Positions 1 to 64,000 of a stretch of 64,000 nucleotides of DNA are shown in pieces. Position 1 is the first letter of the stretch. Each line of letters opens with the position of its first letter. Position numbers and translations under genes: made by a program. The notes beneath the pieces were generated by a model. That model did not search any database. It saw only the letters and a list, made by a program, of their open reading frames with translations, and was not told the DNA's origin. The DNA lies in contig NMRA01000098.1 of assembly GCA_002633005.1 (NCBI GenBank), positions 619,435-683,434 on the forward strand, read 5' to 3'. The stretch comes from Phoronis australis. Taxonomy: Eukaryota; Animalia; Phoronida.

Positions 1-406
1 GACATCCCAGTTCCAACAGTGGGAAAAGGCGAGTAAGAGGCAGCGGAGGGAGATGGTTCAGAAGAGCTGAGGTGAGAGCAGCAGAGGAGGAAGCCCGTAA
101 AGCCAAGGCAGTCCAACTGAGCCAGCAGGGAGCATGGACTAGGTGGAATCTTCCAGAGAGGAAGATATAGTGGGCAGACGTGTGGAGGATGGAGCCGATG
201 CGTGTCCAGCTTTTACTTCGCTCGGTTTACGACGTGTTACCATCGCCTGCAAACTTCTTCGCTGGGGCCTAGTGGATGACCCAGCCTGCCAGTCGGGTGG
301 AGGAAGAGGTACATTGGCCCACATCTTATCAGGGTGCAAGATGGCACTTCAGCAGGGCCGATACAGATGGCGTACAGAAGACCCTTGCAGACATCATAGA
401 AGGAGA
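1..406 (+). repeat. Near-identical direct duplicate of 1836-2241 (same RLE element), ending at a single N (407)
   Basis: Offset is 1835 bp. About six substitutions in 406 bp. Both copies share the same lesion after RYRWR. Confidence 0.9.
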
Positions 407-407
407 N

Positions 408-2990
408 GTGGTGAAGAAAGCTTGATCGGGTTCAGCTCCAGGTCCAAGTGGCATCCCGTACAAGGCCTACAAGAAGTGTCCCTTGCTGCTAAGGCAGCTG
501 TGGCTGATTCTAAGAACAGTATGGAGAAAGGGCAAGATACCAACTGTCTGGAAGGTCGCAGAGGGGTGCTTTGTGCCCAAGGAGGATTCTGCTGTGATTG
601 ACCAGTTTAGAACAATATCACTGCTGAGTCTAAAAGGCGGGATGTTCTTTGGGATCCTTGCTAGGAGGTTGACATCATATTTCTTAGACAACAACTACAT
701 AGACACAGCTGTCCAGAAGGGAGGAATTTCTGGTTTCTCAGGCTGTGCTGAACATACGAGTGTCTTGAGCCAGCTAATTAGGAGGCCAAGTCGAAGAGGA
801 AAGACCTGACATGTGTGTGGCTCGACTTAGCCAATGCCTACGTTTCCATACCGCACCAGCTAATCAACTTAGCAATAGAGTACTATCACGTTCCGGAGCA
901 TATCAGTCGCATTTAAGCAGATTATTTTGAGGAATCCAGTTGAGGTTTACTGCAGGTGCCATCACTACAGACTGGATCAAGGTGGAAAGCGGTATAATAA
1001 CTGGTTGTACCATCTCTCCTACTCTGTTCATCATGGGGATGAATTTTCTGATAAAGGCTGGAGAAAGGGAATGTAAGGGTCCGAGGCTACAGTCCGGTAT
1101 CGTGGTGCCTGTAATTAGATCATTTATGGAGGATTTGACAATAATTACGGTGACGTATGTGCAAGCTTGGTGGATTTTGGCAGCACTAGAGGATGTTGCA
1201 AAATGGGGTCGTATGAAGTTTAAACCCAGGAAGTCGAGACTTCTGATAATGAGAGGAGGGAAATTGGTCAACAGACTTACCTTGGCCATTCAAGGCGAAG
1301 AAATTTCATCAATTGTTAACAACCCCATCAAGTGCCTAGGTAAATGGTACGATTACAAGAACAACATCAAGCAGATGGAGACCCAGGTGACGGAGTGGTT
1401 GAAGAGAATAGAGAAAAGCGGTCTTCCTGGCAAGTAGAAGGCTTGGATTTACCAGCACGGGCTGCTACCTCAAGCAACGTGGGGTCTTATGCTCTATGAC
1501 ATTCCGATATCGGCAGTAGAGTGCCTGGAGAGAACAGTAAGCAAATGGCTTAGGAAGTGGTTGGGAGTCCCAAGAAGCTTCACACAGGTTAGTTTTTATA
1601 GCAGAACGGTAGAGCTTCAGGTGCCTCTAGCGTCAATCACGGAGGAGTTTAAAGTAGGAAGGTGCAGGCTGGTTCTCACCTTATGCGACTCTAGAGATCC
1701 AAAGGTGAGGTATGGTGGTGTCATGACGAGATCAGGGAGACGGTGGTCAGCAGACACATCTGTGAGCCAAGCGGAGAGTTTGTTACAGATCAGAGATATA
1801 ATTGGTAGCACCTGCGCAGGACGTCAGGGGTTGGGGACATCCCTGTTCCAACAGTGGGAAAAGGCGAGTAAGAGGCAGCGGAGGGAGATGGTTCAGAAGA
1901 GCTGAGGTGAGAGCAGCAGAGAAGGAAGCCCGTAAAGCCAAGGCAGTCCAACTGAGCCAGCAGGGAGCATGGACCAGGTGGAATCTTCCAGAGAGGAAGA
2001 TATAGTGGGCAGACGTGTGGAGGATGGAGCCGATACGTGTCCAGCTTTTACTTCGCTCGGTTTACGACGTGTTACCATCGCCTGCGAACTTCTTCGCTGG
2101 GGCCTAGTGGATGACCCAGCCTGCCAGTCAGGTGGAGGAAGAGGTACATTGGCCCACATCTTATCAGGGTGCAAGATGGCACTTCAGCAGGGCCGATACA
2201 GATGGCGTACAGAAGACCCTTGCAGACATCATAGAAGGAGACAAGAACAACTCAGCCTAGGGCAAGCAGCCAGCTCATACAATTCGTCAGGGCAGGTGAG
2301 ATACGGAAGAAGTCACGTCAGCAGCCTTGCATCCTGGGTGGAGTAAGCTGGGAAATGAGAGTAGATCTGGGAAGAAAGCTTGTGTTCCCGAGTATTGTGG
2401 AAACATCACTGCGGCCTGACATCATTCTGTGGTCGGACATTCATCAATGTATAGTGATTATAGAGCTTACGGTGCCTTGGGAGGAAGGATGCGAAGAGGC
2501 CCATGAGAGGAAATTATCTAAGTATAGCGAGCTGGCGGAGACATGTAGAGCTCGGGGCTGGCGAACTTGGTTGTTTCCTGTAGAGGTGGGATGTAGAGGA
2601 TTCCCTGCAAGATCTGTATGGTGGTTGCTGGAGAAGATTGGTGTGCGAGGGGGAAGGAAGAAAGCTGCAGTGAGAAGACTGGGCGAGACAGCTGAGAGGA
2701 CATCTTGTTGGCTGTGGTACCGTCGGAATGAAGGAAGTTGGAGGCCTCAGTGATGCACAGTGGGTTGGCCGCCACTGTGGACCCACCAGTGGAGACCGTT
2801 ATGGTTTAGGGTCGAAACGAGTCGAGGAAGCTGGATGCCATCTGACGACATCAAGCTACGCCTCCAACTAGTTAGTGTACGGCGGGTAGAATAGGATCCT
2901 GGTGTAGCTGTTACGAAGAAGAAGCGACAAGACGTCAGACTGCATAGAAGCCTGGCAACTACTGAGGCAGATAACATCACTGTAAGCACA
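408..2990 (+). mobile_element. Decayed RLE-type non-LTR retrotransposon (HERO-like), 5'-truncated
   Basis: Frameshifted ORFs give RT motifs (FRTISLL, QKGG..GC.EH, WLDLANAY, GIITGCTISPTLF, SFMEDLT in place of FMDD), a CCHC-like remnant (PAC...GTLAHILSGC) and a PD-(D/E)xK endonuclease (RPDIILWS...IIELTVPWE...K..KY, 2355-2753). In-frame stops and frameshifts are present. Confidence 0.9.
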
Positions 2991-5900
2991 CAAACATAGT
3001 ATGAACATAAAAATTCTTTCGATGCCTCGCCAAATTAGTTAAATCAAGAAGCAATACCTTTCCAATTTCAAAATTGCATTTCGTCATGTTGAACTGACTA
3101 AATTTAAAAATGGAATTAGTATCTTACACTTACAAAATCAGTCGCATGATAGAACTTGTTTCTTGTTACCAATAAGAACAGGAAAATCCTCAACAGGCCA
3201 GCCACTCTGCACAGTAATAACCATCGCCGTGAGCACATGCAATGTAATACTATGTACTATATACAGTGACTTCAGGGCTGGGTAGCATAAAACTTCAATG
3301 TTATCCGACGGATAAGTTTGATTGCTGTATGACGTCAGGCGCATTGTTCAACAATAACGTGACGAGTGATAATGCGACGTCCTTGTTGCTATACAGCGTA
3401 TAACTTATATGCAAAGATGCCCAGTTGTTTTAGTTACTGCAGCAGTCGTGACGGTTTGTTTACGTAACTGCAAAGACTACGTGTGTTAGGGAAATGAAGC
3501 AGAGAACGGCAGAAAATCCCTTGACAGATACTGCGTCACCCTGCCTCAAGTGTACCGACGCGTTTGACACCAGTTCGGTGTTACTTAGACGTACTAATGT
3601 TTTTAAGCATTGAAACTCTACGGTTAAGAACCCGAAAGACTTAGAAGTGATAGCAAAACGAGATGAAATGCAGCTTTAAGAACCCATGACGACTGGTCGC
3701 CTGGTCTAAAAATTTTCAGACCCTTATCATAAACGATATCTAACTACAATATGCACCAGGCTAATTGCTGAAGATACATCAGGCCCTTACTCCAAAACCA
3801 CAGATGAATGGATGGAACTACATTTGACCAGCTGCATCATTTTAATAAACAATTTAGGGGATGAAAACCAAAAGGACAGTTTATAACCAAGCTTTCTGTG
3901 GTAAATGCGAACACCGGGGATTATATAGATGAACCAGTGAGACAACTGAAAACACGAAATACCAGTTTTAACATATACTCAGAATTGCATTATCATTTTG
4001 TCAAATGTTAAACAAAGCATTGTCCAACGTCAATGGAAAAATTTCAAAACCTGCAGATTAAATTAGGATTCAAGAAAGTCCAAGAAATGGCAGTAAAATC
4101 AAATACCACTTGTAGTTCTAAGAACTAAGCTTGTATAAAATAAACAATCTCCGTTTCTTCAAAACTTGTTTATACAGGAAACAGAGGCGAGCAAATAATG
4201 AGACACAATTTGAACCAAAGTTTCAGGAACTGAATTGTAAAACTTTAACATTCAACAATGATAAAAAATAACATGGATGCAGAGGTACCGTAGTTGTATT
4301 TCATTTATTTGATTAGAAGTAGTGTGGCGTAGAACAGAACACGACAAATTGATGTAGAATAGGAAGGATGTACACACACTGTTGGATGCACATATATTTT
4401 AGCACAGTCAATGGATGTTCAGTAGACGCAATTTTCAACTGAAAATGTCATAAATCTTTGGCCAAATGAATATTGGAATTATTTTTGAATTTTCACTTAC
4501 TTTCTTAAATAAGCAAATTCATTCTCTGGATGTTGCTGCAGTTATAAGAATATTTCCAACCACACAGTTAACAACGCTAATTTTTCTTTTTAAGGTGTAA
4601 ATGCTTAAACATTATACAGCAAATAGTCTAGCTCTACAAAATTTTGTTCGCTTTGGTGAGGTGAATGCACTAAGCTGTCAATTTCTGCTCAAATTTGATT
4701 AAAATCTGACTTAGGCTAGAAAGCAAGTACAATATTATTTTTATCCATACTCCTTGTCAAACAATACAGTAAATGTCGGGCAAACTGATGAATTGACCAA
4801 ATGTCCTTAATGTTTTGTGTAGAAAAACAAGACAAAACAACTTAAGCAAAACAACAGATGGCTAAATGAGCTACACAGTGACTGCAATCAGAATGTATTA
4901 TTCGAAATCAAAGATCAAAGTGATGAGTAACAACAGTCTCCACTGTAACTTATAGTGTTACTAGAATGAGTCCATACACACCATACACACGCAGAGTGAC
5001 TCCAAAGCAAGATAATTTTACAAGAAATACAATTGTGCAGTACACTTCAAGTGTTTGCGTCATGTAAACGGGAATAGATAGAATGTGTTAAGACCACCTT
5101 TTCATTCTGCGACACTAAATCACTTGTGCCCTGATATACAGAAAGCAACTACCACTGTTTCTACAACATATATTAATGATCATCATGTCGCTTGCAAAAA
5201 ATGATTCTTCGAATGGGCAATGTGTCAAAGTCGTGGATCAAGTAGGTCACCCGACCAAATTAACTTGGTCGGGTGACTTACTTGGTCTACGACATCAACA
5301 TACAGAAATGAGCAATACATCACATATGGATACTCAGGTTGGATGGGACATAGAAGTTACTCGACAGAAAACAAAGCAAGTTGACAGAAACATATCTGAA
5401 ATCTTTTGTTGTGCAAACGTGAAAGTAAATCCAAAATGAACAGTTATTCAATAAAGAGACAACTAATAAACTAAGAGGCAACAAGACCAATTTGAAAACC
5501 ACATCATTCCTGGCTGGCACCAACACAGGGTCCGAGTGATTTTTGAGCGATGACAGGCAGACCAATAGACCAAAACAAACCAACAAATGAGCAATTAAGA
5601 CACAATTACAATATTGTAGTACAGCACAGGTTTGATGAAAATGCAGAAGAATCTGGCCTATATAGATTACTTTACGTCCGAATAACCGAGGAACTTATTT
5701 TTACGCTTGAATAATGTGATTAATTTGTTCTCGCTTTATATAGAGTGGAGTATTCTTCTTTTTGTTCAAAAACAAGATTTTTAAATGTCGCCTGTAAATT
5801 ATTATTTTTTTTGTTCTCATTATTCATAAGTTGATAAAGTGTTAGTTGTTGGAATTTTGACCTTTCCTTTCTGTTTAATCCGTTCAGTTAATGTTGTTAG

Positions 5901-8899
5901 TGAAATGAACATTTTCCCATAGCCAAATTGTTTTCATTTATAGAAAGCTCTTTAGAAACTTCAGTTAAGATTTTTGCAGAGAAATGTTGCTTTTCAGATT
6001 TTAGGTGTGTTCCCTGCAACAGAATCTAAAATAAAAGAGTAGGAAACAACCAGATGACCACCTCGGATTGCCACTTTTAAGGCCAGAGATACTTTGATTT
6101 GCTGTTATAAGAATCAAACAAAAGTACGATTTTATAGTTGATCAAGACTTAGTGAGAGAGGATATAATTCTTTGGGAGTTTGCCACTATTTCCTGTCATC
6201 ATAGCGTGGACTTCATTTTGTGTTACTTTTTGCCATCATCTGATCCTCTTCTTTGTGTGTGATAAGATCTCCTTGAGAAAGAATTAAATTTTACGTACCG
6301 GTAGGCAAACTGTTGTTTACAGCTATATTTACTTTTTGTTGGCTTCAGTCCATTAACTACAGAAAATAAATCAAATGCATTGGGTGATTAGAACTTTAAC
6401 AAAACACAAATGAGTTACCAATTAGTGATTGCACACTCAGTTAATGTTAAGTAAACTTAATTGAAGAGCATTTATTTATAGGTACCCTGAGTACATGCAT
6501 AGCTATTTTCTCTTCTCTTAATGACGGAGCTTTAATGTGTTGGTGGGGTATTTTGGTGCTGTCTTGGGACTGAAGTTCCCTAATCTGTTTCTCCTGGTTT
6601 CTTCTCTACTGTCACACATAAATCAGTCTCAGTCCCTAGCTGAAGTAGTTGTAAGTCACAACTCTCACTATCACAACAAATAGAATAAAAAGAGACATGC
6701 AGGGTACAGACTACTGTACATGGGATTCTAAGCACTGAAGCAATACACAAGTACGGCCATAAAAGTGACTCAACTGTGTATTTGACTTGTTCACTTCAAT
6801 GTTGTTAACCAAGCATATGTGGAACGTTTGACTGAAGATGTATAGCCAAAACATCCTGGGATCGAACACAGTGATTATGGTTTCAAGGAAACGCCCTAAA
6901 TTGTCAAATGGATTTAGAGGTTGCACTCTACCATGACAAAAGAATAGTTTATAAAATTGTGACATCAGCTTATTTCTAAGCTGTAAGGTAACCTTGGTTA
7001 GCTTCAGTCTCATTTTGGGATGCATATAAAATGTACAGTAAGCTTGTTCAGAATGTTTCTTTTAATTATTGTTCGAAAATGGAGACACATTCAAATGAAA
7101 AACTATAAATAATGAATAATCAAGATTGCTTATTTAGGTTAATAATGTCTAAGATTCTCTTGACAACTGGTGCCAACTTTATCAAAGTCTGTCATTATCT
7201 TGTGTGACGTCTGCATAACCAACTTACACAGGGACATATAATTGCGCAACTGAAATAGTTCTCAATATATGATATAGCTGTAAACCTATTATATCCACTA
7301 TTACGAAAATATCATGACGTTCTGGAAAGTGCATGCATGAAACTGAAAGCTTGTATTAAATCACCAAAGCTTGTACAGAAAATCACTTCAAGTTTTGTAT
7401 TCATACACCACCTTCACATCAAGTTATTATTTTGTAAAATCATAAACATTGGATGTAGAAAAACTCGATGTCATCTCATACACTGTTTTTGTGCTGTTTT
7501 TGTATATTTTAACGAAAAGCCTTTAAGCATTTTATAAAAACTCATTCATTACGGCGTTTTCCCGTTGCTGTCAACTTGTTCGATTCTATAGCCCAACAAC
7601 AAGTTGGGAAGTTTACTCTTGTAGCCAATATCTTACACGACTGATTACTCCATTCAAGCATTCATGGTTGGAGGGCCAGCTCTCTTCTGTTCGATAATTG
7701 CTCTACTCTTCAACAAGATTGTATCTAGCCTGACTAGGCTGTGCTGTTAAATATAAAAGTTAAGTTAGAACATATTTGAACATAAACCAATAGCATTTAT
7801 GAAATCCTCGTCTAATGGTGATCATGTTTAGTTTTTGAATCGCCAAAATCGCCCAACTGCAACCGAAGTTACGACAATTTATTCTTTCTGAATGTACCAT
7901 TTCGCTCTGGGTTTGACGGCGTTCACACGTGGTCTGTTATAAGCTTGGTAGATAATTGGCTTGCCTGTTGTCATAACAGAAAAAAGACTTTGCTTGGCAG
8001 GTAACAAAGAAGCTAGACGTTATCACGCGCTCAGAACCCCCTTCGTCTGTCAAAGTCACTGAACGGGAAAACGCTGTCATGCATAGCGTGAACAGAATAC
8101 TAGGCTGGGTGTTAATCTCCAAAGTTTACTATTACTACTAGTAGTGATAATGAGGGTGTCGGTAAGTTGACACTTACTAAGTTATAAACATGACAGCTGT
8201 CCGAGATCTGTACTGCTGTAGCTAGAGAACAGGCGAGTTTTTCTCATGGACACTATCTATTCACGCAGATTTCGCACTGCAATGACACGATTACACCACA
8301 ATTAACAATGGCGTACGTGAAATGGAAGTGTGGCCGATTCTCCATGCGTGACGACTCCTTTTAGTTCCAAAACCTCTGATTGTTTATACAAAGCTGTTGA
8401 ACACCTGCAAGACACGTGACCACTGAGTCAATGAACTACTGTCTCGTTCCATGCTCCATCAATTCTTTATAGATCAGCAATCATCCAAACCTGACAACTA
8501 TTGTGTTGAACACGATCCTTCACATACACTTGACAGCTTTCATGTTTTTGACCTGCCGATCTTCCCTCAGAGTGTTACCGTGACAGCAAGCCGTCTGGCT
8601 GCAAATAAGAAGAAAACAGCGTAAGTGTAGGACCCATGGGCTAGAGTTTTGTGGTGCGAGCCATAGTTCCGATTCGGGCCGCATGATCGTAGTAAATTGC
8701 TTACAAGTTCGTCCAACAATAAAACATGAAATTGGTGACGGTGGCTGGTTTCATTGAGTATTTGCAAACGTTTGACTCAAAGACTGAACTGTTGAGCAAT
8801 ATGAGGAAAGATCTGGACAATCAATGCGCTGAATACGAAGCAATACCGAAGCTAGTTTACAGTAGCTAAACTACTACAGATATCGATAAATTCAAAAGT

Positions 8900-11800
8900 T
8901 ATAAAATATGTTGAACTGCAAAGGTGGGTGACAGTCTGCCACACATGCAGCATACATGTAGTTGAACAAGATTAAGGGCGATCTCAGAGTAGGACAATTG
9001 TCCTCATCACAAAACAGGATGTCTTTAGTATCATACCAAAAGCTAAAATGCCTCGTAAATTTTAAAAAATTGGAGTCCAATTTCCATTCTAAATAATAGT
9101 TATAAAATATTATCAGGCTGTATTGCTCACAGAATGAAACAGTTTCAAATTCTCTCATTCATAAAAACCAGAAGGGCTTTCTTCAGGGCCAATTTATTGG
9201 TGATAATACCGCAATCATTTGTGATTTAATGACATTTTCAGTGGAGAACGACATTCCTGTCTTATTGCTTCTGATGGACTTTGAGAAAGCGTTCTGGAAA
9301 TTTATATATAAAACATTAAAAAATTTAACTTCCCTGAAAAATTTGTTAGCTGGGTACAGTTGCTAAATAGAGATGCACATTCAACTTTGTGTGATTCAGC
9401 ACGGTGTGACTTCCTGGTATTTTCCTGGTTGATGTTGTCGACAAGGGGACCCTTTGTCACCTTACTTATTTCTACTGTTCGCAGAGTTAATGGGAATCAT
9501 ACGTTTCGTAAAAACAAAAACATTAAAGGAAGTAAAGTAGGTACTCAAATTTATAAAATAACTCAGTAAGCAGATGATACTGTATTGACCATAAACGCCT
9601 GTGTGAATTCTATGAAAACCTATCTTAGTCTAGTAGCCCAGTTCTCCAAGTTTTCAGGTCTAAAACCAAGTTAATGCAAAACTCACTGCATCTGGATCGG
9701 TTCTATGAGATTAAGCGGATCCCGACTATGTACAGACTTCAATCTATCTTAATGCAGATCTGAGTTTACTTTATCAGGTATGAAATTCTCTGTCAATTTG
9801 GGCGACATGATCAAACTTAATTACAAAAATACAAGAAGTAAATGAACTTCTCTAGATGTAATCTAGAAGGCAACTTCTTGTCCTTGGTCGTATAACTGTA
9901 GTGATATTATTCATTTTAACCTAATTGGTGCACCTGTTCTCTACTCTACCCTTGCCACCACATCAAGTGATTGACTCTCTGCAAAAGTCATTTTAATATA
10001 TTTGAGGGAATAAAAAGAATAAAATAAGCAGAACTGTAATAATATGGAAATATGAACAATCTTTTCTAAATGCTTTAAAATTATATGGTTCCGTCGCTTC
10101 ATTTCATCTGCAGATGTAGAATGGAGAAATATTTGGATTTTTCTAAAACCCCCTCGACTCCCACACCTCTCGACCCCCTCGACCCACAACCTTCTCGACA
10201 CACGACCCGTGGTAACAAAGATATTTTCGCGCTTTTTATCTATTTCGTAATCTTGTTACGTCGCTGAGTGACTTTTCTATAAGACATACGTACACGCAAG
10301 TCAGCTCTGGCTCAAGTCTGGTGATTAAAAACAGAAAGTGGCGTGATAACGTGATCTGAAATGGCGCATTGTGAGCGCGCTATCGTTGTCACGGAAATAG
10401 TTCCACGAGAGTCTACCATTGGCCCAGTTCTACTGAACTTAGGGAGCGAATAAGTTTTAACATGAATGTACTATATTATTTGCTTTCTGTTGTATAGTCT
10501 TTTACAGTATACTTTATATAGCGTTGATTAGAAACACTTTTTAGTTAACAGTTTGTTTTTTTCAAGCTGTATTTACTGATGAAATAACAGTCTTGAAGGT
10601 TCCTCGCACTCTCCGCAAAAAGTTTGAATCTGCCATTCACTGAAGAGCAGACGAGACCATAACAGATTCAAGTTATTTTTGGAAAAGTGCGCAAATGCCA
10701 CGGATATGCAATGTTTTCAGTAAATACAGTTTGAAAAAACAAACTATTAACTAAAAAGCATTTCAAGCTTACATGTAGTAAACGAATATACGACAGAAAG
10801 GAAATAATAAAAATGTGAAATTATGTGTATACACGTTAACGTACTTCCTCCCTAAGTTTAGTAGAACAGGGTCATTGGTTGCCGTTCCTAGAATTATTTC
10901 CCAGGCAAAATGATACAGCTAGGCTGTGTATTGAGCTCCGCTAGACCCCGAAATTTCACTCAGGCAGCCCAGGTAGTTCTGCTCGTCACCTCGCAGTGAA
11001 ACTTGTATCGATATGTAAAGCCAGCGACCGGCGGGGGTGCATGCAAAATCTGGACCCGTTGCAGCCGAAACAATCTAATAAGCGTCATTTTCTTGCGTTA
11101 TTCTCCTCCTTTTGCAACAAAGAAAAATTCATCGTCGTTTTCGAAACAGTACACTCGTGACAAGCGCACCATTTCCTAAAAGTTTGCAACATCTCTCGCG
11201 ACAGCTTCGCAGCAATAAAATTTGTTCAAAAAATCGGTTTGTTGGTAGTAATATATTAAAAACTTGTAACGAAATGAAACCAGCTCCGATGATTTATTGT
11301 TATTTGTATGCAACCTCGTGGAAGAGAAGAACAGTTTATTAAAGAATCGAGGAAAAAGAAACTGTTCAATAGTTGACGCAATATTTCATGGCGCCCAAAA
11401 GCCTGGACAGAAGATCGCAGCACAAGTTTAGCAGCCGAATAACGGTAGAACGCCAAGTTTTCCAACACCCGTAAATAATTTAGTTTACTCAAGGAAAAAG
11501 CGTGGCTTTTAATGACACTAACTTTGTATCATATATTGTTTTTTTTACCCACATAACTGCATATTTAGTACACAGCTCTGCACCAAAACTATTTCCGTCC
11601 GTGACAACGATACGCACTCACAATCCGCCATTTTAGATATGTTCTTACGCCACTTTTTGTTTTTAACCACCAGTCTTGAACCAGAGGAGATTCGTCTTAT
11701 GGGAAAGTCACTCGAAAGCGACTTAAGAAGATTATGAAATTAGTAAAAACGCAAAGATACCTCTATTGCAGCAGCTCGTGTGTCGAGGTGGTTGTGGGTC

Positions 11801-12390
11801 GTGGGGGCAGTGGGTCGAGGGGGCGTGGGGTGTGGGGGTCAAGAGTTTTTTAAAACAATTCGATTTCATGGGAGTAAAATAGATATTCTAAATGCTGTTT
11901 ATTGGTGGAATGTGACCTATGCCTCGTGCATGAATTTTACACATTGTACTAGACTCCAGTGGTTTCAAATTCCTTTGGTACATTATTATTATAACAACAA
12001 ATGTTTGGCTTCATAAGATGAATATTATTGATATTGACTTGTGTACTTTCTGTCGGTAGGAGAGGGAGACTATCGTGCATTCATGTTGGTTTTGTTCAGT
12101 GATTCACAAATTTTGGAAATCTTTAATTGACTGGTTTGTCAACAAAATAGATCAGCCTCTGGCTTTAGATATGCATGTTTGGCTTTCAATACTGTAACAG
12201 TAACATTATAAATCTTATTCTTGTTCTTGCAAAATAATATTCACTGATGTCGCTATAAAAAGCGTTCTTCAGATATTCCAGATAGATGTGCTAGATTATT
12301 ACAAAATTGAAGAACATATTTATTGCAAGAACTCTGAACACACCACATTTTCAGACCGATGGGGAACTATTCTCCCTCAACTTGAATGAC
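8900..12390 (+). mobile_element. Degenerate L1/Tx1-clade LINE ORF2 (RT plus C-terminal CCHC), interrupted by a foldback insertion
   Basis: Hand translation gives QKGFLQGQFIGDN...LLLMDFEKAF (~9170-9295), RQGDPLSPYLF (~9440), KITQ*ADDT (~9560) and LCTFCR*ERETIVHSCWFC..IHKFWK (~12040-12120). A (GT)n tail follows. Confidence 0.8.
10144..11855. mobile_element. Non-autonomous foldback/TIR element with an internal palindrome, inserted in the LINE
   Basis: 10144-10400 is the imperfect reverse complement of ~11590-11855 (ctcgacccacaacc..ctcgacacacga vs tcgtgtgtcgaggtggttgtgggtcg). An inner hairpin pairs ~10410-10632 with ~10662-10885. Confidence 0.75.
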
Positions 12391-12407
12391 TCAAATGACC
12401 CATATGT

Positions 12408-12413
12408 TGTGTG

Positions 12414-12445
<32 letters not shown>

Positions 12446-12460
12446 TGCGTGCGTGTGTGT
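12408..12460. repeat. (GT)n/(GCGT)n microsatellite at the LINE 3' end
   Basis: Read directly from the sequence. Confidence 0.95.
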
Positions 12461-14337
12461 TTTTTGCGCGTATATGTGTATAGTATAAGACCGCATAAGA
12501 AAACAACACAAATTGTGAAATGTAACTATACTATACTTGAGATATAGAGATAAACGTATTAAGAAGAGAGAGGTTGCCGCGATGAGTTTATCTGTCAGAA
12601 CACCTACGGGGTAGCCCTATTGCGAAGCTTATGCTCTCCGTCCGACACTCCCATCTGTGAGCCAAAACCCTTAGAAATGGCTGAGCGATTTCGGTTCAGT
12701 CGCCGCGATCAGTTACAAAGCGAATCTCTTTTTTGTTCAAGGTATCAACTTAAGTTGTTGATTCACTGCGGTTAACGGCAGTAACTTAAAGATGGCGCTG
12801 CGCGATCAATTTTTGTTTGGGTTAGGGATTTTACTGAGGGGCTCGAATCACCTAAAGCGCTGATAAAGACGTCAACGAGTTATCTTCCGGCAAAACCTTT
12901 GCAGCTGAAGAAGAACCCGTAAATGAAATTAACGTGCGTACGTACCTCGCGTGCACCAGTTAGTGCAGCCACCCCCATACGTTTCCAATACATCATCTCT
13001 GCATGTAAATGACACATCGCCTATTTGTTACGTTTCTGGAAAATCACAATTAACAATTTGATGAATCCGATCCGCTGTCGATCCAAGAAACGCGTAAGAC
13101 ACATGTACGACCAGTCTGTGATTTCATTGTGGCTGTAACCATTGTCAATTCAGAATTGACATTGCACTTATGTCGCTGTCCAAGTGCCTTTCGATGTTGC
13201 TGGTGTATATAAGAAGGTGTCTTAAACTGGGTTTCAGCAGGGGAAACCAGGGAGCCTTTGTCGACCGGGGGGGGGGGGGGGGGNGCGCCAAGGAGGTGTT
13301 GACAGGGGCACGCACTGTTGTTTTTTGCTCCCGTGCGCCGAAAGTCCTCGCTTCAGTCGCCACTGACCATAGAGCCGCGATCGGACAATGGGGGTGGTGT
13401 GGTGTGGTCGGGAGCGAATAGCGATCGGACGTTAAGCGATGGGTTGTGGTGATCAGGCAATATATACCTAAATCGGCGAAAAACATACCCGTGTCTATAA
13501 CAAAATCGGCAAGCGGCACACTGCACATATGCAATTAGGCAGAGAAAGTAAAGGCATGCAGGCCAGGAATATGATGTGTGGGAGCTGGGCTGGTTCCTTC
13601 AGGAGCAAAGAATGTTATATACGTGATTGAGAAGCGAAAACTGTAGTGCTGCCTCAGGCTGATCGGGGAAATTTGAATACGTGAAGGGTCCAGCGTGCGT
13701 GAGAAGAATTTTAAATTTCTTGGCTGAGCAGCGCGCGGGAAGTGGCGGGAGGGAAAGGAACGGTTTGAAATAGTGTGTGGGAGCGGGGCTGATCTCTTTG
13801 GGAGCAAAAAGTTACGCAGTGTGGACGAAAAGTGCCTGGTGTTAGAACGGGAGACTTCAGATCCCTGAGAGAGGAATAGTGTGCATGAGAGAAGAGTTTG
13901 TGTAGATTGGCAATCCCGAGCAATGCACAGGAAAAGAAGTCTGTGGTCTTTGCTTTGTAACATTAAAAATCCATTTATTTATATGGGGTCATTTTTAATA
14001 GTGAAAAGATGCTGGTCATTATTTAAAATAGAATGCCACCAAAAACAACTTAGTTTGTATCATTTAGGTCGAGTAGTTCCACTTGATAACAGCAAGTACA
14101 ACTTTTTTCCTGACACCTAACGGAGGTGTTGAAATTAACCAATGACGTCAGTGGTTCGAATGCAGTCTGTTCAGCAGTTCACAACACGCTTACAGGTGTC
14201 AGGTAATCGCTTGAATTCATCGTTTTACACCAATAAATCATAAAAATTCGATGTAAAACCTTTACAAATACATCGAGTTATTGAACAAACGTGTTACTTT
14301 AGTTCGCTGTTACGAATTTTTAGGTATTTAAACGCAC

Positions 14338-15390
14338 CTGCCTCACAGGGTCGAGGGGATACGCATCCTATCAATATCAGCTCCTTGAAGTTTGGGAAGA
14401 TGTCGCCGTCCAAGTGCATGCTTGAGTGTAAAAAGCAAGTTACTTGGCAATTCCTCTCAACTTTGAGCATTTCAGAAGGACCGCCACAGCGTCTTAGCTC
14501 TCTCTGAAATAAAAGCAAAAGATATTGACACTTTTATGTTTCTATTATTACGTGTTGCAATTGGTATTTTAACACAAGACACAGCATATTGCTCAAAATG
14601 CCGATAGCCAGAAAGGAGTCAATCGCCTTGAGGGGATCTGGTGATGGCAAGTCTACGCCCCAGAAATGCAGCAGATCCTCCAGTGAGTCTAAGTCTACAT
14701 CCGTCATCCTGCTAACCACTACTGGCACAAGACATGACAGCTTCCACCTGCCAGTTGTCTTTCGAAAACCTGGTGGTCAATTGCTGTGAGAGGTTGTCTA
14801 GGAAAGGTATTTCGACTGCTCTTCTGTAGTACTCACTAGAAGAAACAATTACTGACAACAAATTCAACTACGCACTACGTGAATTAGATTTTGGTTATGA
14901 AGCAAATAAAGAGCCAAGTGGAAATACAAACTAGAATCAGTTTCTGTGCGTTCGTAGACCCTGTGCTTTACTGAGTAAATTTGGTATGTACGAAAATAAT
15001 TACTATTTCGTTTTCATTGTAAACAAGCAGCAAAATTAAAAGTAAGTCAGAAAACCGACATTATGTACAAAATGTGTTGAATCATAATTATTACCTGAGT
15101 GTTTCTGCGGGAACATTAGCCCTGTGCGTGTGGTGTCTGGACTGCCGATGAATCTGAATATCGTATCCAATGTTCTCAGCTATGGTGTGCGCGTCTTGGA
15201 ACCATTCAACACAGACATAGCATAGATCTTCGGTTTTTGCTCTTAATGGTTACACTTCGTCAACTGCTGTGTCAATGAGATTGTAAGCCTCTACACTGTC
15301 AGCAGCTTGTTTTTGCAGCTTGGCACTAAACCCCTTGAGGTTGTCAAGTACATTCAAAAGAGTTACAAGCACAAGTATATTTGACCTATT
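14338..15390 (-). pseudogene. Intron-containing hAT transposase relic (THAP12/PRKRIR-like C-terminal half)
   Basis: Three segments: ...GFSAKLQKQAAD...WFQDAHTIAENIG...HRANVPAETL|S EYYRRAVEIPFLDNLSQQLTTRFS...DLPSPDPLK|RELRR...DIFPNFKELILIGCV. Introns are 14836-15094 (GT-AG) and 14504-14626 (GC-AG). Stops and frameshifts are present. Confidence 0.8.
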
Positions 15391-16548
15391 CATCATAGAC
15401 TGCTTCAAATCTTGCGCTTTTGTCGAAGACGATGTATCCCAGGACTACTTCGTATCTCTTGCAATTTTTCGAATAAACGTCCCAAAGTCTGAACACTTGA
15501 AACCCGAAGTTGTAACACCAAATAAACGCCCATAGGCATGGGCGTTTCATCTGGTGGGCCTTTCTACGAAAATTCCAAAAGACGGAAGTGATGCTTATTG
15601 CGGGTAGGAAGACGGTCAGTATTGAGGTCAGAACTAGGGCTCCAGAGGGGACTTATTCAACACCGCGTGAGTCCCACGAGGCTACGAAAGTACAACCTAC
15701 CCGCAATTCCTGGTACTGTACACTGTTCGCGATTGAGGTCACCTTGTCAATATGAGTGCTACCCGGGTTCATTCCTTGTACAGGCCTAACTTGCTAGGGT
15801 GTATCTTGAAACGGACTCGCGACCAAACCACAGCACCCGCCCCAACGGCTCTTACAAAGGACCGAACAATTCTTCGCAAAACGAGCTGATCATTTTTCTA
15901 AAGTATACACATTACGCGTACACTGTATGTTTTATGCGCAAGGCAATTTTACAAACCTATGGAGTAGAATATCATGTCAAGACATGACAGATGAGGCAAA
16001 AACGTTGCACGTCGACTCACCTGAATATCCGGGGTTGCAGTATCACAGCATTTTCCCTAAACATATCTTAAAGACGCTAGTTATCTAAACAAATCAGCTC
16101 TAGATTCTTGCTTTTTCCGCGCTGGATCCAAAGTGCTGGGCTACTTGAGGAGCGTGCTCGAAATTGAACTCCGCAGGACTTACCGATGAGTCACGAAAAC
16201 TCGAAACGTGTTGCTTTTCGGGAATCAGAATGTAAAGAAATTATATTTTTTCAGGGTGAACCCCCTCCTCTTCTATTTTTTGAGGTGGGTTACCTGGGGT
16301 TTACCTACGCTGGCAGTGCCGTTTTCGTTTTGCTGGTGATGTTTTTTTAATTTTCATTTTTGATCCTGTCCCAAGGGGGGTTTAAATCCCCTGAATTTCC
16401 CACCGGAGATCCTCCACTGCAGTGTTCTGGTGCTCGGTCATCCCAACGTTGAAAGTCGTCCACGTTACCTTGTAGCTCGTGAGTGCTTCAAACCTGCGTT
16501 AAAGTAATACTGATGTTGAGAGCCGTACTGATGCTGATTGCGATGGTA

Positions 16549-16977
16549 TCGGGATTTTCAGTAGATAAGCCCATGGGCGTGTCAGTATTCGGAAATTGGA
16601 AATTTTCAAGCGTTTTAGTAACACCAAATAAACGCCCAGGCGTTCATTCGAAAAAGAAGGGCGTGAAAACGGAAAGTCATAGTTTTGCTGACTTTGACAT
16701 TTTTAGTTACAACTGTATTATTAATGTTATGTTAATAAATGTATAGTTCGCCAACACCTTGTTAGTTTTTATAAACGGTAAATGATCCACAAACGTGAGT
16801 TTGTGAAAAAAATTGACACCGAGTGGGATTTTAAGAGGAAGTTTTCCGAATAAACGCCCACTGTCTGGACACTTGACATCTGAAGTCGAAACACCAAATA
16901 AACGTCAATGGGCGTTTATTCGTCATAAACGCCCATGGAAGTTTTATCGAGTGGGCTTATCTACGGAAAATCCCGTT
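16549..16977. mobile_element. MITE with TIRs and internal AATAAACGCCCA repeats (partial copy at ~15470-15575)
   Basis: Ends read cgggattttcagtagataagccca ... tgggcttatctacggaaaatcccg. Confidence 0.75.
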
Positions 16978-17254
16978 AGTGTCCAGGCTAGGTTACTACA
17001 CATCTTGTCTAGGTTTCCACCGTAAAAATATCGTAAGGTTAGGTTACCACTGGTTACTGAGTATAATGTCAAAGTTAAAGATTCACGAAGACATATTAAC
17101 AATATTTAAACTGGAGATGATTTACAAGTGAGAGAAAATAGCATAAATTTTACTGTGGTTTTTATTGAAATTGTGCGTCTTAAATGTTGGTACAATGCGG
17201 TTTATTGAACATTCGAGTATTGCGCGTACTCCATTTTCACGTAAAATGACGTAA

Positions 17255-17355
17255 GCTGCTGAATAACTCAGTGGTTGAGGCGACGCCTGTCGTTACACGA
17301 AACCTGAATGAAGCGTGTTCAAATCCGGCCTCGGATTCCCGCCAAAAATGTTAAT
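17255..17355 (+). mobile_element. tRNA-derived SINE-like head, same family as the 53.9-55.9 kb units
   Basis: A-box-like TAACTCAGTGG and B-box-like GTTCAAATCC, then ggcctcggattcccgccaaaaatgtta, which is shared with 54840-54865. Confidence 0.55.
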
Positions 17356-17764
17356 CAACACGCATTGATTAACAAAATCGGTTGTAATGGCTATGGTTAT
17401 GCGGCATAACTATCCCTTAAATGACGATAAGTTGCATACATTACGCACTAATTGTTTTGTTCACACACGCAATGATTTCACTAAGTATCCGCCTTCGTAA
17501 ATTACCCTGGAAACCGCTTTCCTTTGAATGTAAAGTGACGCAATTGGCGAAAACAAAGTCTGAATAAAATTCACACGTTCAGTGAACAGAATTACCCGAA
17601 TTTATCTCATACAACACTTCAAGAATTTTTCGGAAATTTTTCGTCAAAAACACTTCTCTTTTCTTGCAAAAATGTGCCTTTCTTTTGAAATCATACCCCA
17701 AAACAACTCCAAAATGTTTTAGTCATGAAACCGATTATGCCTTTTTGAAGAATATTGATGAAAA

Positions 17765-18059
17765 CAGTGGCGGATTTGGATACCATAAAGAGGGGCGGGG
17801 CCAACATGTTGCCTCGGGAATTGGGCAAAGCGCGATTGTATTTGCAGCACAAGCCCGAAGTTGCGGGAACCTTGTTCGAAAGATTTACCGGTGGGCTAAA
17901 AAAAAAAACGGGAACGCCGCAATCTAGGGCACCCCTTTCTCAACGTCCTAGTTCCTTACTCAATATTTCCTCGCGCTTCACGCTGTTGCTGTTCCATTTT
18001 TGCTTGATGCAGCCAAGGGGGAGGGACGGACCCCCTGAGCCCCCCTAAGTCCGCCTATG
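17765..18059. mobile_element. hAT-type MITE with 5-bp TSD GAAAA
   Basis: Termini CAGTGGCGGAT...GTCCGCCTATG. GAAAA at 17760-17764 and 18060-18064. Confidence 0.85.
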
Positions 18060-18304
18060 GAAAACAAGATAACGACGACAAAAATGATGACTTTCTGTGA
18101 TCGTGATGAGGAAGGCACGACCACCGTAAGGTTGAACTGTGCATACGTGTACCTTTGCATGAAGAAGCTGTCTATTCCTTCCAAAAAAACATGACGTTTT
18201 TATTTATGTTTACCACAACGGCCTGACAAACGAAGCGTTTCTTTACAGCTGCTCGTTAATCAGGACAAGCTCGAGTTGAACACTTCCAACTCAAACAGAT
18301 CAAA

Positions 18305-18305
<1 letters not shown>

Positions 18306-18367
<62 letters not shown>

Positions 18368-18512
18368 ACTGCTATTGCTACTGCTACTTCTGTTGAAACA
18401 AAGACGACAATATCGACTCTGATAATATAATTGTAGCAGTAGTGGTGATGATGGTGGTGGTGATGATGGTGGTGGTGATGATGGTGGTGGTGATGATGGT
18501 GGTGCTGATGAT
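18306..18512. repeat. (CTG)n and (GGT/GAT)n microsatellites
   Basis: Read directly. They are the source of the poly-Ala/Ser/His ORFs in the track. Confidence 0.95.
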
Positions 18513-20920
18513 AATGTAGAAATAGTAATGACAAATATCACAATAATAGTAACGCGAACGATTAGGACAATGCCAATAATGAAGTTTCGTTGCTACCATA
18601 AAATATTGTTAGTTATACGTTTCAAGATATACACGTAGAACAACCTGCAGCAGATTCCATTTCTTTTACGCAGCAATAACTCATTTTTCATTGGTGAAAC
18701 AGGGTCAAACTGACAAATAGAAAATAAAGCTCCATTTACAAGCACGAAAAACTCATTAACTTCATAAACAGCATTTCATCACTTTTAATGTACCCGACAA
18801 ATATGATTTCATTATAAGTACGGTGAAACGCAACGGCGTCATTTTTTGGCATCTTGAAATGTACAGGGTGGTAGGTGAGCACTGCAGGAGCCAGGGGATC
18901 CCAAATCACCAAGCCCACAGTTTATTGCCAAAATGCTGGGACGATTTATTACGGGAGATTGGGGAGGCAAAGCTGACGTTACACGTCTTTAATGGGGAAT
19001 GTGTGATATCGTTTTCTTCTGCTGCACGTGAGTGCAAATCTACACACGGTATCGCCACCTGTTTTATGCTTCTGACTACGCTACCGCAAAAGCTCATTCG
19101 GCGGTATAACTTCTTTGTTTCATGACAAAGCTGCGTTTGATTTATTAGCTTGTTTCATAAGAAATCTAAATGGAATGCACTGATCAGATACTTTTGACTC
19201 ACCCATTTAAGATGTTCGTCATTTGCCTGCATCAGGTTTTGTGCGATGGAACGGGTATAAATTTCTGCACTCTGTCGTATCTGCGCAATACTTCTACCGT
19301 TATACACATATCGAGGCTGTGTATTAACAAGCGACGCTGTGAAGTTTCAGAAACTCACCATGAAACATATGGTAAGCTGAAGAAGGTACCATTAAAGTCG
19401 CTTATTTAAAAAAAAAAACTTTGACTGTAATAGATTTGACCGTATAAGCAGCAATATATTCCATTAGTGCCTTGGTTAGAACTGCTCTCCTCATGATGGC
19501 ATATAAAATATTTCTAAATGTCATTTTGCTTTTATTTCCTCCAACTTCTTACTATTAAAGTCAGTTACAAATACATTGAAGGCGGCGGAAGCAGATCGTC
19601 ACCCACATTTTCAGCGTCGCTTGCTGTATAAATGTAACTGCAGTTCTTATTTCTCACGTTTCACACTACTTATCATAAATTATGACCTTATGTCACATCC
19701 AGCGTTTTCATCGTTTCATTAAAAAGTTCACTTTGGAACCTCACCCATGTTGTCTTCGCATTATTAGGTAAGAAATTTATTGCATCAACAAACAAGTACA
19801 AAAACAAAATGTAATTCAGCTTACCACCTTAAAAATATTACTACTGGACCATATGTAAAAGTTATGCCTGCTGCAACAGAACGACCACTTCTCCTGGAAG
19901 CGTTCAGGCGTAACTTTTTCCAGGTTGCGATATTGACAAATTTCACGCAATAATAATTGAAAACTAGGTTTAGCATTTTACAACCGGTGCTTATGATAAT
20001 GATATTGTGTTGAGCAGAGAATTAAATTGACAACTTCCAACCTACTGGTTTGGTTAGAGGGTTATTACACTGATCTATCATCCACGACAAAAATTGAACA
20101 AATGTAAGTCTAAAACTGTTTCTTTCTTTCTTTCTTTCTTTACTTTGCTCACGGAAAGAGCACAAAAGCTGCTGGCGACTAGCTTTATGCAAATAAGAGT
20201 TTGCCGTCTTCAAATTCACCATTTGTTCAATTTTTCTTCAAACATTTCCTTTCGCGACTGGTCTTGTTAAGTTTCAAAGTAATTCAAAATGAAGGTAAAT
20301 GTGCCAAGAAATTTATCTACCCGATGAGTGAGGAGGAATTTCTCGGATTATATGTGTGTTTACATATTTATGTTTATTATGTAGATAACGTAATGTTTAA
20401 TTAACGTAACGTAAGGTATTGAAATTTTTAAATCAGGAGTTATACTGTTGGATATGAGATGTCGCAAGGCGGGAGTACACTGTAATCTTTCAGGGGAAAG
20501 GTCCGCATAAGTCCTAAAATCGGCATGCTGACGACGTTTCCTTCTTTATTTCGTTGGTCATGTCCGTAGTCCTTCCCCCTCCTCTTAAATCAGCTTATTA
20601 GTTAGAATACGTTGATGTCTTCCGAACGCCAATCATAAGCCGGTGGTGGTTTTCAAAAGAAATTTGCAATGCTGTACATTCGCTGTTGTAGCCAGACCTT
20701 CTGCCTAAATTATAAAGACATCCCTTGCTAAAAGTTAGGCGTCCTTTACAAAACGACATGTCCCTAATTATAGAAATCTGACGTTTAAGCAATGCGACTT
20801 GAAGTCTACAAAGGACTATTCACTTTTAAATTTCGTTCACCGAGTCCCTAGATACCATGCAGTACACAGATTGGCCTTGTCCTAGTCAGTGAGAAACTCG
20901 GTGTCTTTCCCGACTCATCC

Positions 20921-21240
20921 CAGGGGCGGATCCAGGATTTTGAGTTAGAGGCGGCCAGGGTACAAGAATAACCAGAATTTCGTCACATATGCGCGCCCAG
21001 CCTAAAATGTAGGAATTCCGGAGTCTCAAATATTTGCGTTTGCGGATCTTATTACTAAAAAAATATAAAAAATAATATAAAAAACGGTAAACGGGGTTTG
21101 CTCAAGGCCTATGCATTGTGCATTCGCACCCCGAACCCCCTGGGTGCTCGCATATGCTAGTCAGCAATTCGCACCCCGAACTCCCAAATGGTATCTGGGA
21201 GAATTTTTGGGGAGGGGTATGGCCCCCTTGCATCCTTCTG
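20921..21240. mobile_element. hAT-type MITE (CAGGGGCGGATCCAGG family) with a degraded right end; another partial copy starts at ~60026
   Basis: The left end and internal sequence match 23886-24133. Confidence 0.7.
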
Positions 21241-22435
21241 CATAGTGATTTGTGTAGGCTTTTGTTGAATTGAATGACGCCAACAGTTAAGGCTTGTTAT
21301 CGGAAATACAGAAATGTGAGTGAATAATGCAAAAAGACTTCGCGCATCGACCCACTTCATGGAGAAAAGCACAACCGTTATATTTTATTCATGAAGTATT
21401 GCAACTACGAAAAGTAAGATTTTGTGTACAAAATTTAAGTCAAATTGTTACATTGGGTTTCTATCTGTAGCACCCGTGACACTAATTCACAGACAGCTTA
21501 CATGTCTATCTGAACAGCTCCATAATTTTGTCTTGTCTAAGCCACGTGTACACAAAGACCCGGTATTAGGACAATTTAAAGCACTGTACACGTGGCGTAA
21601 TCAAAAGTCAAATAAGTTGAAGTGACTTAGCACCCGTTGAGTCTTTTTCCTGCGAACAGTTTATAGATCTGGGTTGATGTATTCCGTGAGCTCATACCTC
21701 TCGCCAAAAAGATAGATCACAGACGACCACGCTAATGAAAGGCGAGCGTTTCGCAAGCATGCCTGGCAGCGTAGCCTAAAAATGGCGGACCCTGATGCGA
21801 TTGGTCGGTGAGTGGTCATGGAAAACACTTGACTGTTTCAGTTTCATAAGCGTAGATTTCTCGCCGCAAGTGCTTCGCGAGTGTCTTGGGTCTACGGAAC
21901 GCAGCTATGCGTGACAACCTTTAAAACCATCTAGTAATCAAATGAGTCATTGTAAATGAATAGTAAACATATAAGGGTAGATCCTTTGCATAAAATGTAA
22001 GTTACATGGACCGAGAGAGAGGGTTCTGTACCTGCACATGTCCGATCTGGGACCAGTCTTTATTTGGTTTATTACTAATGCTTCTCTTCTACGATTTCTT
22101 CTTCCATTAGCTTGCCTTGATTTCGTTGTTTCGATATACTGCCATTTCGTGTTCGTGGACCTGGGTCTTACCTCTGTACTCAATTAAATTGAGAGTCTGC
22201 GTTCACTCTGAGGTGGAAATTAAATCCTGTACCCAGAGGTTTATCGGTTATGCAGCTTGCATATGGTCAATTCGTTTGTGAATAGCGACATCGGTCGCTC
22301 CAGGTGGCTTCAAAAGTAATATTCCCATCCGGGCAACATCACTTCGTAACGGAGGTCATCTGATGATCATACTGTTTTCCCCAATCAGAAGTCATTACTG
22401 GTACTTAAATAAGTTTTTGGCCACAATAAGATTAG

Positions 22436-23866
22436 AAACCGGACGATCGCCGCACAAATAAAAAAAGTTCATGTTCAATTCACCGTTTCGTCTTTTTCAT
22501 TAGACATCATCAGGATCATATTTATAACAATTTAGGACAACAAGTGCCAACATACAGCTCAGGTAACATCCGTAGAGTGAAGTGAGAGATACATAGAATA
22601 TAATCAGTAGCTGGTTATCCCCATAGTTGCAGGGTCACTGAGCTCTGCATGTTATTCAGAGAATCAGTAGCATGCTGGTTCTGAATGGCCAGTGACTATT
22701 TAATGTACAGTAACTCCTTATTAGGTTCTCTGCAGATAATACAAACAGAGTTGACTTGGTGATTGTAGCTAATACAATGCCTATATATGTTACTTTCCTC
22801 TGAGGTGTGATGTTCGTTCAACTTGTCACAGATGCGTTTCTGTGTGAGTCCTATGTATACATAACATTGCTCGTTCAATAAAGGGATGGGTGATTTCAGT
22901 TTACACAGCATATTGGAAAGTTTCCGAAGAGGTTTGAAAACAACTATCAGTTCAACTGCTGGGTCTATGCAATGAATAAGGCGAGACGTTTCAATTTTAT
23001 ACTATTTGGCCCGATGTAACCAAGAGAAAAGAAAACTTTCTTTTTCTCGGGTCCAATAACATCTACCTTATCTGCCTCATTCATTTTTGAAAGGAAGTGC
23101 CTTTTACAGCTATTCAGAAAATTCAGAGGGGAAACCATTGGCACGCAATAACTGGAAAATCATAGCTACGTCACTATCAAAATTTAAATTGGTGGAGCAT
23201 ATTCTCCAGGCACGATGTAACAAGCAATTGACTAGACCTCTCTTGTACTGGATAGGCACAAAACTATCACATTTAAGATACACGGATGTAACAACGGTGC
23301 TATTCTCACGTTTAACCAAGACATCTAGAAAAGGTAAACACGACTAGCGCTCAGATTCAATGGTGAAGTTGATGGACGGATGCATTTTGTTCATGTGATT
23401 AAAAAAGGTGTTGAGTGAGCTCTTGGACGAAAACACAACAAACGTATAGTCACATACCTACGATAAAATTGTGTGACAGGCTGAAAGAACATCACACCTC
23501 ATAGAAAAGTAACATATATAGGCATTGTATTAGCTATAATCACCAAGCCAACTCCGTTGGTATTATCTGCAGAGAACCTAATAAGGAGTTACTGTACATT
23601 AAATAGTCATTGGCCATTCAGAACCAGCATGCCACTGATTCTCTGAATAACATGCAGAGCTCAGTGACCCTGCAACTATGGTGATGACCAGCTACTGACT
23701 ATGTTCTGTGTATCTCTCACTTCACTCTATGGATGTTACCTGAGCTGTATGTTGGCACTTGTTGTCCTAAATTGTTATAAATATGATCCTGATGATGTCA
23801 AATGAAAAGACGAAACGTTAAATTGAACATGAACTTTTTTATTTGTGCGGTGATCGTCCGGTTTTT
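22436..23866 (-). mobile_element. Penelope-like element fragment (RT C-terminus plus GIY-YIG) with an inverted copy of its 3' end
   Basis: YIGLTQKRICDKLNEH...SNIYRHC (22696-22911) and YKRGLVNCLLHRAWRICS...LRANGFP (23110-23319). 23474-23866 (+) is the reverse complement of ~22436-22810. Confidence 0.85.
23780..23830 (+). ncRNA. Hammerhead-ribozyme-like core in the Penelope 3' end, probably degenerate (mirror copy on minus strand at ~22475-22520)
   Basis: CTGATGA(23789-23795)-T-GTC-loop-GAC-GAAAC(23812-23816)-GTTA. Stem II is intact; stem I pairs poorly. Confidence 0.5.
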
Positions 23867-23885
23867 AACATTACCGGTACACTTC

Positions 23886-24133
23886 CAGGGGCGGATCCAG
23901 GATTTTGAGTTGGGGGGAGGGGGCAGGGAACAGGAATAACCGGAATTTCGCCACATGCGCGCGCCCAGCCTAAAGTATAGGGGTGCAGGGGTCTCGAATT
24001 TTGGGGTTTGTGGACCTTATTACTAAAACAACAACAAAAAACGGTCAACGGGCTTTGTTCAAAGCCTTCCAAATGGTATGTGGGAGAATTTTAGGGGGCC
24101 ATGGTCCCCTTGGCCTCCCTAAATCCGCCACTG
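23886..24133. mobile_element. hAT-type MITE with 5-bp TSD ACTTC
   Basis: Termini CAGGGGCGGAT...ATCCGCCACTG. ACTTC at 23881-23885 and 24134-24138. Confidence 0.85.
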
Positions 24134-24573
24134 ACTTCTGTCGTGGATTGGCTCAAACGCTATGCGAGAAATGGAGTTATGAGGTTGAGTTGACCGTGTA
24201 CCTGTGGAATATCACGTATTGCTAGAAATTTATGTACTTTTCATTCATGTCGTCGGAGATCAGGTGTCGCTGTTTTTGAGATCTGACCAATTACAGGCCG
24301 CGGAAATCATATCCCTGACTGACGGTATTAGAATTAAACAAGGCGAACATACGATGGCTGTATATCAAAGGGGGTAATAACTTGACAATTTATTGCAAGG
24401 CGAACAAATCAGGGGAAAGAAGCACCAGTGGTAATATAAGAATACAAAAATAGATTGACCTATCAGACTTTGGCCTCGGGGGCACATCGCTCTTCTACGG
24501 TCCATGTGACGATGTGACGTAATACCACACTCGAGTATGTATTCTAAACAGCTGATACCATTTCACATGCAAG

Positions 24574-24968
24574 TTCCAGTGGCTGCTGCTCTTCTTGGGT
24601 CTGCTAGTAATAGTTCACACGCAAGCAGAAGACACCGAAAAACAACCTATGGAGATCTCACAAGAAGAAGACGACAACGGAATCCTGGGGGTTGAGAGAG
24701 AGATAGACGAACCTGAGGATGACGTAGAAACACAGGACGTTGAGAAAGAAGTGGAAAAATCAGTCGACGAATTACAAGACGATGGCACCGACGAACAAGT
24801 TAACCTGGCTGGGCGACAATCTAGCCAGCCTAAACCAGATTTCTGCAACGGCTGTCGAAAAATACAGCGCCTGGTCAAGAGAGGTCCTCACCCAAATCTC
24901 TATGGTTTCAGCCACTGTTACGTAATAGGAGAAGCTGCGCTGTGGACGAGTAAATGCCGCTTTCCGGG
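24574..24968 (+). CDS. Coding exon of a secreted Cys-rich prepropeptide (signal peptide, acidic propiece, start of cationic domain); in-frame start codon unresolved
   Basis: FQWLLLFLGLLVIVHTQA|EDTEKQPMEISQEEDD...QPKP DFCNGCRK...SKCRFPG. Ends at a phase-2 donor GG|gtaaaa (24969). Confidence 0.8.
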
Positions 24969-26181
24969 GTAAAAAATACATTTTAGCGTTGTTATAAACG
25001 CAATTTTATTTGTCTTTCAATTCTCCTTCCCGGTGATTAAAACACATATCACAACTTTTCTTATTCATACACTAATCTTTTCTCCATTCTGCGTTTTTTC
25101 GTTTGCATTCACGTAATAGGGGATTGAGGGGAGCCCATCCCCCAAGATTAGGCCCGCAATGGTGAAAAACAACGCAAAACGAGAAAAGATGTCCGGCACG
25201 GAAGCCTGTTTTGTGATTGATCTGCCTCTCTGTCGAAGGAAATTAAATTACACGAAAGTTTGTAGACCAAAACATGTAGCTTAATGCATTATCTTCCATT
25301 ACAAGCTTTCGGGGCTCTGTTTCAGGACAAGTGACATAAGATTAGTAGGATCACATCGACATGTATGTGCACTAGAAAACACTAGTTTTTAACTGTCAGT
25401 GAAAGTATATATTTACTTTAAGTGCAAAGCCTGTACAAAGAGATGTTTGACTCGTACCAATCTGTTATTAATTGGGTCACGTGACCACAATGTTTTTTTA
25501 GTGAAATTTAGCGAAAAAGGAAGGTACAACATGGATAGCAAAACTGCGGTGTCAATAACGTGCTCAAGTTATATTTGATGTAAATGTTCAAGGTGCAAAA
25601 GTGGAACATTTTAAGAACAATTCCTATGAGCTCTGTTGAGAACAGTGCATCAAACATAGTATATCTGAAAGTGTCATATGAATCCGATCAGCCATTTGTG
25701 AGATATGATGTTCCGAAGTCAGCCAAAATTGGTCATTTTTATAGGGTCCTGCATATTGACAGATAAAATTATTTGGTTTTACGCTTCACATAAATATTTC
25801 TGAAAAATAATTAGAATTCACTTTATCAAAAAAAAAACAAAGTATCTGAGAATATATCCATACCTGCTACTCGATAAAACAATTTGTTGAAATTATTTCC
25901 AGGCAGTGATGTGATAATAATTAGATGACTAAATCTAATTTGGTAATTGTGAAGCAGGGGCGTAATACCACGTGATAAGTCACTTTTCATGAAACGTACC
26001 CGGTAATCTAGATGACAGCCATTTCTTGTATTTTGATTGGTACATATCTAGATTCAACAGTTTGTTTGCCAGACTAGTTATATCAGCATAGTGCGAGACA
26101 AGTACTTTGTAATATTTCTCGAAGTTATAAAACTAATATGGTAAGAGAGCCGCTGCCAAATGCTTTCAAATTCTATTCCAG

Positions 26182-26353
26182 ACGTCGCTGCCGCGCCTAT
26201 TGTACCACCTACAAACAAGGAAAATGTTACACAGCGGAAAGATCAATTCGAGTTGGTTCGAGATGCTACTATTACAAAGGCAGAAGACTACCTTTTGGGT
26301 TCCCGAGAATGTTGTGGTTGCGCGTTCATTGCTGCGGCTGTGTGTATAAATGA
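26182..26353 (+). CDS. Final coding exon of the same Cys-rich cationic peptide gene
   Basis: Phase-2 acceptor ttctattccag|A, matching the upstream donor. Encodes RRCRAYCTTYKQGKCYTAERSIRVGSRCYYYKGRRLPFGFPRMLWLRVHCCGCVYK*. AATAAA at 26541-26546. Confidence 0.8.
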
Positions 26354-26779
26354 ACTCTCAAATGCTTTCATCGCGCAGTGTGAACGTGGTAATTATAAAC
26401 AAAAGTGTTTACAATAACTTCCTTGACTTTGCTGTTGTGGAAATTCTGATCGCCAATATGGTATCGTAATTTTGTGTTGTAACCCGTGCGGATTCAGCCA
26501 CTTTTTATGCTGAAGTCACTCGCGCTGTGTAACTTAAGAAAATAAAAAAATGAAATGTGCTGTAGGAACACTTTCAAGATTGATTCAATTTATTTATCGG
26601 AAGCGACAGCTTTTTGCATTCGCTTATGGCTGGTCACCTGTGTAAGAAGTTGTCAGCATACATTCTCATGCAAATTCCAAGTCGCAATCTATTGAGTGTT
26701 TATGCTTGAAAGTATACGTTTTGTAAACTGCATGCGATGAACACTGATCACCACAATCGCTCTGTGTTGTGTGTGGACC

Positions 26780-27092
26780 CAGTGGCGGATCTAGGATACC
26801 ATAAGGGAGGGGGGGGCCAGCATGTTGCCTCGGGGCCAGAATTGGGCAAAGCGCGATTGCACAGGCGGCCCGAAAGTTGTAGGGGGCCGGGGAAAATCTA
26901 TAGACTAAAAAAACGGGAACGCGAACCCGCCGCGATCTGGGTTCTGAGTCGCCCCCCCCCCCTTCTCCACTACCGGTCCTAGTTACTGAACTCAATATTT
27001 CCTCACGCTTCACGCTGTTGCTGCTTCATTTTGCTTGCGGCAGCCAAGGGGGGGGGGGGGTCCCTCTGCCCCCCCCCCTAAATCTGCCTATG
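26780..27092. mobile_element. hAT-type MITE (same family as 17765-18059)
   Basis: Termini CAGTGGCGGAT...ATCTGCCTATG. Flanks are TGGACC and TGGTCC. Confidence 0.85.
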
Positions 27093-29535
27093 TGGTCCAA
27101 CTTACGCATAGGACCGGACGAAGATTCAGACTACGCATACCCGAAGCAAAGGCGAATGCAAACGGTCGGAATTGTCGTCTGCGTGTGCCTTATCCTGTCA
27201 ACTGGCATGCGTTCCGTACAACCATGAAACTCGCGAAAACATAAGATTTCGCACGATATCGCCATGCATTACAAGCGAATCACGTGATCCAACTATCTTC
27301 ATTTCACTAGCAAAATCCTCGAGTCTAGAGAACGCAACCCTGAAGATCATTATTTAGACTTACTGGTCGCAAGTCTCCGTTTAGACTCCGCAAAACTGTC
27401 GTAAAGTTATGTCGTAATGAAACAGACCTCACAATACCTTCTTTAACCCAGGTTTATATTATTGTTTAACAATACATTTGACAAGTAGATATAATGTAAC
27501 AGATAGGTGGGTATAATTTGTTAGCATTTCACATCGTTTCAGTTACAGCCTCTTGTTCTTTTAAGGGCAAGTCAGCTTTGGACGATTTTCCCTCCAGATT
27601 AACGTAGTCCTGAGTAAATGCTCGCTTGTACTCCGTACTAAAATAAAATGATAGAATTACAAATACACACTCAATTTTAAGTGTTGATATTAATTAGTGT
27701 TCAATGTAACAATTAAGCTAGCACAGGCCAGTTAAACAAGACCAGCGTTGATTCATGACAACGGTTTTGCAGCTGACAAGCATCAAAGGCAATCTTCATT
27801 GGAAATATGTCAGTTTAATGAGAACATTGTAAACATTCGTTCAAATGATCCCTTTAAAATTCCCGTATTTTCGACAGCGCTGATACAGCCTAAACGGTGC
27901 ATGGCACTCAGGCGTAAGTGTCTGTCTAAAACCCCGTCCACACGATTGCGTTTTCACAAGAAGAACCATACTCATCCACTAAAACGACAAACCAAGTTGT
28001 AAATTTAAAACATTCTCCAGAGTACTCATTGCACTCGTTTGGACGCCGATGCAAAAACGCAACATTTCAAAATCATAGACGCCTGTCAGTGACAATGGCT
28101 GGTTCCTCGCCAAAACACTAGATGACTGCTGTCTCTAAAAAAGCCTAACTCAACCACTGTCACATTTTTGTTACAGGGGCGGAGCCTAGTGATAGTCGCG
28201 AGTTTAAATCCCATTGCACGAGAACATAATATCAAGCAGTGTAGCAGCCTCATCCTCAAGCCTCAAATGGCTAAACCGATCCACGCCATCTTGAGGCTTG
28301 GGGACGAGGCTTGGGGACGAGGCTGGGAGTGTAGTAGAATATTAAACTCCTTGATAATATCTAGGCGCGAGACAACACCGTAGATAAAAAGTTCAAGCAT
28401 ATATTCTGGGCAATGAGATGGCAATTTTACGTGTCAACAGTGCTGATTGACATGAAAGGCAATCAGGTTTTTCAAAACAGTCTCTAATTTCTTGAGGCTG
28501 TGGAAGTCTTGATTAAGGTGTTCTTGAAAACACAAAAAGTTGGGTTTTAGGTCATATTCGTGTAGAGGGAAAACAATGTGAAACGATCGAGGACAAAAAA
28601 TGAAAGAGCAGAATAACAACGCTATCGCGTGGACAGTGTCCAAAGCTAGCTTGACAGGCGTAAAATGACGCCGCAGTGTCAAATTCAAATCCGTTTTCCA
28701 GGCGAGTACAACTTGTGCCCGATCACAATGCGGAAGTGGACGGAAAAGCCGGGTCCTGCGGAACGGCATCAATTAGAAACTAATTACTTTAAAGCTGCTT
28801 TACTTGCGTTTTGCGAATAAGACTCTAAAATTCAAATGAAACCGAATTTATGGTATGTTACATATATGGTATACCAAGAAGTTCCCAAAGTCATGTCCCC
28901 TTGCATTTTCCAACAACAATCTCGGAACTTTTATTGGGTCCCCAAAAAACTTGAAACATTGCCAATCAATTGGATCGCATATCGAAAGGAGACTCTGGAC
29001 ATGAAACGAGCGTAAAAGTTGCCAAGGTTTTGTAGAATAGCTAAGTTCAATTAAAACCAACAAATTACTGATTATTTACAGTCAATCGTCATCAAAATGA
29101 AAACTACCACAGGTCATTTAGCTATAGTGTCAATTTGCTTCGTGTAAAAGGCACCCGACTGTGTCTCTACATCCTGCCTCTTATACAACGCTTGTATTAT
29201 AAACCCCTGTTCCGTCCAAGAACCACACTTTTCACTGACAACTTACCACCAAAATTTGTCTCAACTTATTCTTTGAGAAGATAAACAGTGATGTCTGGGT
29301 TTAGAAAGAACTGCTGACAGTATGTGAGTGCTCGACACTAGGCTCGTTACATGAAGTGACACGCCGTGACAAGCCTCAACTCGAGCACCAACACCAAACA
29401 TTCCGTTGGTTTGAAGCCCTGTAATCACCTCCAATTTGACTAAGGAACAATTTGAGACCAATTTCATGTGTTCTAAATCAGATTTTTTTTTGCAATGAAA
29501 GGCAGGTTTATTGCCGCCTTAACTGTCATACGTAC

Positions 29536-29675
29536 GTTCCGAAACTTTCACCATCAGTCAACGTTTCCGGTAGACGCATTCGGTTTGTTTCTGGTAACAG
29601 AACACCCAGAATACCAGCCACTAAGGGAAGCGACCCCATCAGGACGGAAGAGAAACCAAACCAAACATACTTGTC
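29536..29675 (-). CDS. SLC22 exon 9 (140 nt; an alternative donor lies 4 nt further)
   Basis: ctgtag|DKYVWFG...[21 protein letters not shown]|gtacgt. Confidence 0.9.
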
Positions 29676-32600
29676 CTACAGCGAGTAACACAATCTTCAT
29701 AGTCGGATGATGAACAAGAGCAACGCTGAGCGTTGAAATGCGCCCACGCCTTCACCGCAAAGGGTGTGCTTCTTAGGGGCGTTTATTAGTACGATAAAAA
29801 TGGTAATTAGACGGCACAGAATACATTAAACATTGTAAGGTGTCGTCTCTCAAAACTATTTGCCATACTTCATGAAAATATGTCTAAAAACTCTAAATAT
29901 ACAAAGACAAATGAAAAAAAAATGCCATGAGGAACCACAACAGTAGTCGATTCCGTCCATCTGTTGTCAAGTCAACAGGTGCAAATGCAAAGTTTCAACA
30001 GCATTTTGCAAGGGGTTTAGAAGATACAGCCGAAAATCCACGTAAGTCATGCTCTTGTTGGTTGAAACACATCTGCCAATTTCCATAATGACCCTCTGCG
30101 CGGTTTGGCAGATACAGAAGCAGACGTCAAAAACAGACTCAAAAGTAATTAAAATAGTCACAAGTTGGTGTAGAATACATGTACGTCGAATACATCACAG
30201 AATGAAAATGTGATGTCGTCTTCATACTAGAAACTTGTTTTCAAAATTTTCTGAAAACGTATCAAGGAACTCTGAACTTACAGAGACAAATGTAACAAGA
30301 GTAACGCGGAGATCATGAAAAGGAATGAAATGGCTTTAGTTGAAATGTAAAAAACATTTTGAACTAAAACCTTATTTCTGAAAGAGCAAATCGCTGTTAA
30401 TAATCCCTTTCATGAATTTTTGCTTTTTATGTTATAATTTTTGTTAAAACAGTATTCCGTCATTGACGGACAAAAATCATCTAAAAACGCAAACATGTAT
30501 AAGTTACTTTTCTCAATTTACAGAAACTTGGAACAAAGCAGAAGGGATACTTCCTTTTTAAGTAGTTATTTTTTATACTTTGAATGTTATTCCGGGAATA
30601 TGAAGCCTATAGACCCTTCATATTGTTTCTTACTAGATGTATAAGCTGAGGCGCGAGAAGGCTTCCCACTCTGGCGCATGTGGACCCCGTACCAAGGGCA
30701 ACGTTGCGAACCACAGTGGGGAATAACTCGGCGGTAAACACGTAGACTACAGCGAAAGCAGCGCTACTCCCAAACTTTCCGATGTTTGACAACACAACTA
30801 CATACGTCTGGAGTCCTGAAAAATGTGAAATCTCGCAGTCACACAATTCGCAAGACGTTGGAAAAAAATGAAATGTGCAATCTTCCGGCTTTGAACTTTT
30901 ATAGAATGATCAGCAACAAAAATATTTAAAAAGTGTTAAAATCGCTCAATAAACGAAGCAAACAAAAGTAGAAAATTGAGAAGCACTGCTAGGAAGAAAT
31001 AAAAGTTTATTTTACCTGGATTATTTAGCCCAGGTATTGAAGCTAGCAAAGAGATCCCGGCCAGAAAAGATGTTGCCAACAGAATCCATCGACGACCAAA
31101 CCGGTTGAGAACGAAACACACCATAATGCATGCTGGGATTTCCATCAAGGCGTTGATCACTGTGTTGACGTATACATTGCCACCGAGCGAGCCCGTGTTG
31201 TAGGACAAACCATAGTAGACAAAACTGCAAACAAACCTGGAAACCGCGAGCTGTTTACACAAAGAGTACGTCGAAAGAATGTGGCGTAATTGTCAAGCCA
31301 TTGTTGTAATCGTCAACGTCACTCGCTCACCGTGTTACCATCACCGCTTCCACCATCATCACCACCACCATCACCAAGACAATCACCACCCCCAACAATA
31401 TCACTACCATGATCACCACCAACACCACTACCACACCATCCTCACCAACACCATCGCCATTACCATCACCACAAAAATCAGTGCCATCACCACCACCACG
31501 ATCACCACCAACACTACTGCCACCACCACTACCACCACCATCATGATTACGACCACTACCAACACCGCAATCATCATGATCACAATCACCACCCCACCGC
31601 CATCATCAAGAGCATTATCATCATCATGAAGTTCGTGATCGTCATCACTATCACCATCCTTACCAACGTCATCACCACCACTCATCCGTATAACTATCAC
31701 CATCACCGTCGTCACGATCACTGGCCACCAGCGCAAACTTACTGTTGTTACGACATCACCAAGTCGGGCCATCACAATCGTTGATCACCATAAACCCAGT
31801 CATTTCCAAGTGAGCTGCGTCATGCTGCTATCATTACAATTTTATGCAATATGGTGATTTGGATATTATGGTCTTGTACATCTTCTGCACACGAAAACGT
31901 ATATACCGTATTCACGCAGTCGCCATTTTCAAAGTGAGCCACTTTTTAGGTTTTAAAAACAATGCATTTTGCGCTTAAATACAGCGCAAGGCACGATTGT
32001 TTTCGCATAACTCGTTATATTCATGTCTCAAATGCATTGTTTTTTAATTATAAGAAGAAGCTCACTACTAAAATGGCGATTGCTTGAATAGTCTATGTGA
32101 GTACTCGAATAACCTACCCTGGAAGCCAACAAAAGTTGTGACATTATGTGTGGCTATTACAAATCAGCGCGTTGATATGTTGTTAAGTAAGATTTATTAG
32201 TCTTCTCACACGTGACATGTCGCTCACATGATGTGATCAGTTAAGTCTGATAAGATCTCTGTCACTATCAACAGGGGCTTTCTACTTACCAAGGAGACGC
32301 TCTAGTCCACCGAGCTATCGGGATCAAATGTTGATTACAGAAATCCAATCGGACATACAGGAGGCATGTTACTCAAACTTGGAGTGCATATACATGTACA
32401 CAAGGAGAACACCAATTCTTACTTACATCATGCAGTTAAAAATATGTCCCCCTGGTGGATTATTGGAGAAATACGGTTGAAAAAGTTGGCGTGAACTCTG
32501 CCAAAATACTTAGTTACACCCCCTCCCCTCTTGGAGATATGAAGTAGCAGAATCAAGAGCTTGCGAGGGTCCGTAAAGTCACGTGGATACGTCGCTACGG

Positions 32601-35600
32601 GTAGTGTATTTCCCTTAAAAGTAGTTTTCTGACATGCTCGTCCAGTGACCAAGACAACCTTCTAAACAGTATTTTCGTTAATCCTGCGTTTCTATGATGA
32701 CACATACCAGCAAAACGACATTATTAGCAATCGTGTCCTCATTCGTGGACGGCCAAGGATGTTCAGCAACGTTGCTCTTTCGTTATGTTCGATGTCGTAC
32801 TTTTCCTGAAATAGTTCAAAATCGACAGTGTACTTTAGGACTCTGTTCAGTCAAACACAGTTCAGAGCAAAGGGACATGTTACCTCTCCATCTTCGCACA
32901 TATTTAATTTAATATTCCTACATGTAGGCGAATAGTACCACTCAGCACCATCTGATTAGGGTCACTTGGTGGTAGCATAGTCCCGCTCATCGTCATCCTT
33001 ATAAATATGAATACATTGTATGCTAATCAACACCTTTTTGCCGAAGTCAGAGCCACCACAATGAATGTTGTCCTCTTCATCGCTTGTCATCACCGTCGTT
33101 ACAATCCATCACCAGTATAGCAACCAGTTGTCAGTGGCATTGATGTATGCATGCAAGAAGGCTATTCTATATGAAACACAAAGCAATACACAATCCGTAC
33201 TCATGAAAAAGTGTGAGTGCTTCAGCTATTTATCGCATGACCGAATGAGCTGAAAAAGTTGCACAAAACAATGATGTCCGTGATGAAGTGAATCTAATGT
33301 GTGTCAGAATAAATATTGATTAAGTAATTAGTAAGAATAGATCCATTTTAAGTTGCCCAAAATTTGTGCATATGTACTTTTAAATCATGGGGTCAGACTT
33401 GTTGACATGTATTTTAACGTCAAAATCTATTTTTAGATGGTGTTTACAACTTTGGGTTCTGGGGTCAAAGTACTCTAGAGATTCTAGAATGTTCTGAGAA
33501 CAAATTGTAACAGCCAATAATACGAGTGGATATGATCATGTGGTTTTTATTAGCCAATCACTAAATAAGTAGAATGTTATATTATGGGCTGAAATCAGCA
33601 AGATAATCAGATGCGCTATAGTAGTTGAAGCGTAAGGACTTGCTACAGTGTACAGAAGCAGTTGTACGACAGAGCCATCTCGTGGAAGATTCTAGAAAGG
33701 CATCTTGGCAAGGGCAAGGGTTAACGAACCGGAAGTTAACTAAGAGCTTGTCACTTGCATTGTGGGTAGTAAGATACTACCTGAAGTGTTGCGTCATCAG
33801 CCAGAGACTGTGACCAGCAAGAAGAGTCGCGGGTAGAAGAAATTGCCTGCAAGTGTTGAATCACCAAAGACGGTGACCAGCAAGTACACTGTCGCTATAC
33901 AGTGTGTGTAGTTCGAAGATTCACCAACAGGACAGACATCCAACAAGTGGAGAGTCCTAGCTTGGATAGCAGATAAGACATTTGATCGTTTGGTTGTTTG
34001 ATTAAAGTAATCGTTAAAGAGGGCGCTAGCGTAGTTTCTCTTTGTAGTTGATTGCTTAATTAACAATAGGTTTCATTTGTCTAATTAGGGGTTATCATAT
34101 AATAAATTAATTACTGGATTTGATTATTCACTCTCCATCTACGCACAACTTTAAAGCATAGCTACCTTTTAAACAAACCCACACAGACAATCGTCTGACA
34201 ATGCGTTTTCGGCTTCTTGCAACATAAGCTCATTAGTGCACTTGATTTATTCCGACGGTTGATTGGTCTGTAAGCCGGAAGTCGTCATCCAGAACCAATC
34301 AAATGTCTTAGCCGGCTGGCCAGGGGAACCGGCGAAGTGAATCAAGTGCAGCCATAGTATTAGTCGAAGTCATCTGGTTACATAGCCTGCTAACAATTCT
34401 TGTCCGTTAAACGGTTGATTAGATTATTGATACAATTCAATACCTTTAAGACTGATTCATTAAGAGAACATTTTTTCTTTTTGCTATGTTACCTTTTTGT
34501 AAAACTTCTGCAGCTCTGTTGGGAATGGTTTGTTATTTCTTTTCGCTATGGTTCTCATTATAACTTCCGCTTCCGCTGGCCTATTTTCAGCGTAAAGCCA
34601 ACGAGGAGATTCAGGGACCAACCTGAAATCAATATCATAACCACAAAATCGGAATTACAGAGCGAGTGGATGAACACCAAATAGGTTTTACAGACAGTGG
34701 CAATTTTGTATCAGTCTCACAAAACACCCAAACAACAATAGTAGTGTGGACCAAGAGATTAGTGGAAATTGTATTAATTCACTATTGCAAGAAACTGGAT
34801 CAAAAACATTTACGCTTTGTAATGCGCTGCGTGGCCCAGGCCTACGTTACTTGTACAACTAATCGCCCAGTTCAAGCCTCCAGCGCATACTCGGTGCCGT
34901 GCAAGCTGAAAATACAGCAAGGTTCCTAATTGTACTGCCTTCCGAAAGTTCCGTTGACTAGCTGTGATGGGTGTCGATTCAATGCTGTACGTCTGTTACG
35001 AACTAACAACGCAGTACATGCGGATAGTGAGATTTTAAATGCATTGCCCTTACCCAGCGGAAGTTAACATGGAGTCATAGAATAGAATTATTTGTTTTAG
35101 TGAGGGGACCAATCTGTCCCCTTGTCAGTAAGGACCAGGCCTCGTTACTAAATTATTCGACATCCTTTCTAAGACTAATCATGAGCAAGAATAAATTGAA
35201 GCCGTCTAGTCTTATGTTATGGCACTAGTCGGTAGACGCGAGTGTAGTCCTCATATTTGAAGTGTAGTTAAAGATTCATGCTAGTGCAGCTCCATTAATA
35301 TCAAATTCATTCCCGGTGAAAGCGGGAAGCCTGTATTGAACTGACTGACAAGTTAACTCAGATACCTAGTTCTAGTTAACGATTTTGGCCTTTGATGCCT
35401 CGGAGTTTACAATTTGAACACCTCAAAGCCACTATACATCAAGTTCTCGTGTCAAATACGACCTTCTTCACGAGCGTACTTGTTCATGTAGAAAAGCGTA
35501 AAATGTTGCGTTTTTATCATTTACTTGAACTGAAATTGGTGACATTAAAATGACTGAATTTTCTGAGGCGGCCACGTTTCATGATGAATCGTCAATAACA

Positions 35601-38600
35601 AAGTCGCGGCCACTCTTACGAAAAGGCTGTGGTTTAAAATTATCTCACCAGATATAGCTTAGCAGAAAAACAGTAGGCATCGCCACCGCCAGTTGGAGGA
35701 AAAAATGATCCCTCACGAAGTAGGCAATTCCACACAGGATAGCAAAACCGGCGGCAAACCAACATGCGACCAGTGCACCCAAGTACATCCGGTATTTCAC
35801 ACCAGCTATTTCCATAACTGAAAGAACAAGAACAACGCAGGGCGTTGAAATGCGGCCACCAATGTATGGCGAAGGTGTGCTTCTAGGGGTGTTTATTTGG
35901 AACATAACAATGGCCTCTAAATGGCGCAAAATACGTCGAATACATCTGAAAACTGGTATGTGTCATCAAAGCTATTTACCAAATTTCATAGAAATCCGTC
36001 AAGGAACTTCTGAGAAACCGAGAAGAACGAAAAAAAAATGAAATTGCCACTAGGAGGCTACAGGTGCAAAAACATAACTGCCACTAAGCGGCGCCACAGT
36101 AGATGAAGTCGTAGGAAAATCCTCGTCAGACGTCCTCTTCACAGTAGAAACATTCATGCCAATTTCCAAAACGCTCCATAGAGTGGATTGGTTGACAGAG
36201 GGGCAGACGCCAAATAACAAGACTCGAAAACAGTAAAAAATGGCCATAGAGGCGCACAATACCACAAGCTAAAACAAAAACCGGAGGATAGCGTCAACTC
36301 ACAAATAGAAGCCTATCTGCCAAATTTTATGAAAATCGGCAAAGGACCTTTGAAGATACAAAGGTAAACGTAACAAACTAAAATTGCCACTAGGGGGCAC
36401 ACCAGTAGTCCGATCCGTCGGAAAGTCGTCGTCCTCTGTTGTCAACTTTATATAAATACACTAGCAAAGTTCAACAACGATCCTGTTGAGCGTTTAGGAG
36501 ATACAGCCATGAGCGCAAAAAACAAACAAAACTGCCACTAAGAGGCACAACATTAGTCCAAGTCGTCGGAAAATCATCGTCAGCAGCCCTCTTCACAGTA
36601 AGAACATATATGTCAATTTTCAAAATCATACCTAGTACAGCAGTTTGGTTGATGGAAGGGCGGACGCCAAAAACAGACTAGAAAACATTAAAAATGGCCA
36701 CTAGGTGGCGCAAAGTACTTCGAATCCGTCCGAAAACGGGAGGATAGCATCACCTCACTAATAGATGCCTAACTGCCAAATTTTATGAAAATCCGTTGAG
36801 GACCTCCGAAGATACAGAGGTAAGCGTAAAAAACTAAAATTGCCACTAGGGGTCACACCGGTAGTCGGAGAGGTACGAAACCCGTCGTCGTCCTTCGTCA
36901 GCTTCATAGAAACACATCTGCCAAATCTCACCAAGATCCTGTGAGTGGTATAGGATATACAGCTGCGGACGCCGGACCCCCGGACAGAGATGATAGCAAT
37001 ATGCGACCCGACATACAAATATGTGGGAGCATAAAAATCATTCTGCGCTCCGACCAGCTTCGGGGGTTTAAAAANNNNNNNNNNNNNNNNNNNNNNNNNN
37101 NNNNNNNNNNNNNNNNNNNNNNNNNNNNNNNNNNNNNNNNNNNNNNNNNNNNNNNNNNNNNNNNNNNNNNNNNNNNNNNNNNNNNNNNNNNNNNNNNNNN
37201 NNNNNNNNNNNNNNNNNNNNNNNNNNNNNNNNNNNNNNNNNNNNNNNNNNNNNNNNNNNNNNNNNNNNNNNNNNNNNNNNNNNNNNNNNNNNNNNNNNNN
37301 NNNNNNNNNNNNNNNNNNNNNNNNNNNNNNNNNNNNNNNNNNNNNNNNNNNNNNNNNNNNNNNNNNNNNNNNNNNNNNNNNNNNNNNNNNNNNNNNNNNN
37401 NNNNNNNNNNNNNNNNNNNNNNNNNNNNNNNNNNNNNNNNNNNGGGGGAGGGAAGATGGGGCGGAGCCAGGAGGGAAGGCGGGAAGGGGGGAGGGCGGGA
37501 GGGAAGGCAGAAGGGATCGGTGGATGGATGGAGGAAGGAGGGATGGAGGGGAAAGGGAGGGAAGGCGAGAAAAATATATTTGATTCAGAATAAAAGACAA
37601 GAGTAAATGGAAGGAAATAAACCACATATACAAACACAAAAATTTGCTGACGTGGCATTTTCACTTAAACAAGAACAAGCTCAATTCTGCGTTCAGATTG
37701 GTCTTACTTAAAACGAACGACACCGTTATACACCCTGCAGTCGCGTTGCCAGCGAGAAACCGCAGAATCACGAATGGCACATAGTGTCCGTACTGTGACG
37801 TCAGCGCTGCAGACAGGGACGAAAGAATTTGCAGGACTATCGACGCCAGTAGAGCCTTTTTACGACCATATCTAGAACAGTAGCATTGTTCACAGTTATG
37901 TTTTTTATTTATACAAATTATAGTTTGCTCTTTAATATACCTGAAATACCTGACAGTAAACGCATAAATGCGTGAAGGTAGGTTACATTTCTGTAATTTA
38001 GGAAATATTCTCGTTTTCATGTTTTTCGATTGATAGAATTCATTCTGTATTCCAAAGTGGGAAGTTATTCAAAGCCCCAAAAAACTTTCAAGGAATCATT
38101 TCCTAATCATAAATACTTACAGAACCAGACTGACTCCACATATTTCGTAACATGTTAACTCTTTCATTCAAATACTGTTTCAAAATTTCCATCTCTATGA
38201 TATATATGCGCGCACGCGCTCAAGGAAGTCGGACTGGGTGCAGCTTTTAAATCGCCATTGTTTTACATACAACAAAGCTCAAAGGTCACGTTTTCCATAT
38301 AAGGGAAATGTGCTTGGTCTATGCCTTGTTATACAGAATAAGCACTGACGTAGAAAAGAGCAAATATGTTTCAACATGAAAATAAGTTACGGAAGCAGAG
38401 AGGAGCTGGAACCACCGCAAACCAAAATTCAAATACATACAAAATAAACTGACAATGTCAAATATTGTTTCAATTGCAAACTCAGAGGTGTGATGTCCAT
38501 TTTGAAGATAATTCAAAAGCTGTTGGGAATTAAAAAAAATGATTTAATGACCAATACACTTACATGTCTGATATGGTCCCAAACGTAACAGCACCTGTCA

Positions 38601-41600
38601 AAAATCCCGTCATGTAGATGGACGATGCGAGAGCCACTAGATATTCTTTATTGCAAACTAAATCCCACTGAAAAAATCAATACACAATGCCAAGAAATTT
38701 ACACTTCTGTAAAAGTCCATTTTATCTTTTAACATTCAGAATTAAAATTTTTAAAACAATCGACTAACGATACCGTCATTTTGTGTTTAATCCAGTTATT
38801 TTGTATTCTTGGGGACCTTATCGATAAGCTCGTGTATGAAAACTAAAAACATTTTTTACTAGAAGTAGAAAATCTGTAGAATTTACTTTTCACTTTATAG
38901 CATTCTTTCATGGACTGGATCACGTGAAATTTAGCAAAAAAGAAAGGAACTTTCCAAGTCAAACAACAACATCAATAATATGACGAAATTAATTTTGTTT
39001 GATCGTGATAAATCTTCAAGAAGAGACCTTAAAAATCACGATTGTAAGTTTTCTAAACTATCATAATTAATTTCCGTTTTATGCAATTTATATAATTTTT
39101 TTCAGACAAAAAAAAGTTAAACATAAAATATTTGATAACAGCTCCTGCAATAGTGGATCATTTAATAACAATTCTATAAAGTGTTTTAGAGAGCAACGCA
39201 TAAAGCATAGTAGCTGAAAGTTTCATTTGAATCCAATCAGCCAATGCTGCGATACGATATTCCGAAGTTGGCCAAGTATGAACATTTTTCTAGGTTCATA
39301 CATTGCTTTAAGTTGTAACCGAGGTACACGTATAAGAAATGCATGCGTTCCTGAAGCTCAAGCGAACCACAGGACTGGATCAAGATTCAATCGCCTTTGC
39401 ATGAAGAATGTTTGAGAGAAGACACGGGTTAGTCGGTAAAGAGGAGGTTTCAGAAAAGTGTCTATCGACCGTTTTACAAGCAATTACCATAATGCTAACA
39501 TTCTGGACAACCAAGTGCGATCACCAATGGGCTAACACAGTATAACCACCAGTTACGTTATCGCAATGTAGTCTGACCATGTTAAAAAGGCAGATTCAGC
39601 TGTCCGATTTTGGGGCCGTTCAAGTGCGATTTTTTAAGACAGTGAAATAATGTCTTAGACGCATAAATATGTCTTCGTTGACGATTTGGACCAATGTCTT
39701 TTAAAAGTTTGTAATGACGTCTACATCGAGCTAAAGAACGGCCACGGATTACACACCACACTTGAATCGCGCGGCGGTTACCCAGCGACGCTGCAACATC
39801 CGTTTTTGCGCCATGGGCGCTTCTCATGTTACTTGTTGGTGCCTTGCTTTTCATTGTTTTCGACTGTATTCCCTGCAGGCTTATTCAACCTTCCAATACA
39901 CGGGCGAGGTGTAACTGCTGTGCTGTAGGTTTCAACTCCTGTGACAGAAAGTGGGGTAAACTTGAGAAGTATTCCGTTGATGCGATATTTTCCGAGAGGA
40001 TTCCTATAATGAGTCCGACATTTCTAAAACGAAGACAGTGAAACAACGCGTTTTCCTATCTCCAGGACAAAGGACCGTCTATTAGCAACAGCTTCATAAA
40101 GCACGTTCATTTGAAACTGTTTTATACCGTAGAGACACAAAACATGGCTGAGTATTGACCCTCAAGGTTTTAGGTTTTCACTCTCAAACATATGGGTGTG
40201 TGTATGGCTAGAGAATAAAGTTCGTTATTTCATGCGCACAAGCTGAAAACCCGCACGGTTGATCGTGATAGCTCATTTTATGAACCGAGCGCAATCTCCA
40301 GCACACACAAATTGGCAGTTCAAAGCCCCGTAGAAACCACTTCTCAACTGATAAGGCAGGCCCAGGAACAACTTGAGACTAGTTTTATAGTAGTAGTCGA
40401 TCTGAATCGAAAATCAAATATTTATACAGAGTGTACGTCTTCAAGCCGGGTAACGGGAGTGACAAGGGTATACAGCACTTACGCTTGCCGGAATCTGTCA
40501 CAGATTCTCGAAAAAACGTTTTAATTTTCACTGAATATACCCACTTTGATGTTAACTACCTATGGAATGATTCTCGAAAAAAGGCTCTGATGTGAGCATA
40601 CAAGCTTGAACTCTAGTAAATCAATGAGTGGGCCTTGCTTGCTTATTGCGGGTGTGCAGGTATGTTTGACCTGAAATCATTCATTGAGTTCATACTCAAG
40701 TCACGGGGCATCTTCGTCTGACTAATTAATGTCTTGAATACAGTTCAGTTTTTAAGGGTCATTTTCATATCAGTTTTACTCACTGTAGCAGTGATTTTGC
40801 CCCTCTTTATTTTTCCACGTCTGTCTTTCCAGAGACTACATTTTTGTTCTATTTTCGCTGTTACATCATGCAGTTACTTACGGCGTAAATGTCGTGATTA
40901 ACTTCCGTCGAGAGAGACAAAATGGGGTAAACTCTTTGTGTTATGGTGCACAAATATTGGGCTTCAGTTGGAAATTGTATGCATCAAGTTCTGTAAACGT
41001 GTTTTAGAACTAACAGGTTTGTTTAAGTGACTTTCAAAAAATCACTCGTATCTGTGAAGCTTAGTGTATGGGTGTGTGCGTGCGTGCGTTCGTGCGTGCG
41101 TGCGTGCGTGTGTGTGTGTGTGTGTATTTGTGTTCGCATAAAATAATTTACTGTTTTCAACTGTTTTTTTAATAATTCATTTGTACAATGTTTACATGTT
41201 GCCCACATAGTTTTTTGTTAGTTCGATTTCTAAGCAATGAATTTTATCTGTAGTGTGAAATAAAATTTAAAAAATGAAAGGTTTACCTGTAAAAAATCTA
41301 ATCCAATACATGTACTTTGCGTTGCTGAGAACGAATTCAGGGTGTACGATAGAATCATTACGCACGAGCATCGCATCTTACACATGAACCATTTACGAAC
41401 TTATGAATCATGCATACGAACCCATGAATCATGCATTCGAACCAAAAAATCACGCATACGAACGAAAATCATTTGCACGAACCACACAAATCACACATAC
41501 AAACACAAATAACGAGCATCCGAATCATATGCACAAGCCACCAACCGATAATAAGTATTCGTGCATGTGATTCGATGCTCGTATGTGTGATGTTGTGTTC

Positions 41601-44600
41601 GTATGTATGATTTATGTGGTTCGTGCCCACGGTTTTTGTTCGTATGCGTGATTTTTTTTTGTTCGCATGCTGTATGATTCATGGGTTCATATGCATGATT
41701 CATAGGTTCTAAGAAGGTGCGTGCGTAAGATGCAATTCTCCTGGGTATGATTTTATGTTACCCCTGGCATTGTATTTGCCAATTTTCCCGCTCTTGCCGG
41801 ACTATTTCACTTTACACTTTTCCCGCCATCCTGCCACACCATCAGCGAGTCCCCCACGGCGACATTGACATATCACATACTACTCTAATTTCAATGCCCT
41901 ATTAGACATTTACGGGTCCCGTAGAATAAGTGGAGGGGCGGGCCCGTAATCAAATGCTCATGCAACGATCATCTCAAAGCAACAGCAAAATATGAGTAAT
42001 TTTAACTTTTGAGACAGAAAGAAATTGAGACGGATTCTACATGTCGCGACAATGTGTCTATTGGGCAACTTTAGCTGTTGGTCGAACTCGACGGTTTTAG
42101 TGTATTTCACACGCTGCTAATCAAGGGACCCGCGCTTGTTCCAATTATAATATCAACAATGGTACCTTTGTCAAATAAATGCCTTTCGAGCAAATTTAAG
42201 CTTTGCACATTTTGCTACTCTGTACCTTAAAAACGTCAATCAAACTGCAAATTCAATGAATTCTTATCGCCTTGGCGAGTCTCTGCACTGTTGAAAGCCA
42301 GTCTTTTTTATGTGCACGCTTGCGCTTTGAGTAGCAATACGACACTATAACATTGCTAACCCAGTGATGCCTCCTACCCTTGACCCTACAAATATTGAAA
42401 ATGGCGGGGCCACACACAAACTTCCAAACCGAGGTCGCATCATCGGAGGCAGCGCTTCCAAAGGCGTAGAAACATGTGTACGTTCATGATACTGGTGCCT
42501 CCAAAATGCTGTGAGGGCGGTGCCCCAAAAAGCGCGGAGCCCATAGAATGGGCAACTTCTCCTATGTTGCTAAACCGGAAACGGTAATTTTCCACGCAAC
42601 ATAGCACTATTTTCCCGTTCGACTAAACAGAAAAAAACGGGACATTCCACGGGTTTTTACAGGCAACCGCAATTGCTTATTCGATTTAAAAAGCGCCATC
42701 GAGCGTTTTGAGTATATCGTCTCCCGTTCTAGAAAAAAAAACGGTCTCGGAACGCTTTTAATTTGTGTGTTGAGACGAACATTTCACCCTTGCGTTTTTG
42801 CGAAGACGTCCATGTCCCGCTTGTTAGACGGAAGTCCCACTTTTCAATCCAGTTGTCCCGTATTTTTATTCTCGAATGTTGACAACTATGGAACAGGTTT
42901 TCCTTTGTCTTTTTGTCATGAATATTGTTATTTTCCAGAGTCCACTTTCTTTAGTAACATAGCAATCGTAAAAATGTGTTCAATGTCTCTTGTTTACAGT
43001 GACACACGCTGCATGAATCAGAATCACTAATTTTTACTTTCTGAAGAAATTAGTATATTTACAAACTACTATGGAAAATCCTATGCTGCAACCTAAGTAA
43101 GGATATATCCACAGTACATTTCAAACCCACACAAGTAGTAGTAGTAATACACTTTATTCACTTTAAGTCAAAAACACAATAGATATTGGCCATTTTTTTC
43201 AATCAGAAAGCCTTTATCTGCAAATTTCGGATAAGTAGTCGGAATAATTAGTTTATCACATTTTTGTAAATGTCACTGGACCCTGAATTTTTCTGAAGAA
43301 CTGCATGAAACGGCACCCAAAGTGTATAAGTGTGGATGAATTCATGACTAAATTCTTCACAGGAAATGTGAGGGAGACATATATTCTAAAATCTTTGTCT
43401 TGAAAGGATAGAAATCATTTGAATCTTTGAAATTATTTCCCTGCTGGTTTCATTAATCATTTACATAACCTCTCTGGTTCATTTCCTTTTTTGTGATACT
43501 ATTTCACCCTTGATGTTTAGAATTAAAAATATTTTTGAACCTGTCAGGTGTAGGAAATGATGATTAATTATGAGGGAAATGACGATTAATTATGAATTAT
43601 TTTTTTATCGTTTGCTTCTTCTATAATCATACACCATCAAGAACTGATGAAGGGCTTTGTATTGACATGACTTTTAAGCAATTCGGTTGAAAAACGGCGG
43701 ACTTGTGAAAAGTTCTAGTGACAGTAAATTCCAGCAATAACCAACACTGGCGAAACTAACGAATGCAAACAAATGTCACGCATACACGGAGCAACCTCAC
43801 CAGCGCAAGATCGAAGTTGGCATTCCAGGGTTAGAGTTCAATTATGAAACGGATTTTAGGGTAAGTTAGTTCGGTCGAAACTTAAGGCCAAAAATGTACA
43901 GCTCCGAACGTACCCCCCACCTAAAATGGCCGCCGTAGTGAGACAGCTGACTTGTGCGTTATGGGTACTCACTCAACTGTAGTCAAATCTGATGGGGTCA
44001 TCGTGGAAACCCCCGCCCATTTTTTTAAAAAATGATTGAAAAATTATTAGTAATTGAAGTAAGGCAAACATAAATAGGGCTTAAATTTATTAAATGAATA
44101 TTTCGACTGATGAAACTCATCATTTGCTCTGAATTGTGAATGTAAAGAAACGAGTATGTTTAACTAATGGACATGGGGTCAGCAGTGTCATAAAATAAAA
44201 GCTAGCCACTCGACTATGTCAAAAGCGCAAGTGCGTGTGCAGCTATTTATTTGTGATTTGTTATCATTAATCTAAAATTGAGTTGTCAAGCCGCTTTGTT
44301 AAACCAAAGATAAAGTAGTCCTCACTGAGATCAAAACCAACGAGAAGTGTTCATTCAGCCTTACAACATTTGTGCTCCAGGAAAACAGCTTCTTCGCAAC
44401 AAGCTAGCTGTATTTCCTTTCTCACGAATCACAAAGAAGGACTCCATTTTTAAATGGGAAGCTCGATCGCTAAAGACTAGTCATGGTTTGTGAGAAAGAA
44501 GCGGGAAACCAACTTGCAAAAAATGACCGCAGTGCGAAAGAAAGAAGACATTTCTTGTGAGAACATTGCACGCGAAGATAACACTCATAATAATGGAAAG

Positions 44601-45390
44601 GGCACCTCTTGTCTTTGAATTATAATACATTTTCCACGAGTCGGCTCACCTAGAACCGCAAGTAAAATGACGTGGGTCCGCTCAAAATAGTTCAGTACAG
44701 GGACAGTTTGTGAGGAAGGAAGCACAAGAAGTTATCAAAAGCGAAATGGTCGCTTGGTATTGCTTCTGATGTCCGATATTTGACGATAATGCCATACATT
44801 TTTCGCATATGACAGTGTCAGTGGTTACACGTGGAGTAAAATAAAAACCAAAATAACACGCGACATCAGTAGTGGACTTAGGGTAAATGCATACAGAGCA
44901 TGTATGTGGATGACGGCAGCTCACCGCCACTACCTTTTTTTCCGACATGGAACTAAATCCTATGAGTCTATTTAAAGTTGAAGTCGGTATTTCTTAGTCT
45001 TACCTTACTACGTATAGTACTGGTGTAGCCGCTAACATCATATTCCCATTTATCGCACATCGTGAGCGACAACGAAGATTCGTTCTCGTATACCATATAA
45101 CCCGACACAGTGCCATTTCCAACCTCCGTGTAATTTGAGTTATAATACATACACTGTCGCACAAATGCGTCACTGATGTTAACTGGCGTCAGAACACTGC
45201 CGCCAGAACTCGAATCCGTTGCATGTTTACCGGAACACCGATGCTCATGCTGTCCGCCAATAAATACCATTAACAAAGTTTGCCATCCGCACGGAATGTA
45301 ACCAGAACCAAGTATAATGAATAGAAGAATCTGATAGTTTCCAAATCCCCCGATCGTAGCGAGCAATTGATCAAAATCGAAGTTTGACAT
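29536..45390 (-). CDS. SLC22-family organic ion transporter (Orct/OAT/OCTN-like MFS), span of coding exons 1-9; terminal exon not located
   Basis: Nine GT-AG exons with matching phases total 1595 nt. Family motifs: [41 protein letters not shown]. Confidence 0.95.
29713..30300 (+). mobile_element. Helentron-type non-autonomous element (HINE-like), partial
   Basis: Starts AACAAGAGCAACGCTGAGCGTTGAAATGCG, homologous to the element at 35825, with the same ~150-bp subrepeats. Confidence 0.6.
30634..30815 (-). CDS. SLC22 exon 8 (182 nt)
   Basis: tttttcag|LQTY...[26 protein letters not shown]...[15 protein letters not shown]|gtaaga. Confidence 0.95.
31016..31236 (-). CDS. SLC22 exon 7 (221 nt)
   Basis: tttccag|[22 protein letters not shown]...EIPA...RFGRR...NNP|gtaaaa. 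Confidence 0.95.
31340..31760. repeat. Degenerate (CAC/CAT)n microsatellite in SLC22 intron 6
   Basis: Read directly from the sequence. Confidence 0.9.
31902..32097. mobile_element. Small palindromic MITE
   Basis: tattcacgcagtcgccatttt ... aaaatggcgattgcttgaata. Termini resemble those of 58875-60639. Confidence 0.6.
32708..32805 (-). CDS. SLC22 exon 6 (98 nt)
   Basis: tatttcag|[33 protein letters not shown]|gtatgt. Confidence 0.9.
33272..34150 (+). mobile_element. Probable solo LTR in SLC22 intron 5
   Basis: Imperfect terminal inverted repeat (TGATGTCCGTGATG / CATCTACGCACAAC). Two CCAAT boxes (~33514, ~33554). AATAAA at 34101, about 50 nt before the end. No clear TSD. Confidence 0.45.
34493..34622 (-). 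CDS. SLC22 exon 5 (130 nt)
   Basis: atttcag|[43 protein letters not shown]|gtaaca. Confidence 0.95.
35649..35817 (-). CDS. SLC22 exon 4 (169 nt)
   Basis: ttctttcag|MEIAGVKYR...AYFVRD...LLSYIW|gtgaga. Confidence 0.93.
35825..37036 (+). mobile_element. Helentron-type non-autonomous element (HINE-like) with an internal tandem array
   Basis: 5' end AACAAGA. ~150-bp subunits (TTGCCACTAGG) form a ~455-bp higher-order period (36078/36532; 36385/36840). GGAC-type microrepeat, 3' hairpin (ATGCGACCCGACATA-CAAA-TATGTGGGAGCAT), then AAAAA. Confidence 0.7.
37074..37443. other. Assembly gap (370 N), followed by GGAA-rich low-complexity DNA to ~37570
   Basis: Run of N. Confidence 0.99.
37708..37871 (-). 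CDS. SLC22 exon 3 (164 nt)
   Basis: gttctag|[14 protein letters not shown]...FVILRFLAG...SFVL|gtaaga. Confidence 0.93.
38564..38667 (-). CDS. SLC22 exon 2 (104 nt)
   Basis: ttttttcag|[34 protein letters not shown]|gtaagt. Too short to appear in the ORF track. Confidence 0.95.
39330..39950 (+). pseudogene. Possible highly decayed pogo/Fot1-like DDE transposase fragment
   Basis: Scattered remnants only: ILDNQ..(S)H at ~39500 and ILGPFK at ~39607, in the order expected for LILD.H.SH and QPLD..FGP.K. Confidence 0.3.
41337..41766. mobile_element. Palindromic MITE built from CATACGAA-type microrepeats
   Basis: cagggtgtacgatagaatcat ... atgattttatgttacccctg. Arms are symmetric about ~41545. Confidence 0.75.
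45004..45390 (-). CDS. SLC22 exon 1 (387 nt)
   Basis: [20 protein letters not shown]...[18 protein letters not shown]|gtaaga. Confidence 0.93.
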
Positions 45391-45659
45391 GTTTTTCTTA
45401 ATTCAGCAGAGAAAATCACAAGAGACGTGAACCAAATGCGGGCTGTTCGAAAGTGTAGAGCTATAAATCTGACAAGTCGCCTAATAAACCGGTTTACTGT
45501 TGACCAGGCAAAATGTTTCAGCGAGGTCATTGATCAGTTGAGACGACGTTTGTTCATTCACCAGACAAATACATGTACTCGTGTAAGGTGGTTGAGCAAC
45601 GTTTCACTAAAGAAATTATTTTCACTGTCACAGTAGTAGGCAACACTCAGCCTCTCAGC

Positions 45660-46315
45660 AGGCTGGCTAGGGGCTACAATACTCACCATTGCTTTCTGTA
45701 CTAGTCTCCTGGGTTACAAGTCTTCTGGAAAATTTGGCTGGGTCTGCTGGGAATCTTCCCAGAAGTTCCTTTGAAATTTGCATTCTGCTCATTTTCTGAT
45801 CCTGAGTTAACATTCTTGGCACCCATCGTGCACTCAGCTTACTCATGCCCACATCTTCACTCAAAATTTTAAAGACGGACCCATATTGCTGATGCCAACA
45901 GTGTTTTCCAAATGTTGAACAGTCATTCGCCTGTCTTTCATAACCATCGAACGAATGAATTTTCTGCACATTTTCACTGGAGGTCATAATTAGGGACGTC
46001 CTGGACGAGGGTCATCTTCAACGCTCTCTACCCCTCTTGAAACAAGCTGACCACTTTTTTTACGGTGGCGTAGCTCGGGTTTCATTCCTTTTTTACCCAA
46101 AATACTTGACGGCTCTCGTCTCCGTTATCTCCATGCTGCTAAATGTGTTATCGTCTGTTTTTTGAAGCACCGCCACTTAGCGGCAGTTGACCGTACTAAT
46201 TCAGCATGAACGCAGTAACTGTTTTAAAAGATGAAACTTTACTGTGATGAGAAAAAATTTAACATGCGTCCCTGTTTTCTTGGTGAGGCCGAGAACTTAT
46301 TGAACGAGCCTCGTA
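45660..46315 (-). mobile_element. Mariner transposase relic with its 5' TIR
   Basis: SYATVKKW...FKRGRESVEDDPRPGRP and MSKLSARWVPRMLTQDQK...RRLVT (WVPxxL motif). TA-CGAGGCTCGTTCAATAAGT terminus at 46315. Confidence 0.88.
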
Positions 46316-46434
46316 CATACCCTCTATGAAGCATGTCTACGGCGACTTTGGCGAAGATTTCCAACTCACATTTTTTGGTCGTCGTTAACTTTTTTAGCGC
46401 TCACGAACACCAAAAAGTAGTTCAATTGACGTCA

Positions 46435-46672
46435 CCAGAGACCCTAGAGGGGGGAGACGAACCACCGAGCGAAATCCCATTGGACGGCCCGTAGCGGACA
46501 TTGTTGTTTCATGGACCGTAGAGACGTATAGCGGGCGTGTGTGCAATAAACAAATATGGCAACATATGATGGCTCTAGTCGGTAAAAACGCAATGGTGAT
46601 TTTTGCAATGCCTGCGGCTGCAGTAACAGTTAGTCGAAAATTCGTCACTTATGCTTTTTTTGCTTCCCCACA
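46435..46672 (-). repeat. Dispersed ~240-bp repeat; inverted copy at 56097-56333
   Basis: Both copies share ccatatttgtttattgcac...gtctctacggtccatgaaacaacaatgtccgc. Confidence 0.85.
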
Positions 46673-46675
46673 GCA

Positions 46676-49600
46676 CCCCGGCCAACCCGCGATCGAGAAC
46701 GTCCGAAAAGCGATCGAGAACGAAATTTGGCGCTAGAAGCGAAGCCAGGCAAGGTGAGTAAATGTGATGAATTTTCGTTGTTTTTACTTCCAATGTGAAA
46801 ACAGAGACATGACTTCAAGGCGTAACACATTTAGGAAGGGCAGGTAGAGGTTTAGCCTAGTGTCTCTCCCAATTATTTGAGAAAAGTTACGTTGACCGAG
46901 GCATCGCTTAAGCCGAAGGTAATTTGTATGTCATTTTGGCAAATTGCCGTTATTTTTGGCACTAAATCAATAAACTGACCATGGAGTTATGAAGAAATGA
47001 CGTGTGAAAATATAACGCAACGCTTGTTTTTTGTAGTTTTATCAGAATCTCTGATTTTTTGACGCTTTTCTGTTGAAAGATGCGATCGAGAACGCAACGA
47101 TTAGCGACAGGGAACACATATTTGTGTCTGTTTACGCGATCGGGAACGCATTGTGGTGTGTCGAACAGTAACGAACTTTTTACTTATAAAACGTGAAAAA
47201 GGTTACAAAATAAGTGTGGTGCAATGAATTAATCACATTTTGTGTCGTTAGTGTGTTACTTTCGTATCAAAACTGAACAACAACATAGCATATTTCCATT
47301 AAATTGCCATGTACATCAAGCATAATTTTAGTTTCACAAACGAATTTATTCTCATTTCAGGAAACAAGTTCACTGTTATTGTGAGGCGAGCTTCAACGAA
47401 CATATTACCCACGACGTGAAGGTACACCCGACTAGGGTTTTGAAAAGTAGGCCTACAGACCAAGCATCTACTTTTAGAACAAATCACTGAGAACAAGGGT
47501 TTCTAAACTGAAGACTCACCCAGGAGTTGTTCCATGTGGCCTGTCAGCCAGGGGTGAACAAATTGTTGCAGCACCGAGATGAAAGCGAGTGTAGAAAATT
47601 CTTGTAAAATTGTGACAGCAAAAGGAAAAAAAAAACAAATAGCTAGTGAAGTCAAAGAAACATCGATACAGAGATGAACAGATTGACTTGTGGCACCGTG
47701 TGGCTTGTATGTACGTTGTGTTTGACTCTTCTGTTTTGTAGTCTTGGTCCGAAGTTCACTTGCATCATCAGTTCATGATCTCGAGTTTAATGTGACATTG
47801 AAAAAGATTGAGAGTTGTAATACACATACTATATTGTGATTTTCTCAAAACGTAGTCAACATATGTTGTCATTAGCGTCACTTCAACTATTGTACACAAT
47901 AGTGATTTACACAGAAAATCAACAATATTATAGCATTTTGTTGATGAACAAGCAGTGAAAGGCATTCTGTTCGGTTAGGAACGTTGAATGCGCAACGCAG
48001 TGCGAGAACGCGGTCCAAGGATAATACTAGTCTGAAGGAGGATAATAGTTTTATTACATACTCTTCTACTGATACTACTGAGTCTGTTACAATCCATGCG
48101 ATCATTCACTTATATAGTAACATACATGAATCATAACAGGATATACTGAACAAACATGTTTACTACAATTTCTCATACTGGGGGTGTATTACGTAACACT
48201 TAATTCTCTGAACTACTCCTTCACATGCACTCACTCAGATATGAGATCATACTCTAACACATTTCTCATTAATCTTTTATCACACGTACCTCAAAATTGG
48301 TCTTACAGAAATATATAAATTTATTTATATAGGGAAATCAACAAAACAAATCCATTGAACATTTGCAACGAATTAATTTTGGAATGTATTAGACTAAATC
48401 ATCTCTGAATCATAGACAATGTATTTAGGACTGATTGATAGTATAATAGTTTCTTACAGGAAATCAACAACAATATGAAATTAATTTCTACAATAATCAT
48501 AGACATATATTTTCATTTAAAATACTCATTGGTCAGAACAATTGTATGTAAGTATTGCCCAATGACACTTAGTATGGCCGTTTAAATCTACCTAAACACT
48601 GTTAAAGATCCTTTTGAAATAACACAAATATGGAAAGAAACTTGAGGAAAAATAGTTCAAAACAAAACGTCAAAATACAATCAGATCAGACAACTACCAA
48701 CCACAGACTTTGTAAATCTGAATAAATTATAGTGACTTAACAACCTTCAGTACTGGACTTAATGATTTCATTCATGACGTTTCTGCTTGCTATGCCTGTA
48801 GAAGGAGGCATACTGTTCATGCATGGCATGCCACATTCACCACAAAAAGGAGTGTCCTCGAGCTGTGACGCAGTGTCGCATCAGGCTTACTCTTTTCGTG
48901 AAACGTTGATCAAAGATAGGACGCTGAATCGACCTAGTTCCTAAGCACGATGCTTTATGCTGTGTTTTACTATATTGGCAAAAAACTCTTGACCCATGCA
49001 ATGCGTCAATCACAGCGCTGGTAAAGGTCTTGATTTGTTGTAGTGTCACTGTATTTTATTGCCACGTGGTCATACTAAGTCGATTTCTTAGTTCCTGAAC
49101 GAGACTCCACAACACACACACACACACTCCGTTATGACATGCAGCAGTTGTACAATCTTTGGTTGTACTACTCTTTTTTGAAGGCGTGGGCGTTAACACC
49201 CTGAAGGACTCGTCGTGTGGCTACAATTCAACTGAAAAAAATCAAAAGCATTCAGTTATGTTTGTTAGGCTAAATCTCACTTAGATATAATGAAAAAACG
49301 ATGAAATGTAATTAATAATTAACCCATCAACTAATTCACGGGGTCCGTATTATTCTAAAATTACTGACATAATACCGTAGCTTTAACGACTATTCAGGCC
49401 AATGCAGAGGAAAAATGTACGTTCATGATCGCTTTTTGCGTTCACGATCGCCATAGAGAATTAACGACATCGTTCCCGATCGCCGTCTCACACGATACCT
49501 GCTTGTATTGGTAAATATCTCAAATTGTTTCACAAATCTTAACTAACAAAGGTGTCACCAGGGACGATAAAACTAAAAACGTCCCACGTCTCTTCATAAG

Positions 49601-49908
49601 AACCCTGGAATTGCTAATAACAAGTAGAAATTGTCGATTTTACGAGGCGCAAGGCATTTTACCGAAAGCCATTGCTTTCTGAGCTCTTTATTTTGAAAAA
49701 TAAGTGAAAGCCAAGTATTATTTCATATCCACAACAAAGGTTACACTCTGACGCTTTTCTGTGTGTAACAATCGTACCAAAGTGGCCTCTATATAAGCAG
49801 AAAATGACACTTAAACTTACCGGGTACGTGACTGTCGTCTGCCATTTTTGGCGCAAGGTCTCGTTCTCAATCGTCTTCCGGGCGCACTCGATCGCGGGTT
49901 GGCCGGGG
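46676..49908. mobile_element. ~3.2-kb TIR DNA element (CCC...GGG termini, CMC/EnSpm-like) with no intact ORF
   Basis: CCCCGGCCAACCCGCGATCGAG ... CTCGATCGCGGGTTGGCCGGGG. Subterminal GCGATCG(A/G)GAACG repeats. Flanks are AGCA and AGCC. Confidence 0.75.
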
Positions 49909-50639
49909 AGCCACTGACAGATTATGATACACTGTAGATGATGTTCACGATTGAAATAACGGATGTTTTTGCGTGAAACTGTTGCCAGTCAACCAGTGAA
50001 TGAGTGGGTGATTTGAACTTAATGTCTTTAGTGTTCCCTGCATTTGATCGCTTATACAGAAAAACATCGTAAATTGTTTGCATGAGTTTTGGAACTACTG
50101 ATAAGTTTATTCTATGCCCATTGCTTTCTTTCATTTCTATGCAGTCCTAATACATTCAAATCTAAAAAATAATTTACTATTTAATTGCTAATTTTAATAT
50201 TGCTGCATTATCAAATGTTTGTTTTTATCTATTGTTTATTCTTCGTTTATTATTATTTATTTATCTTTATATATTTATTTATTTATTCATTGTTTTTATT
50301 TATCCGCTGTTACTTATTTAAATTATTACCTGTGATCCCATACAGTCAACCTTCTAGCTGTCGTTGGTCAATAATCTATATCATATGATCATGGTATGGA
50401 CTTCAGTGCATAATAAATATTAACAGTATGGTTTGGTAACCTGTTTGATAATTTTCAATAGGAAGTGTCTAAGGCAATGCTCTTTAAAAGCATATTGAGC
50501 CTTACATCGGTGGCTACTTCGTTAGTATGTGTATCACCTTGGAAACCCCGTTACACTCAGTGACGATATGGTTTGTTTTGACACGGGTCTTAGAACATCA
50601 AGTCAGAAAAAAGGTGTCCATGTTATTTACTTTGAAGTT

Positions 50640-53600
50640 GGCCACTTTTACCTGCTGATGTCTGCTCAATATTCTTTGGACATCATCAGCGTAATTATTT
50701 ACAAAAGACAACAAGTGTCAACATACAGCTCTAAAAACACAATGCCTGTTGTTTTTCTCTGAGGTGTGATGTTCTTTCAGCCTGTCTCAGAGGCGCTTCT
50801 GTATGAGTCCGATATAGAATTCCTTACAGTTGTCACATTCAACCTTATAAGCAACATTGCTATTGTTCAATAAAGGGATGGGTGACTTCAGTTTATACAG
50901 TATATTGGAAAGTTTCCAAAGAGGTTTGAAAACAACTATCAGTTCAACTGTTGGGTCTATGCATGAATGAGGCGAGATAATTGACGTTTCAATTTTATAC
51001 TACTTGGCCCGGTGTAACCAAGATAAAAGAAAACTTTCTTTATCTCGGGTCCAATAACAGCTACTTTATCTGCCTCATTCATTTTTGAAAGGAAGTGCCT
51101 TTTACAGCTATTTAAAAAATTCTGAGGGCAATCATTGGCACGCAATAACTGGAAAATCCTAGCTACGTCACTATCAAAATTTAAATTTGTGGAACGCATT
51201 CTCCAGGCACGGTGTAATCAGCAATTGACTAGACCTCTCTTTTATTAGATCGGCACAAAACTATCAAATTTAAGATAAAGCCAGAAAAACTGGGCTTACG
51301 ATACATAGATGTAGCAATGGTGCTATTCTCACGTTTAACCAAGACATCTACAAAAGGTAAACATGTCTCGTCAGTCCTCAGATTCACTGGACAGGTGAAG
51401 TTGATGGACGGATGCATATTGTTCATGTCATTGAAATAGGTGTTGATCAAGTTCTTGGATGAAAACATAACAAAGTATTGTCAACATACCTACGATAAAA
51501 ATGTGGTTTGCAATCCGGTGGACAACCAGCCAGAGCCTCAGTCTCAAGATTGTACATGGAAATATTAGCTAACACTGGTCCCAGGGGTGAACCCATGGCC
51601 ATTCCGTCAGTCTGGTCGTAAAAGTTATCATCAAACAGAAAAGGGTCCTGTTTAACTGCGATCGTGAGTAACTTTCGTAATTGGTTGCGAGTCAAAGTTT
51701 AAGGACCTTATCAGTATCAATGTACAGTTTGTTAAGACACAATTCAAAGACTTCATCCCAGTGGCGGATCTAGGATATCACAAGGGGGGGCCCAACATTT
51801 TGTCCGTCTGTAAACATTTGCGCAAACTGAACCACGATTGTAGATGCGCATAGCACCGAATGGGGGGAGGTCGGGAGGGGCGTTTGCCCCCCTCCCGCCC
51901 AGGAAATTTTTCTGTTTTGACCTCTAAATATCAAGTATTTTCCTTGATTCCTGAAGTATTAACCAAGAAAAAAAGGCAAAAATAAAACACGGAGAACGTG
52001 TCAAACAGGAAAAACTGCAAGTACCAAAGACTCGAACTCACAACCTTGTGCATAGAGTGCGCGTGCGTTACCACTACACCACCACGACTTAACTACCAAA
52101 CTCAAATTAAGAGACCTACTTGTTTATGGTCCACAGCGTTTGCGCGCGAAACCTACTTGTTTTTGTAATGCTTATTACACGTTTTGTGCCATCAATTCTT
52201 AACAAATTTGTCGTATTTAAAATAGTCTTAAAATGCCCAAAAGACCAAATCCGTTTTTCGTGTTGGCAATAATGACCGGGGATTGCTTTGGAAATCGTCT
52301 TAACATAAGGTTTGACAAAGAGAGTATTGCGAGTTTCTGAGTGATTCACTAAGGCTTCTATTAAAATTCCCATCTTACCAGCAGCTTCTGTTTTTTTATC
52401 GTCACTCAGGTTCCATTTTCTTTAAAAAATGAAGTAAATTTTCTTCATTGCACAGTGGAGCAGACGACGGAAACTGAGTCGTAGTGCGCAGCGCCACTGC
52501 CGGTCGCCTGGGATATCGCGGGAGAGCCTATACTTAGCCATAGTTCGTTACGAATGCGCCGTGTTCCGAATTTGGCACTTGAAATTGGATTTGAGCCCCC
52601 CCCCAACACTAAAACTGCACACATTTAAATCTTTTTTCATCCGTATACTTTTAATTACCGGGGTTAATTAATAAACTCAACATTTCCCTACGCTCTTACT
52701 GTTTTATTTTTTTTGCGGCAGCCAAGGGGGGGGGGGCCGGGCCCCCTGGCCTCCCCCCTAAATCCGCCTATGCATCCACAGGTACATTAGTAAAGAGGCT
52801 GCAAACATCTAGACTACACATAAAGGATACATCACTAAGTGCCCGGACTTCATTAACAAGCTGAGAAGAATCTTTAAGTGTGTAGTTATTCTCACTGATA
52901 GGTCTGAGAATTTTAACTAGGAATTTGGCAAGCTCATGAGTGTGTGTTCCCACACAGGACACAATAGGTCGCAGTGGTACACCATCCTTGTGTGTCGGTA
53001 TAGACGTGCTAGCTGTGACCTGCATGGTCCTATGCGATTGTAAGTGTCCTGGGCTAATGCACCTGTCCGTTTAAGATTATATAAACACTTCTGTAGGTGT
53101 TGTTCGCGCTTAACTGTCGGGTCATGATCGAGCTTGACGAATTTAGAACTGTCCTTGGCGATGCCATGTAGCTTAGAGAGGCGGTCAGTCTTATCCATGA
53201 TCACAATACCGTTACCTTTGTCAGGAGGCGCGATGGTGATGTTTTGACGTTGTGACCGGGAAGGCAAAGCCTAGTACTCATCCAGTGTGAGATTCTGAAG
53301 TTGGTTACTGTTCTAACCATAGATGTAGCGACAACAACATGTTCCACCAATATAAATTTTGATAGTGACGTAGCTAGGATTTTACGGTTATTGCGTGCCA
53401 ATGGTTACCCTCTGAATTTTTGGAATACCTGTAAAAGGCACTTCCTTTCAAAAATGAATGAGGCAGGTAAAGTAGCTGTTATTGGACCCGAGAAAAAGAA
53501 AATTCTCTTTTCTCTTGGTTACACCGTCCAAACTTGAAACGTCAATTATCTCGCCTTATTCATTGCATAGACCCACCCGTTTAACTGATAGTTGTTTTCA

Positions 53601-53760
53601 AACCTCTAGTTGGAAGCTTTCCAACATGCTGTGTAAACTGAAGTAACCCATCCCTTTAGTAGCAATGTTGTTTATAAGGTTGAATGTGACAACTGTGAGG
53701 AATTCTACATCGGACTAACACAGAGACGCCTCTGTGACAGGCTGAAAGAACACCTCAGAG
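50640..53760 (-). mobile_element. Penelope-like element (RT plus GIY-YIG), with a MITE insertion and an inverted segment at 53320-53760
   Basis: DKGNGIVIMDK, HKDGVPLRPIVS, SLDVCSLFTNVP, DGMAMGSPLGP, YRRYVDNT and FYIGLIQ. Same family as 22436-23866. Confidence 0.9.
51759..52772. mobile_element. 1-kb hAT-type non-autonomous element with 5-bp TSD CATCC, splitting the Penelope RT at NVPVD|EVFELCL
   Basis: Termini CAGTGGCGGAT...ATCCGCCTATG. CATCC at 51754-51758 and 52773-52777. Confidence 0.9.
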
Positions 53761-55995
53761 AACACGAGAGAAAAATTTCACTGAATTAAAATATCGTTTT
53801 TATGGAAATTATGCGTCTTACTTTTCATATCGTATAAATGTCGGTGCAATGCACTTTGCTGAATATGCAATTGTTGCGCGTGCTCATTTAAGTATTCTAT
53901 TTTCACGTTGGAAGACGTCAGCCGCTGAGTGGTGTAGTGGTAAAGTCGCCGACTCGAAACTCTTGACGCCCGGGTTCGAATCCCGCCAAAATGATATCTC
54001 ACTAGTGAGATAACTTTATGGGTTATTACACGGTTGTATCTGTCATTCAAGGCTAATATTGTGGTATAAATATAGATTATTACACGGCGAAGTCGTTATC
54101 CCCCGTTATCTAGAGCCCCAGTGGATTTTGGAGAATTATCGCCCGAGGGGCGTTAGCCCCGAGGGTGATAATTCTACAAAATCCACGAGGGCTCTAGATA
54201 AGGGGGATAACGACTGAGAACATGCAATAATCTATTAATAGCACATACTGAACGAGAAACATTGCAATGAATCGATCTACCTTTCTCGACTCGTCTCGGC
54301 TTTGTAACTACTTTCTATGTCAGAGGCCCGGGGTCGGAGGTAGTGGCCTTTTAAGAAAATCCGAGACATTTTTGTAAAATAATGCTTTTACTCAAAACCA
54401 ATTGAAAAATAAAACAAAATAGAAATAAAGTGAATTTATGAATTAAGGTTTAGCAACTGTTATAGCTTACTACACATTTTATCACGCTAAGCTTCGACCG
54501 GGAATAGTCTGCTAAAGTAGGTTACCACTAGTAACTGACTATAATGCTCAACTCAAAGGATCCCGACCACACGACACCTGCATTCAAATTGGAGATCAGT
54601 GATTTACAAGTGGGAGAACATGAGAGAAAAATTTCACTGAATTAAAATATCGTTTTTATGGAAATTATGCGTCTTATTTTTCATAGCGTATAATTGTCGG
54701 TGCAATGCACTTTGCAGAACATGTAATTGTTGCGCATGCTCATTTAAGTATTCTATTTTTACGTTCGATGATGTCAGCCGCTGAGTGGTGTAGTGGTTAA
54801 GTCGGCGACTGGCAACTGTTGAGGCCCGGGTTCGAATCCGGCCTCGGTTTCCCGCCAAAATGTTATCTCACTAGTTATCACACGGTTGTATCTGCCATTC
54901 GAGACTAATATTGTGGTATAAATATACTTATACCACAATATTAGCTGATCGCCGACTTTACCACTACACCACGCAGCGACTGACGTCATCAAGAGTGAAA
55001 ATAGAATACTTAAATGAGCACGCGCAATAATCGCACGTTCAACAAACCGCATTGTACTGTACTTATACGCTATGAAAAATAAGACACATAATTTCCATAA
55101 AAACGATATCTTAATTCGGTGAAATTTTTCTCTCATGTCCTCTTACTTGTAAATCGCCGATCTCTAGTTTGAATGCGGGTATCGTGTCGACTTCGACTTC
55201 GCCATGTAATAATCTATATTTATACCACAATATTAGCGTCAAATGGCAGATAAGGGGGATAACGGCTGAGAACATGTAATAATCTATTTATACCACATAC
55301 TAAACGAGAAACATTGCAATGAATCGATTTATCTTTTCTGACTCTCCACGGCTTTGTAACTACTTTCTATGTCAGAGGCCCGGGGTCGGAGGTCGCGACC
55401 TTTTAAGAAAAGCCCGGCTATTTTTGTCAAATAATGTTTTTACTCAAAACCAATTGAAAACTTAAATATTATAGAAATAAATTGAATTTATAAATTAAGG
55501 TTTACCAACTATTATAGCTTAAAACACGTTTTTTCACGCTAAGCTTCGACCGGGAAATCATCGTCTGCTAAAGTAGGTTACCACTGGTAACTGAATATAA
55601 TTCTCAAGTCAAAGATCCTGACGACACGATACCCGCATTCAAACTAGAGATCGGTGATTTACAAGTAAGAGGACATGAGAGAAAAATTTCACAGAATGAA
55701 GATATCATTTTTATGGAAATTATGTGTCTTAGTTTTCGTAGCGTATAAGTACAGTACAATGCGGTTTGTTGAACGTGTGATTATTGCGCGTGCTCAGTTA
55801 AGTATTCTATTTTCACTCTTGATGATGTCAGTCGCTGCGTGGTGTAGTGGTAAAGTCGGCGACCAGCAATATTAGGGTCCCGGGTTCGACCCCGTCCTCG
55901 GTTTCCCGCCAAATCGTTATCTCACTAGTGAGATAACTTTATGGGTTATTACACGGTTGTATCTGCCATTTGAGGCTAATATTGTGGTATAAAAC
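53760..55995. repeat. Direct and inverted repeat array carrying tRNA-like (Pol III A/B box) units
   Basis: TGGTGTAGTGG...GGTTCGA units at ~53925, 54785 and 55840, plus an inverted partial at ~54960. 54200-54920 is repeated at 55250-55995. Hairpins are centred near 54153 and 54925. Confidence 0.85.
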
Positions 55996-56336
55996 CGTGT
56001 AATAAGTTCAAATCACCCAGCCCATCACTGGTTGGCTGGCAACAGCTTCATGCAAAAACATCTTTTTTTCAATCGTGAAAATCGTCTATCTTAATCAGTG
56101 GGGAAGCGAAAAAAAGCAAAAATCGCCAATTTTCAATTAACTGTTGCTGCAGCCGTGGGCAGTGCAAAAAGCACCGTTGCTTTTTTGCCGACCGAAGCCG
56201 TCGTATCTTGCCATATTTGTTTATTGCACATACGTCCGCTAAACGTCTCTACGGTCCATGAAACAACAATGTCCGCCAGTGGCCGTCCAATGGGATTTCT
56301 CTAGAAGATTTGTCTCTTTCTCTACGGTCTCTGATG

Positions 56337-58813
56337 TAGCATGGGAAGATAGCCAGTGGAATTCGTATGATTTGTGTCCCTTGGACTTATTGTTCGTCAA
56401 CAGGCGGGCTTTCGCGTAACTTCCTCAAAATAGCAAAAGCCGGGTGAGCAAAGTTTGAGTCAACCGCAACAGATATTCATAGATAAGTTTAAATTAACTC
56501 TGACTTATTGTCTCCAGAGTCATAATATGTATTCATTATAACTAAATCTGAATATATGCATGTTTCATCCGAATTTATTCGCTGCATTTTGAGATTAGTA
56601 ACTTTTATGGGAGTGTACTATCTTCTGTGTATACCACATGCGATGTAATTGCCGATGTCACCAGTGTGACATGAAATGACCGATTAATATTTCTAGCGTA
56701 TCGGACACCGGCTACCGTCAATGGTGGCTGACGGTAACCTGACCATGGTTGTCTGCTGTAAACAGGCAAGATTTCGGGAGGTATTGTCATGCATAAAAAG
56801 TGAAGAAAGTGGTAACACAAACTTCACTTACGAGTGTCTTGCGTCCACGAATCTAGTAGCTCATCCGTGACAGTGCCATCTAGAATGTGACACCGTACCA
56901 TTCAGATTATTCTGGGCATATCTGCACATCTCCTGGCTCTAGTCTAATCGGTTTATAATTTACGTTCTTGCGATTATGTAGGACACTAGATGTGCAATAT
57001 TACAAGAACTATTATCAGGGTTCGAATTGTTTGTTTTAAACCCATGAAAAGCTTTATTCTTGGTTTGTACCTCAAACAAAAATGCTTGAGAGATTAGTTC
57101 TAGCCCTGTTTATGACCATTTTATGAGAGTTGGGGTGATGTCCAGCAGTCACATGTGTGGCGAAGACACATTAAACTGGGTAATTAACAAGATGTATGCC
57201 CAAAAGGAAATTTAAAGTTAGCCAAACTACTTTTGGAGATCTCAAATTAGATGTATATTATGCAAATTTACGGTATTATTTACCTGCAAATAAATTTCTT
57301 AAAATTCACTGACCACAAAACATGGGTGGAAATATCGAAATAACCTACATGAAGCGTCGGGAACGAAGTTATCATGAGCAAAAACACAAATTTAAACAGC
57401 ATTTCAAAAAATGGTGGCCATTAATTGCAGAAATTATGCAAACTTATCACATAACAACCTGCAGAATGAGTTCATTGAGAAACAAAACACTGGTGCACAT
57501 ATTAATATAATTACCCTGTGGTACCTGATACCAGCAGCAGTGAGAACACGAAGTAGACTTTCAATTATGCCTACCTTAATTTGCATACCCTATGCAAATT
57601 TTCAGTGAATTCACTTCCGAATTAGCTAGATTAAATTCCCTCAAGCATGGGGAAAACATCAACATAATCTATATGCAGTGCTTGGCAACTAAGTTACAAG
57701 CAAATATAATTCTTCATAATGTCGGCCTTAATTTGCAAATTTAAAAAGATTTTCAAGGTTGTCCTGATGACAACTTAGCTGAAATTCTCCAGGTGTGCAA
57801 CCTAGACATCAAACGAACAAAAAACCTTAGTTTAAACTAATAAACATTTCTATGTACTCATTATGTGGCTACTGGACGAGTTATGTTGTCCACAGGAAAG
57901 TGTCGCTAAATTTTTGAGCGAAAATTACGTCAACAGGTAGGCCAGCGGTCTTTCATACCCAAATATCACTAGTACTTGATCATATTTTTGTCTTGTATCC
58001 CGGGAATCCTCCATTAGCATTACTCCGTTGCTAATAGAAGGCCGATGCGAGTCAAGGCCACGTTTGTTTTGGCATCGGTGATGACGACCGCTTGCTTGAA
58101 GCCCCTTGTGGCACCGTCTTTGAAGACTTCTGTTTTTGTTCATGTTTTAGAGGGAACAATTTTAGTTGTTGAGGACGCATGGCTAGCTTGTCTAATTACG
58201 CACGATGAAACGGTTGCTGTGAAAGGTCAACATGATTTTTTCCAGTTCTACAGTGTTACGTCTATCGATAAAATTACTACTTCCAATAGGTTTGATTTAC
58301 CAAATTTATCGAACGACTTATTATAGATGTAGGTACAGTATCTATTGGCAGACCTGTGCATATTAACTCAATCGACAGGACTTAGTCACTCTATCGGTAG
58401 AGTTATTTCCTCAATAGCTCACTTGCGGGTTTCCAGTTAGTCAATGTGACGTCACTGGAAGTAGGGCAAAACCCGTCATATTGGCCTTGTTTTGCCCCGA
58501 GTCTTTGCTACACAAACAAAATCTGTAACGGACTGAAGTTGGAACTCGACCCGGTTAGGCCTGAATGCCACAGGCATACAGGGGCGATAGTATATCCCAA
58601 TAAAAAGTTCCTTATTTCAAAATAAAGCAAATAAAATAAAACCAAACATGCATATGTGCACATGGGGTTATGATTAACATATACCATGACTCTAGATACA
58701 ATTTAGTCAACGGGCGCCATTTTGAGAAATTTAGGTGAAATCACGCCTGTTGACGAACAGCAAGTCCAAGGGACACAAATCTTACAAATTTCACTTGATA
58801 TCTTCACATGCTA
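56337..58813. mobile_element. ~2.5-kb element with ~100-bp TIRs
   Basis: tagcatgggaagata...gtgtcccttggactt...tcgtcaacaggcg versus cgcctgttgacgaac...aagtccaagggacac...tatcttcacatgcta. Confidence 0.75.
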
Positions 58814-58874
58814 TTTTGCAAGTGTCACGCGCCAGGTCACGCGCTTCGATCAGTCTCGCGCTAGCCTTTGCCTC

Positions 58875-60639
58875 ATAGACCCTATTCACGCGGCGGCCAT
58901 TAAGATCCAAAGCGGGGCTCACTGCGATAAACAAAGCGAAAGTAGACATTGCGTGAGTTAAATAGCCGGTCTTTCGAGTCCAACCTGGATATCAAATTTT
59001 AACGATGTGTCGACAATTAACTACAGAGACGTAGAAAATTACATTAGAGAACAAGTTAACGCGCCAAAGAGTTGTCTGACGAAAGGGTTTATTTTTTTTC
59101 GGAAAACTAGGTTCGAAACATGAAAAGTAAATATGACAAAAATTGCGGCGATCGTAGTGTTACGGATTAGGTATTATGCTGAATGCAGAGTTACGTTTTT
59201 TCTTGTAAATTGTTGATCAAAATACTTCCGACGCGGGCCAGGTCATCTGCTCGTATTGTTGACGAGTTGAAGACATATTCGACAGTGGTGTCTGTCATGT
59301 GCAGTCACATCTGGTTTAATTTGTTGATCAAGAACATTAACATCAAGCATAGCCTGATCCTATGCACTCACTGGGACTAACAGTTGATTTGTCATTGGTC
59401 TGAAAGAATAATTGATGTTATTAAATATATTTTTATTAAAATAAAAAACCAGGTTCATAATTGAAAATAAAAATTATTTGACCATCAATGCTTTCTTGGT
59501 TGTAATAATTCTTACGTCTATTTCATGTGTTAGATTTCAAATATCAATCTGGACCAAGTTGAATTTTAAAATTAAAATACCTGATTCGTTCGTCCAAAAC
59601 ATAACATCGTTTTAGAACTCAATTTCAGTTAACTGGACAATGCAATCATAGTTATCATGTTTCTGCAGAAGCCTCTTTCATCCGAGGGGAACGGTGCCAG
59701 TGCCTACCGAGAGGCGATTTTTTCGCCGAGTGAGGGCGGGAACAATCTACCTCCCGATCACCATCAATAGCACCCCCGCCCTATTGCAAGCTCTCATAGG
59801 CTCTGCCTCAATTTAAAGTAGCCTTTTGTGCTCTTAAAAATTGTCACCTGTGTGGTTACAGGTGATGTGAACTAGTGGAATTTTTATCAGTGCCTCGTGG
59901 GGGAAATTTCGCGTGATATTTCAATATGTTTGAGAGGGGAATAGGGCCGATATTGGGTCCCAAATTTGAGGGATTGAGGGCTAAGTCCTTTTTGGAAAGA
60001 AAAATTATAATGTTTCAACCCGTAGCAGGGGCGGATCCAGGTTTTTCAGTTAGAGGGGGCAGGGCACAGGAATAAGCAGCATTTCGGCAGATGCGCGCGC
60101 CCAGCCTAAACTCTGGGATGCAGGGGTCTTGAATTCTTGGGTTTGCGGACCTGTTGACCAAAAAAAAAAATGGTAAACGGGGTTCATTCAGCGCCTACAT
60201 GTATGCGTTGTTTATTCACTCCCCAAGACCCGCCCTGGTTGCGCACGTGTGCTAGTCAGCAATTCGCACCCGAACTCAAAAATGGGATCTGATACAATTT
60301 TAGTAGTCATGAAAACACAGCCTGGCTGGCCCATTCTCCGGTCGTTACTATGATGCGTAACAACTGACCGACAAACATGCGACAAAATATGATCTAACTT
60401 TTCGAAAACATTTATAAATTTTACACGGTCATATTTTCCTTCGTCGCGGCAACGACCCAACGCTTTCGAATTTCAACGTCTTTAGAGATTGTGAAGAAGA
60501 CAGTTGCGTGTCCGTATTTTTTCTAGCCGTTGGCGGAACAACACGGTCTGAAACACAGAACTATGCTGATAAGCTAACACAGCTATCGTAGCGAGCCTAG
60601 TTTTGGAATGCGCCTCCTGTCGGCGTGAATAGGGTCTAT
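58875..60639. mobile_element. ~1.8-kb element with 17-bp perfect TIRs
   Basis: ATAGACCCTATTCACGC ... GCGTGAATAGGGTCTAT. Contains a nested hAT MITE fragment at ~60026. Confidence 0.75.
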
Positions 60640-62089
60640 ACTCACCTGACTCAATAAAATAAATTGTGGTTATTTTTGCTAACTAATAAGAAAGGCATAT
60701 TTTACAGGCTACTTTGTAATTGGTGAAGATGTACCATTATACATGTTGACATACGCTGTTATAAATAGCTAATTTGTACAACTTCCAAGGTTTGTGCTAA
60801 AACGTAGAAGGACTATTCTGTGAATTGCCCATTCAGTTGACCCCACACTCTGCTGAAAAGCAGTTAATGATTAAAGAGGCCTAGAACACGATGAAAAGAC
60901 TAAAGTGGAATTATGAAAGCGGCTCTCCGTCACTGAAACAAAATTCAATCTTTTCACCAGTTATTTTTCAGGGTTTGTTCGTAAATTTTTAATTTCTTCT
61001 GATATCGGGGAATTTTCTTTTAGTTTCAAATTTAAAAAACGATCTGATTACTGCTCGCCACTCTCATGAGGCAAAGCATTGTCTCCTTATTTGACATGGC
61101 AAGAAATAGACATAGACATAGCACATTTTCCTTACACGGAAAATGTGACTTGTGACCTCAAGCGACTTCAACCAACTGACAGGGAGATTATAAATTCTGA
61201 GTTTTTCCTTGATGCGTATTTCAAAAATCGTGAAATTTGTGATTCTTTTCTTGAAATTTCCTCACAGGGTCACATGGGAAAGTGAATTAATCTTTACTAG
61301 ACGTTGTGAGATGGTACTTTCGTCAGGAATTGTTTAAATGACGTTTTTGACAAGCTATCGCTTACCTTGCCTCTTTAAATTGGTTTTTTTGTTTGAAAAT
61401 TCAACCGTTCTTCAAGCTGCGATTGTGTGCAACAATATGTTTTCGACCTTCCACCGGCGTTCGGCAGGTGCTTAAAATAGATATTAAATTAAAGCTAACG
61501 TTTCATGATAAAATATATCTTTCAATTCATAAACTGCATATAACAAAACTTTTTATCCCACCTTGCCTTCGACCCATGCAAGATAAGAAACGCCCAATTC
61601 TGTCACACATTTCCGTTATGAGTGCGCCCACCAGTTCCACTCGCAAGACTTGCATTTTTAACTAATTTGAAGTAACGAAAAGAAACGCATGTGCCTAATA
61701 TTCGTTTAAAGACTTGCGATAATGTTTTTGTCCTTCCACTTACGATGAAGAAACATCAGAAATGATGTGGCAATCGACTTTGGGATCCGCCGTTGTATTT
61801 CAGTTTTTATCCGAAGCGATCAGAGACCGGCGCATTTGCTGCCCGTTTGCGTTCTCAAGACCCCCATCCCGAAGTGGTTTATCATCAGTAGCTTCTGTGT
61901 TCGATGTTTCGTCACATTTGAGAGAAAAAAAATGCTAAAATTTCCTCATCGCTGTATTCCATGTCGGGACAAGCTTTGTGTGACCGAGTATAACATGCCT
62001 GTTTCACGGACATGTCGTCATCATAGCCCTGTATTCAGAATTGACTCTGCCGAAGTGGGATAAGATCATTAACTGAATGGCTTCCCTAA

Positions 62090-64000
62090 CAGGGGACTTT
62101 TGGGGGCAGAGAAAATTTCTCACTGTACGTGCTTTGTTTATCAGGACACATCTTTTACACTCTGCCGAAAACTGTATGTAAAGAATGACTTTTATTCTGT
62201 CATTTCACATCAACAGCTCTACAGATGAACGCAGAAATTTTACTGTTTTCTTATATTTTTGGCCCTTTCACTCCTACTGAAGAGAAGGTAGGCTAAGAAA
62301 AAGGGTAAAAGCACAAAATTTGCACTTTTAACTCCAAAACCACCACTTACCTACCAATGCACGACATAAGCCAACATTAAAGTCTGAAACCAAATGGCCA
62401 ACAAATTCCAAAAGTGTGGTCCAAAAGTACTGTCAACCAACTACTCAGCAATACACAAATGCAACAGGAGGCTGAAGAAGAGTGTAGCTACAGCCGACCG
62501 AGTACTTTTTCTCACATGTTCGCAAATGCAAACACACCACATTCACTAATCCTACATGCAACGCCTACCTAACTGACCCTAGGCCAGGTACACCCTAAAT
62601 ATTAATATTTTGGCACCCCAATCGTCCATGGCAGCAGCCTAACTGTTCAGTGTCACATTTTCAAATTGGCGCTCTCTAGAGTAAAGAGAGCACGAAAGTG
62701 ACAGTCGATTGATCCCGATTGACCACATGATGCAGAGGAATGAATTCCACTGTCCGCCCATCCCATCGTTGATATTTTCTCAAGTTTAATAGTCAGGATA
62801 TGCTAACTGTTCTTACTTTTATACTGTTTGTTTACCAGAGTTAAATGAAGCCAGTAAAACGAACTCAGTCTAGTCACCACAGTCGACCTTGTTATTCAAA
62901 CGTTGGCACAAGCCTGTGACTAGTCTGTTACTTTATGCAAGTGTCTGAAACGATTTTTGTATGTAAATCACATTGATGATTTTAACCATTTATTCCGATG
63001 TAAACCAGCCGGCGACGGCATGTCTTCGCCTTTCGCCAGTGCTGGTCTCGCTGCGCACCCGCCTACATTGACTGCAGCTCCGACACCGTCAAAATAATTT
63101 CTGTAACATTTTGTCAACAATTTTAATAAAAACTGTCCCTAGTTTGGTTTTGTTAAAGTTAAGGTCTGCTTTCGATTACTTTATCCCCGTTTGCAAGCTA
63201 GTAAAAGGCACTGCTCCAGTGGCACAGCTGGCGTTCTTAAGCCTCAGGGTTCCTAAATGAATTATACTTCCGGTTTCGCGGTTAGTTCGAAATGGCAGCG
63301 TGTTTTTCGGGACAAAATCGTGACACTGAACAGTTAGACTGCGGCCGCGGCCAGTTTGCACTCCGAAATGTTAAAATCTAAGGGTAGGCCAGGCTTGGGG
63401 GCATTTTTAGTTAGGTATTGTATGTAGGCCAAGTCAGAGAATTTGGTTTGTTTGTAGTTGTGAACATGCTGGGAATTAAAAAAGGCCACTTTCTTGGCTG
63501 TAACTGCACTCTTCTTCAAGATGGTGGCCCCCTGTTGTAGTTGTGCATTGCTGTGTAGCAACTGAGAAATTGGCCGCGATTTCAGGTAGCCCTCAAACAA
63601 GCCAGATTTGCAAAAAAAATACTAGTTGGTTGACAGTACTTTTGGACCACATTTTTGGAATCGGTAGGAAATTTGCTTTCGGAATCTAATATTGGCTTTA
63701 GTCTAGCATCAACAGGGAAGTGGTGGTTTTGGGGTGAAAAATGCCAATTTTGCATTTTTATCCTTATTTTTCTTAGTCTAGCTTGGTTTCCACTGGGTGT
63801 GAAAGGGTCAGAAATACAAGAGAGAACAAAGTTTTTGTGCTCATCTGTAGGGCTTGTGATGTGAAATGGCTCAAACTATTTCTTTATTTGCATGCAGTTT
63901 TGGCACAGTGAAGAGTCCATTGACGAGTGTTCTTATAGGCAAATCCTTGTGAGAACTCTTCAGTGCCTCCTTAGTGGTGCGGTTACTTAAAATTTCTTTG
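62090..64000. mobile_element. Element with ~350-400-bp imperfect TIRs; the right arm runs to the window edge
   Basis: 62150-62445 is the reverse complement of ~63620-63930 (tggtccaaaagtactgtcaaccaacta vs tagttggttgacagtacttttggacca). Confidence 0.75.

Follow-up and report, generated by a model that had tools for sequence, protein, structure and literature searches.

A predicted secreted precursor with a charge-mirrored acidic propiece and an eleven-cysteine cationic domain in Phoronis australis

Two plus-strand open reading frames (ORFs) in a 64,000-nucleotide stretch of Phoronis australis DNA (the window) raise the question of whether they belong to one gene and, if so, what kind of protein that gene would make. 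The first-pass annotation read them as a spliced, secreted prepropeptide whose mature part is an enlarged macin. Our preferred reading, to which we assign a probability of roughly 0.5, is a lineage-specific secreted defense peptide with a charge-neutralizing propiece and an unusual disulfide frame, as judged from the sequence. The main features of the locus are as follows.

24580..24627, plus strand: hydrophobic signal-peptide-like segment ending in HTQA (hydropathy peak 3.4)
24628..24816, plus strand: acidic propiece of 63 residues (net −21, pI 4.05), closing with a lone Arg as putative cleavage site
24817..24968, plus strand: predicted N-terminal half of the mature domain, starting with Gln and containing CxxC, an amphipathic basic segment, an internal Lys-Arg site, and four Cys
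24969..26181, plus strand: intron of 1213 nt predicted by splice scoring (phase 2, GT-AG), with one repeat fragment
26182..26353, plus strand: last coding exon, with seven Cys (CxxxC, GKC, terminal CCxC), rich in Arg and Tyr, ending in TGA
26541..26546, plus strand: polyadenylation signal AATAAA

The predicted product falls into two oppositely charged parts. The hydrophobic leader is as originally annotated, and the charges downstream of it were recovered as well: with a boundary at 24837, a 70-residue propiece holds 26 Asp/Glu against 6 Lys/Arg (net −20), and the 100-residue domain that follows holds 21 Lys/Arg against 3 Asp/Glu (net +18) together with 11 Cys, at domain positions 3, 6, 27, 40, 47, 51, 59, 72, 94, 95, and 97. 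A single Arg codon at 24814 to 24816, followed by Gln, offers another boundary; a cut there would give a 63-residue propiece and a 107-residue peptide of net +19, and the reported mirroring of charge, −20/+18, becomes −21/+19. Cleavage at the internal Lys-Arg site would instead leave 85 residues with a net charge of +14 and nine Cys. The predicted mature peptide has 16 aromatic residues, and the helical moment reaches 1.0 at residues 13 to 23 of the N-terminal half of the mature domain. As far as sequence can tell, a secreted prepropeptide with a charge-mirrored acidic propiece and a cationic, Cys-rich domain is supported.

We propose that a spliced, single-copy gene gives rise to a secreted precursor in which the acidic propiece masks a cationic, aromatic, disulfide-rich peptide that would likely act in host defense after cleavage. 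The signal would be removed after HTQA, the −21 propiece would neutralize the peptide during transit, and a protease would cut 3' of the Arg at 24814 to 24816, releasing the 107-residue, +19 peptide with Gln at its N terminus. Once freed, the peptide would attach to anionic surfaces of microbes via Arg, Lys, and aromatic residues, and the odd eleventh Cys would either stay free or bridge a dimer. Pyroglutamate formation after propeptide removal has precedent in an excerpt of PMC3182236. According to passages of a review (PMC10608444), marine antimicrobial peptides such as centrocins and strongylocins carry anionic propeptides of 15 to 30 residues that neutralize the mature peptide. The phoronid precursor shares with them the succession of signal, anionic propiece, and cationic mature peptide, but its propiece is longer (63 to 70 residues) and its Cys array is unlike theirs.

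The two ORFs can be joined, as first annotated, through a phase-2 GT-AG intron predicted from sequence, with the donor GG/GT at 24968/24969 and the acceptor AG at 26181/26182. With generic splice-site weights, the donor is the top scorer between 24840 and 25000 (92.6th percentile), and the acceptor lies at the 94.5th percentile and ranks fourth in its interval. The same GTAAAA donor is used by a neighboring SLC22 gene. The two exons have GC contents of 0.49 and 0.47, above the 0.35 of the intron and in line with four SLC22 exons (0.47 to 0.53) out of five measured, the fifth having 0.44. The AATAAA reported 3' of the stop codon is present as a single copy, 188 nt past the stop. We infer that exon 1 is spliced to exon 2. 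Within the intron, the strongest donor-like site (26138 to 26146; score 4.14) sits immediately 3' of an ATG that is 41 nt away from the acceptor; this site is probably not used in splicing.

Chance controls were applied to both exons. An ORF combining a leader with an acidic stretch appeared in none of 100 simulated windows, against two matches in the real one, the second of which we take to be a His/Thr repeat on the minus strand at about 31.4 to 31.8 kb. The CxxxC-GxC-CxC motif appeared in 3 of the 100. Among the 754 ORFs of the window, no other has a 40-residue stretch as acidic as that of the propiece ORF (20 Asp/Glu; the runner-up has 13), and exon 2 alone carries the Cys motif. Across the last exon (26182 to 26349), none of the plus-strand frames is interrupted by a stop, as in 1 of 1260 sampled stretches. 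A 3-periodic codon model, which was trained on six SLC22 exons and found the right frame in six of six leave-one-out tests, scores both alternative frames of exon 2 above the proposed one, by about 5.7 log units, and fails to distinguish among the exon-1 frames. We give this result little weight because the training set is a small set from a membrane protein, from which a peptide rich in Cys, Arg, and Tyr departs, and because only the proposed frame has a patterned Cys array.

The open frames and the codon model would suit a different use of exon 2, in which the product is either an unspliced, possibly amidated four-Cys peptide with Gly at its C terminus or the outcome of another donor leading into another frame of exon 2. 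Reading through exon 1 does give Gly followed by a stop, but this is a property of every phase-2 GG/GTAA donor. Residues 2 to 20 of the mature domain (24838 to 24900) resemble helix 1 of NK-lysin over 19 residues (E 0.53, with a query picked post hoc), yet the six-Cys saposin-like array ending in C-x5-C is absent. Given that the proposed donor tops its region and that the patterned array is confined to the proposed frame, we consider this alternative very improbable.

The start of the gene requires a different account from the one first given. The ATG at 24567, annotated as the start, opens a 42-residue ORF in a frame other than that of the leader and propiece. In the leader frame, a stop lies at 24553 to 24555, and the first ATG is at 24649, 3' of the leader; therefore, the gene either requires an upstream exon or bears a frameshift. 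The features that bear on this choice are listed below.

19256..19377, plus strand: tentative first coding exon, with TATAAAT at 19256, ATG at 19360, and a strong phase-0 donor at 19372
20289..20300, plus strand: second tentative first coding exon, with an ATG in A-rich context and a phase-0 donor at 20295
24552..24579, plus strand: branch-point-like pentamer and candidate phase-0 acceptor adjoining the 5' end of the leader, the branch-like A lying 24 nt before the acceptor end
24567..24569, plus strand: ATG of the first-pass annotation, its frame differing from that of the leader and propiece

A short upstream exon would supply the ATG through a phase-0 intron, and from the sequence we lean slightly toward this explanation. 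Possible joining points are 24574 and 24580, with the branch-like motif 18 or 24 nt 5' of them, although the splice score of the candidate acceptor at 24579 reaches only the 75th percentile. Eight combinations of an ATG with a strong donor occur between 3000 and 24540, including the one at 19360, and they may be due to chance. In the portion of PMC7203481 that concerns gene structure, gastropod big defensins have their ATG on an upstream exon followed by a phase-0 first intron, which provides a precedent. A frameshifted allele, a pseudogene, or an assembly error would account for the start with clearly lower probability, and some other explanation is less likely still. In the most specific form of this alternative, the ATG at 24567 is genuine and a small frameshift before the leader has recently disabled the gene or allele, or reflects misassembly, such that this copy yields no precursor. 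The off-frame ATG just 5' of the leader, the lack of an in-frame one before it, the modest acceptor score, and the single Ns and one gap in the assembly fit this history. Yet about 185 codons run without any further lesion, both splice sites and the polyadenylation signal are intact, a branch-like motif and a phase-0 acceptor mark the point at which an upstream exon would attach, and candidate upstream exons are present. We regard a disabled or misassembled copy as unlikely.

An SLC22 organic-ion transporter gene on the minus strand (29529 to 45390, six exons traced) marks the window as animal DNA; one of its exons matches OCT1 in the PDB with an E value of 4.5e-9. The peptide gene lies downstream of it on the opposite strand. 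A convergent arrangement is most likely, although the peptide gene may instead be nested in a last SLC22 intron, leading to a last exon beyond the six traced. Directly 5' of the peptide gene, two repeats of about 400 nt (22432 to 22830 and 23472 to 23868) lie in inverted orientation with 94% identity and likely represent the ends of a nonautonomous DNA transposon; the interior of this element matches 50747 to 51505 and 53336 to 53676. A broken non-LTR retrotransposon occupies 143 to 2753 on the plus strand, with a reverse transcriptase (Pfam RVT_1, E 2e-5) and a C-terminal segment that is presumably a restriction-like endonuclease, and its stretch at about 143 to 430 is repeated at about 1970 to 2260. 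A reverse transcriptase fragment lies on the minus strand at 51450 to 51698 (RVT_1, E 3.6e-4; the one match in 120 of 176 ORFs scanned). The window contains no Rfam or tRNA genes. Nor did we find a paralogue of the peptide gene within the 64 kb. Defense peptides often occur in clusters; therefore, the single copy in the window counts against the defense reading.

Searches for relatives were blank for both halves of the peptide. A word-index protein search returned no homologue for exon 2, among longer proteins, or for exon 1. With exon 2, phmmer gave no match at E values up to 0.001 against 1.84 billion representatives, and ESM Atlas yielded no usable match for either exon. In metagenome scans, one per half, none of the 503 and none of the 357 pattern matches stood up to confirmation. 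A match to a viral contig, one of 22, consists of 10 residues in an unrelated 45-codon frame and is due to chance. When each half was scanned separately, no Pfam family appeared at E values up to 10 and NCBIfam gave nothing meaningful; PDB sequence searches reached E values of 0.25 to 0.76 at best. Among the 15 papers that a literature search listed, none contained the phrase “eleven cysteine”, which does not imply its absence from print. As a control, the SLC22 exon that matches OCT1 in the PDB was also unmatched in the word-index search. Blank searches are therefore weak evidence of novelty, since the collections cover this animal poorly. The first-pass annotation assigned no named family and pointed to macin and defensin profiles; indeed nothing matched either half, these families included, at the Pfam threshold given above, but the claim is only as strong as searches that also missed the control. 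The absence of relatives weakly fits a fast-evolving defense gene. Overall, this is probably a real orphan gene whose functional design is known and whose cysteine frame is unusual.

To place that frame, we compared it with published arrays, using as reference the table of Cys arrays and loop lengths in supplement 1 of PMC5116183, read and counted by eye. All array patterns were drawn after the sequence had been seen, and the shuffle counts given below show nonrandomness, not which fold is present. The description of the domain as an enlarged macin does not hold: its spacing is 12-6-3-7-12-22-1 against the near-invariant 6-14-3-9-6-8-1, 27 of the 33 macin rows start with 6-14 and none with 12-6 (PMC5116183), and a relaxed macin pattern fails too. 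As in hydramacin, theromacin, neuromacin, and the mytimacins, extra Cys flank the core and could make a C1-C7 bond (Cys27 and Cys72), but the Cys spacing, the long acidic propiece, and the lack of a Pfam or PDB match for either half set the phoronid domain apart.

The wider assignment to the CS-alpha-beta group survives in part. Six core Cys (40, 47, 51, 59, 95, and 97) provide the expected CxxxC, CxC, C2, and GxC-type C6. A loose CS-alpha-beta array occurred in 148 of 20,000 shuffles, and C-x6-C-xx-[HY]-C followed by GxC in 8 of 20,000. The strict published ranges fail, however, as the gap from GxC to CxC is 35 residues against a C6-C8 maximum of 18 in the table of PMC5116183. The closest likeness is to the short n-loop CS-alpha-beta cis-defensins of ticks, scorpions, and bivalves, which share C-x6-C-x3-C, an aromatic residue preceding the second Cys of the helix, a GxC, a terminal CxC, secretion, and cationic charge. 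They differ in that their corresponding gap is at most 18 rather than 35, whereas the phoronid domain has five extra Cys and about 100 residues. From its sequence, CS-alpha-beta membership is possible.

The big and beta-defensins (trans-defensins) offer a second defensin-type frame. A loose big/beta-defensin array with Gly and Glu at set positions occurred in 0 of 20,000 shuffles, and we take these two residues to occupy the beta-defensin positions. The strict big-defensin array, C-x6-C-x3-C-x13/14-C-x4-CC, is absent, and only a loose one with a C4-C5 gap of 21 instead of 4 is found. The big-defensin consensus, as given in passages of PMC10608444, includes C-x6-C-x3-C and a terminal CC, and both are seen here, as are a coding sequence divided between two exons, a predicted N-terminal Gln, and an N-terminal part predicted, with low confidence, to be helical. 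The gene, by contrast, lacks the big-defensin features of a phase-1 intron before the Cys domain and a dibasic or furin site following a short prodomain. According to parts of PMC3182236 and PMC7203481, the big-defensin intron lies in phase 1 between the N-terminal and Cys domains; here, it is in phase 2 inside the Cys domain, after the first core Cys, and the propiece ends in a single Arg. In the source passage on the oyster big defensin, the propiece consists of 13 cationic residues ending in RXKR, unlike the long anionic one here. The N-terminal part of the phoronid domain also differs in being basic and Cys-containing.

The third frame that fits belongs to cystine-knot ligands. The domain could be a divergent ligand of the Spaetzle/neurotrophin type, with Cys 6, 40, 47, 59, 95, and 97 forming the knot, Cys94 the dimer bond, and 3-51 and 27-72 extra bonds; the acidic part would then serve as an unstructured prodomain, cut off after Arg. 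A knot would explain both the odd number of Cys and the size of the domain. Six Cys at family-like spacing plus an extra one beside the fifth are present, and this Spaetzle-type array arose in 7 of 20,000 shuffles; the fit is weak given the C-terminal block, as 1123 of 20,000 shuffles fit once the real block is fixed. A net charge of +18 is unusually high for such ligands. Spaetzle proteins, as described in portions of the sources, have an extra Cys next to number five of the knot (PMC2772990) and count seven Cys, with a single bond linking the dimer (PMC8637286), and the mosquito Spz1C domain has 102 residues and a dimer bond at Cys-94 (PMC9427763), comparable with 100 to 107 residues and CC at 94 and 95 here; excerpts of PMC4079206 and PMC11087794 give general background on knot families. 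With 11 residues, the III-IV gap is as long as the neurotrophin motif in PMC2772990, but that motif is matched at only four of its nine fixed positions. Thus, the precursor resembles these ligands in its signal, prodomain, C-terminal domain of about 100 residues after Arg, terminal CCxC, and odd Cys count, and differs in its four extra Cys, its far higher charge, and its lack of family motif residues or of a profile match (no Pfam family in either half at E values up to 10). We consider this identity improbable.

Structure models were obtained by single-sequence folding, without an alignment and for each half separately, with pLDDT values of 59 for exon 2 and 54 for the exon-1 part. At this confidence, and with the first four Cys absent, the exon-2 model is all strand, including a strand rather than a helix at CxxxC; the exon-1 model shows two helices. 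Foldseek with the exon-2 model returned NGF chains in 5 of 19 rows, all with E values of 3.9 to 9.9; in a second structural comparison, all 19 stayed below Z 2. The exon-1 model returned nothing below E 2.6. Wide structure searches with these low-confidence half models gave best Z scores of 2.1 and 4.8, and a two-chain prediction of the halves scored 0.02.

On the features compared, the domain falls outside the macins and the big defensins; it may belong to the CS-alpha-beta or the cystine-knot superfamily. A defensin-type frame with large insertions is the most likely fold. Taken singly, CS-alpha-beta leads, tentatively, a fold of another kind comes behind it as a doubtful second, and the big/beta-defensin and cystine-knot types are each unlikely and on a par. 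Of the three frames that fit, two are of defensin type, and a net charge of +18 is high for a growth-factor knot; the defense reading is the best supported. A competing reading of function is a secreted, nonimmune cationic protein that belongs to an adhesive, a matrix, or a venom or acts in reproduction, its acidic propiece serving safe storage only. The richness in Tyr, Arg, Gly, and Cys seen in the domain, together with its orphan status, also suits such proteins. Moreover, CS-alpha-beta arrays in the consulted part of PMC5116183 cover toxins and members that are not antimicrobial. The domain has no repeats, though, and the KCXN motif that the same passages tie to toxicity is replaced here by K-C-Y-T; we hold a nonimmune role to be quite improbable.

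A bolder reading is possible, if doubtful: the peptide may found a family, so far undescribed, of large effectors that are secreted, share a new 11-Cys frame, and are kept latent by the charge-matched propiece. Within that joint possibility, the frame would take one of two forms. In the first, a defensin core carries a CxxC helical cap and a cationic, aromatic hairpin of 21 residues with Cys72-Cys94 as its closing bond. In the second, a cystine-knot dimer of the Spaetzle type has become an effector that acts on membranes with a charge of +18. The precursor logic, an anionic propiece masking a cationic peptide, is already well known. Should the domain prove to be a cystine knot, it would represent a highly divergent ligand of the Toll/neurotrophin type or an instance of such a scaffold in effector use. 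If the preferred defense peptide is expressed and active, it would add a new disulfide scaffold to the host-defense peptides of invertebrates and provide a clean test of charge masking by the propiece.
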